The notes beneath the pieces are model-generated. The model saw nothing but the letters and a program-made list of their open reading frames with translations, was not told the origin of the DNA and searched no databases. From an uncultured virus (IMG/VR IMGVR_UViG_3300023196_001660) (taxonomy: Duplodnaviria; Heunggongvirae; Uroviricota; Caudoviricetes; Crassvirales), in IMG/VR virus record IMGVR_UViG_3300023196_001660: a stretch of 64,000 nt of DNA; one strand, given 5' to 3'. This document shows, piece by piece, positions 1 through 64,000 of this stretch. The position numbers and the translations under genes are program-made. The first letter of the stretch is position 1; each line of letters starts with the position of its first letter.

Positions 1-3000
1 AACCAAGTATCTACAGCTATTTTAGTAAGTACCTTTTTAGAATTTTGTTCTATATCAAGACCAGAAGGGTCTTCAAGTATAGTAACTCCTGCACCACTTA
101 TAGTAGCAAGTCCTGTTCCTATATTAGCAACCTCTAGTTTTGTGTTTAAAGGGAAAGGAGTAACTGCATTTGTTGGTATAGTTACTGCAACAGGAGAAGC
201 ATTATTTAAAGTTACAGTATCATAAATATCATCTAAATCTAATGTGATAGCAACTGATACATCATTTGTAACTCTACCTTCTGTATTAAGTATTCCTGTA
301 TTGTTTTTCCATTTAGAAACAGAACTATCTGCTGTTAGTGTACCTGTATAATTTTCAGTTACATCAATAGCTCCTGCTCTAGTACCTATAGCTCCATCTA
401 ATTGGAATAGTTCTCCAGAAGCAAAATTACCTGCAACAAAATTAGAAAGTTCAGCACCTACAGGAAGGTCAAAATTAATATCAGTTACAAATCTACCTGT
501 AAATGATAGTGTAGTACCTTCTTTAAATAATGTACCACCAGTTGTAAAAGTTCTAACAATAGTCAGAGAAGCTCTAAAACCACCAAGCCAAGTACCACTA
601 AAGGTAAGTCCATCATCACATCCAAATAAGCCTACATTATTCCATAGTCCTTGTCTGTAGCCATTAAATTCCCCTAGAGAATTAACATTCTCAAAATTAA
701 CTTCTGAAAACTCTACTGCATTAAATCCCGTAGCATCTGTCATATCAAAGACATTTGCAAGTTGATTTGAATGTATAGAAAGTTGCCCTAAAAATAAACC
801 ACCAGAGTTAAATGTGGTTGTATTATCTATAAAAATACTTTCAGCAACATCTTTATGAAGTTGAGAAGGGTCAAAACCGTATCCTTTTATAGTAAGTCCG
901 TTTTGAGGTACTTCTATATATTCTCCTGCAGTTAATATAATAGCACCATCAAGTATATAAGTAATAGTAGAACTTAATGCTCTATTAACTAAATCAGCTT
1001 TATCTCTAATAATTATTTCTAATGATTTTTCTTTAAAAGTAAAAGAATCTCTTGAAGAAGTTAATTCTTCTCCAAAGGATTGATTATTAGTTTTAACAGT
1101 TCCATTAATTTCAATATTGCCCGAAAGCATATTTGTAAACATATACGTAGAACTATCAGAAGAAGTCATAATATTAAATCCTTCAAATCTAATAAAACCA
1201 AGTGCAGTAGGAACTGTATTAGTTAAAAAATATGTAGTATAAGTAATTCTTGAATCTATTATAGTAACAGACCTTGAGAACATTCTTGCATTAGTATCAC
1301 TAACAAATATACCTGTAAAGCCTTCTAGTATTAAATCAGCAGCTTCATCAAGTCCTGTACTAAAAGTAATAGCATCTAAAATAGTTCCAGTTACTTTTGT
1401 TTGTGTAACATTAATTCCACTTAATACTCTTAATGATGCTGTACCACCTATTGATAAATCATCAGCAGTAAATACAGGTATAGATGTGTCATTAACTGCT
1501 TCAAAAAGAGTTAATTGATTTGTTCCATTTAGAATTTTTAATTTAAAAGACCTAAAAGCTTCAACATTAAATACAGATAAATCTCCAGATAGAGTTAAGG
1601 TATTTACTTCAACATCTAATTCTCCTGAAGTTCCAGTATATATTCTACCAAGTGTGGTATTAGTCCAAGTATCAAGTACTCTTAAAGTACCTTCTCCATT
1701 CATTAAAGCACCTACAGTTTGAGTATAATTTGTAATAAGATTATCTGTTTCAATTACATTAGCATTACTATCACCACTAAAAACATCTCTATCGGTTCCT
1801 ATAAGTCCAGTAATTTCAATAGTTTTTGCTTTAATATTAAGTTTATTACCTGCTAAAGCTTCAAATGCAGACTCTGTTATAGCAAGGTCAGAAAGTCTAT
1901 TTACAAGTAATCTTGCATTAGGTATATTAATATTTAAATCAAGGTCAGCTACAACAGGAGTTAGCCCTGTAAAATCAAATGTACCAAGAGAGTTACTTGA
2001 AAAAGAAGGAGATTTAACTTGAGGATAAGTTCCTCCAATAGTTCTAGTAACATTTCCATCTATATAATTCAAATCCCATTGAACACCATCAGCAGGTATT
2101 GCTGTAAAAGCAGCTGCTGTAGTTAAGAAAGGTCTATTTCTATTTTGTACTGCACCTGTTCCATCATTACCACTTATAGTATCTATGAAAATAGTATTAG
2201 GTACAAGTGGGTCAGTAACTCCTATATCATCAACAAATTCAGATAAGTTAGTTTCTACATCTTCAAATACTAAACCATCTTCTGCAATATTTCCAACAAT
2301 TCTTCTACCTGCTTGACCTGTATAAGTACTTGGTGTATCGGTAAGTTCTAAAAAAGTAGTAGCACCACTTCCTCCAGTAGGTGCTTGAATACCTACTTCA
2401 AGTTCTATATTATCAAAATTAACTTTAGGAGTATTAATCATTTCAAACCAAACTTCATCAATACCAAAATCAGGATAAAAGCTTAAATTATAACTATCTA
2501 ATGTAAGATTAAGTACTTGCCAATTATTAGTTTGATTAAAATTAAGTCCTGCATTTTGTAATGTAAATCCAATTGCATGCAGTGTTGAGGTAATTCCTAA
2601 AGTATTATCTCTTAATGTTATTTTCCAAACAGTTGCAGTACCACTCGGACCTTGTGTTCCACCGTTTATAAATTTAGTATCTAATTTAACTGCCCAATTA
2701 AGAAATCCTTGTGGGTCATAAGGAATAGGTACATCATTTTGAAATTTAAGTATTCCACTAGGAGACCCAGCAGGTATTAAAACAGATTTAGTTCCTGCAT
2801 AAGCAATAGTTGTATCTGCAACATCTACACCTACAGGAGTACTAATAACAGTCCATTCATTAGGTTCTCCATCATTTTCAAGATATATCGGGTCTATAAC
2901 TATAGTAGGTCCGGGATTAGGTCCTGCTAAAGAAGTTACACGAACAGTACCAATAAGTACTTGAATAGCTAAGTCTAATTGGTCAACAGGTATTAAAGGA

Positions 3001-4532
3001 TTTGCCGCAGCAGTTCCTTCGTAAAATCCAACAGTTGGAGCATCTACTCCATTATTCTCTATATAAAAAACAACAAATCTATCTAATGTAGCATGAGCTG
3101 TAGATATAGTTACATCACCTCTCACCTCTCCCGGAAAGTTAAGGTCAGGATATGTAACATTAGCAATTCTATATAAACTACTCCAAATTTGAAACTCATA
3201 AATACTTACAGCAGTTAATGGAATAACCCCACCAACAAGATTTTCATTAGCTGAGAATAAATCTGAAAATAAAGGTGTTCTAGTTAATACAAGTCCATTT
3301 TCAGTAATATTTACAAGAGGAGAATAAGTATGTTTCCCTGTATAGTCTAAGTCATCGGTGTCTGTAAGTTCTAAATAACTTCCTTCAATAGTAGGGTTTT
3401 CAGCACCATAAATAAGAAATATATTATCTATTAAACATCCAGTAAAAGTAGCTCCAATCTTAGGTAAGAAAGTAAACTTAATAGAATTAAATTGAGTAGC
3501 AGTAAAACCTATATCTGAAGAAAGTAGATTAATAAGTTGATAACTTGTAGTGTTATTTAAATCAAAAGTCGTATGGTCATTAAGTTCTGTAAGAGGGTTA
3601 GAAACTAAAGCACCGTTATAATAAAAAGTAATATACATTTTATAACTAGCACCTACTATATTTTGTACATTAAGGGCTAAGGAAGAAAGATTACTAACAA
3701 GTTTTGTATCTGTATATGTAAAAGTAATTTCATCATCTAATTCTCCAAGAGTAACAGCAATATGTGTAATACTGTTTTGTGGGTTAGATATTGCAGCTAA
3801 ATCTATCCTAGCAGTTGCTGTATTTTCAGTTGCATCAGCTTCTGTAGGTTGTCCAGCATTTTCATCATATACTAAAATACTACTATAATTATCAGGAACT
3901 GTAGCATTAGCTAAAATATCTACAGCAGAAACTCTAATTTGGTTTTCAAAATTAACAGTAGGTTCAACAGGATTAACAGCAGGAGTTCCTGGAATAACAA
4001 CTAATGTAGGTGTAGCAGGGACACTAATATCAACAGCAAATACATCTGTTCTAGGATTAGTAACATCACCAACAGGTAAAGTCTTATCTGTAATAGGAAC
4101 AGAGTATTCTATTCCATCAAATAAGAAAGTTATTACAGTAGACCTAAAATCTAAATTTTGTAACCATACAACAGTACCAGAAAGAATACGAGTATCACCA
4201 CCACCTATATCATCAAATGTTACAAAATTTTCTTTATACTCAAAGAAATTAAAACTTCTATTACTATAATCAATACCATCTGCAATAGTATTAGCAGGAT
4301 AAGTAAAATGACTAGCTATAGTTCCTTGTTCAATTAAGTCTATAGGCTCTCTCCATATATATTCTTTCTCTGTTTCTGCACAATATGTTGTCATACCTTC
4401 ATAATAAATAAAAGCATTTACATCAGCTATACCTAAATCTATTAACTCAGCTAGAGTTTTAAAATGTTTTTTAGGATTTAGTGCAAACTGTCCTACAATA
4501 CGTAAACCAGTTAATATATCATTATAAGGCAT
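1..4532 (-). CDS. Large modular tail fibre/tailspike (>1510 aa, runs off the window start; absent from the ORF track)
   Basis: ATG at 4532 (MPYNDILTGLRIVGQF...), 3 nt past the stop of the upstream gene; frame read by hand without finding a stop down to ...LDIEQNSKKVLTKIAVDTW at the window edge; two LELTDT linker motifs; beta-helix cap motif TIFIDTISGNDGTG..NRPFLTTAAA; C-terminal VTIPTNAVTPFPLNTKLEV module typical of fibres. Confidence 0.85.
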   Translation of the reverse strand, partial: MPYNDILTGLRIVGQFALNPKKHFKTLAELIDLGIADVNAFIYYEGMTTYCAETEKEYIWREPIDLIEQGTIASHFTYPANTIADGIDYSNRSFNFFEYKENFVTFDDIGGGDTRILSGTVVWLQNLDFRSTVITFLFDGIEYSVPITDKTLPVGDVTNPRTDVFAVDISVPATPTLVVIPGTPAVNPVEPTVNFENQIRVSAVDILANATVPDNYSSILVYDENAGQPTEADATENTATARIDLAAISNPQNSITHIAVTLGELDDEITFTYTDTKLVSNLSSLALNVQNIVGASYKMYITFYYNGALVSNPLTELNDHTTFDLNNTTSYQLINLLSSDIGFTATQFNSIKFTFLPKIGATFTGCLIDNIFLIYGAENPTIEGSYLELTDTDDLDYTGKHTYSPLVNITENGLVLTRTPLFSDLFSANENLVGGVIPLTAVSIYEFQIWSSLYRIANVTYPDLNFPGEVRGDVTISTAHATLDRFVVFYIENNGVDAPTVGFYEGTAAANPLIPVDQLDLAIQVLIGTVRVTSLAGPNPGPTIVIDPIYLENDGEPNEWTVISTPVGVDVADTTIAYAGTKSVLIPAGSPSGILKFQNDVPIPYDPQGFLNWAVKLDTKFINGGTQGPSGTATVWKITLRDNTLGITSTLHAIGFTLQNAGLNFNQTNNWQVLNLTLDSYNLSFYPDFGIDEVWFEMINTPKVNFDNIELEVGIQAPTGGSGATTFLELTDTPSTYTGQAGRRIVGNIAEDGLVFEDVETNLSEFVDDIGVTDPLVPNTIFIDTISGNDGTGAVQNRNRPFLTTAAAFTAIPADGVQWDLNYIDGNVTRTIGGTYPQVKSPSFSSNSLGTFDFTGLTPVVADLDLNINIPNARLLVNRLSDLAITESAFEALAGNKLNIKAKTIEITGLIGTDRDVFSGDSNANVIETDNLITNYTQTVGALMNGEGTLRVLDTWTNTTLGRIYTGTSGELDVEVNTLTLSGDLSVFNVEAFRSFKLKILNGTNQLTLFEAVNDTSIPVFTADDLSIGGTASLRVLSGINVTQTKVTGTILDAITFSTGLDEAADLILEGFTGIFVSDTNARMFSRSVTIIDSRITYTTYFLTNTVPTALGFIRFEGFNIMTSSDSSTYMFTNMLSGNIEINGTVKTNNQSFGEELTSSRDSFTFKEKSLEIIIRDKADLVNRALSSTITYILDGAIILTAGEYIEVPQNGLTIKGYGFDPSQLHKDVAESIFIDNTTTFNSGGLFLGQLSIHSNQLANVFDMTDATGFNAVEFSEVNFENVNSLGEFNGYRQGLWNNVGLFGCDDGLTFSGTWLGGFRASLTIVRTFTTGGTLFKEGTTLSFTGRFVTDINFDLPVGAELSNFVAGNFASGELFQLDGAIGTRAGAIDVTENYTGTLTADSSVSKWKNNTGILNTEGRVTNDVSVAITLDLDDIYDTVTLNNASPVAVTIPTNAVTPFPLNTKLEVANIGTGLATISGAGVTILEDPSGLDIEQNSKKVLTKIAVDTW

Positions 4533-4534
4533 AA

Positions 4535-5605
4535 TTAGTTTTTAAGGAATTTGAAATATACGTCACTAGGAATATAAAACTCTTTTGAAACATAATATTC
4601 AGTAAGAGTTGCCGTATCATATACTCTATCAAATACAGTTGTAGTTATATCGTTATTTAAAATATCATAAATAGAGTATTTATTAGGAGTAGTATTTGTA
4701 AGTACAAATCCTAATCTTGCAGTTCTAACAAAAGTAAATGTAGAACCAGCTAATAAAGTAGCTTCATCTGTTTCTTCTGCATTAATATCTAAATATGCAG
4801 GAGTAAGTAAGGCTATATCATTTATATCATAAGCTATATTATCATATTGGAAAACATGATAAGCAGTAAGTGTTGGGTCAACACTAAATAAAGATTTAAG
4901 AACATCTATGTCTATACACGTACTACATAGACAAGCTACAATAGTATCATAACAGAACTTAGTTTTAATAAATGCTAATTGGTCAGCATCACCAGTAGCT
5001 AAATTTTCTTCTATAAAATACATTCCTGCCCAATATAGAGCAACATATAATCTAAAGATTTTTTCAACATCTTTAACAGAACCTGTTACGCATTCTTCAG
5101 TTAAGATAGCATTAATAGTAGTTTGAAGTTTACAGTTATAAGTTTTTGCCCCATTTTCTAAAAATTCAGCAAAAATAAGACTGTAATTAACACCATAAGT
5201 AGGAATGTATAATGCTTGAAAAGTATGTAGTTTTACAAATATTGATTTATGTGTTAAACATTGTTTGCCAGCTTTTTTAAGACAATCAGCTACAAACTTA
5301 TCTTTGCAATCTCCGTTTTCAAGAACACAAAGAATGTTTAAAGTTTCTTTTATAATAGAATCTTGAAGATATTTAATAACATCAAATTCTATTTCTACAT
5401 TAGTTTCAGCAGGAACAATTAGTATAAGTCTATATTGTCCATCTTTTGTAGTACCTAATGTAACAGGAGTATTAACTGCTAAGGCAGCAGTGCTAATAAG
5501 TGTATTTGCTTTATCACTTATGTAATATAATTCGTATGTTGTAATTTGAGGAACACTAATTACATGAGTATCTAGTGTTTTAGTAAAGGTATATAGTATC
5601 GCCAT
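4535..5605 (-). CDS. Putative virion/tail-associated protein, Cys-rich middle
   Basis: 356-aa ORF between the capsid cluster and the tailspike; no recognisable catalytic motif. Confidence 0.5.
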   Translation of the reverse strand: MAILYTFTKTLDTHVISVPQITTYELYYISDKANTLISTAALAVNTPVTLGTTKDGQYRLILIVPAETNVEIEFDVIKYLQDSIIKETLNILCVLENGDCKDKFVADCLKKAGKQCLTHKSIFVKLHTFQALYIPTYGVNYSLIFAEFLENGAKTYNCKLQTTINAILTEECVTGSVKDVEKIFRLYVALYWAGMYFIEENLATGDADQLAFIKTKFCYDTIVACLCSTCIDIDVLKSLFSVDPTLTAYHVFQYDNIAYDINDIALLTPAYLDINAEETDEATLLAGSTFTFVRTARLGFVLTNTTPNKYSIYDILNNDITTTVFDRVYDTATLTEYYVSKEFYIPSDVYFKFLKN

Positions 5606-5616
5606 GTTTCTAATTT

Positions 5617-5652
5617 AAAAAGTCCTTACCAATAATATTAGTAAGGACTTTT
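5617..5652 (-). terminator. Intrinsic terminator
   Basis: aaaaagtccttac...gtaaggactttt inverted repeat with A/T tails, downstream of 5691-6974. Confidence 0.8.
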
Positions 5653-5690
5653 ATTAACAAACTTATTTATTTATGTATGTCCCTAGAAGC

Positions 5691-6974
5691 TTAATTACCT
5701 GGCACACCATCATAATCTGTACCATCATCGGTAGCAGTTTCGTATCCAGTTGTTGCAGCAAATACATTACCAAATATTAAAGCCATTATAGCTAATACGT
5801 CAGTAGCAGATTGACCACTACCTGCGGCATTTACACAAGCAATAACTGCTCTATTATGCATTACACTTTTAGCCTGACTTGGTGTATTATGAATACCTCC
5901 CCAAGTAGTAGTAATTAAGTCATAATTACTTGCAGCAAGAGCTTCCATACTTCTACCATACCATTCAGCAGTATAATCTATATAATTTCCATTACCTTCT
6001 TCTACACTAAAATCTTTCTCCATTTGAAGGACATCAGCACCACCACCAATTCCATAAACAGGAGTAGTAGTTGTAGCAATAACATCACCAGCAATTAAGC
6101 CATCTAATGCAACTTCTAAAGAAACTCCATCTTCATTAGGAGTAATAGCTACAGTAAATGTTCCTGCACTATCTACACCTTGTACAGTAGTAACAAGAGT
6201 TGCAGCAGAAGTTGTAGCAGTACCTGCAGCATAATTAGCAATATCTGTTCTAGTTCCTACTAAAGCAGCAACTACAGTAACTGTATCAACAGTATCATCA
6301 GTCGCAGTCCAATCTGGTAAAGCATTAATAGCTGAAGTAATTTCAGCAGTATTTACAGCAATAGTGTCATTAGTTAAAGGTAAATTAACAGTAACACCAT
6401 TTAAATCAACTGTAGCCGTACCATCAGATGTACAAGCAGCAGTAACTTGAATTGTGGCTTCTTCTTGGACACCTACTAAATCAGTTTTAGTAGCTGTTAC
6501 CCAACTTCCAGCAACATTAAGTTTTGCAACCATACTATCAACAGCTTGTTCGATAGTTTGATTAGCTTTTTTATACGTAGACCCGTTAACAAGTCTAGTA
6601 TTATATTTTGAAGTATACGAAATATCAGATACTCTAATAGAAGCATCTCCTTCATCAGCAGCAATAATGCTGAAAGGTCCTACAGTAACTACAGGTCTAG
6701 TAAAAGCTCTATAATTAGCAAGATTAATATCCTTAACTACTCTAGGAACTTGATTAACAAGTTGACCTGCTTCAGCTCGTCCTGAAGCTACAGCAATATC
6801 CTTAATATCAGGAATAGTAGCAGCTGCATTAGCTAGTGTTAATAATGTTCCTTGGGGTGTAAAGAAAGCTAATGCACCTGGAGATAGAAGATTAACTTCG
6901 TTAGCTCCTGCAATCACTCCTCCACCTACTTTTGCAGCATAAGCTACATCTTTTAGTACAAAAATTCTGTTCAT
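5691..6974 (-). CDS. Structural protein, probable auxiliary capsid/decoration protein of the crAss capsid module
   Basis: 427 aa, Ala/Thr/Val-rich; third gene after MCP, followed by a terminator; synteny with the crAss capsid cluster. Confidence 0.55.
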   Translation of the reverse strand: MNRIFVLKDVAYAAKVGGGVIAGANEVNLLSPGALAFFTPQGTLLTLANAAATIPDIKDIAVASGRAEAGQLVNQVPRVVKDINLANYRAFTRPVVTVGPFSIIAADEGDASIRVSDISYTSKYNTRLVNGSTYKKANQTIEQAVDSMVAKLNVAGSWVTATKTDLVGVQEEATIQVTAACTSDGTATVDLNGVTVNLPLTNDTIAVNTAEITSAINALPDWTATDDTVDTVTVVAALVGTRTDIANYAAGTATTSAATLVTTVQGVDSAGTFTVAITPNEDGVSLEVALDGLIAGDVIATTTTPVYGIGGGADVLQMEKDFSVEEGNGNYIDYTAEWYGRSMEALAASNYDLITTTWGGIHNTPSQAKSVMHNRAVIACVNAAGSGQSATDVLAIMALIFGNVFAATTGYETATDDGTDYDGVPGN

Positions 6975-7007
6975 AATTTTTAATTTATATTTATTATTAT
7001 TTAAAGG

Positions 7008-8075
7008 TTATTCAGTTAAAATAGTTTCTTGAGAATATGTTTGATAATCTTTACTTTCTATTATTCCTTTAAGAACTTTAACAGTATTACTAACAATTTC
7101 TTTAGCAACTTTTTCACTTACATTAAGATTACTATTTAAAAGTAAGTCTATAATATTAGGTTTACAAATATATATAATATCGACACTTCCAAATATAGCA
7201 CTTGAAACATCCGACAACTCTAATACATTCTCTCTAACAACAGAAACAGGAGAATAAGCACGACTATTAGATAAAGATGAGTTTTCTATATCAGTTAAGT
7301 ATTCGTCGTCTACAACTCTTGTTTTAGCTTTTAATGGAGTGTCTATAATAGCATAGACAGTATTATTATAATTACTTGAAGCATTAACTACAGCAGGATC
7401 TGCATTAACTGTTACATTAATACTTGTAAATTGTGTGTCAGATAGAACAGTAAAAGATAACGCATCATAATCATAACCTCTTTTCTCCCAGTATAGTTCA
7501 GTATTGGGAGATAGTATTGTTTTAAGTTTTTCAGGTAGTAGTATCTTAAGAGCTTTAATAAGTAAAAACTCTTGTTTATCAAATTCAGCATTACCAAGAT
7601 ACCCAGCAGGTAAATCAGTTAATTCAAAAGCAATAGTTGTCCCACCACTAGTAACTACTTCTATTTTATATATAGTTAAAGTAGCAGGTAATGTTACTTT
7701 AAATGTTCCCTTATACTCCAAAGGAGAAGTAGGAAGAGCAGTAATAGGTGGACAATTTTTAATTGAATAAGCATCAAATCTAATATATGTAAAATAGTTA
7801 GAGGGAAAAGTTACAAAACTCTTCCCTCTACTATTAACTTCAATAGGTCTATTGACCACTCTAACCAAATCTTTAATATCTTCTACTCTTTTTGCAACGT
7901 CCTCAAATCCTAATTGTTTAATATCAGAAGTAGGATTAACTTTCTTTTGAAGATACTTAATAACTTCTTTATTTAAGAACCAATCTTTTTCTTGAGTTAG
8001 TATGTTTTTAGTACTTTGAGAATTGAGTTTCTGAAGTTCTAAATCCATTTCAATATGCATTTCTTGAGTAGTCAT
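7008..8075 (-). CDS. Conserved crAss-like structural protein (probable tail ring/head-tail protein)
   Basis: MTTQEMHIEMDLELQK...EKDWFLNK N-terminus and YICKP C-terminal motif resembling ring/adaptor proteins; position two genes after MCP. Confidence 0.6.
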   Translation of the reverse strand: MTTQEMHIEMDLELQKLNSQSTKNILTQEKDWFLNKEVIKYLQKKVNPTSDIKQLGFEDVAKRVEDIKDLVRVVNRPIEVNSRGKSFVTFPSNYFTYIRFDAYSIKNCPPITALPTSPLEYKGTFKVTLPATLTIYKIEVVTSGGTTIAFELTDLPAGYLGNAEFDKQEFLLIKALKILLPEKLKTILSPNTELYWEKRGYDYDALSFTVLSDTQFTSINVTVNADPAVVNASSNYNNTVYAIIDTPLKAKTRVVDDEYLTDIENSSLSNSRAYSPVSVVRENVLELSDVSSAIFGSVDIIYICKPNIIDLLLNSNLNVSEKVAKEIVSNTVKVLKGIIESKDYQTYSQETILTE

Positions 8076-8081
8076 GATAAT

Positions 8082-9053
8082 TTATATTTGTTTAAGTCGT
8101 GCCTTAACAGCAGTAATTATTTCTTGATTCTTTTTTGTATCAGATTTCCAATATAATACAGCATCAGTTAACGTAGTTCCTAAAGTTACTTCATTATTTT
8201 CTCCATAATAGTAACTATCGGTATTAGCAGGATTATGTATTATATGTGCATCTACAGCTTGTTTTATAGTAGCTTTAATTGCAAGATTTCCATCTTCCAT
8301 ATAGTTAATAAAATCAGCAGGTCTAGTTTTAAGTAGAGCTTCTAATCCTAGATGTTTATCTTGCATAGTATCATAAGCAGTTAAATCCTGTCCAAACATT
8401 AGTAAGACAGCATTTATCATATCAGGTTTCATAAGAATTTGAGTAAATAGTTCATTAGCTTTAACACGTAGTTTAAATGCTTGATGTTCTACTCTAGTTT
8501 CCGTTTCTTTACTATATAAGTAAAATAGTATTTTAGCAGATTTATTTATATCTTCATAACGATTAGCAACTTTACTATATACTAAACAATATCTCCATAA
8601 TATAAAATCTTCAACACCGTCTAGTATTAAACCTTTTTTACCTAGTTCAGCTTTCTCAGTTAAAGAAAGCACTTTTTCAAAATTTTCTTTATCAGCTTTT
8701 GTTTTAAATCCAATAGTAAATTTTAAAGGTTTTCCTTGAAGTTTACCGATACTAACTCCATCAGCAGGAATGCCAACAGATATGTTATTCCAATAAGCAA
8801 TAACAGCTCTACGCCATTCATTATCTCTAGGAGAAATACCTATAATGTCTGGAAGATACTCAGCTTCTTCATCATAAGCTAAACCTCTTAATGGACCATT
8901 ACCTTTAAGAGAAGAGCCTACTTTTAAATTATGAAGAGTTGGATCATCTCCCGGAAGTCCTTTAATACTTTTTCGTCTAATTGATAATTCAACTACACTT
9001 CTATACTTATATTCACTTTGTGTTTTAAATTGTGTTTCCATTTGTGTTTCCAT
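8082..9053 (-). CDS. Conserved crAss-like capsid-module protein immediately after MCP
   Basis: 323-aa ORF; synteny. Confidence 0.55.
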   Translation of the reverse strand: METQMETQFKTQSEYKYRSVVELSIRRKSIKGLPGDDPTLHNLKVGSSLKGNGPLRGLAYDEEAEYLPDIIGISPRDNEWRRAVIAYWNNISVGIPADGVSIGKLQGKPLKFTIGFKTKADKENFEKVLSLTEKAELGKKGLILDGVEDFILWRYCLVYSKVANRYEDINKSAKILFYLYSKETETRVEHQAFKLRVKANELFTQILMKPDMINAVLLMFGQDLTAYDTMQDKHLGLEALLKTRPADFINYMEDGNLAIKATIKQAVDAHIIHNPANTDSYYYGENNEVTLGTTLTDAVLYWKSDTKKNQEIITAVKARLKQI

Positions 9054-9073
9054 TTTATTTTTATTGTTTAGAT

Positions 9074-9104
9074 AAAAAAGGGCAAAGTGTTATTTGCCCT
9101 TTTT
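9074..9104 (-). terminator. Intrinsic terminator after the major capsid gene
   Basis: aaaaaagggcaaa-gtgtta-tttgcccttttt hairpin. Confidence 0.85.
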
Positions 9105-9142
9105 AGATACATTATAAATTTAATTTATTGTTTAATTATGTT

Positions 9143-10648
9143 CTAAGATAAGTCACACGTTAACTTAAAGCAATGAGTATTTCTACGAATAGAAACACCT
9201 AAAGTTTTAAGGAAGTGAACAGAACTTTTATCTTGGTCAGTAGCTAACATTAAGTTCTTAGCGTTACCACTATAATCACCATAATTGTTACCTTTGATTA
9301 AAGTCATACCTTGTTCGATACCTCTAATCATTGTACGACCTTTTTGTGTAACCATTTGTACATTACGTTCTCCGTCATAAGTACTCATATCTACAAAGTA
9401 CATTTCGTAAGAACTTAATGGAAGCCCACTAATAGGATGTTTCGGAGAGTTATCTGCTCTACCACCAAAATCTAATAAGTTAAGTAACTTAATAGTAATA
9501 GTATGTCCATCTACGTGCTTATAAGTTGTAAAATACGCTCCATAAGATAAGCTTCTAGAACCAGATTCTCCTGTTACATTTTTATCTTGAGTAACAGACC
9601 AACCACCTGACCCAACAACGTCACGCTTAATAGATGCATCAAATTCTCTAGCACCACCTATACCAGTAAATAGAATTACTTCCATATTACCTGTATCAGT
9701 TCCACCATACATTACATCACCAATAGTGTTATGTAGTTTTTGTACAGTTAAGATACCATAAGTGTCTTGATTAGGAATTTGGTCATTTACACCTCCACCA
9801 ATAGGAATAGGGAAACCAGTTTCAGGGTCAATAGTTGTAATATTCCCTTGAGCATCTCTATTATATTTACTCCACCATAGATGCTCTTCACAAGCTTCTT
9901 TAAATTCCATTTCATGTTGATACTCTTCAAAAGGCATCCAATAAGAAGTAGGTTTACCACCTAAATTAAATTGGAACTCAACAGTTCTGTTAGCAACATT
10001 ACCACCTAGTTCATAAGATTTTCTAATAATAGAAATTTGATTCTTTAATTTACCAGGAGCTTGTTTGTTACTTTCATTACCACTTGAGTAAGCTTCTGAA
10101 ACAGGAGCACCACCTACCATAGCCCAACGAGTATTAGGAGTTATCTCAGCAATAGGACAAGATTCTGTTCTATCTCTGTAAATGATTACTAAGGTATATT
10201 CAAAACCATTTGAAACAGGAATTGGCTTACCTTGGATACGTGCTTGTGTGCCATTTGGAGAATGAATTAAATGTTGTTGTTTAAGCCATTCAGTTTTGAA
10301 CACTAATTTAAAAGTAGTTCCTCCTATACCCGGAGTATCAGTTGAAGCATATTCATGTGATACAATAGTATCAGATTTCTTCATTCTTGTCATAACAGGC
10401 CAGTTATATTCTACATCTTGTATAGAATTTTGTCTAAGACCTCCTCTTTGTCCTTCAGTTAAAAAAGTCAAAGGAAATTTCTTATTCTCTTGACCCATTA
10501 AATGAGTTATTACAGGATTTAAGGTATCAGCTTTAGTAAGTCGCATTGCTGCTAACGAACTATTAGTTGTAAAACCTTTTCCATCAAATTGTTCATGTAT
10601 TAAAATGCGACTTGCATTTTGATTTACTAACGTTTGTTCTTGTGGCAT
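9143..10648 (-). CDS. Major capsid protein (crAss-like HK97 fold)
   Basis: 501 aa; KNQISIIRKSY, EEHLWWSKYN, IPIGGGV, LFTGIGG and TYKHVDGH motifs; order terminase-portal-X-MCP. Confidence 0.88.
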   Translation of the reverse strand: MPQEQTLVNQNASRILIHEQFDGKGFTTNSSLAAMRLTKADTLNPVITHLMGQENKKFPLTFLTEGQRGGLRQNSIQDVEYNWPVMTRMKKSDTIVSHEYASTDTPGIGGTTFKLVFKTEWLKQQHLIHSPNGTQARIQGKPIPVSNGFEYTLVIIYRDRTESCPIAEITPNTRWAMVGGAPVSEAYSSGNESNKQAPGKLKNQISIIRKSYELGGNVANRTVEFQFNLGGKPTSYWMPFEEYQHEMEFKEACEEHLWWSKYNRDAQGNITTIDPETGFPIPIGGGVNDQIPNQDTYGILTVQKLHNTIGDVMYGGTDTGNMEVILFTGIGGAREFDASIKRDVVGSGGWSVTQDKNVTGESGSRSLSYGAYFTTYKHVDGHTITIKLLNLLDFGGRADNSPKHPISGLPLSSYEMYFVDMSTYDGERNVQMVTQKGRTMIRGIEQGMTLIKGNNYGDYSGNAKNLMLATDQDKSSVHFLKTLGVSIRRNTHCFKLTCDLS

Positions 10649-10679
10649 TTTTTAAATATTTTTTAAAATTAATAATTGT

Positions 10680-12023
10680 CTAAGGTAATAAAGAGTCTAT
10701 TGTAATATCTGCAGGAGCTTTAGTACTAGTATTAGCACTACTACTTGTGGAAACTGCACTTAATTTAGCACTCTTTTTAATTCTATCTCTAAGTGAAACA
10801 ATCTTTTGTGTTCCTACTTTAGAATCAACTAATTTAGATAAATCATAACCTTTAAATCGAAGATATTTAACTTGTAGTTGTTGTTCAAGTGTTTCTTTTT
10901 TACTATCCAACATTTCTTTGCTATTACCTTTATCATCGACAGCAGTAGACAAATAATCAAAGAAAGCAGGTTTATCAGTATCAGGAATAGTAATATCACT
11001 TAAAGTTCCTTTATTTACTGTTACTTCTACATTCCCCCAATATTCTTCATTTGCTTTATTACGCTCTTTAACACTTTGTTCATAAGCATTATCTCTATCA
11101 GTTGTTTGTTTTTCTTCGTAAGTTTGTAAAGCAGGTAAAGCTTTTCCAATTTCTTTATCTACTGTGTTACTATCTACGAAAAGTTGTAATAAATCATTAA
11201 TACGTTCTTCAGCTAAACCAGTAACTTCATAAGAACGTCTAATATATTTCAACTTATCATCTTTACTCATAGTGGTAATATCCAATTTTGAATAATCTAT
11301 AGAACTTTTATAAGTATCTACAGTTCCACCACTTAAAAGATGTTTTGTGATTTCAGCTAATTCTGGAGTTTGACTAAAAAACTCACCTTTCCACTCTTCA
11401 AATCGTTGAGCAGAAACATCATTAGTAAAATCTTTAATACCTGCATCATCATCGGAATAAATTTTAGTAGTACCATCATCATTAAGAAATTCATATTCAC
11501 TTTCTGAATGTAATTTATTAACTACTGTGTTTTCAACTGCAAGTTCTACATTAGTTTTAACTATGTTTCCTTCGGTATCTATTTGATTACCTTTATCATC
11601 CAAAGTTAAAGTTTCTTCTTCTGTAGAATATTCTAACAGTTTTTCAAAAGATACTAATGTATTACCATTAGCGTCTAGTATATTTCCTTCTGCATCAAAT
11701 GAACTCCCTTTATGTTTAGTTAATAAATCGGTACGAATACCTTTATCATCGTCACTAAGAGTGGTCTCATCTTTAAAAGAACTTAATAATGTTTTAAGAC
11801 TATTACTATTTTCTTCTTGAGCAGCAGCTATTTGTTCAGGTGTTAAATCACCTTCAGAACCTTCATCTGCACCTTTAGCTTTTAAAGCAGCTTCGTCAGC
11901 TATTCTTTTTGCTTCTACTTCTTCAGGTGTAGGGGCACTATCATTAGGAGGAATAGGAATTCTATTCTCATTTTCTCCAGTATTTATTACGTTATCTAAT
12001 GTAATTTCGGTATTATCTTGCAT
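10680..12023 (-). CDS. Acidic protein between portal and MCP, probable scaffold/assembly protein
   Basis: 447 aa, very acidic N-terminal half, helical C-terminal half; conserved crAss position. Confidence 0.6.
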   Translation of the reverse strand: MQDNTEITLDNVINTGENENRIPIPPNDSAPTPEEVEAKRIADEAALKAKGADEGSEGDLTPEQIAAAQEENSNSLKTLLSSFKDETTLSDDDKGIRTDLLTKHKGSSFDAEGNILDANGNTLVSFEKLLEYSTEEETLTLDDKGNQIDTEGNIVKTNVELAVENTVVNKLHSESEYEFLNDDGTTKIYSDDDAGIKDFTNDVSAQRFEEWKGEFFSQTPELAEITKHLLSGGTVDTYKSSIDYSKLDITTMSKDDKLKYIRRSYEVTGLAEERINDLLQLFVDSNTVDKEIGKALPALQTYEEKQTTDRDNAYEQSVKERNKANEEYWGNVEVTVNKGTLSDITIPDTDKPAFFDYLSTAVDDKGNSKEMLDSKKETLEQQLQVKYLRFKGYDLSKLVDSKVGTQKIVSLRDRIKKSAKLSAVSTSSSANTSTKAPADITIDSLLP

Positions 12024-12050
12024 AATCTTATTATTAGTTAAAATCTATTA

Positions 12051-14411
12051 TTAATTATTTGCGTTATTAGAACCCATATGCTTTATACGAGCTTTTACTT
12101 CTTTATCTTTAATATTTGTTACTCTTTCATCCAATTTTTGTTTTTGGTTATCTATTCTAATTTTATGGTCATTCATTCTAACCGTTTCAGTTTCATCTGT
12201 TTTATCATTAACACCATCACCGTCTTTATCAGTATCTACATCTTGTCCTAATTCTAAAAGTTTACTATCTATTGCAGTATCATATTTCTTATCAGCTTCA
12301 TAGTATTTAACTTCTCTATCAGCTTCTTTAGTTTCAGATTCTAATTGGGCAATTCCTTCGCTACTTGCTTGAGCAGATTGTTGCATAGCCTCTTCTCTTT
12401 CTTTATTCATAGCATCCATCTTCTTAATAATCTCTTTAGTTCTAGCAAAATTATTAATATCTATTAGTTCTAGCATTTCACTAGTTTCTCCATTTTGTCC
12501 AATACTAAAGCCATATTCTTTTGCCATTTGTATTTTCTCGCTTTCTTTCTTACTATTTAAAACATGAACATTAAAATCAGTTTCTAAACGATATAAAGCA
12601 TCATCTGCATTCATTGTTAAGAAAGCTTCTCTACCATTAGAGTTAATATACTTTCCTTTCTTACCCTCTAAATAAGCAATCTTGGAGAGGTCTAACAGTC
12701 CTTCATAGTCTTTTTCTTGGAACTTCTCAAACTTTCTATTTAATTCTTCACTTATAATAGCACTTCTATAAATAGCTTGTTCTGTAACAGCTTTACCATC
12801 ACTAGCCATACTATCTCCATAACGTTGTCTATTCATACCTATATGCTCCCACCATTCAGACTTAACAGCTTGCATTAGTTCAATACTTTCTTTAGCATAT
12901 GCACCAAGACTCATATCAAGTATCTTCATACCTTGCATAGCAATTGCAGCAGTTGGAGAAGTTTCATCTATTACCATCATACTATTAGCATGAGCATAAT
13001 ACATGAACTTCTCTTCGTCCCATCCACCTACTCCTTTAGGTATTAGACCTTGTGGTATTACTGCTATCTTATCTTTATTCTTATTAACTATCTTTTCAAA
13101 TTGATAGTGTAGAATATTGTATACAATCTGATAAGAACGACCAGCACTTACAATACTTAAAGGCTTACCAGTTACACTTCTATTTACACGTCCATTATAA
13201 GATAATTTTTGAGCAGAACTATTATTAAGTTCCATTCTATTATAAGGAAGAGGTCTTACATCTAAATAAATAGCTCTATTTTCATCTCCTACTCTCCAAC
13301 CTTCTCTAACTTCACTTATCCATTCCCACTCAATGTTTATATCTCCTGCTTCCTTATTAAGGGTATAAGTATCATCTACTTCAGTTTCTTCTATTTGACC
13401 TAATGGACTTAAATATGAAAGAATACCAACTTTCTTCATACTTCTATGTTGTACGTGATAAACTTCTATTCCATTAGTTTCTTTAAGAATACTGTATCTA
13501 TTGTAATCAGTTCTGTTATCAATCCATTGTGTAGGTAGTCGAATATATCCGTTAGAATTAGTATTGCCATTACCATTAATAGCTTCTTCTTCTAACCAAG
13601 CAACATCTTCAGGAGATAATTTATCGTGCCATCTATCAAGTATTTGATTAGCACTTAAGACTTGTCGTCTAGTAATCCAATCAGCATCTTCAATAAAATT
13701 ACTTTTAACATAATGGGTATTAGGTAGAGTAACTTCCCAAGGAGGAACAACTTCAAAGTCTATATCATTATGAAAGATACCTTTATAACTACAAACCATA
13801 CCAGCTTTAAGCCAATCTACATAAGCATCTTGATACTTATCTTCTAAATCTTGGTCATAATGTATATAGTCTAAAACTTCTTGACCACTTATAACTCTAT
13901 TAGAATCATAATCTCTATTAAAAGCGTCTACAGTTTGTTGAACGGGTTGTTGTTCTACAGTTTCTTTGCCTGTTTGTAAACCTAGTTCATTAAGTTGATT
14001 AATACTTTGTTGGGTATAATAAGCTTTAAGTGCCTGACTAAGTCCTTTTTTATAATCGTTATCATCAGATGGATTAGAATCAAGAACTTGCATATTTTTA
14101 AATCTTTGACTAAACTCTCCCGAATATAGATTGACCACTGGTGAAATTATATCAAAATTTCTTAAAGTAGTACCAAATCTCTTATACCTATCAACAGTAG
14201 TATTAAAAGGATTTAAAACATAATTATAATCAGATTCATCAAGTACCCCTTCGGTAAGTCTATAAAAAGAAATTATTTCTTCTCTATTATTATTTTCAAT
14301 AGTTTCATCAATAAAATAATCAATAGAAGTTTCAGCAGGAGTTCTCCCTGTATTAGTATCTCTTTTATTCTTTTCAGCTGTACTTATTTTTTGTCTTGGA
14401 TATATAGCCAT
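12051..14411 (-). CDS. Portal protein
   Basis: 786 aa directly after the terminase; LRNFDIISPVVN, W..IGMNRQRYG motifs; coiled-coil C-terminus with DKDGDG. Confidence 0.88.
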   Translation of the reverse strand: MAIYPRQKISTAEKNKRDTNTGRTPAETSIDYFIDETIENNNREEIISFYRLTEGVLDESDYNYVLNPFNTTVDRYKRFGTTLRNFDIISPVVNLYSGEFSQRFKNMQVLDSNPSDDNDYKKGLSQALKAYYTQQSINQLNELGLQTGKETVEQQPVQQTVDAFNRDYDSNRVISGQEVLDYIHYDQDLEDKYQDAYVDWLKAGMVCSYKGIFHNDIDFEVVPPWEVTLPNTHYVKSNFIEDADWITRRQVLSANQILDRWHDKLSPEDVAWLEEEAINGNGNTNSNGYIRLPTQWIDNRTDYNRYSILKETNGIEVYHVQHRSMKKVGILSYLSPLGQIEETEVDDTYTLNKEAGDINIEWEWISEVREGWRVGDENRAIYLDVRPLPYNRMELNNSSAQKLSYNGRVNRSVTGKPLSIVSAGRSYQIVYNILHYQFEKIVNKNKDKIAVIPQGLIPKGVGGWDEEKFMYYAHANSMMVIDETSPTAAIAMQGMKILDMSLGAYAKESIELMQAVKSEWWEHIGMNRQRYGDSMASDGKAVTEQAIYRSAIISEELNRKFEKFQEKDYEGLLDLSKIAYLEGKKGKYINSNGREAFLTMNADDALYRLETDFNVHVLNSKKESEKIQMAKEYGFSIGQNGETSEMLELIDINNFARTKEIIKKMDAMNKEREEAMQQSAQASSEGIAQLESETKEADREVKYYEADKKYDTAIDSKLLELGQDVDTDKDGDGVNDKTDETETVRMNDHKIRIDNQKQKLDERVTNIKDKEVKARIKHMGSNNANN

Positions 14412-14437
14412 TGTATTTCTTTGTATTATTTTAATAG

Positions 14438-16738
14438 TTAGAAAAGTTGTCTATCAAAGATATTAACTTGTCCGTTAACATTTCTTTCAATAGGTTTTCT
14501 TACTTCTGTAAAAAATTGTTCTTTAATATCATACTGTCCTACTATTAAAGCAGAAACTCTATCGAAGTTACCTTTATCTAGTTTATAACGTAGTAACTCC
14601 TTTAGTAGTGCTTCACTATAAATATAGTGTAAATTCATTAATGTACCACCAAATCCGTCTTTAACTCTCTTGGTTACTAACCAATCTCGTAAATATATAA
14701 CACCATCGAGTTTTCGTGGTACATTTATCGTCATACCTTTATTCCTACCTGTCTTTTTAGTTTGTAAGGCTTTTTTCCAAACAACATCAGGTTCATCAGC
14801 CAATCTATGTAACATTTTATGTTGTTTAGCATATGTTAATACATCACCTCTATCATTTTCAAACATAATTACTGCATTAAAGTATTCAGCAGCAGCAAAC
14901 ATAATTTCATTAAAGGCATCTGTAGTATTAGGTCGTCCTGTAAACTCGGCTACTAACCTATCTCCTAATCCAGGAGTTATATTATTAGTTCTTTCATACA
15001 CATAAAAAGAACCTAAAGAGTCTCTAGATGTAATATCTTTTGTATCCTTACTTATTGCATAAGGGTCATGATGTATTCTATACAGATTATCAGGTATTTG
15101 TCCTGCTATACTATTAGGTCGTTCTGCACTAGGTAATAAATTATTAATAGTAGTTTTAGCCTTATAAGGTGGTGACCACATTACAAAACATCCATGAGCA
15201 TCATCTTCCTTACGTAAAGGGAAATTAAGTATAGGAGGATGATAATACTTTAGTTCCTCCTTATCCATAAACATATGGTCTTTAAATACCACACCTTTAG
15301 AAGTTCTAACTAAATTACCTGTACGTTGTAATGCTTTAATATCAGGGTCACGTTGTACTCTTTTAAGTTGTTCTTCAAGTTCTGCAGCAGGGAAGATACC
15401 ACTACTATCTCTACTAAAGGCTTCTTTAGGAGTAAAAGGTTCTTCCATAATATAGTCCACAAGTTTCTTAGCACTTTTAGACCTTTTCTTTTTCTCTCTT
15501 TCACCTTTCTCATATTCAACAGCTCCATTAATATTACTATTACCATGTATATCAACAAATCCTTCTTTACCCATATAACTAGGTACAAAGAAACCACATT
15601 CAGTACCTCTAGCATCATCATCCCAAATATTATTGAAAGCAAGGAAATCATCTGCACTTGGAGTATAAAATAAATCTTCAAAACCTTCCCATTGTTTATC
15701 TTCTCCACCACCAGTTCCAAAAACAATTAGCAATCCTGTTAAAGTAGTACCTGCTTTAAGTGTTGGAAGAGTAGATGCAAGTACAGCAGATAGAATAGGG
15801 TTTTTACCAGCTTCCTCTATTAACATAAAGTCAGCACTCTTTCCTCTTAAAGCTCCTGCATGATTAGGTGCAAAAGATGTAGCTAACACAGTACTTTTAA
15901 ACCCTCTTACAATACCTAAACCATCATTAAGTTTATATCCGAATTTAATGAAATCTTGCTTATCTATTATCCTACGTTTCTTCCAATCAGTTTCAGCACC
16001 TAGATGTTGTAGATAATCATTAGTCATTTGCATTGTACCTTCTGGATATAAACTATCAGAAGTAAACGCACCCATAGCAGTAGTAGTGTTTCTATAAAGG
16101 TCAGCTCTATTAGCACATATCCAACCATTCTTATAACTATATCCTTTTCTACGAGCTTTACCAACAACTAAGTGACGACCTACTTTACGAGCTAGTTCAA
16201 CAGCTTTAAAATAATAGTAATCACTATCAAAGAACTGAGGTAAGCTAACAACTTTAGCTTCACTTAATTCATTAACGGATTTACCTTGTAAAAGGTATTC
16301 TTCTATAAGTAAGAGAGTTTCAGGGGCAACACGTTTAATAGGAGCATAGTTAAGATAACCATAATGTTCTCCAGTAATATGTAAATCTTGTAAAGTATAA
16401 CTACCATCTTTTCTCTTAACAAGAGAACAAGGTAAAGTCATACCTTCTATTCTCTTCTTTTCCTCTCTATCCCAAAACTCATCAAATAGCTTCTTATCGT
16501 AAATAGGATGTAAAGGAGTATATATACCATGTTTTAAAAAGTATTTACCAACCTTACTAAACTCTTCAGTATTGATAAAAGCTACATCTATTGGTTCATA
16601 TAATAGCTCACCAGAAACTCCCTCTACAGTAGTAAAAGGAGTTGTCATCGGTTTAATAGTTTTATCAGGTACTAGACTCATTACTAGAGCAGGGTCTAAA
16701 CCATTAACTATGTTATAGCTATTATATTCTAAATGCAT
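14438..16738 (-). CDS. terL: Terminase large subunit
   Basis: Walker A GKARRKGYSY, Walker B MLIEEAG, GTGG coupling motif, RNase H-type nuclease residues (HDPY, RDS, FEND, DRVSA). Confidence 0.92.
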   Translation of the reverse strand: MHLEYNSYNIVNGLDPALVMSLVPDKTIKPMTTPFTTVEGVSGELLYEPIDVAFINTEEFSKVGKYFLKHGIYTPLHPIYDKKLFDEFWDREEKKRIEGMTLPCSLVKRKDGSYTLQDLHITGEHYGYLNYAPIKRVAPETLLLIEEYLLQGKSVNELSEAKVVSLPQFFDSDYYYFKAVELARKVGRHLVVGKARRKGYSYKNGWICANRADLYRNTTTAMGAFTSDSLYPEGTMQMTNDYLQHLGAETDWKKRRIIDKQDFIKFGYKLNDGLGIVRGFKSTVLATSFAPNHAGALRGKSADFMLIEEAGKNPILSAVLASTLPTLKAGTTLTGLLIVFGTGGGEDKQWEGFEDLFYTPSADDFLAFNNIWDDDARGTECGFFVPSYMGKEGFVDIHGNSNINGAVEYEKGEREKKKRSKSAKKLVDYIMEEPFTPKEAFSRDSSGIFPAAELEEQLKRVQRDPDIKALQRTGNLVRTSKGVVFKDHMFMDKEELKYYHPPILNFPLRKEDDAHGCFVMWSPPYKAKTTINNLLPSAERPNSIAGQIPDNLYRIHHDPYAISKDTKDITSRDSLGSFYVYERTNNITPGLGDRLVAEFTGRPNTTDAFNEIMFAAAEYFNAVIMFENDRGDVLTYAKQHKMLHRLADEPDVVWKKALQTKKTGRNKGMTINVPRKLDGVIYLRDWLVTKRVKDGFGGTLMNLHYIYSEALLKELLRYKLDKGNFDRVSALIVGQYDIKEQFFTEVRKPIERNVNGQVNIFDRQLF

Positions 16739-16741
16739 ATG

Positions 16742-17230
16742 TTACTTATTTTCCCAATCTATTTGTATTATCTGAAGTATATCATAATAATCATCCATAC
16801 CTGCATTTCTAGCGAATTGCATATCAGTTATATAATCTCCTAACATAACAGATTCTTTAATATCTAATTCATATTCTAAGGCAGCTTCAAAAGCCATTCC
16901 GGGATTAGGTTTCCTATCATATCCATCCATACCTGTACAATAGAAGTATGATACAGAGTTCGCTTTAAACTCTAATCTTTTTTCAAGAGTACAACATATC
17001 TTATCTATCTTATCTATAAAAACCTTTTCTGCCATATACCCTTCTCCAATACCACCTTGATTAGTTACTATAATAATTTTATAACCTTGTTTATAGAAAT
17101 ATGTAAGAGCTTTAAGTGTTTCAGGTATAAATCTCCAATCAGCACTATGTATAGGGAATTTTCTACCACTATTTGTTCTAATTAGTGTGCCATCTAAATC
17201 AGTAAATAAGGCTTTAGTTAACTTAGCCAT
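16742..17230 (-). CDS. HAD-family phosphatase, polynucleotide 3'-phosphatase (PNK3P)/GmhB-like
   Basis: DLDGTLI..NSGRKFP...DWRF, IVTNQ, RKPNPGM, LGD...DM motifs; start chosen at MAKLTK (17230), coupled to the upstream stop. Confidence 0.85.
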   Translation of the reverse strand: MAKLTKALFTDLDGTLIRTNSGRKFPIHSADWRFIPETLKALTYFYKQGYKIIIVTNQGGIGEGYMAEKVFIDKIDKICCTLEKRLEFKANSVSYFYCTGMDGYDRKPNPGMAFEAALEYELDIKESVMLGDYITDMQFARNAGMDDYYDILQIIQIDWENK

Positions 17231-17480
17231 AATGTTCACTTTTAGGTTTATTACAATTATCACAAATCATACCTGTATTACTTGATATAAAATAAGGACA
17301 ACCATCTTCAGTTTCTATTTGATGCATAAGTATTATTTTAGCTCCCATACAAATATCACAAGTATAAGAAGTAGTGCCTCCACTTATCCATTGATTTACA
17401 TCACCTGCAATATGAGGTGGCTTACTTACTATTCCTTGTCCATCGCATTTAGGACATTTTTGATAAGGTATTGTTTCCAT
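17223..17480 (-). CDS. Small Zn-finger protein (DnaJ-type CxxCxGxG)
   Basis: CPKCDGQG ... CDICMGAK plus additional C..CxxC..H residues. Confidence 0.65.
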   Translation of the reverse strand: METIPYQKCPKCDGQGIVSKPPHIAGDVNQWISGGTTSYTCDICMGAKIILMHQIETEDGCPYFISSNTGMICDNCNKPKSEHYG

Positions 17481-18466
17481 TACATTATACCGAATTTAGT
17501 ATTAGTAGTAATTCCTTTATTTATGAAGTGTTTAAGCATATTACTTATATCTTCTTTTAAATACCTAACTTTAATAAGTTTAGGCTCTTGATTAGGTCGC
17601 ATATGAAAAATCTCTAGTCCGTTAGGTACTAGAGAATATCCCCATAACTCCATTATAAAAGCATATAGACTTAGTTGTAAAGTATATAACATACCTTTAC
17701 AATCCTGTATATGATTAAGTGGAGTAAATAAATGTTTCTTAAAAGGTGTCCAATTAGTACTTTTAACCCATTTATGATTAATTTTTACTTTCTTATAATA
17801 ACCACTAGTAAACTTCATTTCATCCTTATTAGTCTTCCAATCTAATATAGCAAATTGCTTACCTTTAACTATCAATACATCTATCATACCAGCCACACCA
17901 AATTGTACAGTATATATACGCTTCTCAGCATACAGTACACAACCAAAGTTTATGTAAGCTAGTAATCTTTTATATATTGTAGGAAATGTGTCTTGAAGTG
18001 TTGTAGTATCTAAATCGTGTTTAGTTCTTATTTCTACTAATCCTATTCGTTGCATAGCTACAGCAAGTTGAGGTTCTATTTGAGTATTACTACTGCCATC
18101 ATCACCCTTACTTAAATTGATACTATCTTCAAGGTAATCGTGTGTATTATTTCCTCTCTCACAAGCTTCTTCAGTTAGGTTTTGCCATTTCTTAACAAGT
18201 AATTTAACTTCATGACCATTAATAGGATTCTTATATAAACTAGTTAATGTACGATGTCTATTATTAACTACTATATGTTTTTTATCTCTTGTAGGTCTTA
18301 CATTATATCCAGCATTTTTAAGAGCAGTGTACATACTCCAATACTTCTCATTAAAAGGCTCTTGATACTGTCCTATTAATGTAGTAACACTTGTATATAC
18401 TCTACCAGTTTCATCAGAGTATTTATGTTCATTAGGTTCAAATGTAAGTTTAATTTGTTTTTCCAT
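17480..18466 (-). CDS. PD-(D/E)XK nuclease (RecB/Cas4-like)
   Basis: SVTT, RGNNTH, YAEKR, GMIDVL, ILDWKT, QLSLYA motifs. Confidence 0.85.
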   Translation of the reverse strand: MEKQIKLTFEPNEHKYSDETGRVYTSVTTLIGQYQEPFNEKYWSMYTALKNAGYNVRPTRDKKHIVVNNRHRTLTSLYKNPINGHEVKLLVKKWQNLTEEACERGNNTHDYLEDSINLSKGDDGSSNTQIEPQLAVAMQRIGLVEIRTKHDLDTTTLQDTFPTIYKRLLAYINFGCVLYAEKRIYTVQFGVAGMIDVLIVKGKQFAILDWKTNKDEMKFTSGYYKKVKINHKWVKSTNWTPFKKHLFTPLNHIQDCKGMLYTLQLSLYAFIMELWGYSLVPNGLEIFHMRPNQEPKLIKVRYLKEDISNMLKHFINKGITTNTKFGIM

Positions 18467-18752
18467 TATTATCGTCTTTCACAGATTTATAATTATCTTT
18501 ATAGTATTCATCGACATCTTCTTGAAAAGTTCTATCTATCTTATGTTGCTCATTATATATTTTAACTAGTGCTTCATAAGGTATAAGTACTTTAATGACC
18601 ATTAAATCAGCAGTAACTATAGAAGCCATCCCATCATAAGTTCTAACAATTCTCTTAACTTGTGTTGGATGAAAGTCAAGAATAGCAGCTGCAATATTTA
18701 CATTACCTTTAACGTCTTGTACTTCAATATTTACTGATACAGGTCGTAACAT
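18450..18752 (-). CDS. Hypothetical protein
   Basis: 100-aa ORF overlapping both neighbours in the operon. Confidence 0.6.
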   Translation of the reverse strand: MLRPVSVNIEVQDVKGNVNIAAAILDFHPTQVKRIVRTYDGMASIVTADLMVIKVLIPYEALVKIYNEQHKIDRTFQEDVDEYYKDNYKSVKDDNNGKTN

Positions 18753-19429
18753 TATTTTTCTCTATTATTTAATTCACCGCCACCAAAAATCTTATTACTA
18801 GTTCCAGATTCTTTAAGTAGTTTTTGTTTTAATTTTTCTACAGTATCAAAAGCTATAGGAAGATTATTACTTATAGTAGTTATCTTATTTCCCATATCCA
18901 TTAATCTAACAGTAGCGTGATCAATTTCTCCTTCCAGTTGTTGACAAGTTTCTTCTAATGTAGTTACCTCCAATTCTTTAGTTTTGTCTAATATCTTTTT
19001 ACGCATCTTATCACGCATACTGTTAAAAAACTTTAAATCTTCTCCTAAGGAATAAACCCCTTTATTAGCATTTATATAACTATGATATAATGCTGACATA
19101 TCTAAAATACGTGTAAAAGCTTTTTGTGCTTTCTTAATAACCTCATCTACTTTCCAACCATCAGGAAGCTCTGCGTGCTCAATACATTTAAGATGTTTAG
19201 TCTTATCAGGTAAATCTCTATATATAGAAGCTGGATGCGTATATAAGTGTATATACATAAGTTCTTTAAATGCAAAAACTTTTTTCCTGCCATCATAATC
19301 ACCTTTAACTTTTCCACCTTTATCTCTTATTAAGATAGTATTGAAGGCAGTTACTGTTCTAACTTCAGGTTTATTAATTTCTAAAATACCTTCTTCGTTA
19401 ATAACAAATATATCTGTTACATCTTTCAT
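18752..19429 (-). CDS. Hypothetical protein, helical/coiled-coil
   Basis: 225-aa ORF, translationally coupled. Confidence 0.65.
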   Translation of the reverse strand: MKDVTDIFVINEEGILEINKPEVRTVTAFNTILIRDKGGKVKGDYDGRKKVFAFKELMYIHLYTHPASIYRDLPDKTKHLKCIEHAELPDGWKVDEVIKKAQKAFTRILDMSALYHSYINANKGVYSLGEDLKFFNSMRDKMRKKILDKTKELEVTTLEETCQQLEGEIDHATVRLMDMGNKITTISNNLPIAFDTVEKLKQKLLKESGTSNKIFGGGELNNREK

Positions 19430-19827
19430 AATACCTTATCAAATCTATTTTTAATTTTTACTAAATCAACAGTTTCTTTAAGACCTTTAAAAGTAACTCT
19501 AGTCATTTCTTTTCTACGTTTTTTAGTTTTATCTTTATTAAGCATTTTAGCTTCAAGTACTTTAAGATCGAACTCTTCTTTAGTTAAACTGTCTTTAAGC
19601 TTATTTAATTCAGCAGCTGCTTTACTTTTTTCTAAACCATGCTTTCTAACAAAACTTCCAAACAAAGGTAATCTTATTTCTAAACCTTTCTTAAAAGCAA
19701 GATTGCCAACTATAAGTTGGCTCTCTACTATTTCTCCTATCTCTTGAATAGAGATAATAATTCCTTCTTTAACAAGTTTGTTATGTATCTCAACAATAGC
19801 TTCTTTAGTTACATCATCTAGCTTCAT
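19426..19827 (-). CDS. HU/IHF-like DNA-binding protein
   Basis: Helix-helix followed by GLEIRLPLFGSFVRK (HU/IHF signature); basic C-terminus; IHF-like genes are typical of crAss late modules. Confidence 0.6.
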   Translation of the reverse strand: MKLDDVTKEAIVEIHNKLVKEGIIISIQEIGEIVESQLIVGNLAFKKGLEIRLPLFGSFVRKHGLEKSKAAAELNKLKDSLTKEEFDLKVLEAKMLNKDKTKKRRKEMTRVTFKGLKETVDLVKIKNRFDKVL

Positions 19828-19947
19828 ATCCTATATGGTATTCAGGGCAGTTCTTAGGTATTTCTATAGTTATACAATCTCCTGTATATTTTCCAAAAGT
19901 AACTATGTATCCTTTGCAATCAGTAGTTGTATAGAAATAGCTAAACA

Positions 19948-20433
19948 TTATTTAGTAATTTCTAATTGTATAGCATCTTCAACAGTTAAAGGCTCTTCTG
20001 CTTTACTATTTTTATCATCCTCAACTGTATACGTTTTAACATCCTTTAATGTTTTATCTACAGCGGCATTTCTTATACTAGTTTCAAGATTAAACCCAAA
20101 AGCACCAAACGCATTAAATAGTAACTCTCTATACAGAACTCTTTTATAGGGAGCTTTTAATGTATCAGCAGGATTTTTAATAACATAATCTAAACTAAAT
20201 AAAGTAAGTCTTTCCTTATTTTCTGTATTAGCTACAGTAAATATAATACGTTTACATCGTTGAGGTTTTACACCTTTAGCTACTTCTTCTTTACTTGGTA
20301 CTGTAGTACCCTTTATAATACGTACATCATATACTTTAGGTACTTTATGTATTACACATCTTTTATTAAGTGTAGTTACATATGCAGCTACCAACTCTAC
20401 AATATTAATTGTTTCTTTGGGATTGACTTTCAT
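19948..20433 (-). CDS. Hypothetical protein
   Basis: 161-aa ORF in the minus-strand operon. Confidence 0.6.
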   Translation of the reverse strand: MKVNPKETINIVELVAAYVTTLNKRCVIHKVPKVYDVRIIKGTTVPSKEEVAKGVKPQRCKRIIFTVANTENKERLTLFSLDYVIKNPADTLKAPYKRVLYRELLFNAFGAFGFNLETSIRNAAVDKTLKDVKTYTVEDDKNSKAEEPLTVEDAIQLEITK

Positions 20434-20668
20434 GTTTTATTGCTTTTGCTTTTATATTTAACTCTTTAAACTCCATTACCTCTTCAATAGTATCTACTTC
20501 ATAGCTCTTACCATATTCAATATAATAATCCCATACTTGAGGTAAGACTTTTGTTATCTTATATCCATTATCATGTAGGACATCAAATAAGGGTTCAATA
20601 ACAGTACTCTCTACTTTAATGTAAACAGTACTATTATTGACCACAGCCTTTATGAACAGTTTTGGCAT
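20405..20668 (-). CDS. Hypothetical protein
   Basis: 87-aa ORF in the operon. Confidence 0.55.
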   Translation of the reverse strand: MPKLFIKAVVNNSTVYIKVESTVIEPLFDVLHDNGYKITKVLPQVWDYYIEYGKSYEVDTIEEVMEFKELNIKAKAIKHESQSQRNN

Positions 20669-20677
20669 TACCTTAAT

Positions 20678-20893
20678 TTATTTCTTTTTACTAAATACTC
20701 CCTTTATTTTACCAAACACTTCTTTTACTTTGTTCCAAAGTTTATCAACATTAACAAGAACATAAGCAACACCAGTACCTATAGCCCATATTTCAGGAGG
20801 AAATGCAGGAGATAGAACAGTAAGTGTTAAACCACCTAGTACAATCGCACCTTCAGTAGTTTTAATCAAATCTTTAATAGTTTTAGCTTCCAT
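20678..20893 (-). CDS. Small membrane protein, holin candidate
   Basis: Two short hydrophobic segments and a basic C-terminal tail (KIKGVFSKKK); first gene of the leftward unit. Confidence 0.45.
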   Translation of the reverse strand: MEAKTIKDLIKTTEGAIVLGGLTLTVLSPAFPPEIWAIGTGVAYVLVNVDKLWNKVKEVFGKIKGVFSKKK

Positions 20894-20933
20894 AGTTTAA
20901 ATATTAGTTAAATATTCTTTATAATTAGGAGTA

Positions 20934-20964
20934 CAAGTTACAATAATCGTACCTACTTACCAAA
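20934..20964 (-). promoter_or_regulatory. Candidate Bacteroidetes-type promoter for the leftward (virion) operon
   Basis: Minus strand TTTG-N20-TAACTTG, an imperfect match to TTTG-N19/21-TAnnTTTG, about 40 nt upstream of the first gene. Confidence 0.4.
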
Positions 20965-21208
20965 CGATTATATAGTTATTTTATAATATTTTACACCATA
21001 TATATATATACCCCTAAAAAACCCTGTAAACGTGAGTACTAGAGCATCTATGAGAGCATACCGTATATGTAGAGATTAGACATAGTGTAAGAGGTGGTAG
21101 AGAATATAATGTTAAAAAATTTTTTGTATATTTTTTTAGAGTAGGTGAAAATAATTTTGCTGTGTTTTTAAGAGATAGAACCACCCTAACTCGAACCCAT
21201 AGCGAAGT

Positions 21209-21236
21209 TTTGACAATCGAAGTACCCGTACCTTTG
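21209..21236 (+). promoter_or_regulatory. Candidate promoter for the rightward unit
   Basis: Perfect -7 element TAccTTTG (21229-21236); TTTG/TTGACA upstream with a short 16-nt spacer. Confidence 0.45.
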
Positions 21237-21293
21237 TTTGTTGAACTTATTTAAACTGTACGGCTAATTAATTTATTTAAATACCATTGTACT

Positions 21294-21992
21294 ATGGAGA
21301 ATTTATTTATCTCAAGAGTTAACCTTATAGCCAAGGACGCTAAAGGTAAACCAATTAACATTGTAGTTATTGCGACTACTAACGGTAAATCGAACATTGT
21401 TCGTAATCATCAACAATTCTTACAAGACCTTAAGAATAGTTTTTTAATTGATGATAGTATTACATCTATTATGCATCCAAGCGTAAGACGTGTACTTAAA
21501 GGTCTACGACGTGGAACAGTAAGTGGAGATATCACTTATACCAAGAAAGGAGATACGTATCTTGTAACTAAAGATAGTCGTGTTATAACTGATTTAACAC
21601 ATCCCGATTTTGGTACGTATGCCATTGGAGATGAAAGAGTATCTGAAGAAGATAGAACTCTTGTTGACGGGTTTCTTGACCTTGATACTACTATTGAACA
21701 CCAAACTGTATACGCAACAGCCGAAGCAACTGCACAAGCTAAATTGGCTATGCAAGGTGCTTTCGAACAGTTCGATGTTGTTGAAAATGCTCCTGTTGAC
21801 ACTCCTGTTGACGTTAAAGAGCCTGTATTAGACATTGTTGAACCTGCAACTGTTGACGCCATTGTAGGTAAGAAAGGNNNNNNNNNNNNNNNNNNNNNNN
21901 NNNNNNNNNNNNNNNNNNNNNNNNNNNNNNNNNNNNNNNNNNNNNNNNNNNNNNNNNNNNNNNNNNNNNNNNNNNNNAAAGGCAAGAAATAG
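21294..21992 (+). CDS. Hypothetical protein, first gene of the rightward unit (spans an N gap)
   Basis: Open frame with a Pro/Val/Asp-rich repetitive tail; true length uncertain because of the gap. Confidence 0.7.
   Translation: MENLFISRVNLIAKDAKGKPINIVVIATTNGKSNIVRNHQQFLQDLKNSFLIDDSITSIMHPSVRRVLKGLRRGTVSGDITYTKKGDTYLVTKDSRVITDLTHPDFGTYAIGDERVSEEDRTLVDGFLDLDTTIEHQTVYATAEATAQAKLAMQGAFEQFDVVENAPVDTPVDVKEPVLDIVEPATVDAIVGKKXXXXXXXXXXXXXXXXXXXXXXXXXXXXXXXXXXKGKK
21878..21977. other. Assembly gap (100 N)
   Basis: Run of N; the flanks share aaagg, so the real gap may be about zero. Confidence 0.95.
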
Positions 21993-22005
21993 TAGCCAAA
22001 TGTAA

Positions 22006-22080
22006 TGGAGTAAGTGTAACGAGTTAGTATCCTGCTACGTGTGTAGTAGGGTACGAGCTTGATACGCTAACAAAACTCCA
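22006..22080 (+). ncRNA. Long imperfect RNA hairpin (structured RNA element)
   Basis: tggagt/actcca, agtgta/tacgct, cgagtt/agcttg, gtatcctgctac-gtgt-gtagtagggtac; five G-U pairs that work only on the + strand RNA. Confidence 0.6.
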
Positions 22081-22135
22081 ATCACAACATAGACTTCAAT
22101 TAAAACATAGATTTCACAACTATAAAACAAATAAG

Positions 22136-22303
22136 ATGCAACAAAGTATAACTGTTCCTCGTGGTACTAATATTGGCAAAGCCATAAAGGACACATTAAT
22201 TGCCAAGAAACTTTATAACAAAGTTAAAATACTAACATTTGAAGTAAAGAGAGATAAAGTAGCTAAAACAGTTACTGCAAGTATAACATACAACTATAAA
22301 TAA
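22136..22303 (+). CDS. Small hypothetical protein (55 aa, not in track)
   Basis: MQQSITVPRGTNIGKAIKDTLIAKKLYNKV...NYK*, A-rich leader. Confidence 0.6.
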   Translation: MQQSITVPRGTNIGKAIKDTLIAKKLYNKVKILTFEVKRDKVAKTVTASITYNYK

Positions 22304-22311
22304 TAAACAAG

Positions 22312-22515
22312 ATGAACTTTATAAAGACAGTAACAGTATTTATGCAAGTAACAATTATTACATTAGCACTTGCAATAGGTTTATTAATGGTATTTGCACC
22401 AACTTCAATAACATTTAGTTGGTCATTAGAAACCTTATTAGTTATAACCAATAAGATAGTAGGAATACTAATACTTATAGGAATATATATAACTATAAAG
22501 ATATTACGCAAATAG
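22312..22515 (+). CDS. Small two-TM membrane protein
   Basis: Two hydrophobic helices, basic C-terminus. Confidence 0.6.
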   Translation: MNFIKTVTVFMQVTIITLALAIGLLMVFAPTSITFSWSLETLLVITNKIVGILILIGIYITIKILRK

Positions 22516-22556
22516 TACAATGAGCTTTGTGTCTTTATTGACATTTAGTTGTGAAT

Positions 22557-22653
22557 GTAGTCGGAGAATGAGATGTAACAGGTAGTTTTAAGTGATTTGG
22601 GGTTATTAATTGATTACTTTAAGTGTCTGCTGTTGCATCTGTTCTCTAACTAC
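22557..22653 (+). ncRNA. Long imperfect RNA hairpin
   Basis: gtagt/actac, gagaa/ttctc, agatgtaaca/tgttgcatct, gtag/ctgc, aagtgatt/gattactt with several G-U pairs. Confidence 0.55.
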
Positions 22654-22989
22654 TATTTACAGTACATTTCACATTACTTACATTAATACTCCATTTATAT
22701 AACACATCATATTAATACTTAATACAAATCATACTATAACACATAATAAAACCCTTAATATAAAGCACATTAGACGTACATAGAACTCTTATTAATTCAC
22801 ATTGTTACATTAGTATTTGTATAATATATGTTGTATCTTGTATCTTTATAATGTTATTAAAGGAAGAATATGTAAATGTATGGAAATGAGTAGTTTAGGA
22901 GTATGAAAGTGGCAATATAGTACAGTCGAGTGTCATCCTTTGCCACTACGATTTATAAATAGCTGATTTACAATGATTTACAATGATAT

Positions 22990-23041
22990 ACCCTTTACAT
23001 AAGAATAGAGGAGATAACTCTCTTGCTTTAGTATAAAGGGT
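22990..23041 (+). other. Intergenic hairpin
   Basis: acccttta/taaagggt outer stem, agag/ctct inner stem; preceded by a tgatttacaa direct repeat. Confidence 0.5.
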
Positions 23042-23087
23042 TAAACATAATTTAATACATAACAATAACATAATTAAATAATTAATA

Positions 23088-23438
23088 ATGGATAAGCATA
23101 TAATATTTCCAGCAGTAGCTGATGCTAATGATGGACAAAGGTCAATGAAACAAGGTATAGTAATGCCTGAACTTAATAATACATTAAGTAAGATGATACT
23201 TAATTTAAAACAACGTGAGTTAACTAAAGAGTTTCTTAAGGATTTCTATCATGTTGATACTTATAAGAAAGCTAATGGTGATTGGAGATTACAAGGACAT
23301 ATTTATTTTGATGATATGCCTATTGAATTACCTAAATGGATGGATGAAGCAGTAGATAATACTGAACTAGCAATAGTACATGGTAGAGTACTACTTGAAG
23401 TATGGAATGTAATAATTCCTTTAGATTTACCTTTTTAA
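23088..23438 (+). CDS. Hypothetical protein
   Basis: 116 aa, ends in DLPF. Confidence 0.65.
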   Translation: MDKHIIFPAVADANDGQRSMKQGIVMPELNNTLSKMILNLKQRELTKEFLKDFYHVDTYKKANGDWRLQGHIYFDDMPIELPKWMDEAVDNTELAIVHGRVLLEVWNVIIPLDLPF

Positions 23439-23454
23439 CTTAATACTAAACAAA

Positions 23455-24630
23455 ATGAATTCACTTGTAATACAAAATAATGGGTTAGTAGACCCACATG
23501 ACCTATGTTTAATAGGTTCATCTACTAAAAGAGGAGATGACACTAAAATAGGTATGTTTGGTAGTGGTTGGAAATACGCATTAGCTTGGTTTCTACGTAA
23601 CGAAATAGACATTAGAATATTTAGTGGTAGTAATGAAATAGTTATTGATTATGATATGGTTATCCATAGAGATAAACCTGTTAGAGTACTAACTATAGAT
23701 GGTAAACAAACTTCTATTACAGCTCAAATGGGACCTCAATGGACAGGTTGGATGGCTATAAGAGAAATAGTTAGTAATGCTATTGATGAAGGTGGTTATG
23801 AAATTAACACTGTATTTAATGTTGAGCCTAAAGGTTTAACTGATGATACTACAACTATTTACATACCTGTAAATAATGATTTACAAAATGTAGTTAGAAA
23901 CTATGAACATTACTTTGCATTTGATAGAAAAGAAACACATATAAATAATAAAGGTCGTGTATTTCTTAAATCTTATAAAGGTGCTATAAATATTTATAGA
24001 AAAGGTATTAGATGTTTTGATTCTAAATCTTCTAGTAAAGAATATCATTCTAAACTTGACTTTGATTTAAATGATATTACTATTAATGAATCTCGTGTAG
24101 CTGATTGGTATGATAGTAAAAATGCTATTTATTCTCTAGTTAGAGCAGGAATACCTGCTAATATTCTTCTACAATGTATAAGAGAAGATAGGTTACCTTA
24201 TAGACCTTCTGAACATAATTGTGAACAAGTTGAAATACTTGTTGCACAAGGGTATCATTTTGTATCTAGAATAGAAGCCTTATTTATGGGTATAAATACA
24301 TTAGATGTAGATTCTATAATTCTTAATGATGGTTGGTATAAAGACCTTGTTGAAAGAGGTATAATTACTAGTAATATAAATGTAGGTGACCTTATGTTTA
24401 TTGAAACTAAGAAATTAGATTTAACAGAAGTAACTTATCATCTTGAAGGAATAGGACTTGATAACATTACATTAATAAGTGGTACATTTGATACTGGTTA
24501 TAATGATGTTAAAAGAATAGATAATCATACTATCTTATTTAGAGATAGTTTAAAGATGACTTCTAAAGCAATGGCTGTTGAAGCTATGATACTTTTAGAT
24601 AGTTCTATTCTTGAAGTAATATTTAAATAA
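23455..24630 (+). CDS. GHKL (Hsp90/MutL/rIIA-like) ATPase with permuted motif order
   Basis: IQNNG, SSTKR..IGMFGSGWKYA at the N-terminus; N-box AIREIVSNAIDE about residue 100. Confidence 0.75.
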   Translation: MNSLVIQNNGLVDPHDLCLIGSSTKRGDDTKIGMFGSGWKYALAWFLRNEIDIRIFSGSNEIVIDYDMVIHRDKPVRVLTIDGKQTSITAQMGPQWTGWMAIREIVSNAIDEGGYEINTVFNVEPKGLTDDTTTIYIPVNNDLQNVVRNYEHYFAFDRKETHINNKGRVFLKSYKGAINIYRKGIRCFDSKSSSKEYHSKLDFDLNDITINESRVADWYDSKNAIYSLVRAGIPANILLQCIREDRLPYRPSEHNCEQVEILVAQGYHFVSRIEALFMGINTLDVDSIILNDGWYKDLVERGIITSNINVGDLMFIETKKLDLTEVTYHLEGIGLDNITLISGTFDTGYNDVKRIDNHTILFRDSLKMTSKAMAVEAMILLDSSILEVIFK

Positions 24631-24635
24631 ATAAT

Positions 24636-24700
24636 AATGTATAGACTACCTTAATCACGTAAGTGGATAAGACAAGCTCAATATAGGTAGTCTATATATT
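24636..24700 (+). ncRNA. Intergenic structured element (16-bp stem with inner GNRA hairpin)
   Basis: aatgtatagactacct/aggtagtctatatatt enclosing tcac-gtaa-gtgg. Confidence 0.5.
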
Positions 24701-24724
24701 TTATAATTAATAAATAACATAATT

Positions 24725-24886
24725 ATGAAAGCAGATTATAAAATAAGTTTAAAAGTATGGTCATTACCATTGACTATAGCTTATATGAGTGATGTTTGGA
24801 AACAAACTAAAAGAATAGATAAAACTCTATTTATTGGCATACTTTGTTGTAATGCTGAATTTACATGGAGTACTAAAATTAAATAA
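24725..24886 (+). CDS. Small hypothetical protein (53 aa, not in track)
   Basis: MKADYKISLKVWSLPLTIAY...WSTKIK*. Confidence 0.55.
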   Translation: MKADYKISLKVWSLPLTIAYMSDVWKQTKRIDKTLFIGILCCNAEFTWSTKIK

Positions 24887-24900
24887 TTAATAATAAATAT

Positions 24901-25275
24901 ATGGGAAATAACAAAAGAGAATGGACTACGGGAGAGGACGCCATTCTAGTTAAAACAATGAAAGAAGCTACTAATAGACCTGCAGGTTATAGACAAGCTG
25001 CTAAACTATTAGGCAGAACACCATCAGCATGTACTAATAGATATGCTAAAGAAAGATATAAAGTAGTATCTGATACTGTAGAAAAGAATACACCTACAAT
25101 TCAAAAGTCACCAAATATTAAACTGAAACAATTATTAAAAGGAAGAATTAATGACATAGATATCTTAATAAAAGATAGAGTTGCTGGTGAATATGCAACT
25201 ACTGATAAACACGCTTTTATGTTTTACAGTACTATTATAAACGATATTCAAATACTTGTAGATAAAATTAAATAA
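24901..25275 (+). CDS. Myb/SANT-like HTH DNA-binding protein
   Basis: WTTGEDAIL...AAKLLGRTPSACTNRY pattern. Confidence 0.7.
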   Translation: MGNNKREWTTGEDAILVKTMKEATNRPAGYRQAAKLLGRTPSACTNRYAKERYKVVSDTVEKNTPTIQKSPNIKLKQLLKGRINDIDILIKDRVAGEYATTDKHAFMFYSTIINDIQILVDKIK

Positions 25276-25294
25276 TAATTATAATACACAACTA

Positions 25295-25534
25295 ATGGGA
25301 ACAACACAAAGAAATCATCATAAGAATAAAAACTTATTACAAGATGTAGCTAATACTTTAAAATATGTTTTTAGACCAAGAGGTAAACATTTAAGTCCTG
25401 CTGAAGTTATAGCACTTAAAAAACGTAGAGATAATTATAATACACCTAATCAAAGTAATTGGGATAAAAAGACTTATAAACGTAGAGCAAAAAATAAAAT
25501 TGCTAAACAATCTCGTAAAATGAATAGGGTATGA
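25295..25534 (+). CDS. Small basic hypothetical protein
   Basis: 79 aa, K/R-rich C-terminus. Confidence 0.6.
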   Translation: MGTTQRNHHKNKNLLQDVANTLKYVFRPRGKHLSPAEVIALKKRRDNYNTPNQSNWDKKTYKRRAKNKIAKQSRKMNRV

Positions 25535-25782
25535 GTAAGATACAAGATTATACAACAGCTGACATAGACATTTATAGTGAAGGTATAGTATCTTGTTCTG
25601 TTTGTGTTCCTGAAGATATGGAGAAACATAATGTAGAATTACTTGTAAACTTTAAATCACCTACTAAAATAAGTAGTGATTGGACAATAAGTGATGAAGA
25701 AACATTTAGTGATGGCATAACACCTCATCCTACAAAATGTCAAGACCATAAACGTAGAATACATTATTTACTACATTGTTGA
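25531..25782 (+). CDS. Hypothetical protein (Cys/His, possible metal binding)
   Basis: CSVC ... C...HY...C; ATGA overlap with the previous gene. Confidence 0.6.
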   Translation: MSKIQDYTTADIDIYSEGIVSCSVCVPEDMEKHNVELLVNFKSPTKISSDWTISDEETFSDGITPHPTKCQDHKRRIHYLLHC

Positions 25783-25785
25783 TAT

Positions 25786-26220
25786 AAGAGTTCTGTAAGT
25801 ATAGTATATGTAAGTTAATAAATTGGGTTTATAATATACTTATTCTCTTTAAGGTGTAGCTACCTCATAACGATAGTTATATGATAACTACAATATGAAA
25901 AAGTTAGTTGTTTATATTACAGTTCTTATATGATTAATAGCGTGTAAACAATGATATAAGTGGTAGTTTTACTAATCCTTTTACTACCACTTTTATTTAA
26001 AATCTAACTCCTATTTAATTACATAGTTAGCAATGAATATAGATATACCCTAATATATTTATCTCCTGTTAATGTACAAAATAGTTTATGTAATTCTATA
26101 GGAGTTTTTTAATAACATAGGAGAGTAGTCCATTGTGATAATCCGTACCTATAACCACGAATCGGCATACCGAAAATGGTACATAGATAGTATGAGTAAC
26201 TGGTTTAAAACTACTCTCCT
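25786..26220 (+). ncRNA. Cluster of five consecutive hairpins in a region with no substantial ORF
   Basis: Stems at 25786-25849, 25855-25892, 25958-25992, 26006-26106 and 26119-26220. Confidence 0.55.
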
Positions 26221-26239
26221 TATTTAAATAGAATATAAG

Positions 26240-26386
26240 ATGAAAACATATTTAGAATTAAATGTACATCAAAAGATACAAATTAAGCAATATGCTATTA
26301 ATCTATTTGGTAAAAGATGGCATACATCTACTCCTATATTTTGTAATAGACTTAATGAATTAGATATACAAACTATAATTGGATAA
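26240..26386 (+). CDS. Small hypothetical protein (48 aa, not in track)
   Basis: MKTYLELNVHQKIQIKQYAINLFGKRW...TIIG*. Confidence 0.5.
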   Translation: MKTYLELNVHQKIQIKQYAINLFGKRWHTSTPIFCNRLNELDIQTIIG

Positions 26387-26389
26387 GAC

Positions 26390-26605
26390 ATGAGTAAACA
26401 AATAGCTAAAATTAAAGGTAATAGACATCTATATATTAAAGATGAAACAAGACATATTCCTGAATTTGCTTTTATAAATACTTTTTATAATGGCATAAAA
26501 TATGGAAAAAGTGTACAGATAACAATAGATGATAAATATATTCATCTAACTAAAGTACAATGTAATAAATTAATAAAAGCATTACAAAAATGCTATAAAG
26601 AATAA
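26390..26605 (+). CDS. Hypothetical protein
   Basis: 71-aa ORF. Confidence 0.6.
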   Translation: MSKQIAKIKGNRHLYIKDETRHIPEFAFINTFYNGIKYGKSVQITIDDKYIHLTKVQCNKLIKALQKCYKE

Positions 26606-26624
26606 ACTACTAAACAATAACACA

Positions 26625-27227
26625 ATGAAACAATTAATAGCCATCCCTCTGATGTTATTAGCGTTGATTGGGAACACACAAGAGAATGTATCACTTGCAA
26701 TATATCAAGATTTAGGTCTTGCAGTTAGAAGTGATGATTATGGTAACAATCCATTTACAATAGATGTTACAATGAAATTTTTAATGAATGGTAATCATCT
26801 ATTAAGCTATAAAGGTAATTTTATAGGTTATACACATATGGGAGCTATTGTAGAAATAGCTGATTTAGCAGGTGGTAACTATACAAGATATGGAGCTGAA
26901 TTAGGATTTACTTTTACTCATATTTATATTGGTAATTTAAGAACTGAAATAACTCCATTAGTTAATTATGGCTTTTTAGAACGTACGCATCATGTTGAAT
27001 CATATAATGGGCAAGGTGCTTATAACCCAACATTTACTGTTAGAGCTTGGGAATTTGGATTACAATACGGTATTCCATTAAGTCCACATATTAAACTATT
27101 AGCTTTAGGTACAATTACACAAGCTAATGATTTACAAGTTTTATGGGGTGATGATGCTAAGAAGTGGCGAAAGAATTTTAGTATTGGTATTGAAATAGCA
27201 TTTACTAAACCAACAATACATAAATAA
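26625..27227 (+). CDS. Secreted outer-membrane beta-barrel protein
   Basis: Sec signal (MKQLIAIPLMLLALIGNT|Q) and about 8 alternating Gly/aromatic strands (YGAELGFTF, ITPLVNYG, WEFGLQYGI, FSIGIEIAF). Confidence 0.7.
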   Translation: MKQLIAIPLMLLALIGNTQENVSLAIYQDLGLAVRSDDYGNNPFTIDVTMKFLMNGNHLLSYKGNFIGYTHMGAIVEIADLAGGNYTRYGAELGFTFTHIYIGNLRTEITPLVNYGFLERTHHVESYNGQGAYNPTFTVRAWEFGLQYGIPLSPHIKLLALGTITQANDLQVLWGDDAKKWRKNFSIGIEIAFTKPTIHK

Positions 27228-27257
27228 TATTATAGCATACTTTATATAAGTTAAACT

Positions 27258-27722
27258 ATGAAGAAAAAGATAATAGTAAAGAAATATAATATAGAACAAT
27301 CTCCCTTTTATAATAAAGCTGGAGCATTGAGAGCTAAGCTAACTGAACTTAAAGCTAGTGATGGCGAAGAAGTTGTATTAGCTCGTAAAAGATTTTTTAA
27401 ACAAGATGAATACATAAAGTTTATTATTAATAGAGAATTTAATATTACAGCATTTCATCAATTACCTAAAATGTCTAATACTATTCTAACTTATATTCTT
27501 TATTATTGTTTAGAATATAATACTCCTACTTTTAGATTTAAGGTCAATGAGTTTGCTTTAATTATAGATACTGCTCCTTCCGTAGTATTTAAAGGTATTA
27601 AAGCACTTGTTGACTTAAAGTATATGTCTAAAACTAGAACTAGAGAAGTATATTGGATTAATCATAATATGTTTTATAAAGGAAACTTTATGATTGATAA
27701 ACATTTAGTAACAAAGAAATAA
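27258..27722 (+). CDS. RepL-like winged-helix protein
   Basis: VFKGIKALVD...YWINHNMFYKG matches the RepL-type C-terminal signature. Confidence 0.7.
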   Translation: MKKKIIVKKYNIEQSPFYNKAGALRAKLTELKASDGEEVVLARKRFFKQDEYIKFIINREFNITAFHQLPKMSNTILTYILYYCLEYNTPTFRFKVNEFALIIDTAPSVVFKGIKALVDLKYMSKTRTREVYWINHNMFYKGNFMIDKHLVTKK

Positions 27723-27724
27723 TT

Positions 27725-27916
27725 ATGAAAAGACAAGATGAAATAAAAGTTTTAATAGAATATTTAATAACTAAATTAAGTAAAACTATTGGTAATATAA
27801 ATACATGTAATAACCTTAATAGTAGAATGAGTGACCATTTAAAAGAAGTAAAAGCACTTTGTACTAATATAGAAGAATTAAGAAAAGAATATGATGTACT
27901 TATTAATACAAAGTAA
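27725..27916 (+). CDS. Hypothetical protein
   Basis: 63-aa ORF in the operon. Confidence 0.55.
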   Translation: MKRQDEIKVLIEYLITKLSKTIGNINTCNNLNSRMSDHLKEVKALCTNIEELRKEYDVLINTK

Positions 27917-28315
27917 ATGAAATTTAGAGATATAACTAAGAAAGTAAATAAGAAAGATGTAAATCTCCTTACAGGTAGAGCTGTAAGGAGAACATCTAAA
28001 AAGAAAAAGAAAGCTAGTTATGGATACATAGCTAGTAATAACGATGATGTGTTTCTTAATGTAGAAACAAATCCAAATTATAAAGAAACTAATGGAATAG
28101 CAGGTAGTCTTAATGGCTTACCTGAAGAAGTACAGAAGTTTCTTAACAATGCTAATATTAAAACAGCTAAAGTTACAGTTAATAACTCTTTATATGTTTT
28201 AGATAATGGTTACAGTGTTAAAATTACTGATATCGTATTAGCAGGAAAAAATAAGAAACATATTATTCTTAAACATAAGAAGAAAATTATATTAGACACC
28301 TATTTAAAAACTTAA
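27917..28315 (+). CDS. Hypothetical basic protein
   Basis: 132-aa ORF. Confidence 0.6.
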   Translation: MKFRDITKKVNKKDVNLLTGRAVRRTSKKKKKASYGYIASNNDDVFLNVETNPNYKETNGIAGSLNGLPEEVQKFLNNANIKTAKVTVNNSLYVLDNGYSVKITDIVLAGKNKKHIILKHKKKIILDTYLKT

Positions 28316-28322
28316 ACAAATT

Positions 28323-29726
28323 ATGGTATATACTACAGACCAAAATCAAGCATTAGATAGTATGCTTATATGGAGTAAAGCTCCTATTAAAAGTCCTTTA
28401 GATTTTTTATATACTTTAGATGGTGCAGCTGGAACAGGTAAAACTACAATAGTAAGAGCGTTTTTACATGGACTTAAATTAAGTACAAGTAAGATTGCTG
28501 TAACAGCTCCAACACATAAAGCTAAAAAAGTAATACAAGAAGCTACAGACTATAATAGCCAAACTATTCAAAAACTATTAGGTTTAAGACCTGATACACA
28601 AATGGATGATTTTAATCCTAACAAACCTGTATTTATGCCTTTAGGTGAAGATGAAATACAATACTATAAATATGTTATCATAGATGAAAGTAGTATGTTA
28701 AATGCTGAAGCTTTTAACCTTATTAAGAAACGTGCTATTAAATATAAAGTACGTATAGTTTTTTTAGGAGATGCTTTTCAACTTCCACCTATTAATGAAC
28801 GTATTAGTAAAGTATTTAGTGATGTACCTCATAAAAGTACACTAACAACCAATGTAAGACAAAGTGAAGATAATCCTATGATTAACATACTATCTATGCT
28901 ACGTAAAGATGTAGAATTTGGTACTGAATGGGGCATAAAAGATTTAATTAAGATTAAACATCATATTAATGGAGAGAAAGGCTTTCAATGTCTATCTACT
29001 GAAGCTAATAATGGATTTGGAGAAACTTCATTTGGTGCTGAATTACTACCTTATTATTTTAGTAGTGAATATGATGTAAATAAGAATCATATTAAATTCT
29101 TATCATATACTAATGATAGTATTGAAAAATGGAGTGAAGCATTAAGAATTAAAATACTTAAAGAAAAAGCTGAAAATATTATAAATGTAGGAGAGATACT
29201 TACTGGTTATAATAGTATCATAGATAATAGAACTAATAGTCTTATAATTGAAAATAGTGAAGATTACACTATATTAGAAATAGACAAAGGTACATCTAAT
29301 TTTGGTATTGATGGCTTTTATACCAGACTTGAAAATAGCAGAGGTTCTGAAAGAGTTGTTTTTATTGTAGACCATAGAAATATTGATAAGTTTAAAGAGA
29401 TATGTACACAGAAACTTAATATAGCTGTAGCACGTAGAGGTGGTTATTGGAGAGCTTATTATGCTTTTAAAAATACTCATTTACTTCTTAAAAACATTTC
29501 TAAAAATAGTAAAGTACCTACTAATCAATACGGTAATTTACTAGCTAAAAAAGATTTATATTATGGTTACGGTTGTACTGTACATAAATCTCAAGGTAGT
29601 ACATATGATAATGTTGCTATTAACTTACAAAATATCTATAAGAACTATGATATTAGTGAAAGAGCTAGATTAATATATGTTGCATTAAGTAGAACTAAAA
29701 ATATGAACTTAATATTAGTGAAATGA
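28323..29726 (+). CDS. SF1B (Dda/RecD-like) DNA helicase
   Basis: GAAGTGKTT, APTHKA, IIDESSM, GDAFQLPP, TVHKSQGSTY, YVALSR. Confidence 0.92.
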   Translation: MVYTTDQNQALDSMLIWSKAPIKSPLDFLYTLDGAAGTGKTTIVRAFLHGLKLSTSKIAVTAPTHKAKKVIQEATDYNSQTIQKLLGLRPDTQMDDFNPNKPVFMPLGEDEIQYYKYVIIDESSMLNAEAFNLIKKRAIKYKVRIVFLGDAFQLPPINERISKVFSDVPHKSTLTTNVRQSEDNPMINILSMLRKDVEFGTEWGIKDLIKIKHHINGEKGFQCLSTEANNGFGETSFGAELLPYYFSSEYDVNKNHIKFLSYTNDSIEKWSEALRIKILKEKAENIINVGEILTGYNSIIDNRTNSLIIENSEDYTILEIDKGTSNFGIDGFYTRLENSRGSERVVFIVDHRNIDKFKEICTQKLNIAVARRGGYWRAYYAFKNTHLLLKNISKNSKVPTNQYGNLLAKKDLYYGYGCTVHKSQGSTYDNVAINLQNIYKNYDISERARLIYVALSRTKNMNLILVK

Positions 29727-30034
29727 TTGATATATTTAAACTAATAAATACTAATAAGAATACTTTTAAAGATTTTGAACAATGGTTATTTATTAGTTTA
29801 GGTAAGAATGTAAATAGTTTTAAAAACTTTGCTAAATATCCTAATAAACTTAAGATACCTTATCTTATAGAGTATTTAGAACATAAAGGAGTTAATGTAT
29901 TAGAAACTCTCCCTTATTATCATTATAAAGGGAGTTCACATAATATGACCTTTGTTACTTTACTTACTTATGTAATTAGAGAAGAATTTAAAAGAATAGA
30001 AACTAATAAAATAATCAATTACATACCTTTTTGA
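29723..30034 (+). CDS. Hypothetical protein
   Basis: 103 aa, coupled to the helicase gene. Confidence 0.6.
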   Translation: MIDIFKLINTNKNTFKDFEQWLFISLGKNVNSFKNFAKYPNKLKIPYLIEYLEHKGVNVLETLPYYHYKGSSHNMTFVTLLTYVIREEFKRIETNKIINYIPF

Positions 30035-30035
30035 A

Positions 30036-30278
30036 ATGTATAAACGAAGAGCAACTAGAATAGTTAGAGAAGTTTATGGTAGATATAATTATAAAAGAGA
30101 TGTAGTAATATTATATATTAATAATAGACATTTTACTACTATTAATATTTTACATTTAGATAGACATAAACTTCTTTATATTTTTAGTAACTTACTTAAA
30201 TGGATAGATACGTTAAGTAAGCATCCTAGACATAGTGAAATAAGTACTAAAATAATAATGTTAAATTCAGAATTATGA
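30036..30278 (+). CDS. Hypothetical protein
   Basis: 80-aa ORF. Confidence 0.55.
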   Translation: MYKRRATRIVREVYGRYNYKRDVVILYINNRHFTTINILHLDRHKLLYIFSNLLKWIDTLSKHPRHSEISTKIIMLNSEL

Positions 30279-32692
30279 TATATTTTATAACTAATGAACC
30301 TCAACATTTAGAAAAGTATCGTAAGAAACTTTTTGATGGTATTGAAGTTCTTGAAGATAATAGAGTTTGTCGTACTTTTTTTCAAAGTAGGATTGTTGAA
30401 ATTTATGAAAACTGTTTAGGATATGATGTTGAAAGTAATGGTTTAGATGCTTGGAATAATAATACTATACTTAAAATATTTGGTAATGAAAAAATACAAT
30501 TTATATTTCATACTCCTTATTGTAATATTCAACCTTATTTAGATTTTATTAAAGAATATAAGTTATGTCTTTTAGGACATAATATTAAATTTGACCTTAA
30601 ATTTCTTATAACTGAAAACAATTTATTATATACTAATATATATGATACTATGTTAGCAGAACAAAGAATTTATATGAAATCAACTCTTTCTGTATCTCTT
30701 GCTAACCTTTGTGTTAGATATCTTGAAGTATTTCCTGATGCTATGGATAAGAATATAAGAAACGAATTTATAGATGTAGACGTTAAAACATTTAAAGTAG
30801 AACCTCGTCATCTATATTATGGTGCTAGTGATGTTAGTAATCTATTCCCTATTAAAGAGAAACAGGAGATATTAATGGAAAAGTATGATGTAACATATCT
30901 TGTTAAAGAGATTGAATTTCCTATGATACCTATTATAGCTAAAGCTGAAATAACTGGTTTTGATTTTAATAGTAAAGAATGGTTAGAAATATATGATGAA
31001 AATGTTATAAAGAAATTTGAAGTAGAATGTAAACTTGATAAAGAAATTAGAAAGTTAAGAGATAATGCTTATCCTAAAGAACACCCTAATAGAATGTATA
31101 TGTTAGGTGGTAAATGGGATAACATAAGAAAGCATAATCCTCTTGAAAAACTATTTAATACTGATGGTAGTACTAATGTACCTGATTTATTTGGTGGTAC
31201 TATGTCTAAAAAATCTCTTACAGGTGTTAAAAAGAAAGTTAATTTAATGCCTAATAATATTAACTATGGTAGTGATACTCAAGTAATGGAAATATTTGGT
31301 AGATTAGAAGAACCTTTATTAACTAAAGCTGATATATTAGCAGTACCACAATTTACTAAAACTCAAAAAGTAGATAAAAGTTTACATAGTTATCAAACTA
31401 ATGAACCTTCTTTACATAGTTATTTAACAGAACTTCCTAATAGTTCTATGCGAACTTTTATAGAAGATTTACTGCAACATAGGACTTTAAGTAAAGCAAC
31501 AAGTACCTATGGTGCTAATTTTGTTAATTATTTAAATGATATTACAAATAAAATTCATACTACATTCAGACAATGTTTTACTGATACAGGTAGAATGAGT
31601 AGTGGTGGTGGTAAGTTAGAACCTGATAAACCTAATTTTCAAAATATACCTGCTAAAGCTGAATATGCTATTAAAATGAGAAATTGTTTTATGGCTGAAG
31701 AAGGTTATAGTATTGGTACACATGATTTATCTGGTGCAGAGCTTATTATTATGTGTTCTTTATCACAAGATATGAACTTACTTGAAATATCTAAAGGAGA
31801 TATGCATAGTTTTGTTGCTCAAAATTGTTGGCGACGAATATATAACTATCGTGCTCATAAACTTAAAGAACAACATGATAGATTAAGATATAGATATGGA
31901 ATTAAGTATAGAGATGAAGCTATAATAAAAGAACTTAATAAAAATATACGACTTTCTAAAGAGTTTATAGTAGATAAAACTACTAAAAAACTCAGAACAG
32001 CTTTTAAACCTTTAACTTTTGGAGTTATTTATGGAATGTATGCAGGTAAAGCCGCAAAAACTGTTAATTCTGAAATGTCTAAAGTAGGTATTTCTATTAA
32101 TATAGTTAAAGAAGAAGGTCAAATAATTATTGATTTCATTAAAAAGACTTTTCCTAATGTTATTAGAATGGTTGAAGAAGCTAGTATGTTTGCACGTAGT
32201 CATGGTTATTTAGTTTTAAATGAACGTACTAAATCTCGTGCTTGGTTTCCTGCTATTATAGAAGCTTTAAGAGAAAATCTAGATTTTAGTGATTATAGAA
32301 CTCGTAAAGCATATCCTATATTATCTGCAAGAGTTAATAAAGAAGAAAGTGAAGCTAGAAATATTAAAATACAAGGTACTCAAGCTGATATGATTAAAGA
32401 ATGTACTATTGAAATACAAAAATGGATAGATAATAATGATTTAAGTAATGAAATTACTATACTATCTTGGGTACATGATGAAATTGTAGACCAACATCCT
32501 AATTGGATGAATGGTAAAAGTATTCAATGGAAAAGACAAGGTGGAAAAGATATGGAACTTACATATAATAACCATATATATAACAATTTTCCTGAACTTA
32601 AAGCTCAAATTATGAGAGATACTTGTAATAAATACCTAATTAATGTAACTATGGATGTAGGATATGACGTAGAACCTTATTGGACTAAATAA
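30275..32692 (+). CDS. polA: DNA polymerase family A with 3'-5' exonuclease
   Basis: Exo motifs DVE, HNIKFD, YGASD; TGRMSS...PNFQNIP; motif A DLSGAELII, motif B RTAFKPLTFGVIYG (Phe at the 762-equivalent), motif C VHDEI. Confidence 0.95.
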   Translation: MIYFITNEPQHLEKYRKKLFDGIEVLEDNRVCRTFFQSRIVEIYENCLGYDVESNGLDAWNNNTILKIFGNEKIQFIFHTPYCNIQPYLDFIKEYKLCLLGHNIKFDLKFLITENNLLYTNIYDTMLAEQRIYMKSTLSVSLANLCVRYLEVFPDAMDKNIRNEFIDVDVKTFKVEPRHLYYGASDVSNLFPIKEKQEILMEKYDVTYLVKEIEFPMIPIIAKAEITGFDFNSKEWLEIYDENVIKKFEVECKLDKEIRKLRDNAYPKEHPNRMYMLGGKWDNIRKHNPLEKLFNTDGSTNVPDLFGGTMSKKSLTGVKKKVNLMPNNINYGSDTQVMEIFGRLEEPLLTKADILAVPQFTKTQKVDKSLHSYQTNEPSLHSYLTELPNSSMRTFIEDLLQHRTLSKATSTYGANFVNYLNDITNKIHTTFRQCFTDTGRMSSGGGKLEPDKPNFQNIPAKAEYAIKMRNCFMAEEGYSIGTHDLSGAELIIMCSLSQDMNLLEISKGDMHSFVAQNCWRRIYNYRAHKLKEQHDRLRYRYGIKYRDEAIIKELNKNIRLSKEFIVDKTTKKLRTAFKPLTFGVIYGMYAGKAAKTVNSEMSKVGISINIVKEEGQIIIDFIKKTFPNVIRMVEEASMFARSHGYLVLNERTKSRAWFPAIIEALRENLDFSDYRTRKAYPILSARVNKEESEARNIKIQGTQADMIKECTIEIQKWIDNNDLSNEITILSWVHDEIVDQHPNWMNGKSIQWKRQGGKDMELTYNNHIYNNFPELKAQIMRDTCNKYLINVTMDVGYDVEPYWTK

Positions 32693-32704
32693 ATTAAATA
32701 AACT

Positions 32705-32839
32705 ATGACACCTAGAAGAACACAAGTAAAAATTAAGAGATTAGAAAATCAATTAAAAAGATTTAAAGATAATCCTAAACAATGTAAGAATATAAATTTA
32801 AGAATACAAACTCTTAAAAATACAGCAATTAAAAGATGA
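32705..32839 (+). CDS. Small basic protein (44 aa, not in track)
   Basis: MTPRRTQVKIKRLENQLKRF...; ATGA overlap with the next gene. Confidence 0.55.
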   Translation: MTPRRTQVKIKRLENQLKRFKDNPKQCKNINLRIQTLKNTAIKR

Positions 32840-33132
32840 CAAAATTTAGAGATATGGGAGCAGGTAAGAAAACTGCTCCTAAAGTAATAGAAACTTCAAA
32901 AGGTATAGTAGATTTTGTACCTACTTTTGAAGAAAATACTGTTGTTAAAGTTAAAGAATCTGCATTAGATTATTCTAAAGATTTAACTAGACTTGGAGAA
33001 CATTTATTATTAGTAGATTACTGTAAAGTAGCTGATTTAAATGATATGGTTATTGAAGTAATATATCTTAAACAAAATGATTTAAATATTGTACAAAATC
33101 CTTATTTAGTAGAACATTTTGAAAAATTATAA
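32836..33132 (+). CDS. Hypothetical protein
   Basis: 98-aa ORF. Confidence 0.6.
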   Translation: MTKFRDMGAGKKTAPKVIETSKGIVDFVPTFEENTVVKVKESALDYSKDLTRLGEHLLLVDYCKVADLNDMVIEVIYLKQNDLNIVQNPYLVEHFEKL

Positions 33133-33135
33133 GAT

Positions 33136-33531
33136 ATGGAAATATATGAATATATTAATACTTTACCTAATAAAGTATTTAATAGAATTAGAAATACTGA
33201 AGATAACGATAAATGTAAAAAACATTTAATAAAACATCTTGAAAAAATTAATCAAAAAGGAATTACATTATCTTTTTGGTTTATGCAAGATATGCATTTA
33301 TTTATTAAAGTAAAAGTTACTACTTTAAATAAAATTGTAAAAGAATATAAAATTCTTGCTAAAAAACATCCTCATGGAATGGTTTGTCCTGTTACTATTT
33401 TAAAAGATGGTAAAGATTTAAGAAGAGTTGGTAAATCTTGTCATGTAACAAAAGACGGAAAAGTACAATTATCTGATTGGATAACAAGTATTTCTAATGA
33501 CATAGATATAAAAAGAATTTTAAAGTTATGA
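33136..33531 (+). CDS. Hypothetical protein
   Basis: 131-aa ORF. Confidence 0.6.
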   Translation: MEIYEYINTLPNKVFNRIRNTEDNDKCKKHLIKHLEKINQKGITLSFWFMQDMHLFIKVKVTTLNKIVKEYKILAKKHPHGMVCPVTILKDGKDLRRVGKSCHVTKDGKVQLSDWITSISNDIDIKRILKL

Positions 33532-34949
33532 TAATAGATAAAAATAAACTTGAACGTCAACAAATTGGAGTAGATAAATGGTTTGATGCTGGAATGAAAG
33601 GTACTTATAATTATGCTACAGGTGTAGGTAAAACCTATACTGCTATTTTAGATGTTAAACGTTTATTTAGACTATATCATAATCATAATGTTATTATAAT
33701 AGTTCCTTCTGAAGCATTGCAAAAACAATGGAAAGAAGAACTTGCTAAATATTTTACTAAAAAAGAACTTGTACGTATAGAAGTATTTACTGTTCATTGG
33801 GTAGCTATTAATAAAGTAAAAATTAGTACTAATACTTTAATAGCAGATGAATTACATGAATATTTAGGAGATGAATTTTTTAAAGTTATTGATGGCACAT
33901 ATATTAAATATGATAATAACTTAGGACTTACAGCTACTTATGAAGATAGTAAAGGTAGACATAAGAAACTAAAAGATTTGTTTCCTATTATAGATAAGAT
34001 AACAGAAGAAGAAGCTATTGAAAAAGGATATATATCTCCATTCATAGAGTTTAATCTTGGTGTAACTCTTACTAATGAAGAAAGAATAAAATATAATGAA
34101 TTTACTGACGTTATTAGTAAAAATATTAATAAATTTGGTAAAAATGGACTTGATTTAGCTACTAAATGTTTAGGTGGTGGTATGCATAGTAATGGCAAGA
34201 AGTATGAAGCTTCTCATTATGTATATGGTTGGGCAAGTCATAAAGGTTGGAGAAGAAATCTTAATTTAGATAATCCACAAGATAAACAAATTAATGATTT
34301 ATGGAATCCACATCTTATATTTGGTTATGCTCAAAAACTATTAAATGCTATTAGATTTAGAAAAAACATATTATATAATTGTGAAAGTAAGTTAAAAATA
34401 TCTAAAGAACTTGCTCTAAAATTTAATACATTAAAAACTATTATATTTAGTCAATCTACAACTTTTGCAGATAAACTAAATTTATTTTTAAATGAAGAAG
34501 AAGGAAAATGTTCTGTAGTATATCATTCTAACCTTCAAACTATATTACTTCCTAGTCCTAAAACTGGTAAGTTAATAAAGTTTGGTAAAGTAAGGTTAAA
34601 AAGAGAAGCTATTGAGAGTATAAAAACAGGTAAAGCTCGTATAATCTGTACAGCATCATCTCTTGATAAAGGGTTTGATGTAGAAGATGTGAGTTTAGGA
34701 ATTACTGCTAGTGGTACAAGTAATTTTACCCAATATAAACAAAGAGGTGGGAGAGTAAAGCGTAAGGATATATTTAATAAAAATAATATAGTTATGCTTA
34801 TTAACCTATATGTAAAAGATAGTGTAGATGAACGTTGGCTTAAGAAAAGACAATCTAAATCTATACATGGAGTATATTGGGCTGATTATGTTAAAGAAAT
34901 TAGCTTTAATCCAATAGATAAAGATGAATTTACAATAAACGACATATAA
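33528..34949 (+). CDS. SF2 (DExH) helicase
   Basis: ATGVGKT, ADELH, GLTAT, SLDKGFDV, QRGGRVKR. Confidence 0.9.
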   Translation: MIIDKNKLERQQIGVDKWFDAGMKGTYNYATGVGKTYTAILDVKRLFRLYHNHNVIIIVPSEALQKQWKEELAKYFTKKELVRIEVFTVHWVAINKVKISTNTLIADELHEYLGDEFFKVIDGTYIKYDNNLGLTATYEDSKGRHKKLKDLFPIIDKITEEEAIEKGYISPFIEFNLGVTLTNEERIKYNEFTDVISKNINKFGKNGLDLATKCLGGGMHSNGKKYEASHYVYGWASHKGWRRNLNLDNPQDKQINDLWNPHLIFGYAQKLLNAIRFRKNILYNCESKLKISKELALKFNTLKTIIFSQSTTFADKLNLFLNEEEGKCSVVYHSNLQTILLPSPKTGKLIKFGKVRLKREAIESIKTGKARIICTASSLDKGFDVEDVSLGITASGTSNFTQYKQRGGRVKRKDIFNKNNIVMLINLYVKDSVDERWLKKRQSKSIHGVYWADYVKEISFNPIDKDEFTINDI

Positions 34950-35503
34950 TGATTTTATTAGACCAATATATAAGTTTTATCATAGCCAATGATTTAACTC
35001 AAGAACAATACCTATTATTACATCTATTAAAAGATAATAGACGAGATTTAATACAAAAATATAAAAATGCTTATCCTACTGAAGATGGTGCAATGATAGA
35101 TAAAAAGGCTATTAAAGATTTAGTAGATAAGAAATTTCTTATTAAAACTGAAAAAGGTTTTAAACTATCTAAAAAGCTTTTAAATATATTTGTAACTCCT
35201 GAAGTAGCTGTTGATGAAATATATGATTTATACCCTGCATTCATACAAAGTGCTCAAGGTGTAGATATACCATTAACTTCTATGGATAAAAAAGTTTTTA
35301 AAGAAATATATATACCTAAAATTATGGGTAATGTAGAAGAACATAAGGAAGTATTACAAGATATACAATATGGTATTGACCATAACTTAATTAAGATAGG
35401 TATTAATAAATTTCTTACTTCTGAACAATGGAAAACATTTAGAAAACAGAGGACACAAGAAAACAAAACTATAAACGTGCAAATTGAAGAAGATTTTAAT
35501 TAA
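34949..35503 (+). CDS. Hypothetical replication protein (possible initiator/helicase loader)
   Basis: wHTH-like N-terminus, KFLTSEQW C-terminal motif, directly upstream of DnaB. Confidence 0.5.
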   Translation: MILLDQYISFIIANDLTQEQYLLLHLLKDNRRDLIQKYKNAYPTEDGAMIDKKAIKDLVDKKFLIKTEKGFKLSKKLLNIFVTPEVAVDEIYDLYPAFIQSAQGVDIPLTSMDKKVFKEIYIPKIMGNVEEHKEVLQDIQYGIDHNLIKIGINKFLTSEQWKTFRKQRTQENKTINVQIEEDFN

Positions 35504-35509
35504 ACAACT

Positions 35510-36547
35510 ATGATTAAAAACATATTAATACATAAAACACCTGCACAAGCTGTAGCTGAAGCTAAAGAACATATACATAGAGAAAGAGATGGAGAACAAT
35601 ATGGTTTAAAATGTGAGTTTCCTAGTGTAAATATAGCTATGGGTAAGTATTTTAGATTTAATAATGTAAATCTTATAGCTGGACTTTCAGGTCATGCTAA
35701 ATCTTATCTTATGAATATTCTTACTAATAATTTTTTAGATTATGGTAAAGAAGGACTTAATGAAAATATTACTTTTGTACCTATTGTATTTAATTTCTGT
35801 TTTGAAATGTCTGCATATAATGAAATATTAAGAAGTGTTGCAGGAGATATGGGTGTAAGTTATAGTTATCTATTAAGTAGTCAATATGATAAAGATACTA
35901 AAGATTATAATAGACTTACTGATGATGAAGCTATTAGAGTAGAAGAGTATTTAAAGTTTTATGAGAATAAGAGTATGCTATTTTTTGAAACTCCGGGAAA
36001 TGTAAAAGTTATATATAATACTGTTGAACATTATGTAACAAAATATCTAGCAATAGGTAAAACTAATGGTTTAGATTATAAGTTTATTATTAACATTGAC
36101 CATACGCTTCTTATTGATACTCTTGATGAAAAATCTGCTTTAGAACTTATGGCAAATGTAGGTAAAGTTTCTATTAGAATAAGAAAAGAATTTAGTGCTA
36201 TGGTTAATCTTTTAGGACAACTTAATAATAACATAGAAGATGTTAAACGCATTACAAATAAATCTTTACATTATCCTATCAAATCAGATATATATGCTCA
36301 AGGACAGCTTTATAATGCTTGTGATAGTGTATTTGTGATACATCAACCTCAACTCTTAAAGATAACTGAATACGGAACTCCTAAAAGACCTACTGCTAAT
36401 CTTATACATTTAATTAAGTTAAAAGCAAGACATGGAATTGTTGGAAGTATTTGGCTACAAAATGCTTTAGGAATTGGAAAGATTATAGAAATTAGTAAAG
36501 AAATCGAAGAAATTGAAGAAGAAGATAGAAATTTAGAACATATATAA
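35510..36547 (+). CDS. dnaB: DnaB-like replicative helicase
   Basis: AGLSGHAKS (Walker A variant), FCFEMS, IDHTLL, LGQLN, SDI...ACDSVF, KARHG. Confidence 0.85.
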   Translation: MIKNILIHKTPAQAVAEAKEHIHRERDGEQYGLKCEFPSVNIAMGKYFRFNNVNLIAGLSGHAKSYLMNILTNNFLDYGKEGLNENITFVPIVFNFCFEMSAYNEILRSVAGDMGVSYSYLLSSQYDKDTKDYNRLTDDEAIRVEEYLKFYENKSMLFFETPGNVKVIYNTVEHYVTKYLAIGKTNGLDYKFIINIDHTLLIDTLDEKSALELMANVGKVSIRIRKEFSAMVNLLGQLNNNIEDVKRITNKSLHYPIKSDIYAQGQLYNACDSVFVIHQPQLLKITEYGTPKRPTANLIHLIKLKARHGIVGSIWLQNALGIGKIIEISKEIEEIEEEDRNLEHI

Positions 36548-36565
36548 TATTTTTCTCTTAATTTG

Positions 36566-36596
36566 TTTGGTAATATCAAAAAGAATGTTATCTTTG
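36566..36596 (+). promoter_or_regulatory. Bacteroidetes primary-sigma promoter
   Basis: Exact TTTG (36566-36569)-N19-TATCTTTG (36589-36596) upstream of the RecT-like gene. Confidence 0.8.
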
Positions 36597-36658
36597 TAGT
36601 GTTATTAAAAACGGCAATATAGAGATAACTATATAATTAATAACAAAATTTAATAATA

Positions 36659-37501
36659 ATGCTTGAACATAACAACGAAATGAATGAAACAACAAGCAAG
36701 GAAGTTAAGAAAAAACAAGGGGAAATAAAAAGTGAAAAAAGTGTGGAAAACACTAATAAAGTTCATAAAGTTTCCCCTTCTTTGACTCCTGTAGTAAAAA
36801 ATACTGCTCCTGTTGTTTTAACCTCAGAGGAATTAAGTACTCTAGATTATGCTGATTTTAATACTCCTGCTCGTATGATTAAACTAGCAGAAGTACTTGT
36901 AAAAAGTCAATTAGTACCTTTAACTAAACCTGAAGATGTAGTAGTTGCTTTAATGACTGGAAAAGAATTAGGTTTACCTTTTATTACTTCTTTAAGTCAA
37001 ATATATCCTATTAATGGTAGACCAACTCTCGGTGTACATATTCAAAAAGCTATTCTTTTAAAAAATGGTATAACATTTAAGAAAACTGAAGATGCTATAG
37101 AAATTTATCAATTTGCTAAAAAAATAGGAGATAAATTTGAAGTACTACTTGAAGAAACAGTTGATAAACAACCTGAAGGAACTAAAAAGAAACACATAGG
37201 ATTTAGAACTACTTATGAATTAAGTAGAGAAATTTTAAGACCTAGTGGTAATTATAAAGAAATGACTGTTTACGGTTCATTTAGTACTATGGAAGCAAAA
37301 ACTGCTGACTTACTAGATAAAGACGTATGGCAAAAATATTATAAAAGAATGTTAGATGCAAGAGCTTTCACTATTGGTGCAAGAGAAATTGCAGATGATT
37401 TACTTTTAGGGATTTATAGTCCTAGTGAATTAAGTGACGACTATTATGTTAATAAAAGTGGTGAAGAAGTTCATCACGCTACTGTAGTAGAAGATGCTTA
37501 A
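36659..37501 (+). CDS. RecT/Red-beta-like single-strand annealing protein
   Basis: GKELGL...SLSQIYPINGRP and A..A.L..K.VWQKY.KRML.ARA...AR...D.LLG.YS..EL pattern. Confidence 0.75.
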   Translation: MLEHNNEMNETTSKEVKKKQGEIKSEKSVENTNKVHKVSPSLTPVVKNTAPVVLTSEELSTLDYADFNTPARMIKLAEVLVKSQLVPLTKPEDVVVALMTGKELGLPFITSLSQIYPINGRPTLGVHIQKAILLKNGITFKKTEDAIEIYQFAKKIGDKFEVLLEETVDKQPEGTKKKHIGFRTTYELSREILRPSGNYKEMTVYGSFSTMEAKTADLLDKDVWQKYYKRMLDARAFTIGAREIADDLLLGIYSPSELSDDYYVNKSGEEVHHATVVEDA

Positions 37502-37576
37502 AATAAATATATTTATTAATAATCGGGAAGTTAATTTTAAACAAACTTATTAACAACCCACAAAAACAATTCAATT

Positions 37577-38047
37577 ATGTTAAAATTTAGAAGCTTAACA
37601 AATGTTCGACCAACTAAAGATTTAGGATGCCAAATTATATGTGCACCAACTGAAGGTCAATTTAAAGTAACTCCTGAAGCTGCAAAAGCTTTAAATGTAG
37701 GTGCAGGAGATTATCTTCAATTAGTAATTGATGATGAAACAGGAACTGCTTATGCTGTAAAAGGTGGAGAAGGTCTTGGTGGAAAACTAGCCGCATCTAA
37801 TAAAACTGGTGGTGGTATACTTACTATATCTGCTGCTGCTGCTTGGGATGAAATGAACGGTCATGAAGATTATAATACTCATTATTCTATTGATGCAGAA
37901 ACTTTTGTTGTAGATGGTGAAGAAGGAGAAGAAAGAACTTATTTCCCTCTTACTTTTGTAGAAAAAGTAGAAAAACAAGCAAGAGTTCGTAAAGACAAAG
38001 AGGTTTCTGTTGAAGCTGAAGCTACTGAAGAATTTGCTGATATGTAA
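37577..38047 (+). CDS. Hypothetical protein with acidic tail (possible ssDNA-binding protein)
   Basis: 156 aa, beta-rich, acidic C-terminus, own terminator. Confidence 0.55.
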   Translation: MLKFRSLTNVRPTKDLGCQIICAPTEGQFKVTPEAAKALNVGAGDYLQLVIDDETGTAYAVKGGEGLGGKLAASNKTGGGILTISAAAAWDEMNGHEDYNTHYSIDAETFVVDGEEGEERTYFPLTFVEKVEKQARVRKDKEVSVEAEATEEFADM

Positions 38048-38069
38048 AATGGTATTACTGCTTGAAATT

Positions 38070-38099
38070 AAAGCGACTATATATATAGTCGCTTTTTTT
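38070..38099 (+). terminator. Intrinsic terminator
   Basis: aaagcgactat-atat-atagtcgc-ttttttt. Confidence 0.88.
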
Positions 38100-38144
38100 A
38101 GCTAAAGACTTAATAATAATCATAATTTAATACCTAATAGACAT

Positions 38145-38840
38145 ATGTCAAACGAAGAAAACAAACAAAAGAAAGGAATGTTTGGGATTACTACTGAAAC
38201 TAAAGATACTAATAATGCACCACTATTAGTAGCTACTAAAGTAGAAAATAATCCACAATATCCTTCAGGATGGAAGTTTCCTATTGCTTATTTAGTTAAT
38301 ATTATAAGTACTCCTGAATATGAAAAGAAAGATGGAAGTACTGCTTCTATTTTACAATTTGTATTTAAAGACAAAGATAATAGACAACATATTCATACTG
38401 AATGGGAAATAGATGGTGGTGATGCTAAATTTAAAGAAAAGAAAGACGGTTTAGATAGTCGTATAAAACATATTTATACTTCTATTTATCCACAATTTCC
38501 TAAAGAAGGTTTTGGAACAGAAGCTACTACTTGGGGAGAATTTTTCAGTGAAGTTAAAAAAGCTTTTAGTAAGACTATAGGAGAAGGAGATGATATAAAA
38601 TTATATTATCCTACTGTTCCTTTATATTATAAACTTACATATTATAAAGCAAGAATTGGTTTCCCTTTATCTCCTAACTTTTTAGAAAGAGTTGTAAAAG
38701 ATAAGCCTATGAAATTACTTACTATTAATAGTGTTTGGGATAAACTAGCTCCAACTACTGGTGGAGGTGGTGGTATTCCGGGAGTTGGTACAGGTAGCTC
38801 AAGTGAAGATTTACCTACTTTTGAAAATGAATTTAAATAA
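38145..38840 (+). CDS. Probable single-stranded DNA-binding protein
   Basis: Beta-rich core, Gly-rich linker and acidic EDLPTF tail; upstream of the primase. Confidence 0.55.
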   Translation: MSNEENKQKKGMFGITTETKDTNNAPLLVATKVENNPQYPSGWKFPIAYLVNIISTPEYEKKDGSTASILQFVFKDKDNRQHIHTEWEIDGGDAKFKEKKDGLDSRIKHIYTSIYPQFPKEGFGTEATTWGEFFSEVKKAFSKTIGEGDDIKLYYPTVPLYYKLTYYKARIGFPLSPNFLERVVKDKPMKLLTINSVWDKLAPTTGGGGGIPGVGTGSSSEDLPTFENEFK

Positions 38841-38860
38841 ATAAATTAATATATTAATTT

Positions 38861-38893
38861 AAAGGGCTATACTATTAGTGTAGCTCTTTTTTT
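38861..38893 (+). terminator. Intrinsic terminator
   Basis: aaagggctatact-att-agtgtagctc-ttttttt. Confidence 0.8.
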
Positions 38894-38905
38894 ACATCTA
38901 TACTT

Positions 38906-39985
38906 ATGAATTTTGGCATATTTCCTACACTTGATAAGACATATATTCTTGAAAGAATTAGTCAAGAACAAATTATGGAACAATATTTAGGTATATCTGT
39001 AAAACTTGATATACTAATTAAATCTCCACTAAGAAAAGATGATAATCCTACTTGTAGTTTCTATTATAATCAACATGGTAGATTAAGATTTAGAGATTTT
39101 AGTGGTCATTTTTGGGGAGATTGTTTTGACGTAGTTGCTTTTGTATTAAATATTGATAGTAAAGGTAAAAAAGCTTTTCAATTAATACTTCATACTATTG
39201 CTAAAGATTTTAGAATACATAGATATAAAGATAATAAAGAAATACAAAAATACGATATTATTACTAAAAACTTTTTTAATACGAAGAAAGCTAAAGCTAA
39301 AATAATATTTAAAATAATACCTAGAGCTTATAATTACCATGATGATGAATATTGGACTAGCTTTAATATTAATAGAAATCTTTTACAACATGGTAAAGTA
39401 TATGCTGCTGAAGAAATTTATTTATCTAGAGATGGTTATAATTATACTCGTATATATAGATATACTACTAAAGACCCTGCATATTGTTATTACGGAGGTA
39501 AAGGAACTTTTAATATAGAAGATTGGAAAATATATTATCCACTTCGTAAACAAAAAGGAGAACAAAGATTTCATACAAACTCATCTTTCTTACAGGGTAA
39601 ACATCTTATTACAGGAGGTAAAATAGGAGTTATTACTAAATCTCTTAAAGACGTACTTTCTATAAGAAGTTTTGGACTACAATCTGTAGCACCTTCTGCT
39701 GAAAGTGTATTATTAAGTCAAGCTGATTATGAATTTATGAACGATAAATTTGACTTTTTAATTAGTTGTATGGATTTTGATTATGCAGGTATTAAAATGG
39801 CTCAACAACTTAAATATACATATGATATTCCACCTTATATGTTTACTAATGGAAGATTTGGTACAATAGATTACGGTGCTAAAGATTTTGCAGAATATGT
39901 AAATAATACTGGATATATAGTTACTAAACAACTTATTAATAAACTTTATAAAACTATTACAAATGAGAACATTAGAATTAAGTAG
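38906..39985 (+). CDS. dnaG: DNA primase (DnaG/TOPRIM, crAss type)
   Basis: SPLRKDDNPTCSF...FRDFS..GDCFD N-domain; ITKSLKDV, SAES, DFDYAG, KDFAEY TOPRIM motifs. Confidence 0.85.
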   Translation: MNFGIFPTLDKTYILERISQEQIMEQYLGISVKLDILIKSPLRKDDNPTCSFYYNQHGRLRFRDFSGHFWGDCFDVVAFVLNIDSKGKKAFQLILHTIAKDFRIHRYKDNKEIQKYDIITKNFFNTKKAKAKIIFKIIPRAYNYHDDEYWTSFNINRNLLQHGKVYAAEEIYLSRDGYNYTRIYRYTTKDPAYCYYGGKGTFNIEDWKIYYPLRKQKGEQRFHTNSSFLQGKHLITGGKIGVITKSLKDVLSIRSFGLQSVAPSAESVLLSQADYEFMNDKFDFLISCMDFDYAGIKMAQQLKYTYDIPPYMFTNGRFGTIDYGAKDFAEYVNNTGYIVTKQLINKLYKTITNENIRIK

Positions 39986-40463
39986 CAATAAAACAAGCAC
40001 TTATTATTTAACTGCTATTACAGAAGAACAAAAAGAAATACTTTTTAAAATTAAAAAAGAACATACAAAAAAAATTGAACAAGATGAATTACTTAATGAT
40101 TTAAGTTATAAATGGGGAATTGATTGTGGAGGAATTTTAAAAATAGGTGAAACAGCGTTAGTAAAAACTTCTGCTTTATCTAGCTATGTTGGACAATTTG
40201 CAGGTAAAGATACTGAAGGTAAAGGAACTGTTGGATGGAATAGAGAAGTTCATTTTAGAAACTACGGTAAAACACTAGAACAACAAATGGAAACTTCTTG
40301 GTTAGTTAATCAATGCAGTGAAAGAAGTTCAAGTGTACGAACTGCTTTAAAACTTATGGATGAAAAATGGTGCATATTATGGGAAATAGGTAGTGGCACT
40401 CCTTTTAAAAAAGAAATGGATGAATTATTAAAAGATAAGGTATGCATCAACGAAACTTATTAA
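39963..40463 (+). CDS. Hypothetical protein
   Basis: 166-aa ORF. Confidence 0.6.
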   Translation: MRTLELSSNKTSTYYLTAITEEQKEILFKIKKEHTKKIEQDELLNDLSYKWGIDCGGILKIGETALVKTSALSSYVGQFAGKDTEGKGTVGWNREVHFRNYGKTLEQQMETSWLVNQCSERSSSVRTALKLMDEKWCILWEIGSGTPFKKEMDELLKDKVCINETY

Positions 40464-41299
40464 CTCAAATAACTATTAAAAATTATATTAGACAAGTTAA
40501 GTTATCTGAAGCTCAAAGAAAAAAATATTACGAATGGGATGGAGTTACTATTAAAAGTGGAAGTAAAAAACTTTTATTAAAGTATATAAATCCCGAATGT
40601 AAAAATAGTATTATACGAAATGATGGTAATATTTTACCTACACATCTTGCTAGTACTTATAAAATTGGTATATTTAAAGGTAATAAACTTATAGGATTAT
40701 ATACTGATAGACAATGTTTATTTGCTATGGCTTTAACTCCTAAACAAAATCTTTTAGAAACTAAATATTTTTTGATAGACGGATTTATACGAGATAAAAT
40801 TATAGCTAATGATACACAAGCTGGTAAACCAAAGTATCATACTATTAATGGACAAGCTTTTTATAATCAAACTTTAAATCCTTTTGCAAGAGTTAAAGTA
40901 ATGGAAGCTATTAAAAATATGTATTATGATAAGTTTAAAAGTATTAATTGGAACATATTACATAGTTTACAAAATAAATTAAGTAAATCTTACCCTTTAT
41001 ATATAGAAATGGAGATACATGATACTGTTAAAAGTACTTATGATAATAGTAGAAATGATATAGGTAGACGTTGGGACGTAGGTAATAGAGCTGAACCTTA
41101 TATGAAAGGCTTTCTTGATTTTATAGTTACTGGTCAAGAAGATATAGAACCATTAATAGAAGATGATGATAGACTTCATGTTACATCAGGTAATAATGCT
41201 TGTTTTATACCTTGTACTGAACTTGATACTCCTAAACTTGTATTTAAGATATATAAAGATAACAATCCTCTTTGGGATATAGTACTAGATAGATTATGA
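40442..41299 (+). CDS. RusA-like Holliday junction resolvase (C-terminal domain)
   Basis: WDVGN...YMKGFLD...LIEDDD matches the RusA D-x-x-N..K...D...DD pattern. Confidence 0.55.
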   Translation: MHQRNLLTQITIKNYIRQVKLSEAQRKKYYEWDGVTIKSGSKKLLLKYINPECKNSIIRNDGNILPTHLASTYKIGIFKGNKLIGLYTDRQCLFAMALTPKQNLLETKYFLIDGFIRDKIIANDTQAGKPKYHTINGQAFYNQTLNPFARVKVMEAIKNMYYDKFKSINWNILHSLQNKLSKSYPLYIEMEIHDTVKSTYDNSRNDIGRRWDVGNRAEPYMKGFLDFIVTGQEDIEPLIEDDDRLHVTSGNNACFIPCTELDTPKLVFKIYKDNNPLWDIVLDRL

Positions 41300-41688
41300 C
41301 TGAATATGAAGAAATATGTATTGGCAAATCTGTTGCTGAACTTAAAGAAGAACTTAAATATCAAATAGAAAAGTTAAACTTTACTGAAACTGATAGTTTT
41401 CCTCAATACATTAAAGAACAAATAGAAAAAGGTAATCCTAATCATTATAATATTAAATTTAAAGGTATTGATGATTGGCATAGACCTGTATATAAACTTC
41501 AAGGTTTAAATGTTTATTTAGGCGATGTTGATAATTTATTTGGTTGGGAAGATACTAAAGAAACTGTTGATGCTTTTTATAAAAAAGATGATAATATAAA
41601 ATGTCTTTGTATATTTGGTAGTACGTTTAATAAACATGACCCTTTAGGAACTAATATAAAAAAAGAAATAAAACTTAACATATTATGA
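41296..41688 (+). CDS. Hypothetical protein
   Basis: 130 aa; KGIDDWHRPVY motif. Confidence 0.6.
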   Translation: MTEYEEICIGKSVAELKEELKYQIEKLNFTETDSFPQYIKEQIEKGNPNHYNIKFKGIDDWHRPVYKLQGLNVYLGDVDNLFGWEDTKETVDAFYKKDDNIKCLCIFGSTFNKHDPLGTNIKKEIKLNIL

Positions 41689-42998
41689 TAATAAAAACAT
41701 TTGATACACTATACGCAAGAGATAGTAAAGGAACTATTCTACAATGGAACATAGAAGTAAGTGGTGGAACTGACATATCTATTAGAATGTCTTATGGAGA
41801 ATATAATGGTGCTCAAGCTTTAAAATGGCAACGTAATATTAAAGGTAAGAATATAGGTAAGAGTAATGAAACTACTCCATATAATCAAGCTATTGCAGAT
41901 GCTGAAAGTAAGATAAGATTACGTAAGAAAAAAGGTTATATGACTTTAGAAGAAGTACAAAAATTAGAAATTACTACAGATGGTATAAAGTTTAGAAAAC
42001 TAATACAAATGGAAGATAAGGTATTACAAACACTTGCTACACTTTTACCTAAATATCGTACAGATGCTTCAGGACATATTAAACCTATGAAAGCTCAACA
42101 ATACTATAGAAGTAAGAAAAATTGGACTGACAATTATGGTATTATTTGGGATGATAGAAAGTATTTTTATCTTACTAATCCTTATGTTAATAAAGAAAGT
42201 AATGCTATTATTACAAAATTTCCTTGTATGGCACAACCTAAAATTAATGGTGTTCGTGTTACAGTACAATTAGTAGATAATAAACCTGTACTTAAAAGTA
42301 AAGAAGGTAAAATTTATACTGTAGCTCATATTAATGATTTTCTAACTATTAATAGTGATATATTTAAAGAAGGAGAACATACTGTTGTTTTAGATGGTGA
42401 ACTCTATATACATGGAGAACTTCTTCAAGATATAGGAAGTGCTATTAATAAACCTAATTTAAATACTCCTAGAATAGTACTTATTTTATTTGATATTGCA
42501 ATAGAAGATAATACTAATTTAGAAAGATGGAATTATATTAAAGATGCTATACAACCTAAATTAGATATTCATCTTAATTGTCCTATACAAGTTATACAAA
42601 CTGTTAAAATTAATAACGATGCAGATGCTCAAAAATTTACTGATATATGTATTGGTAGAGGATATGAAGGTGCTATTTTTAGACAATTTAAAGGAGAGTA
42701 TAAATTTGGTGGTAGACCACAAGATATGACTAAACTTAAAAGAACTCTTAGTGATGAATTTAATATAATCAATATAGTACCACAAGAAAAAGATGATACT
42801 AAAGGTAATTTTATTTGTATTACTAAAGAAGGGTTACAATTTGCTGTTAATCCTAAAGGTAGTGATACTTTTAAAAGGAAAGTATTATATCAACGTGATA
42901 AATTTATAGGAAAATCCCTTACTTGTGATTTTTATGAATGGACTAAAGATAAGAAACCTTTTCATATCTTAAATAATACAGTTAGAGATTATGAATGA
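41685..42998 (+). CDS. ATP-dependent DNA ligase with N-terminal WGR-like domain
   Basis: KPMKA, QPKINGVR, LDGELY, FDI, EGAIFR, TKLK nucleotidyltransferase motifs. Confidence 0.9.
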   Translation: MIIKTFDTLYARDSKGTILQWNIEVSGGTDISIRMSYGEYNGAQALKWQRNIKGKNIGKSNETTPYNQAIADAESKIRLRKKKGYMTLEEVQKLEITTDGIKFRKLIQMEDKVLQTLATLLPKYRTDASGHIKPMKAQQYYRSKKNWTDNYGIIWDDRKYFYLTNPYVNKESNAIITKFPCMAQPKINGVRVTVQLVDNKPVLKSKEGKIYTVAHINDFLTINSDIFKEGEHTVVLDGELYIHGELLQDIGSAINKPNLNTPRIVLILFDIAIEDNTNLERWNYIKDAIQPKLDIHLNCPIQVIQTVKINNDADAQKFTDICIGRGYEGAIFRQFKGEYKFGGRPQDMTKLKRTLSDEFNIINIVPQEKDDTKGNFICITKEGLQFAVNPKGSDTFKRKVLYQRDKFIGKSLTCDFYEWTKDKKPFHILNNTVRDYE

Positions 42999-43440
42999 TA
43001 ATATAAGAAAATGCTATTTATGTGGTGAACCTACTGTAAATAAATATTGTGAAAATACATCTTGTCAAGTATATAAAGATGATGAACATCCTAATATAGA
43101 AGTAATTTACATAAAAAGACAAAAACTTCCTAGAATAAAGGATGAAAAAGGATATAACACTTATAATATAGTAGATAAAGATAATATTACTTTAAATTTT
43201 ATTGAAACTAAATATATGAAGTCTTGTATAGTATTATTAGATATAGAAAATGAATTTTATTATTCTGAAACATTTAATAAGTTTTATAAAACTCTTAATG
43301 AAGAAGAAAGAAATAATCTTATTAGTATTACTACTTATGTTTTATATTTAACTCTTAAACAAATCTCAATTATAGAAGATAGATTTAGCTATGTTATAAG
43401 TGATTGGGGTAAAATTAAAATGATATATAATGAAAACTAA
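42991..43440 (+). CDS. Hypothetical protein with N-terminal Zn ribbon
   Basis: CYLCG...CENTSC. Confidence 0.55.
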   Translation: MNDNIRKCYLCGEPTVNKYCENTSCQVYKDDEHPNIEVIYIKRQKLPRIKDEKGYNTYNIVDKDNITLNFIETKYMKSCIVLLDIENEFYYSETFNKFYKTLNEEERNNLISITTYVLYLTLKQISIIEDRFSYVISDWGKIKMIYNEN

Positions 43441-44083
43441 ATTTAAACTTAGAGATTCATATTTTTTAGAAATATGGCAAGATGAAAATGCTGAAAGTCC
43501 TAATGAAAATGGAAATGAAGATACTTTTTTAGTATACGACCATAGAAGTTTTACTGTTAATAGAGATAATTTTGAACCTCAAGAAATACATAATTATCTT
43601 ACAGTAGTTACAGATGATAAAGACGAAGTAACTGATTATTCTAATTATTGGATATTTGTTGTATATGCTTATATACATAGTGGAGTATCTTTATCTTTAG
43701 GTAATACAGAGTTTCCTTATAATTGTAATTGGGATACTTCTTCTACTGGTTATATACTTGTTAAAAAAGATATACTTCAACAAGGAGCAGGTAATGTAGA
43801 AAAAGACTTAACACAAAAAGAAGCTCATAAATATGCTGAAAGTCTTATTAAAGAATGGAACACTTATTTAAGTGGGGATATATATGGTTTTACAGTTGTA
43901 GAAGAAGTTAAATGTGAACTGTGTAAGCATATAGAAGAAGAAAGTGTTGATTCTTGTGGTGGATTTTATAAACTAACTGATGTTGATTTACTTGCTGATA
44001 TGCTTATCAATATAGATGTTAAATATTACCCAAAAACCCCTCATAACTCGGTACAGCTAATCGCTCAAAGCCTTTTAAACTAA
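43430..44083 (+). CDS. Phage hypothetical protein
   Basis: YIHSGVSL...WDTS..GYI...YLSGDIYGF...DSCGGFY pattern recalled from other phage proteins; function unknown. Confidence 0.6.
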   Translation: MKTKFKLRDSYFLEIWQDENAESPNENGNEDTFLVYDHRSFTVNRDNFEPQEIHNYLTVVTDDKDEVTDYSNYWIFVVYAYIHSGVSLSLGNTEFPYNCNWDTSSTGYILVKKDILQQGAGNVEKDLTQKEAHKYAESLIKEWNTYLSGDIYGFTVVEEVKCELCKHIEEESVDSCGGFYKLTDVDLLADMLINIDVKYYPKTPHNSVQLIAQSLLN

Positions 44084-44137
44084 AGGGTTAGTAATACCTT
44101 ATAGATACAAAAATAACCGTAAAAACGCTTAAAAACT

Positions 44138-44701
44138 ATGGATAATAAACAAAATGAACAAGGACTTTCAATAGTAGATACACTACTTAATCGTAGTAGT
44201 AAAGAAACTGTAGCCCTTATTAAACAAGCTATACAAGAAGGAGAAGCAAATCCTGCATATGTAGGAGTAGTACTTAAGAAATTTGCTAAAGTAGCAGAAG
44301 TAGTTAAGAAAGATAAAGAACTTATTGAAGTTATTGAAACTGATACTAAGACTTATCAAGAAGGAACTGCTAAAACATTTAGTGTATATGGTGCTAAAGT
44401 AACCATAGCTAGTGGTGGCTTTTGGGATTATTCTAATACCAACGACCCTTATCTTACTAAACTTCAAGAAATAGAAGCTCTTATGAAAGAAATGATTAAG
44501 AAACGTAAAGAAGAAATAGTAGCTAAAACTGTTGTTTGGAATACTAAAAATACTCCACAAAATGTAATTAATTTTGGTATTAAAGCCTTTACTTTGACTT
44601 GGGACGATATGCCTAACTTAACTTGGGATGAAGCTGTAGGAGAAGTTACTACTAACCCACCTGTTAAAATAGGTAAAGAAACATTAAGATATACTTTATA
44701 A
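44138..44701 (+). CDS. Hypothetical protein
   Basis: 187-aa ORF. Confidence 0.65.
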   Translation: MDNKQNEQGLSIVDTLLNRSSKETVALIKQAIQEGEANPAYVGVVLKKFAKVAEVVKKDKELIEVIETDTKTYQEGTAKTFSVYGAKVTIASGGFWDYSNTNDPYLTKLQEIEALMKEMIKKRKEEIVAKTVVWNTKNTPQNVINFGIKAFTLTWDDMPNLTWDEAVGEVTTNPPVKIGKETLRYTL

Positions 44702-44702
44702 T

Positions 44703-45050
44703 ATGGTACTAAATATAGATATTAATATAAACAGATTAACACATAATGCTGATACTGTTAAAAATGTAGTAGATATTGAATTTAAAAATCTTTATAAATA
44801 TGATAAAGATTTTACATATAATATACTTAAGAATGATAAAGAAGTAGTAGTTGATTATAAAGGACTTCGATTTGCTTTTGAAACACCTATTATTAAAAAA
44901 GATTTAATACCTATTATGTCTTATTTATTTTTCTTTAAGGCACAATATACTTATGAAATGATTGATACATTTAAGTTAGAATATACTCTTGCTATGTATT
45001 ATATAATTTGCTTAAAAACTGAATATAAAAATAAAACAACAATTAAATAA
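44703..45050 (+). CDS. Hypothetical protein
   Basis: 115-aa ORF. Confidence 0.55.
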   Translation: MVLNIDININRLTHNADTVKNVVDIEFKNLYKYDKDFTYNILKNDKEVVVDYKGLRFAFETPIIKKDLIPIMSYLFFFKAQYTYEMIDTFKLEYTLAMYYIICLKTEYKNKTTIK

Positions 45051-45055
45051 TAACT

Positions 45056-45505
45056 ATGAATTATAATAAATTAAAAACTACTGAACTTACTTTAGAAAAA
45101 GCTAAAAAACTTTCTAAAATATATGACAGACCACTTCAAAACCATGTTATTCTTATGAATGCTGTAGCTCCTATGGTAACTGAAGGTGGAATAATATTAG
45201 GAAATGATGCTCATAAAGCCCAACAACAAGAAGCCAATAAATTAGGTATGTTAGTTGTTAATTCTCCTTTTAAATTAAGTCCTGATGGAGCTAAAGACTT
45301 AAGTAACATTAATGCTGTTTATGAAGGAGAACATGTACTATTTCAAAAAGATTCTCCTGCTGCTTTTGTAACTACAATTACTAGTGAAGATTTAGTAGAA
45401 GGTCTTAAATTAGATGGTAAAGAAGTTACAAAAGAGATGTATCAAAAATATGTAATAATTTGTATAAGTGCACATTACTTAACTTGTACAGTAATAAAAG
45501 AATAA
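45056..45505 (+). CDS. GroES-like co-chaperonin
   Basis: RPLQNHVIL...TEGGIILG (mobile loop)...VYEGEHVLF. Confidence 0.6.
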   Translation: MNYNKLKTTELTLEKAKKLSKIYDRPLQNHVILMNAVAPMVTEGGIILGNDAHKAQQQEANKLGMLVVNSPFKLSPDGAKDLSNINAVYEGEHVLFQKDSPAAFVTTITSEDLVEGLKLDGKEVTKEMYQKYVIICISAHYLTCTVIKE

Positions 45506-45506
45506 T

Positions 45507-46520
45507 ATGGCACATGGATTTAGAGATTTAGGTAGACACACTACCTTTGCAACAAGAAAAGAATTAGCATGGCATAGACTTGGTAAAGTTGTTAATGCTA
45601 TGACTAGTGAAGAAGCTATCGTTTTAGGTGGTATGGATTTTGAAGTAGGTTTAAAACCTATTTATACTGTAGATGATGGACATAATATGACAGAACAAGT
45701 AGGTAATACTACTTCTAGATTTATTAATAAAAGTGCATTTACTCAATTATCAAGTAATTTTGCTACTTATCGCAAAGATAATCAACATACATTTGGTATA
45801 GTAGGTGCAAGATATGAAGTAATACAGAATACTGAAGCTTTTCAATTTTTTGATAGTATTATTGGAGAAGGTCATGCTGAATATGAAACTGTAGGTGCTT
45901 TAGGAGATGGAGAAAGAGTTTTCTTAACTGCTAAAATACCTGAAAAAATGTTAATAGGTAAAGAACACATAGATAAATATTTGTTATTTTCTATGGCACA
46001 TGATGGTACAGGAAGTATTATTATAATGTTTACTCCCATTAGAGTAGTATGTAATAATACACTTTCTGCTGCTTTAAGTGGAAATACTAATAAAGTATCT
46101 ATTAGACATACTAAAAATGCCCGAAATAGAATAGAAGATGCAAAGGCTGTATTGGGTATAGTTCATCAAAATGGTTTAATGCTTGAAGAAGTATTTAATC
46201 AAATGCTTAAAGTTAAACTGCATGACCAAGAAATTGGAGAAATTGTTATTAAATCTTTTGGATTTACTCCTGATGTTAAGACTAATGAATTTAGTACAAG
46301 AGCTAAAAACAAATTTAAGGAAATAATGGCTTTTCATGAAAGTGGAGTAGGTCAAAAAGATATTAGAGGAACTGCATGGGGAGCTTATAATGCTATTACA
46401 GGCTATCAACAAAATGTTCAAAATTATCGTGATGATAATGTAGAATTTGATAGTATCTTTAATAAAACTAATGCTAATGTTAGACAGAAAGCTTTTAATG
46501 AATTAGTAAGTTTATTATGA
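45507..46520 (+). CDS. DUF932 family phage/plasmid protein
   Basis: AWHRLG, VGARYEVIQN.EAF.FFD, ETVGAL..G.RVF, HDGTGS, TPIRVVCNNTL, RHT, GTAWGAYNAIT. Confidence 0.88.
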   Translation: MAHGFRDLGRHTTFATRKELAWHRLGKVVNAMTSEEAIVLGGMDFEVGLKPIYTVDDGHNMTEQVGNTTSRFINKSAFTQLSSNFATYRKDNQHTFGIVGARYEVIQNTEAFQFFDSIIGEGHAEYETVGALGDGERVFLTAKIPEKMLIGKEHIDKYLLFSMAHDGTGSIIIMFTPIRVVCNNTLSAALSGNTNKVSIRHTKNARNRIEDAKAVLGIVHQNGLMLEEVFNQMLKVKLHDQEIGEIVIKSFGFTPDVKTNEFSTRAKNKFKEIMAFHESGVGQKDIRGTAWGAYNAITGYQQNVQNYRDDNVEFDSIFNKTNANVRQKAFNELVSLL

Positions 46521-46828
46521 CAAAAAGAGTTAAGATAGATAATGATAATCCTAATGATGAACGAAGATTCATTATAAGAAGAACTTGTCTTGAAAGAGGT
46601 CTTATAATGGATGAAGGCACTGTAGATTTATGTACTAATCCTAAATGTACTTGTGATATTATTAGACAAAATATGATTAAACAAATTGAAGATTTTATTC
46701 ATATTAGAAAGTACGAAGCCTTAATATTAAGCTTTATACCTAAACTTAATAATTATGAAATTAAAGAAGCTTATTATAAACATTTTAAAATAACTAATAA
46801 AAGACAAGGACAAGCAAATGTACCATAA
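46517..46828 (+). CDS. Hypothetical protein
   Basis: 103 aa, CTNPKCTC. Confidence 0.55.
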   Translation: MTKRVKIDNDNPNDERRFIIRRTCLERGLIMDEGTVDLCTNPKCTCDIIRQNMIKQIEDFIHIRKYEALILSFIPKLNNYEIKEAYYKHFKITNKRQGQANVP

Positions 46829-47522
46829 CAAAGAATTATTAGCTACAAGACTTTATGAAGTACTTGATGACCTTATACTTACAGATGATAAGGGTACTGT
46901 AAGTATAGATAAACTTTTAAACCCTCAACAAAAATATGATATGATAATGCATATTATGAATGGTTTGCCTATAACTGATTTTGAAAGAGTATTAGAGTTT
47001 AATACTAAATTTAAAGTTAAAAAAGAAACTACTCATGTTGTACCAAACTTTACTCAAAGAGAGTTAAGATACCAATTAATTCTTGAAGAAGTTTTGGAAC
47101 TTGGTAATGCTTTTGGTTTTACTCATTATCAGTTATATGCTACTTATATTAAAGTAGCCAATAAAGTAAACAGTAAAAACATAGAACCTAATTTAGTTAA
47201 TGTATTAGATGCTTTTATAGACATTTTATTTGTTACCTACGGAGGATTAGATGTTTGTAATTTAACAGATGTTTCACATGAAGCTATGGAAGAAGTGTAT
47301 AATAGTAATATGAGTAAACTCATACCTGATTTACATTTATCTAAAGATACTATTAAGGCATCTGTTAAAAAACTTAAAGAAGAAGGAAAAGATGTTGTAA
47401 GCCTTGACCTTAAAAACGGATATGTTGCAATTTGTGATGTAGTTACAGGTAAAATACTAAAACCTATAATATTTTCCGAACCTGATTTACAAAAAATTAT
47501 TAATAAACATTTTAAAAATTAA
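46818..47522 (+). CDS. MazG-like (PRA-PH type) nucleoside-triphosphate pyrophosphohydrolase
   Basis: LILEEVLEL, DAFIDILFVTYG, EVYNSNMSK, GKILKP..F.EPDL. Confidence 0.85.
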   Translation: MYHNKELLATRLYEVLDDLILTDDKGTVSIDKLLNPQQKYDMIMHIMNGLPITDFERVLEFNTKFKVKKETTHVVPNFTQRELRYQLILEEVLELGNAFGFTHYQLYATYIKVANKVNSKNIEPNLVNVLDAFIDILFVTYGGLDVCNLTDVSHEAMEEVYNSNMSKLIPDLHLSKDTIKASVKKLKEEGKDVVSLDLKNGYVAICDVVTGKILKPIIFSEPDLQKIINKHFKN

Positions 47523-47527
47523 AACAA

Positions 47528-47944
47528 ATGAACGATTTATTTAATTTAACTAATATTATATTAGTTATCGCAGTTATCACTGCCATTATATTTATTATTA
47601 AACGTAGTAACATTAGTGGACTACTTAATGAAAGCGATAGTGCTTTAACAAGTGCTAGATATAACATTAATACCCTTAACAAAACTATTGAAACACAAGA
47701 CCAAATGATTGTCAATAGAGATAGGACTATTAAAGGATTGGAAAGTACTTTAAGTCTTAAAGATGAAAGTTTAACTACTTCTTTAGTTTTTGTAACTAAC
47801 GATAAAAAGAGAGAAGTAGTAAATAACTTAAAAGTAAAGACAATAACAGATAGAGGAGGTAATACAACTCTTGCACCTAGTATAAGAAGAAAAATAAAAG
47901 GTAAATGGGAAGAAGTACCTGTTTTGTTAGTACATAAGAAATAG
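47528..47944 (+). CDS. N-terminally anchored membrane protein with coiled coil
   Basis: TM helix IILVIAVITAIIFII followed by a heptad-like segment. Confidence 0.6.
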   Translation: MNDLFNLTNIILVIAVITAIIFIIKRSNISGLLNESDSALTSARYNINTLNKTIETQDQMIVNRDRTIKGLESTLSLKDESLTTSLVFVTNDKKREVVNNLKVKTITDRGGNTTLAPSIRRKIKGKWEEVPVLLVHKK

Positions 47945-47973
47945 TATTTAATAGAATTTTTAGCTAATAATGT

Positions 47974-48010
47974 AAAAAGAGATACAAATATATTGTATCT
48001 CTTTTTTTTT
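47974..48010. terminator. Bidirectional intrinsic terminator between convergent blocks
   Basis: aaaaagagatacaa-atata-ttgtatctc-ttttttttt. Confidence 0.9.
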
Positions 48011-48109
48011 AAGTGCCTTAAAAACTTAATCGTCTAAAATGGCTTAATTTTTTGTGTACCTATGCCAATAAAATTTCATACACGCCAAGCATAAAGACTA
48101 TGAGTTACA

Positions 48110-51100
48110 CTATTTATCAAATGTTTGAATAGTATAGTTAATATTTTTATATACTTGAGTTCCAAATGGTAAAGCTTGTGCAGTTTCTCGTAGAAGTCGG
48201 CTATGACCAGCATATACTCCACTAGCTATCTCATCATCACCGATAGCAAATCTTCTAACAGCTTCCATCCAATCTCCTGCATCTTTTACTAAACTAGCAG
48301 CAGGTATTAAATCCCTAAGTAAACTCCTAAATTCGCCAGGATGTATATAAAATAGTATATCAGTTTTAAGTCTTATACCTTGATTAATTAATAAATTAAG
48401 AGCATACTTCTTTTTAGCATCTTTTTCATCATCTAGATTTCCTACCATTGTCTTTAATAATAAGTAAGAACCATATATACCTGTAACTAATACTATTTCC
48501 ATCATTACCTTTCTCATATTTTGTGCATCTATTTCTTTAAGAGTAGTGCCTTCTTTTATATCGTCATAATCTTCAAATAATGTGTTACTAAATGCTTTAC
48601 CAAGTGTTACATTTCTAACTAATCCTTTAAGCATATTAAGTGTAGCTTTACCTGTTCCTACAGCTTTAAAGTAAGTCATAAGACTTCTATATCTACCTTT
48701 ACGTACACCAAGTAATGCATCAGGTTTTTCATTTTCAAATCTAGTAGCAAGTCCTTCAAACATCCAAGTTCTAAATTGACTTAAAGCTCTACCTAAAAAC
48801 TTATTCTTAACTCTAATAGGAGAATTTCCATCATAGTTACCATGATTCATTTTATTAAGTTGGTCAAGTTTATTACGTAAGAACTTAACTTTCTTTTTAG
48901 GTTCTTCTCCATATTCAGCTTTCCATTCTCCATCATTATCATAAGCTTCCCACATATTAACTGTTCCTTTATCAGTGTCAATTTTATTATTCATCATTAA
49001 CGCTATCATTATAGGAGCTTGATTTAGATACTCAGTTCTTTGTGTTAAGTTATAAGGTGCTAACCATTTTTTATTTTTAGATAATTCAATATTTAAAGGA
49101 TTTTGAAATAACTCATGAGTTGCATCTTTTAATACATCCCATTTATCCATAAGACGTCTAATCTTTTTAGCATTAGTTGTTTCATATCTATTAAATGTCC
49201 AGTTTTTCATTAAGCTATCCCATACTAAACGATATGCTTTAGTAAGTTGACTAGAAGTATATAATGCACCACCAGCTGCTTCTATTTTATTAGATATAAA
49301 CCCAAAACCTATATTAGCAATAGCACTCATCATATTCCAACCCATACTTTTAAGTTGTACATACTTAAGTACTCCATCTCCTCTTTTACTCATTACGGCT
49401 ACTCCACCTATTTCTCCTATTTGGTCATTTAATGTAGTAGTATGTAATTTATGTTCTGTAGCATTTATTTTACCTTCTTTTAATTGTTTATCTAAATCAT
49501 CTAAAACTTTTCTATAATTAGCAATTCTTGCTTTTTCTTCTTTAGTATATATAAGAGTATCAGTTATACCTTCATTTTGTTTTGTCTTTCCATAAAATAC
49601 TTGAACAAAATAATCAAATTGTGCTTTAGTATTTATAAAACTATGTGTAGGTGCTTTAGGTTCTATTCTATTTCTATTATCTTTAAGTATCTCTCCTTTA
49701 CTATTTCTTTTAAATTCTACTTGTTTACCTAATATATTTTGAGCTAACTTAATACCATCTTCAATTCTAGCTTTATGTTTATAAGCTAATACTGTTAAAG
49801 CGTACACTCTTAATATTTTTGGTAAATCATAGGATTTTTGTTGAGCAAGTTTATCAGTAATTTCTTCTCCCCATATTTCCATATGATTGGCAGTAGGATT
49901 ATTACCTGTTTTCAACTTATGTTCTATAGCCTTAGTTTTAATATATGCGTGGTATTCTTGTGAATTATTAGTAACAAGATTAATTCCAAGTCGTTTCTCC
50001 TCTACTTCTGTTATAGGGTCTACAAATGCATTAGAAATATTACCTTCAATATTTATTCTACTACTTTTCTTCATACCATCTAATATAGGAGTTAATCCTA
50101 TTTTCATACCTTTATCTTTATACTCTTCAAAAAGTACTTTTTCAATATAAGGAATACCACTAAATGCTAATTGTCTTCTACTATTAGAAGGCATAACAGC
50201 TTTAAGTTGTTTATCAACCTCAACATAATAGTTATAGAACTCTAATAAATCAGCATTATTTTCAATAGTTTTAAAATTATTATCATAAAATTCTTCTCTA
50301 TTTGGAATATGATGTACAAAACTAGGAGAATTAAAATTTCTCCATTTTGTTAGTTTACTATGACTAGAAGTTTCCATATGATTATAATATCTATATGGAG
50401 AATTAGCAACTTTCCAATTTTCATATTCTCTAGAAGCATCAGCATCTCCATCAATTTCAGCTATCTCTATATCATATTTATCTGCTATACGTTCTAATCT
50501 ACCTTGTTTAAAGTTTTCATATTTCTCAAGTAGTTTAGCCTGAGTTACAATAAAATCATTAAAATGTGCTTCTCCTAAATTTTCTTTAAGTTCATCTATA
50601 TAAGCATTAGCTTCTTTTTGTACTTCTGCTGTAAGAGGAACTACAGGAAATAAATAATTTAGTTTAACTTGTAAAGTATTCTTTTTTGCCCATAATAATA
50701 AAGTATTATAATTACTAAATGTATTATCTTCTCTTAACATATTTTTAATAACACGTTGCCCCTTATCAAATGTAGTAGAATACCTACTTACTAAATGACC
50801 AGTAAGTTTATTATTTTCTGTACGTTGTCTGAAAACATCATATATTTCTTTATTCCCTGACCGTTTTAAAATAGGTCTTATCTTATCTTCTAAATTACCT
50901 AATTCAGAAAGTATTTCTTTTGTTTCATCTAAAGCATCTATGTTAGCATCTTTAAGAGATAAAAATACACTATCTAACATAGGATTATTAGAACGACTTA
51001 TATCTAAGTAATCACGTTGAAGTCCGTTAATATCTTTAAAATGATTAAAAATAGTTTCTACAGTTAAATCCGTCCCATGTTTTTTCATAAGACTTTCCAT

Positions 51101-54100
51101 ATATTTGTTCTCTAATACTACAAGAGTAGTTTCATGTCTATCTGCGTCACTTGCTATTTCATCAAATCTTTTAACTAAAGTTTTAGATTGTAAATCATCA
51201 TCATTAAATAGATTANNNNNNNNNNCTTTAGCTGTTTTCCAAAAATGAATAACTTTTCTAATATATAAAGTATCTTCTAAAGTAACTTTACGTTTAAGCA
51301 TTTCAGCAATTTCTTGCATATCTTGTTCACCTTTTACAGCAATATCAGCTAAACGTTGTAATTCCATAACGGATAAAATAGATTCGTCTTGTTCTCCCTC
51401 TTTATTTAGTCCATCACGTCTTTGTATAAGTTCTTCTAATACATCTTTAAGTTCTTCAACCTTTTTAAAATCTTTACGACTTTCGGCTTTTTCTATATTA
51501 CGTTCTAAAAATTGTATACGATTATTAACAGATTTAAGTATAGCTAATGCTTTATTAGTTTCTTGAGCAGGATTAAAATCATCTTGTAAATCATTTAAAT
51601 CTTGTCTTAAACTATCTATTACATTTTGATTAGAATATTCTGCAATATAAGCATTTTTACCTGTAAGAAGGATATCTATTATTATATCTCTTATCTCACT
51701 TTCATCTGTTATACCTTCTTCACTAAAATTATTTTCCCAAATTTCATGTGCTGCTTGTTGGACACTTTTTCCATTTTTACTTAATAAAGTAGGATTAATA
51801 TCTTGTTTAGTTCCTGTATTTACACCTGTTTCTTTTTTAGCTGAATCAGGAAGTATTTTAGGAAGTAAATTAGCAATAATAATATTAGGACTAGTTTCCA
51901 TTAAAAGTTTTTGTTCTTCTAATGCTTGTTGTATTTCATTTTCAATAGATACTCCTTCTAATTTCTTATTTTCTCTAATAAGTTCTTTACGTTTATTTTC
52001 TGCAACATTCTTTTTATATTCAGCAGTTTCAGTATAACCTTTAGGAAGTATAGGTTGATTAAATAAATCAATACTTTTATTTTTCTTAATATTTAATTTT
52101 CCTGTATCATACCATTCTTTACTAAAAATAACATTAGAAGGAATATTTCCTGCTTTATTAAACATATCAATCATTTCAGTTCCAGAGTATCCATTTAAAG
52201 TAACTTCAGTTAATTTGTTTCTATAAGCTATTTTAAAATCTTTTTCCATATGATTAGCTAATATATAAAGTTTTTTAATACTTCTTATAATAGTTTCTTT
52301 AGGTATAGAACGTAATCCTTTATTTTTAGTTATTCTTAAATCTTTAGTAGGTAACGCATATGCATTTCCTTGTAGTCCTTCTCCTTTACCATATATAGCT
52401 CCAAATTGAGTTTTAGCTATTAAAGCAGCTCCTTTACCATGTCTTCCCTCAGGATTACTACCAAATACAAAAATTGTATCTTTTTCAGGAACTATACTAC
52501 CTGTGTAATACATTGCATTATCTATTACTGTAGCTTGTAAATTAGTTACATTATCTTTTACCCAATTTACTACTTCTTGTGGATTATCTATTACTTTATT
52601 AGTACCATCTTCATTTTTTAATTTAAATAGTTCTTCTACAAATTCAGGAGTTCTAATTACTTTAGTCTTTTTTTGTATCTCCCCTTTAACAACAGAACTT
52701 GGAGCTGGTTGCTTAATTAAACTAATAATATCTTTGGTAGCATATTCTAAAGCACTTCCTTTCTTAATATCAATTCCTATAGAAGCAAGTAAATCTACAA
52801 TAGTATCCCATAATTTATCTAACATAGATTTACCTTTAATATCACTAGGAGTATTATTAAGTATTTCTTGTAGTTTTTGAGATTTAAATAACCTACCTAC
52901 AAATTCAACATCACTAAGTACAGGATATATTAATTCTTTTTCTTCTATATTAAGTGGTTTCTGTTCATTTATTTTCTTTTGGGTTCTAGCAAATTTAATA
53001 TCAGCACCTTCTCCAATATAACTTCTAACAGCTTGTTCAGCTTGTACTCTTATTCCTTTTAATCTAGCAACTTCACCAGTAGCATTACTATTTAATGCTT
53101 CTTTAGTATAAGCATGTATAATTTCTTCAAGTATAGTCTTTTCAAAAGCTTGTATATCTGCATTAAGATTAGGGTTTACTTTTATCGTTTTATCTCTATT
53201 ATTGTGGCTTCCTTGTACCTTTAGATTGCTATCTACAATAAAAGCATAATCTTTTAACTTATCTAAATTATTGTGTAACTCCTGTGCTAAAAATGAATGA
53301 TATTTATTATCACTATTATTAATTATCTTATTAAGTATATAACTAAATTTACCTAAAGAAGTATCATTACTTTTTAAATCATAATAATCACTAATAGTAG
53401 CATTAAATGGGTCAGCTATAATTTCAGCATCTTCACTAGTTTCTTTAGGTATATCTAATGCAGCATCTATTTCTTCTATGCTTTCAGGAAGTGTTATTTT
53501 TGTTACTTCTGGTACTTGGTTATAAGGTATAATAGTTTTACCAAAATAACTATTAGCATCATATTCAAAAATATCTTTATATCCTAAAGTATCTACTTGT
53601 TCCCATTGTTTAGATACAACATTTCTACTATATAGTTTATATCCTGAAACTGTTTTATCATTTGGAATACTAAACAAATTAGGTAAATTAGTAACTTCTT
53701 TTTTAGTTTGTCTTATTATAGTACCATTATTATAGAAACCAAAGTTTTTAGTAAGATTTTCAGTATTCTTTAACTCAACTTCTTGAGGATTATGTTGAAT
53801 AAATTGTACTCTATAAGCTCTAGTATTAAATTGGTCTTCATCTAGAAGATTCATAGTATCTATACTATTATAATATCCAATAGCTTTTAGGTAATTAATA
53901 GGTACATACTTTATAAACTGTTTAGCTTTCTGTACTCCACCAGCAAGTAATTGATGTGTTATCAAATCTTGCATAACTTTCTTAGGAGTATATTGTATTC
54001 CATTAAATTCTCCTAACTGTGTTGTATCATCAGTAAGCATTTGAGATACAGCAGCATAGATAGAACGTTCATTAATATTTTCAGCAGTAGCAGCATTATA

Positions 54101-57100
54101 CTCTACTGTACTAGGAAGTAAAACTTTTTTACTAACAATTTTAAGTCTATTAATGAAACTATTTCTTAATTTATTATTTTGTCTTAAATCGTTTACAATA
54201 GTAGATATGGATTTATTAGTATCACTATCTACAAATAATCTTTGTCTTTCAGATACTACATTACCATCAGTATAAGTATTAGGAAATTTAGTAGCTAAGA
54301 AACTTTTAATACCACTAAAAACTGTTCTATTAATATCAGCTTGTTCTTGTATACTTTCTCCTCTATTTCCAGTAACATTTTTAATAGAATCTGTAACATC
54401 TTTTATACTACTTAAATTATAAGGAAAGAAACCTTCTTGTCCCCATATACGATTATTAAGAAGTAAAGCATAAACACTTGCAAACCCATTAATAGTAGTA
54501 GGTTTTATAAATTGTATAGTATCTTTAATATCTCCTTTTATAGTTATAGTTTTAACAGGGATATAACCTGCTTCTTTTACCTCATCTAATATTTCTCTTT
54601 TTCGTTCTTTAGATAGTTTACCATTATACCATTCCTTTCTTATACTACCTAATTCTGTTTTAGAAGATACCTCATTATCAGGAATAATATCTCCTTGTCC
54701 GTCTACTAATGTAAAATAATCTCCTATAAGATTACTAGCATTAGCTATATAAGCATTAAAACCTAAATCTAAAATTTGTGTTTCCTTAGCACTTGAATAA
54801 AATAAATCTTTACCTAATCCAGCACTATCTGAATTAATAGAAGATTGCACTAATTGAAGTCTTTTACCATATTTAGAAAGTTCTACAAATCTATTAAGAA
54901 GAGCATGTTGTACATCAGAATTTATAAGTCCATCTGTTCCACTAAAAGGAGTATCTAAACTATGAGTTTGAATATCTTTTAACATATCTTCTTTAGATGG
55001 ACTTCCAAATACACTCATAAATACATTAGGAGGCATTAATAAAGCTTCATCTGTTAAAGGAAACATATTACCTAAATCTCCTTCTATTTGTTCTACTTTA
55101 TAACTAGTAGCTGTATCTTCTGCTTTAATTTTTAATCTAATATATTCTCTAATAATAGGTTGATTCATAAAGTAAAATATAACATCTTCTTCAAACCCAC
55201 TAAAAGCTAAAGTTCGTATTGCATCAAAAGTATGCTTATTTATATTAAGCTTATGCATACCTTGTTCATTCTCATTATCTACAGATAAAGCTTGTAAAGC
55301 TACTACAATATCAAATTTAGTACGAGAGTTATTTCTATCATTAGTTTCTAATACAGATAAATCATTACTATGTTGCCCACCTAATGCAAATCCATAAGGA
55401 ACAACACCTCCTTTAACAGGTTTAGTAAGATATATATCTTTATCTTGCATAGAAGCTAAAAATGTATCATCAGTGCTAAATACACCTACACCACTTTTAG
55501 CAGCTCTGGCATTTCTATATTTATATGTTTGGTATTCTTCTGAAGCTCCTATACCCTTTACAATTTTATCTATACTAGGATATATTGTATCAATAACTTC
55601 AAATAACTTACCAAAACTAAGAGGTTCCATAATTAGAGCTTGTACTTTCTCATCAGTACTTCCAAGTATAGAAAAATGTAAATCTAAAATATCATCTTGA
55701 AGTTGTTTACTTCTATCTTCTCCTTTAAATTTAAAAAGTTTTCCGTCTTTAAATGTAGTATTATAACTATTAGTAAATAATTTATCTATATCAAAATCAC
55801 TTCCCATTTGTATAGTAAAATCAGGTGGAGCAATAAGTAAATCACCACTTCGCTTAGGTAAGAAACCTACTATTTTAACATAAGTCATAGAATTTAACAA
55901 ATGTGTTGGAATACGAAATCCAAATAGTTCTAAAAGTCTAGGTGGTAATTTAGTAATATCTATTAAACCGTTATCAGTTGTAAAATCTTCTATATTAAGA
56001 GAATTTCCATCATCGTCTTTAAATCTAAAGGGTGCTAATACTTCAGCAGGTTTAGTTACAGCAGTAGCTTCATCAAATCCTTCTTCTCCTCTCAATTTAC
56101 CTGTTGCATCTTCAACTCTCATAGGAAGTAACTTCTTATCTCCTCTACTATACCACTCTTTATCATAAATAATATCTCTATTATTTTGCATAAATTGAGT
56201 AGCTTTACCTGCAGTCTCGATTAAATCAAATCCTTTAGAAGTTCCTAATATAAAAGATTTACCTTTAGGCTTAATCTTTCTAACTCTATTATCTATAATA
56301 GAATTTAACATAGCTTCAAATTTACCACTTACACCAGTAAGCCATAAAGGTACTGTAAACTTATCTTTACTAAGTTTTAAGGCTTCTAAATCATATAAAG
56401 GGTATTTACGAGATAACGCTTCATTAATAAGAATTTTTTGAAGTTTTTCCATATTAAGAGTTCCCTCTTCAACATCATATCCTAACTCATCAATTAACTT
56501 CTCATATTGTATTTTAAATAATTCATTATATTTTCTATCTAATTCATCTTGTATTCTTTGACCAGTAACTAATTCTGTTGAGGTTCTCTTTAATTTAAAA
56601 GATTTTAAAGCTCTAACAGGAGCAGTTAATAGTTTTCTTTGTTGAGTACCGTCATTAATATAATCTACATCATCTTTATAAGGCATTTCTTGTTGTATTT
56701 TAAAGCCTTCTCTTGGTACACCAACTATCTTATCTATCTTACCTTTTTCTAGCATACCTTTTGGGTATCTAGTTCCTCCAATTTTAACAGCACTTTCAAA
56801 AGCAACTCTATCTATTTTCTCTTTCAGCATTTGCTTTCGTAATTTATCTAATTCTAATCCTTTAGTAAGTTGCTTAAATAAAGGAAAAGCAGAAGATTTA
56901 ACATAAAATCTATGTTCTAAACCATCTTTCCATATATTATTTACATAGACAGGTTTCATAGGTTGTAAAATAACTTTTAATTCTTCTTCTGTTATCTCAA
57001 TTTCATTGTCATCTTTGAAAAGTATTTCTTTGGCTTCTGCTTCACTAATAGTACCCTTTAAAGTAAGAATATGGAGGTGTTCCTTTAAGGTAGTAAATTC

Positions 57101-60100
57101 TTGAGCATCAGTACTATTAACTTTCATATACTTGCTTGCCTTATTACCTAAAAGACCTTTATAGTAATCCATTAGATATGCAGGTGCAACTGTATCAGCT
57201 ATAATACCATAAGTAAGAGTTTCATTAGGACTATTAGGTATATCAGTACCAGGAGCACTATCAGCTCCAAGACGTTTGCCCATATTATCAAATAAATCTT
57301 CATGCTCTTGTAACCAATCTTCTTTAGTATAATATTGTAAAGTTTCTTTTCGACTAGTAGGGTAATCTAATAAAGTATGTGTACCATCTTCTACTAACCT
57401 ATCTACTACTTTTTCCCAATGTTTAGATTTCCAATAAAATGCAGGGTCAGTTGTAAAAGTTTGAAAGATATTTACATTAGCTACTAAATAATTTAATACA
57501 AAATTAGTAGCATTATGAAATGCAGAAATTTCATCGTTTGAATCTGTATGATATTTTAAAGTTTCTGTAGTAACATCTACTAATGTATTAGTATTATGGT
57601 CTAATATAGTAGCAGTCTCACTTTTAATAAAACCGTATTCTTTCCATGTAGCTAATTTACTATTAACAAGGTTAAACAAAAATATACGTAATTCTTCTTT
57701 AATAGCTTCTCTTAAAACACCTTGTTCAGATACATTAGATTTAAGTTTTCTAACACTTCCGTCTTGTTCCCAAATACTAGTTAAACTATTTAAAGAAGGA
57801 ATAATATTAAACATAGTTCCACCTTCTTCATAAGCTTTAATATCCCATGCTTCAGGAGTATCTTGAATAGATAATATCCTATTTATATCAGGTGTTACTA
57901 AAGCATCATATAGCCATTCTAAACTATTATTTCCCATTTTACCTGTAGAACTAATTCTACCATTCCAATCATGTCCTATTGTAGTAAGTCCATAAGATAC
58001 GCTTTTATCAGAAGTAGTAGGATATAATAAATTAAGTATATTATTATTTCCTCTTTTATTTTTACTATAAAATAAAGCTATTTTAACTTCTTCTATTTCA
58101 GCAGGTGACATATGTTCTAATTTCTTACCTTTAGCACCTTCTTTACTTCTACCATCAAAAGTATAATATCCAAAATGTTTTCTAAATTTCTTATTTTCTC
58201 TAAATTGCTTAACAAAATGAGAAGTCTTACTAAATGGTTGTTTTGCTAGTTTATCTAGTAAAACAGTATCAGTATGTAATCTTCTAACTCTATCCGTTAA
58301 AAACTTATTTGGACTATAGCCATAATATGTTCTTCCTCTAACATCTTTAAAAGAATTAGTAAAATATACAGGATGTTGTTTACCTATTTGTCTTGCAAAT
58401 TTACCTAAAGCACTATTATTTGCTAAAGGGTTATTATCATCTACATTTAAACCTTTAATCTTATTAAGATTATCCATATATAATCCAATAGCACCATCGC
58501 TTTTACCAGAAAGCAAATTAAGTAGATTATATCTATTATTATTATATACAACACCTTCATTAATTAGAGTGGTTATAAGTTTTCTAGGAAATTTAAAACC
58601 CATTCTATCTAATAAAGCTGTAGCTTTATCTATTTTAATAGTACCATCTATACCTTTTTGTTTTAATGTGGCTATAACATCTTTATAATCTCTATTAATA
58701 GCTTCTACTTCTCTTTCATTTATAATGTAATTTTCATCAACAACAGATACTAAGTTACTATCATAAATATTACTTAACCATTGATTTTGGATAATTCCTA
58801 CAACATCATTTGAATCACTAGGTACAATAAATAGTCCACCTTTTTTATTCTTAAATATATACATATGATGTGTATAACTTTTACTCATAGCACTTACAAA
58901 CTTATTTTTCATAGTTTGTGGAGCATTATTAAGCTCTTTAAGTACATTATGTAAGTAAGGTTTTGTTTCCACCCATTCCTCTAATGTAGTAATCATACTA
59001 TCAAAAGTAGGTATTGTAATATTTCTATTATCTTCTTTGTAATTACTATAAGCAAGTATAGCACTTAATTCATTCATTACTTGGTCAAATGGAATTGTAA
59101 CAGGTAATGCCCAACTCATTTTAGGAATTGCTACACCTTCTTTAGTAATAGATTTTACATCTTCTATGTAACTAAATTGATTTTTAATATCTTGACTTAA
59201 TTGTCTTTTAAAATCTACTCTAAAAGCTCTATCACTTGCATAAATATTATATTCAACTAGTTCTCCTTTATCATTAATAAGTTCTTCAAAATCATCATAT
59301 CCTATTTCATCGTTATCTAATTGAGTTTTAATTTCTTCAAATACTTTTCCATCTTTTACTATACCATGATGTTGATGTAGGTTATCTAATACTAATTTAA
59401 CTATTTTCTTATATTCTCTTTTAACATTATTAGCAATTTCTAAATTCTTAGTTGCTCTTTTTCTTTTTTCTTCAGTTAAGTCAGTTTTTAGTCCTTCTTC
59501 TATTTTATTAATACGTTGTCTAATTTCTACATTAGCAAACTCATCTAGTACTGTTAAAGCATCATCATTACTTTTGTCTTTATATAAAGCTTTTAATACC
59601 TTAGAAGTTAAGTGATTAATTATAATATCTTGTAAATTCATACTTACACCTTTAACAAAAAGACTTTCAGGAATAGTACCTTCAAATTCATCTTGTTCTT
59701 CTTGTGTAAGTTCTCTAGGATTATAATCATCACCATAATCAGATAAACTAAGAAGTCCTTTTAATTGACGTGTAGTTAAATCAGATAAAGCTTCTACTTT
59801 ATTAAAACCATCTTTTTTACCACCACTTATATAAGGTCTTAATTTACCACTTGCATCTACAAAGAAACTATATACTTCAGTATAATTTTGTTCAATAGTA
59901 TAAACATTAAACTGATTTCCATCCCAACCTATAGTAAATAAATCACCTACATCTAAACCACCATACTCTTCTTGAATTTCTTCGGGTAATACTTCCATAG
60001 GAGTATTAATTGCAAATACTTTACCTACTGCATCATTTAAAGAAATTTCTTGTGCAGGATTATAATCAGTATCATCATCAACATCTTCAAATATATCAAA

Positions 60101-63100
60101 TTCACCAGTTTCTTCTTCAGCATCTATAACTTCTATAGTACGTATATCAGGAACATCTGTAGTTTCATCAGCTACTTTAGGTGCAAAGGCAAAAGCTGTA
60201 CCATATTCAAAATTAGGTTGTACTGTGTATATCTCCTTATCATTATCTAGGGTATAAGAATATAAATCAGTAGTTGTATGTTCTTTAACAAACTTATCAT
60301 AAGGCATTTCAGTTGTAGTAACATCGTTAGCAGTTATAATAGGTAGTTGAAAAGAACTATCAAAAGATTCTTTTTTAAAGTTTAAGTATGTATTATTATT
60401 AAGTACGTTTTCTAGTTTAGCAAGATATCCATCTATAGTAGCTCTTCTTTTACTAGCTCTCTCAGTATCATTTAATCCTTCTTTCTTTCCTATATTATTT
60501 ATAATATTTCTATTAATAAATCTTATAGTATCTCCTACATTAGCACCTCTACCAAATTCTAAACTATTACTTTTAGGGTCACTAGATGCAGTTATTAATC
60601 TAATGACAGATACATCTTCTCTTACATTATTTTCAACATAATTACTAAATTTATCAAACATAAAAGAAGCCTTATCTAATTTAGGACTTAAAAATATAAA
60701 TTTTTCTAAATATGTTTGTAAACCATTTAAAGTAGTTATATCTATATTAGTTTGTTCTCTTAATTTAATAGCTCTACTCGCATTAGGATTAGCATTTAAA
60801 TATAAACGTACTGCTTCTAATATAGATTTAATATATTGAGGATGTTTATTTAATAAATCCCGTCTAACAGGTACACCAAATTTAGCATCTTTATTTACAT
60901 CCATTACAGCATACATCATTCCATTATATACTGTATCATTTTGGGTTTCTATTGTGTTACTTTCTCCTGTAAACATAGCATCATCTTTTCCAATAGCCAT
61001 TGTAACATTTGGAAGATTTTTTAATACTGTATCATATACAGCATTAACATCACGCATAAAATGCCCATTAGTCCTATTCTTAATAGTAGTGGTTACTCCA
61101 TTAGGAGACTCTATAATAGCTTTTCTTATTACACGAAGATTTTTTTGTTGTCTATCTACATCTTTAAAGTTAGCAATAGTATTTTCACTTATCCATTCAG
61201 GTACATGAAGATAATGTCCTTTAAGTATTTCCCCGTTAAAAAGAACACCAATCGGTGCAGTTTCTACAGGATTATTTTTAGTAGTAACTCCATTACTTTC
61301 TACACTACCATCTGCATACGATATAGAACCATCATCATGAACAACTTTAGGAAGTACTACTAAAGTAATTGCATCTCCTTTATTAAATCTATCATAATCT
61401 AATGCTATATGAGAAGCATTATCATTAAGTTCTTTATCTAAGTCTGTTTTAGAAGTTACAAAATCTAATACATTAAATCTTTCAGTAGTTTGTACCGTAA
61501 CTAATTCAACATATTTTTTATCTAAATGAGCAAGATTAATATCTCCTCTTTTAATTTTTACATCACCATTAATTGCACTATCTCCTTTATATACAACAAA
61601 ACCTTGTTGTTCTATACTTTCTCGTACAGTTTTATCTTCTTTTTGGCTAAAATTTATATCACTCATAGAGTAAATTTCATTGAAAGCCTTAGTTGCATCA
61701 ATGCTTACTCTATTTGAGATAATACTTCTTTTAGTAGCATCGTCAAAAAATATGTCCTCATAAGTTAAATTAGTAGGTTGTCCTACTTTGGTAAGATTAT
61801 AAAGAGCTTTTACTTCATCAAATATTCTAATAAATTTAGCCTTACCTACAGCCTTTTGTATAAATTCAGCAACAGTAGGAAAATCTGTAATATCTAAACC
61901 AGCATCTTTCATAGAGTTTAGACCTATTTGTACTAATCTCTTACGCTTAATTAAAGCCTCTTCTTCTTCACTAAGTCCTCCCTCATCTTCTTCAGCAGGA
62001 TTTAAATCTTCAAATGCATTTTTTATGTCATCTTCTGCTTTTTGAGTAGCTTGGTCATTAGTTTCTTCAGTAGCCTGTTCTTGTTTTTGTTGAACTTTAA
62101 GATGTCTTATAGCATTTTGATATTGTACTAACATACCTGCATTACTTGGACTATCAGGTAAAGCTTTAGTTGCTTCAATACTTGCTTCAAATCCTTTTAT
62201 TTTATTTTCTACGGTATTAGCACTATTAATAAATGCAGTAGCCTGTTCTTGTTGTTGCTTATCAGCAAAATTAAATGCAAAGCCTACAGTATCTTCTATA
62301 GTTTCTACTTCTTCTACTTCTGCTACTTCTTCTTCTGTTTCAGCTTCTTCTACTTCTTCAGCAATCGTATCTTCTTCAAACTTTTTAGCAGTTTGTTTAG
62401 CTTTAGTAGCTTTTTTAGTTTGTTTAGCTTGTACTCTAGCTTCAGCTTGTTCTTCTTTTCTACGTTTCTTTTGTTCTTTTATTACATTACTAATTCTATC
62501 TTGTTCTTCATCTGAAGTTAGTTTAGTATGTCGTTCAGCAAGACGTTTAATATTATTAACTACATTAGTTACTTTATCTTTAGTATCTTTATATTCTTTT
62601 AAACTTTGTAAGTTATTAACAGATGCTTTTTTAGTTGCACCATACTTATTCCAATTATTAAAAGAAATTCCACCAGTTTCACTAAAAGTAATTACATCTT
62701 CTTTAATGCCTAAATCAGCTAAATCCTGTATTACTTCATCACGTTCAGTTTGTAGTGTACGTTCTAATTGAGCTTTAGTATCTCTTAATCCTAAATTTTT
62801 AGCTCTATTATCATATACTTCATTGAAGTTTAAATATGTGTTAGCTTTAAGATATTCAGTTTCTAAATTTTCTATACGTTTAATAGCTTTATCGGAATCT
62901 TGCTTATATGTTTTCTTATCTAAACCTCTTTGTTCGGCAACATCAGGGTCTAATTCTTTAATACCTTTAAAGACATTTACATACTGTTCAGTAGTACCAT
63001 TAACGAAAGAATCATAAGCTTGAACACTTACTAACCTATCGCTTAACTCTTGTACTCGGGCAAAATCTCCTTTATTTCCAGCATCTTCTAATTCTTTATA

Positions 63101-64000
63101 TAGATTAAAAGTTTCTTCGGCTTTAAAATAAGCGTCTGTAACGTCACTTATTTTTGAAGCATTATCTAAAGTACTAATCTTGTCTAAACTCTCTTGTTGC
63201 TTGGTAAAACGGTCAAATTGCTCGTCATTTCGGCTAAATCTGTTACCTTGATTATCTCTTTTATTCCTAATATTTCGACCTGCATTAGTAAGAGCAGTTT
63301 GACCTGCACCACCAACAAATCCTAAAAGAGCACTTTCAGCACCTTCTCTAGTAGCGATATCCTTAATAGCTTTATCAAACGTATAATTATCACTTAAAGC
63401 TTGTTCTTCGGCTACTAAGTTAATAGTTTCTTCAGCAGATTCTTGAAGTCCCTCAATACCAGCTATTTTAGCACTTCTTTTAAGACTAGGAGCTTTTCTT
63501 AATTGTCTAGTTAAAGCAGGTGCTCTAAGAAAGGCAAAAGAACTTGTAAGATTAAGTAATATATTACTTCTATTAAAATTAACTACAGATGCAGCTTTTT
63601 GAGAAGCTAATAATTTAGCTTCTGTATCTATTTGTTCATCAGATAGTCCTTTATCTTCTTGTTTTAATTTTTTAATAGTTTCACCATATACTTGTTCATA
63701 TACATTAGCAGCTATGCCAACACCTTCAGCTTGATTAAGAGCTAAAGCAGTAGAAAGTCCTGAAGCAAGTCCCATACCTTTTTTAGCTTTATCTGTAGTA
63801 GATGCTCCACGTCCTATAGCTTTTAACCATTCTAAAGCTTTTCCACCTTTAGTTAAGAGTTTTAAACTTGCTCCACCTGTAAGATAACCTAAACCAACAA
63901 AAGCAGTAGCACTTTCAACTAAAGAACTACCACTTTGCATCCACCATGCATAATCTCCTACATCAAGAGCTCTATCAGGATTTTCTCGATATGTAGGTAA
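48110..64000 (-). CDS. Giant virion RNA polymerase/cargo polyprotein (>5296 aa, 5' end outside the window)
   Basis: Frame is open for 20 further codons above the track's Met at 63940 (LPTYRENPDRALDVGDYAWW); GFRIPTH and GSDFDIDK (55784-55798) two-barrel RNAP motifs as in crAss-like virion RNAPs; zincin-like and Macro-like domains. Confidence 0.9.
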   Translation of the reverse strand, partial: LPTYRENPDRALDVGDYAWWMQSGSSLVESATAFVGLGYLTGGASLKLLTKGGKALEWLKAIGRGASTTDKAKKGMGLASGLSTALALNQAEGVGIAANVYEQVYGETIKKLKQEDKGLSDEQIDTEAKLLASQKAASVVNFNRSNILLNLTSSFAFLRAPALTRQLRKAPSLKRSAKIAGIEGLQESAEETINLVAEEQALSDNYTFDKAIKDIATREGAESALLGFVGGAGQTALTNAGRNIRNKRDNQGNRFSRNDEQFDRFTKQQESLDKISTLDNASKISDVTDAYFKAEETFNLYKELEDAGNKGDFARVQELSDRLVSVQAYDSFVNGTTEQYVNVFKGIKELDPDVAEQRGLDKKTYKQDSDKAIKRIENLETEYLKANTYLNFNEVYDNRAKNLGLRDTKAQLERTLQTERDEVIQDLADLGIKEDVITFSETGGISFNNWNKYGATKKASVNNLQSLKEYKDTKDKVTNVVNNIKRLAERHTKLTSDEEQDRISNVIKEQKKRRKEEQAEARVQAKQTKKATKAKQTAKKFEEDTIAEEVEEAETEEEVAEVEEVETIEDTVGFAFNFADKQQQEQATAFINSANTVENKIKGFEASIEATKALPDSPSNAGMLVQYQNAIRHLKVQQKQEQATEETNDQATQKAEDDIKNAFEDLNPAEEDEGGLSEEEEALIKRKRLVQIGLNSMKDAGLDITDFPTVAEFIQKAVGKAKFIRIFDEVKALYNLTKVGQPTNLTYEDIFFDDATKRSIISNRVSIDATKAFNEIYSMSDINFSQKEDKTVRESIEQQGFVVYKGDSAINGDVKIKRGDINLAHLDKKYVELVTVQTTERFNVLDFVTSKTDLDKELNDNASHIALDYDRFNKGDAITLVVLPKVVHDDGSISYADGSVESNGVTTKNNPVETAPIGVLFNGEILKGHYLHVPEWISENTIANFKDVDRQQKNLRVIRKAIIESPNGVTTTIKNRTNGHFMRDVNAVYDTVLKNLPNVTMAIGKDDAMFTGESNTIETQNDTVYNGMMYAVMDVNKDAKFGVPVRRDLLNKHPQYIKSILEAVRLYLNANPNASRAIKLREQTNIDITTLNGLQTYLEKFIFLSPKLDKASFMFDKFSNYVENNVREDVSVIRLITASSDPKSNSLEFGRGANVGDTIRFINRNIINNIGKKEGLNDTERASKRRATIDGYLAKLENVLNNNTYLNFKKESFDSSFQLPIITANDVTTTEMPYDKFVKEHTTTDLYSYTLDNDKEIYTVQPNFEYGTAFAFAPKVADETTDVPDIRTIEVIDAEEETGEFDIFEDVDDDTDYNPAQEISLNDAVGKVFAINTPMEVLPEEIQEEYGGLDVGDLFTIGWDGNQFNVYTIEQNYTEVYSFFVDASGKLRPYISGGKKDGFNKVEALSDLTTRQLKGLLSLSDYGDDYNPRELTQEEQDEFEGTIPESLFVKGVSMNLQDIIINHLTSKVLKALYKDKSNDDALTVLDEFANVEIRQRINKIEEGLKTDLTEEKRKRATKNLEIANNVKREYKKIVKLVLDNLHQHHGIVKDGKVFEEIKTQLDNDEIGYDDFEELINDKGELVEYNIYASDRAFRVDFKRQLSQDIKNQFSYIEDVKSITKEGVAIPKMSWALPVTIPFDQVMNELSAILAYSNYKEDNRNITIPTFDSMITTLEEWVETKPYLHNVLKELNNAPQTMKNKFVSAMSKSYTHHMYIFKNKKGGLFIVPSDSNDVVGIIQNQWLSNIYDSNLVSVVDENYIINEREVEAINRDYKDVIATLKQKGIDGTIKIDKATALLDRMGFKFPRKLITTLINEGVVYNNNRYNLLNLLSGKSDGAIGLYMDNLNKIKGLNVDDNNPLANNSALGKFARQIGKQHPVYFTNSFKDVRGRTYYGYSPNKFLTDRVRRLHTDTVLLDKLAKQPFSKTSHFVKQFRENKKFRKHFGYYTFDGRSKEGAKGKKLEHMSPAEIEEVKIALFYSKNKRGNNNILNLLYPTTSDKSVSYGLTTIGHDWNGRISSTGKMGNNSLEWLYDALVTPDINRILSIQDTPEAWDIKAYEEGGTMFNIIPSLNSLTSIWEQDGSVRKLKSNVSEQGVLREAIKEELRIFLFNLVNSKLATWKEYGFIKSETATILDHNTNTLVDVTTETLKYHTDSNDEISAFHNATNFVLNYLVANVNIFQTFTTDPAFYWKSKHWEKVVDRLVEDGTHTLLDYPTSRKETLQYYTKEDWLQEHEDLFDNMGKRLGADSAPGTDIPNSPNETLTYGIIADTVAPAYLMDYYKGLLGNKASKYMKVNSTDAQEFTTLKEHLHILTLKGTISEAEAKEILFKDDNEIEITEEELKVILQPMKPVYVNNIWKDGLEHRFYVKSSAFPLFKQLTKGLELDKLRKQMLKEKIDRVAFESAVKIGGTRYPKGMLEKGKIDKIVGVPREGFKIQQEMPYKDDVDYINDGTQQRKLLTAPVRALKSFKLKRTSTELVTGQRIQDELDRKYNELFKIQYEKLIDELGYDVEEGTLNMEKLQKILINEALSRKYPLYDLEALKLSKDKFTVPLWLTGVSGKFEAMLNSIIDNRVRKIKPKGKSFILGTSKGFDLIETAGKATQFMQNNRDIIYDKEWYSRGDKKLLPMRVEDATGKLRGEEGFDEATAVTKPAEVLAPFRFKDDDGNSLNIEDFTTDNGLIDITKLPPRLLELFGFRIPTHLLNSMTYVKIVGFLPKRSGDLLIAPPDFTIQMGSDFDIDKLFTNSYNTTFKDGKLFKFKGEDRSKQLQDDILDLHFSILGSTDEKVQALIMEPLSFGKLFEVIDTIYPSIDKIVKGIGASEEYQTYKYRNARAAKSGVGVFSTDDTFLASMQDKDIYLTKPVKGGVVPYGFALGGQHSNDLSVLETNDRNNSRTKFDIVVALQALSVDNENEQGMHKLNINKHTFDAIRTLAFSGFEEDVIFYFMNQPIIREYIRLKIKAEDTATSYKVEQIEGDLGNMFPLTDEALLMPPNVFMSVFGSPSKEDMLKDIQTHSLDTPFSGTDGLINSDVQHALLNRFVELSKYGKRLQLVQSSINSDSAGLGKDLFYSSAKETQILDLGFNAYIANASNLIGDYFTLVDGQGDIIPDNEVSSKTELGSIRKEWYNGKLSKERKREILDEVKEAGYIPVKTITIKGDIKDTIQFIKPTTINGFASVYALLLNNRIWGQEGFFPYNLSSIKDVTDSIKNVTGNRGESIQEQADINRTVFSGIKSFLATKFPNTYTDGNVVSERQRLFVDSDTNKSISTIVNDLRQNNKLRNSFINRLKIVSKKVLLPSTVEYNAATAENINERSIYAAVSQMLTDDTTQLGEFNGIQYTPKKVMQDLITHQLLAGGVQKAKQFIKYVPINYLKAIGYYNSIDTMNLLDEDQFNTRAYRVQFIQHNPQEVELKNTENLTKNFGFYNNGTIIRQTKKEVTNLPNLFSIPNDKTVSGYKLYSRNVVSKQWEQVDTLGYKDIFEYDANSYFGKTIIPYNQVPEVTKITLPESIEEIDAALDIPKETSEDAEIIADPFNATISDYYDLKSNDTSLGKFSYILNKIINNSDNKYHSFLAQELHNNLDKLKDYAFIVDSNLKVQGSHNNRDKTIKVNPNLNADIQAFEKTILEEIIHAYTKEALNSNATGEVARLKGIRVQAEQAVRSYIGEGADIKFARTQKKINEQKPLNIEEKELIYPVLSDVEFVGRLFKSQKLQEILNNTPSDIKGKSMLDKLWDTIVDLLASIGIDIKKGSALEYATKDIISLIKQPAPSSVVKGEIQKKTKVIRTPEFVEELFKLKNEDGTNKVIDNPQEVVNWVKDNVTNLQATVIDNAMYYTGSIVPEKDTIFVFGSNPEGRHGKGAALIAKTQFGAIYGKGEGLQGNAYALPTKDLRITKNKGLRSIPKETIIRSIKKLYILANHMEKDFKIAYRNKLTEVTLNGYSGTEMIDMFNKAGNIPSNVIFSKEWYDTGKLNIKKNKSIDLFNQPILPKGYTETAEYKKNVAENKRKELIRENKKLEGVSIENEIQQALEEQKLLMETSPNIIIANLLPKILPDSAKKETGVNTGTKQDINPTLLSKNGKSVQQAAHEIWENNFSEEGITDESEIRDIIIDILLTGKNAYIAEYSNQNVIDSLRQDLNDLQDDFNPAQETNKALAILKSVNNRIQFLERNIEKAESRKDFKKVEELKDVLEELIQRRDGLNKEGEQDESILSVMELQRLADIAVKGEQDMQEIAEMLKRKVTLEDTLYIRKVIHFWKTAKXXXXNLFNDDDLQSKTLVKRFDEIASDADRHETTLVVLENKYMESLMKKHGTDLTVETIFNHFKDINGLQRDYLDISRSNNPMLDSVFLSLKDANIDALDETKEILSELGNLEDKIRPILKRSGNKEIYDVFRQRTENNKLTGHLVSRYSTTFDKGQRVIKNMLREDNTFSNYNTLLLWAKKNTLQVKLNYLFPVVPLTAEVQKEANAYIDELKENLGEAHFNDFIVTQAKLLEKYENFKQGRLERIADKYDIEIAEIDGDADASREYENWKVANSPYRYYNHMETSSHSKLTKWRNFNSPSFVHHIPNREEFYDNNFKTIENNADLLEFYNYYVEVDKQLKAVMPSNSRRQLAFSGIPYIEKVLFEEYKDKGMKIGLTPILDGMKKSSRINIEGNISNAFVDPITEVEEKRLGINLVTNNSQEYHAYIKTKAIEHKLKTGNNPTANHMEIWGEEITDKLAQQKSYDLPKILRVYALTVLAYKHKARIEDGIKLAQNILGKQVEFKRNSKGEILKDNRNRIEPKAPTHSFINTKAQFDYFVQVFYGKTKQNEGITDTLIYTKEEKARIANYRKVLDDLDKQLKEGKINATEHKLHTTTLNDQIGEIGGVAVMSKRGDGVLKYVQLKSMGWNMMSAIANIGFGFISNKIEAAGGALYTSSQLTKAYRLVWDSLMKNWTFNRYETTNAKKIRRLMDKWDVLKDATHELFQNPLNIELSKNKKWLAPYNLTQRTEYLNQAPIMIALMMNNKIDTDKGTVNMWEAYDNDGEWKAEYGEEPKKKVKFLRNKLDQLNKMNHGNYDGNSPIRVKNKFLGRALSQFRTWMFEGLATRFENEKPDALLGVRKGRYRSLMTYFKAVGTGKATLNMLKGLVRNVTLGKAFSNTLFEDYDDIKEGTTLKEIDAQNMRKVMMEIVLVTGIYGSYLLLKTMVGNLDDEKDAKKKYALNLLINQGIRLKTDILFYIHPGEFRSLLRDLIPAASLVKDAGDWMEAVRRFAIGDDEIASGVYAGHSRLLRETAQALPFGTQVYKNINYTIQTFDK
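51216..51225. other. Assembly gap (10 N) inside the giant ORF
   Basis: Run of N; the frame reads plausibly on both sides. Confidence 0.95.

Follow-up and report, generated by a model that had tools for sequence, protein, structure and literature searches.

A short motif recurs at the junctions between the parts of a giant fusion protein encoded by an uncultured crassvirus, and we tentatively propose, from comparison of sequences, that a single shared factor reads it at all of its sites, and that this factor is most probably a protease, which would cut the linkers in which the motif lies. The gene is part of the 64,000-nucleotide stretch of DNA that was analyzed (the window; Table 1), whose crassvirus context comprises a Crass_capsid match (PF23898, 3.3e-65) and PHROG matches to portal, large terminase, and major head proteins. 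When positions 48110 to 63940 (minus strand) are translated, the pattern D[YFL]NP[AR][QE] is present in exactly four copies. These are the four copies reported by the first-pass annotation, whose slightly wider coordinates were also right, as were the lengths that it gave for the segments between them (644, 641, 107, 2710, and 1150 aa).

Table 1. Features of the giant fusion ORF in the window
Feature	Position	Strand	Remarks
Giant fusion ORF (putative virion cargo/RNA polymerase), cysteine-free	48110..64000	-	5276 aa from Met at 63940
N-terminal part, aa 1-644 as numbered	62009..63940	-	Family-conserved; gp67-like region
Site 1, DLNPAE, aa 645-650	61991..62008	-	Acidic linker; Phi-x-P equivalent in 8/14 aligned giants
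Conserved 641-aa domain	60068..61990	-	Flanked by sites 1 and 2
Site 2, DYNPAQ, aa 1292-1297	60050..60067	-	Directly ahead of 107-aa accessory module
107-aa accessory module flanked by sites 2 and 3	59729..60049	-	Mobile domain
Site 3, DYNPRE, aa 1405-1410	59711..59728	-	Directly ahead of conserved start of RNA-polymerase part; same place as junction A in split relatives
RNA-polymerase part, about aa 1411-3480	53501..59710	-	Homologous to phi14:2 gp66
DFDID catalytic motif, aa 2715-2719	55784..55798	-	Invariant in 14/14 aligned giants
Zincin-like domain, aa 3500-3800	52541..53443	-	AlphaFold2 model, mean pLDDT 86
EEIIH, aa 3605-3609	53114..53128	-	Aligns with HExxH of Fpv1 gp33 and phi14:2 gp65
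Variable region, aa 3805-4106	51623..52528	-	Absent from closest relative; includes phrog_2072 domain (about aa 3809-3946)
Site 4, DFNPAQ, aa 4121-4126	51563..51580	-	Directly ahead of conserved C-terminal helical part; same place as junction B in split relatives
C-terminal helical part, aa 4127-5276	48113..51562	-	Equivalent to C-terminal half of phi14:2 gp65 and to Fpv1 gp34

Judged by homology, the ORF is a fused, cysteine-free version of the crAss-type cargo chain, in which equivalents of gp67, the gp66 polymerase, and gp65 are joined with accessory modules. Matches to gp66 and gp65 bear out the earlier claim that it unites proteins that phi14:2 and crAss001 encode separately: a profile of 14 giants detects gp66 (E 5.3e-59) and the C-terminal part of gp65 (7.9e-16), and blastp of the giant against phi14:2 also finds both (2.7e-22 and 1.3e-06, respectively). 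The same profile gave no significant match to phi14:2 gp67 (E 7). The best match of the polymerase part is about 25% identical, a tblastn search of 50,697 phage records with aa 601-1450 had no hits, and no cultured relative was found. All of the 14/14 giants share, without variation, the residues M, G, S, D, F, D, D, and K of MGSDFDIDK (aa 2712-2720); DFDxD has been named as a motif of two-barrel polymerases (10.1101/2020.03.07.982082). One protein combines several unrelated domains, the polymerase being joined by the zincin-like domain, the phrog_2072 domain, and the mobile 107-aa module. A domain that had been labeled Macro lacks support for that label, as its region has no Pfam match above the cut-off and its PHROG match, phrog_2072, is without known function. 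The reading frame is open to the 5′ end of the window, the N-terminus lying outside it, and the 20 codons ahead of the Met agree with the family consensus; the true protein is therefore longer, and residue numbers are offsets. A 10-base run of N inside the ORF is translated as XXXX. Injection of the product is putative and argued by analogy, packaging and ejection being known for the phi14:2 and crAss001 relatives only (PMC10172136 and notes in their sequence records).

Composition alone predicts 0.0015 copies of the motif in the giant, against the four observed, and among 2000 shuffles of the protein, 1996 contained no copy, 4 contained one, and none contained two or more, a chance figure that is generous because the pattern was set after the copies had been seen. 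Independent relatives bear out the four copies, and at the level of sequence the motif is confirmed as real. Of the 15 N-P dipeptides in the giant, 4 fall within the motif. The four-residue core D[YFL]NP occurs five times in the window (six frames, stop-to-stop ORFs of at least 100 aa), four times at the sites and once at 28608-28619 in a Dda-like helicase, where the six-residue pattern is not matched. The linkers holding the motif are acidic, variable, and predicted to be unstructured, with sites 2 and 3 modeled by AlphaFold2 in coil at a pLDDT of about 25-35, and of about 25-32 at site 2 (shallow alignment). The alignments of the giants and the model place the motif at domain and module boundaries, in agreement with the first-pass annotation.

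The motif is also conserved in related fused proteins. In 23 fused relatives, D/E/N-[LFYM]-[ASNDT]-P matches 59 times in 8,863 residues of junction windows versus 57 times in the 111,420 residues elsewhere, a density about 13-fold higher in windows that were picked knowing the sites of the giant from our window (designated P0001 among its relatives). The closest relative, P0002 (53-64% identity, depending on the BLAST piece), has [DN][LY]AP at all four aligned positions, and its BLAST homology to the giant is interrupted at aa 1295, 1405, and 4107, which correspond to sites 2, 3, and 4. Among 14 aligned giants, Phi-x-P is found in 13/14 at site 3 and 9/14 at site 4 (8/14 at site 1), and site 2 is found only in the giants with an inserted module. 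Each linker closes with the consensus [DE][DE]-D-[LFY]-x-P, in which x is a small residue (A, S, N, or D), and only a few residues separate this from the conserved part that follows.

The third residue of the motif, x, tends to be uniform within a protein: NNNN in P0001, AAAA in its closest relative, and DDD and SSS in others, with exceptions in P0038 (A,S,S), P0042 (A,S,S), P0039 (A,N), and P0087 (S,A,S,S). With hand-curated site assignments, x is identical in 32/38 within-protein pairs; permuting x within sites gives 12.9 identical pairs on average and reaches 32 in 0/20,000 permutations. Overall composition does not account for this concerted choice, as P0001 is poorer in Asn than the AAAA proteins. 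Together with the conserved position, the concerted x suggests that all sites may be read by one factor, whose preference would have drifted between lineages.

The Asn-Pro bond present in all four copies of the giant recalls the self-cleaving Asn-Pro bonds of FlhB/YscU (NPTH) and reovirus mu1, which break through succinimide chemistry. We consider it very improbable that the sites cleave themselves in this way or act by 2A-like skipping: A-P, S-P, or D-P stands at the equivalent aligned sites of relatives, so that Asn is not required and family-wide Asn-Pro self-cleavage is contradicted, and no G-P follows, as 2A would need. Every site also lies a few residues ahead of a helix or conserved domain, and [ST/N/D]-P-x-E is a common helix start. 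The motif might then be a purely structural end-of-linker element, in which the hydrophobic residue and proline initiate whichever helix or domain follows, without any external reader. This fits more distant relatives as well, where x can be Leu, Val, or Ile or the element is reduced to Phi-P, and where just a looser acidic-Phi-(x)-P is retained at junction A. However, the modeled helix after site 3 begins five residues past the Pro, at Q1413 with T1412 as cap, and not at N1407-P1408 (low confidence); Ala, which is found most often as x, caps helices poorly; the element is common to four unrelated downstream folds; and there is no structural reason for x to be concerted within proteins. A structural role without a reader is, for us, unlikely.

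Sites 2 and 3 bracket an accessory module. The 107-aa module is also present in other cargo-type proteins (P0017, P0018, P0021, and P0027), in which it ends in a related ...E-[LI]-[VI]-P-K... sequence. In the relative P0005, the insert between two copies of DLDP is ART-PolyVal (PF18760, E 4.9e-13), and other relatives of the giant contain helicase domains. The related module end, the breaks in homology to P0002 at the sites, and a RecT-like protein encoded in the window could all be explained if the motif were a cassette or recombination scar that moves with mobile modules or marks DNA joints, gene conversion keeping the copies alike. Yet the shared DNA amounts to just about 12-15 bases, in the commonest codons of the genome, less than ordinary homologous exchange would need; in most relatives, no mobile module adjoins site 1 or site 4; and the P0001 module resembles an internally shortened form of the P0002/P0004 insert and not a swapped cassette. 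We therefore regard a scar as improbable.

Sites 3 and 4 coincide, in alignment, with junctions A and B, the canonical points at which the chain is broken in split relatives. The relatives with a length of 2900 aa or more number 122. Ten have an N-terminal cysteine and start at positions equivalent to aa 1137-1499, 8 of these lying within aa 1415-1499, just past site 3; 59/63 of those with a C-terminal cysteine end at aa 3700-3810, just ahead of the variable region and site 4. The suggestion that gene boundaries would fall at the motifs is accordingly upheld for these two sites and fails for the phi14:2 gp66|gp65 boundary (about aa 3360-3520 in the giant), where the motif is absent. The split relatives have lone terminal cysteines at their junctions, and in the separate proteins of cultured phages the sole or nearly sole cysteines face the junctions, whereas the giant and 13/13 aligned fused relatives contain no cysteine at all. 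If a protease cuts at the motif, the motif would be the peptide-bond counterpart of these terminal cysteine pairs, which are presumed to be reducible links.

The cysteines could also be taken to favor an uncut protein. The motif may be a docking, loading, or tether signal bound by one partner (capsid interior, portal/tail channel, or next domain), with binding organizing the chain in the head or ordering its exit and the protein staying whole like the N4 virion polymerase. The first-pass annotation gave a capsid-loading or ejection signal as its alternative, and we judge such an uncut signal to be the main rival reading, possible but less probable than cutting. Terminal cysteine pairs appear to keep the proteins of split relatives linked, and in cyanophage A4 the C-terminal helix of an ejection protein docks in the next protein, locked by a Cys1715-Cys5 disulfide (PMC12002296), which suggests that connection, not separation, is under selection. 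The N4 polymerase is described as packaged unprocessed and working via tethered domains (PMC5512222, PMC13434306), and the split proteins P0025 and P0018/P0021 still have Phi-x-P followed by a short helix near their ends. Moreover, concerted x and positional conservation would suit any common reader, not a protease alone. On the other hand, the phi14:2, crAss001, and Fpv1 proteins also need loading yet have no recurrent D-Phi-x-P copies, and docking offers no obvious reason for the bracketing of each inserted effector module on both sides.

That the common reader is a protease is the least certain step of the explanation we prefer. Such a candidate enzyme would cut the linkers during or after delivery and so free the polymerase and accessory modules. 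Drobysheva et al. describe fused crAss-type forms as “likely cleaved” (10.1101/2020.03.07.982082), and Iyer et al. (2017) proposed autoproteolytic release of the domains of polyvalent proteins (PMC5512222). Candidates are the embedded zincin-like domain and other enzymes of the phage or its host. The first-pass annotation had named the zincin-like domain or a head-maturation protease as the cutter, and the case for either is weakened by our comparisons. EEIIH aligns with HEVIH of Fpv1 gp33 and HEIMH of phi14:2 gp65, the first His being replaced by Glu in 14/14 giants (alignment A1), and both forms are found elsewhere in the family. E3606, H3609, and E3679 are invariant, and where a zincin-like metallopeptidase would have HExxH plus a downstream Glu, the giant has EExxH in place of HExxH. 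Relatives of the HExxH type that are fused at junction A (P0052 and P0056) also bear the motif, which means that motif and active-site variant do not track each other. The model of the domain has three strands preceding the motif helix; VIA-align matches it best to 8vb2_A, a PhiM1 ejectosome chain (Z 8.9, rmsd 3.8, 144 aligned), and gives Z 6.5 to anthrax lethal factor (rmsd 5.6, 157 aligned), and the Foldseek rows were weak, to minigluzincins (E 0.4-0.9) and, among others, to PDB 9pnr of N4 gp50. Within the window, which is part of the genome, the altered zincin-like domain is the sole candidate, with no recognizable protease among the 47 other ORFs examined and no motif in the head proteins seen.

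A bolder version of the protease reading, which we think rather unlikely, is that the injected thread of fused crAss-like phages, more than 5000 residues long, would carry a lineage-tunable cleavage code, D-Phi-x-P, in which peptide bonds take the place of the reducible Cys-Cys links at the termini of split relatives. A protease with a preference for x that co-evolves with the sites would make host-side cuts at every joint and release the polymerase and bracketed effectors such as ADP-ribosyltransferases, so that the protein would be the phage analog of a multi-effector toxin.

The idea of a polyprotein has been published before, and the D-Phi-x-P motif was not found in the literature searched. 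Earlier authors assumed that fused polymerase proteins of the crAss type are cut, at positions unstated in the available text of those sources (10.1101/2020.03.07.982082; PMC5512222), and the motif would supply exact positions. Its location relative to the terminal-cysteine junctions connects two alternative constructions of one injected chain and raises the question of whether the chain must come apart in the host or need only stay connected while it is ejected. This matters for how infection starts and how accessory effectors are delivered by the most abundant order of gut and marine phages. The lineage-specific third residue provides a natural test of specificity.

The order of parts in the giant is the same as in phi14:2 gp67-gp66-gp65 and crAss001 gp47-gp50-gp49. 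Identity to phi14:2 gp66 is low (about 22%), and these phages differ in having separate proteins with junction cysteines, whereas the giant is one cysteine-free polypeptide. In MARTX toxins and in picornavirus and potyvirus polyproteins, modules sit on linkers that are cut at a short recurring motif fitting the preference of the protease, the MARTX sites (Leu|Ala/Ser/Gly) consisting of a hydrophobic and then a small residue. MARTX toxins have an embedded cysteine protease domain; the giant and 13/13 fused relatives have no Cys, which makes a cysteine protease within the giant impossible. Encapsulin cargo-loading peptides are likewise short motifs after a flexible linker, which bind the inside of an HK97-fold shell; they are usually single and terminal, whereas the giant has several internal copies.

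The polyvalent proteins of phages and conjugative elements described by Iyer et al. (2017; PMC5512222) resemble the giant in combining many unrelated domains, including a zincin-like MPTase, in one polypeptide delivered by the virion, and the relative P0005 has an ART-PolyVal domain. They differ in that the available text of that paper names no cleavage motif and uses the word “linker” 0 times, while the giant has EExxH and a defined motif. N4 gp50 is likewise a very large polymerase that is ejected; its N-terminal, catalytic, and C-terminal parts are loosely connected, and an HExxH domain adjoins the polymerase (PMC13434306), but it belongs to another polymerase family and is reported to be packaged unprocessed (PMC5512222). 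Finally, gp27-gp26 of the cyanopodophage A4 are linked head to tail at their termini and are a likely model for the junctions of the split relatives, although the link there is a disulfide between separate proteins and not a peptide linker (PMC12002296).

The pattern D[YFL]NP[AR][QE] occurs exactly four times in P0001, the window's giant cargo/RNA-polymerase fusion protein, in agreement with the first-pass annotation, and divides it into five segments (644, 641, 107, 2710 and 1150 aa) much as proposed there. Composition predicts 0.0015 copies, and the suggested shuffled background gave no copy in 1996 of 2000 shuffles, one copy in 4 and two or more in none. Translating the window in six frames turned up a single further copy of the four-residue core, inside a Dda-like helicase (QMDDFNPNKP), which falls outside the six-residue pattern and is probably due to chance.

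The giant ORF is found in a crAss-like phage context, with a Crassvirus major capsid protein (PF23898, 3.3e-65), a portal and a large terminase on its strand and the replication block on the opposite strand. Because the frame is open through to the window's end and the 20 codons upstream of the first Met (LPTYRENPDRALDVGDYAWW) agree with the family consensus, the true N-terminus lies outside the window; residue numbers count from the Met at 63940 and are thus offsets only. The closest cultured phages belong to the Flavobacterium Fpv1/FpV4 group (~25% identity). Phages of this clade probably infect Flavobacteriia-like hosts. The giant is homologous to two proteins of Cellulophaga phage phi14:2, which carries the cargo chain as separate proteins: to gp66 (2.7e-22 by blastp, 5.3e-59 with a profile of 14 giants) and, in its C-terminal part, to gp65 (7.9e-16 with that profile, matching the C-terminal part of gp65). 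Searching the five segments with Pfam and PHROGs yielded just two named domains, phrog_16227 and phrog_2072. Under relaxed settings, Pfam gave nothing above the cut-off for aa 3800-4120, the 107-aa module or the zincin-like segment, so that the "Macro" label is not confirmed.

Coordinates of the giant ORF, its motif sites and other features of the window
Feature	Nucleotides	Strand	Residues of P0001	Remark
Giant cargo/polymerase ORF	48110-63940	-		5276 codons; frame open through to window's end
Giant ORF upstream of first Met, to window edge (gene cut by window)	63941-64000	-		~170-190 additional residues suggested by relatives
Site 1 (DLNPAE)		-	645-650	
Site 2 (DYNPAQ)		-	1292-1297	
107-aa module (EISLND...LLSLSD)	59729-60049	-		between sites 2 and 3
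Site 3 (DYNPRE)		-	1405-1410	
Polymerase motif DFDID		-	2715-2719	
EEIIH	53114-53128	-	3605-3609	aligns with HExxH of Fpv1 gp33 and phi14:2 gp65
Site 4 (DFNPAQ)		-	4121-4126	
N run	51216-51225		~4236	inside giant ORF, read as XXXX
N run	21878-21977			
Fifth D-F-N-P	28608-28619	+		Dda-like helicase

As a junction element, the motif is genuine. A word-indexed search with aa 600-1500 against proteins of 2901-9233 aa gave one match, P0002 (5643 aa); an exhaustive search of representatives gave 34 proteins at E <= 0.001, including 12 giants of 4938-5680 aa, and a search with the core of the polymerase matched 270 proteins at E <= 1e-20, 120 of them listed. IMG/VR scans with single-sequence patterns from aa 1251-1500 and aa 2220-2930 returned no relative. 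P0002 lacks the exact motif and has DLAP, NYAP, DLAP and DLAP at the four aligned positions; its BLAST homology to P0001 is interrupted at aa 1295, 1405, 3804 and 4107, positions that correspond to sites 2, 3 and 4. Conservation in related fused proteins holds for a generalized form, D-Phi-x-P, where Phi is hydrophobic and x is the third residue. In an alignment of 14 giants, Phi-x-P is present in 13 at site 3 (preceded by D, E or N in 10 of the 14; P0015 has YSSP), in 9 at site 4 and in 8 at site 1, while site 2 occurs only where an inserted module precedes site 3 (P0001, P0002, P0004 and P0005). Across 23 fused relatives, [DEN][LFYM][ASNDT]P is enriched in the junction windows (59 matches in 8,863 residues versus 57 in the other 111,420), the three windows having been picked from P0001's own sites. 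Among these 59 matches, the residues directly upstream are mostly acidic, the first position is D in 51 and the second is L in 45; x is A 32 times, S 16 times, N 7 times, D 3 times and T once, and the P that follows x is usually followed by K, L, A or I. Self-cleavage at Asn-Pro is extremely unlikely.

Split forms of the chain have their only or nearly only cysteines facing the junctions, as seen in phi14:2, Fpv1, crAss001 and many metagenomic proteins. In phi14:2, where the order is gp67 (1797 aa), gp66 (2180 aa) and gp65 (1421 aa), these are Cys1797 of 1797 in gp67, Cys3 and Cys2179 of 2180 in gp66, and Cys3 in gp65; in Fpv1, Cys4400 of 4401 in gp33 and Cys3 in gp34; and in crAss001, Cys2339 of 2341 in gp47, Cys5, 1334 and 2404 of 2412 in gp50, and Cys5 in gp49. 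The giant and 13/13 aligned fused relatives have zero cysteines, as do 43 of the 122 large relatives. TGTAAA stands on both sides of the phi14:2 gp66|gp65 stop-start junction, which suggested a ribosome hop. We dropped a hop or a promoter signal as the origin of the terminal Cys codons because crAss001 gp47 obeys the same terminal-Cys rule, yet is encoded on the strand opposite to gp50 and gp49. Two ejection proteins of cyanophage A4 are joined by a Cys1715-Cys5 disulfide (PMC12002296), and disulfides are present in the crAss001 tail (PMC10172136); the latter paper does not discuss the cargo cysteines.

The expectation that gene boundaries of split relatives would coincide with the motifs was borne out at two of three known break points. 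When the 122 relatives with a length of 2900 aa or more were aligned to the profile, the 10 with a Cys within the first ten residues start at positions corresponding to aa 1137-1499, and for eight the start falls at 1415-1499, just past site 3. The shorter N-terminal proteins P0011, P0025 and P0029 end a dozen residues past the site-3 position with ...KKYC-x. A Cys within the last ten residues is present in 63 of the 122, and 59 of these end at aa 3700-3810, just past the zincin-like domain and upstream of the variable region and site 4. The exception is the phi14:2 gp66|gp65 boundary, which maps to ~aa 3360-3520 of P0001 (two relatives end at ~3465), where P0001 has no motif.

Motif pairs also bracket inserted modules. 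The 107-aa module recurs in P0017, P0018, P0021 and P0027, cargo-type proteins with terminal cysteines, where it ends ...LSLSDA-x-E-[LI]-[VI]-P-K; it is a mobile domain. In P0027, it directly follows the N-terminal Cys, ahead of the polymerase part. In P0005, the stretch of 180 residues flanked by two copies of DLDP is an ART-PolyVal domain (PF18760, 4.9e-13, 50.5 bits, cut-off 31.2), motif pairs flank inserts in P0041, P0043, P0050 and P0062 as well, and the insert of P0015 has two tandem copies within it.

Within one protein, x tends to match among sites. It is NNNN in P0001, AAAA in P0002, P0004, P0041 and P0043, S,D,D,D in P0005, S-type in P0015, P0045 and P0050, and N-type in P0040; mixed sets are A,S,S (P0038 and P0042), A,N (P0039) and S,A,S,S (P0087). 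In a table of 14 proteins curated by hand, x is identical in 32 of the 38 pairs of sites within a protein, versus a mean of 12.9 under permutation of x within sites (0/20,000 permutations reach 32), a control that ignores relatedness. The informative events are separate shifts: to N in P0001 and in P0040, two proteins that are not sisters, to D in P0005, and from A to S or the reverse. Composition bias was rejected as the cause of N, since Asn makes up 7.4% of P0001 versus 8.6-9.0% of the AAAA proteins. The motif seems to be recognized by a single factor common to its sites. A scar of cassette exchange at the DNA level is a quite unlikely origin for it; every site is encoded by the commonest codons, which makes codon evidence on gene conversion uninformative. 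A search for a residue within the giant that co-varies with N-type x gave no signal in an underpowered test: 11 columns are shared by P0001 and P0040 alone, versus 9-31 for six control pairs.

Structure prediction is consistent with the proposed location of the motif in disordered linkers, albeit in a low-confidence model (AlphaFold2, aa 1130-1600, 14 sequences, mean pLDDT 50.9). Site 2 is in a 68-residue coil (pLDDT ~25-32) and site 3 in coil of pLDDT ~35. Because the next helix begins at Q1413, five residues past the Pro, the motif is not a helix cap in this model; that it is a purely structural linker end is fairly doubtful. For the zincin-like domain, a model of aa 3500-3800 built from 16 sequences reached a pLDDT of 86. 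Its best structural match is the PhiM1 ejectosome protein 8vb2_A (Z 8.9, rmsd 3.8, 144 aligned), with no protease or peptidase named for it in the paper on that ejectosome; anthrax lethal factor scores Z 6.5 (rmsd 5.6, 157 aligned), and Foldseek gave weak matches only, to minigluzincins. The PhiM1 match suggests a domain common to ejection proteins of unrelated podophages. The first His of HExxH is Glu in 14/14 aligned giants, with E3606, H3609 and E3679 invariant; HExxH is retained in other fused relatives that also carry the site-3 motif (P0052 and P0056). A predicted complex of the domain, Zn and a 46-aa site-3 linker (score 0.01, mark 0.32), run without controls, speaks neither way.

As the common factor, we tentatively rank a protease first because the motif replaces presumed-reducible cysteine junctions, because it is on both flanks of effector modules and because cleavage of fused forms is expected in print. 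A cut could fall before or after Phi, either being suited by L, F, Y or M plus a small neighbor. Against a protease count the altered metal site of the in-cis candidate, the absence of any recognizable protease among 47 other ORFs examined in the window and the fact that no cleavage product is known. A docking or tether signal that stays uncut is a possible, lesser alternative. In the searched literature, supplements aside, we found neither the motif nor its match to split junctions nor its concerted variation; on motif or cleavage in crAss-like phages, it offered general cleavage statements only. The polyprotein idea is already in print, fused forms being expected to be cleaved (10.1101/2020.03.07.982082; PMC5512222). 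The giant polymerase of phage N4, as described in PMC5512222 and PMC13434306, remains uncut, which counts against the protease reading.
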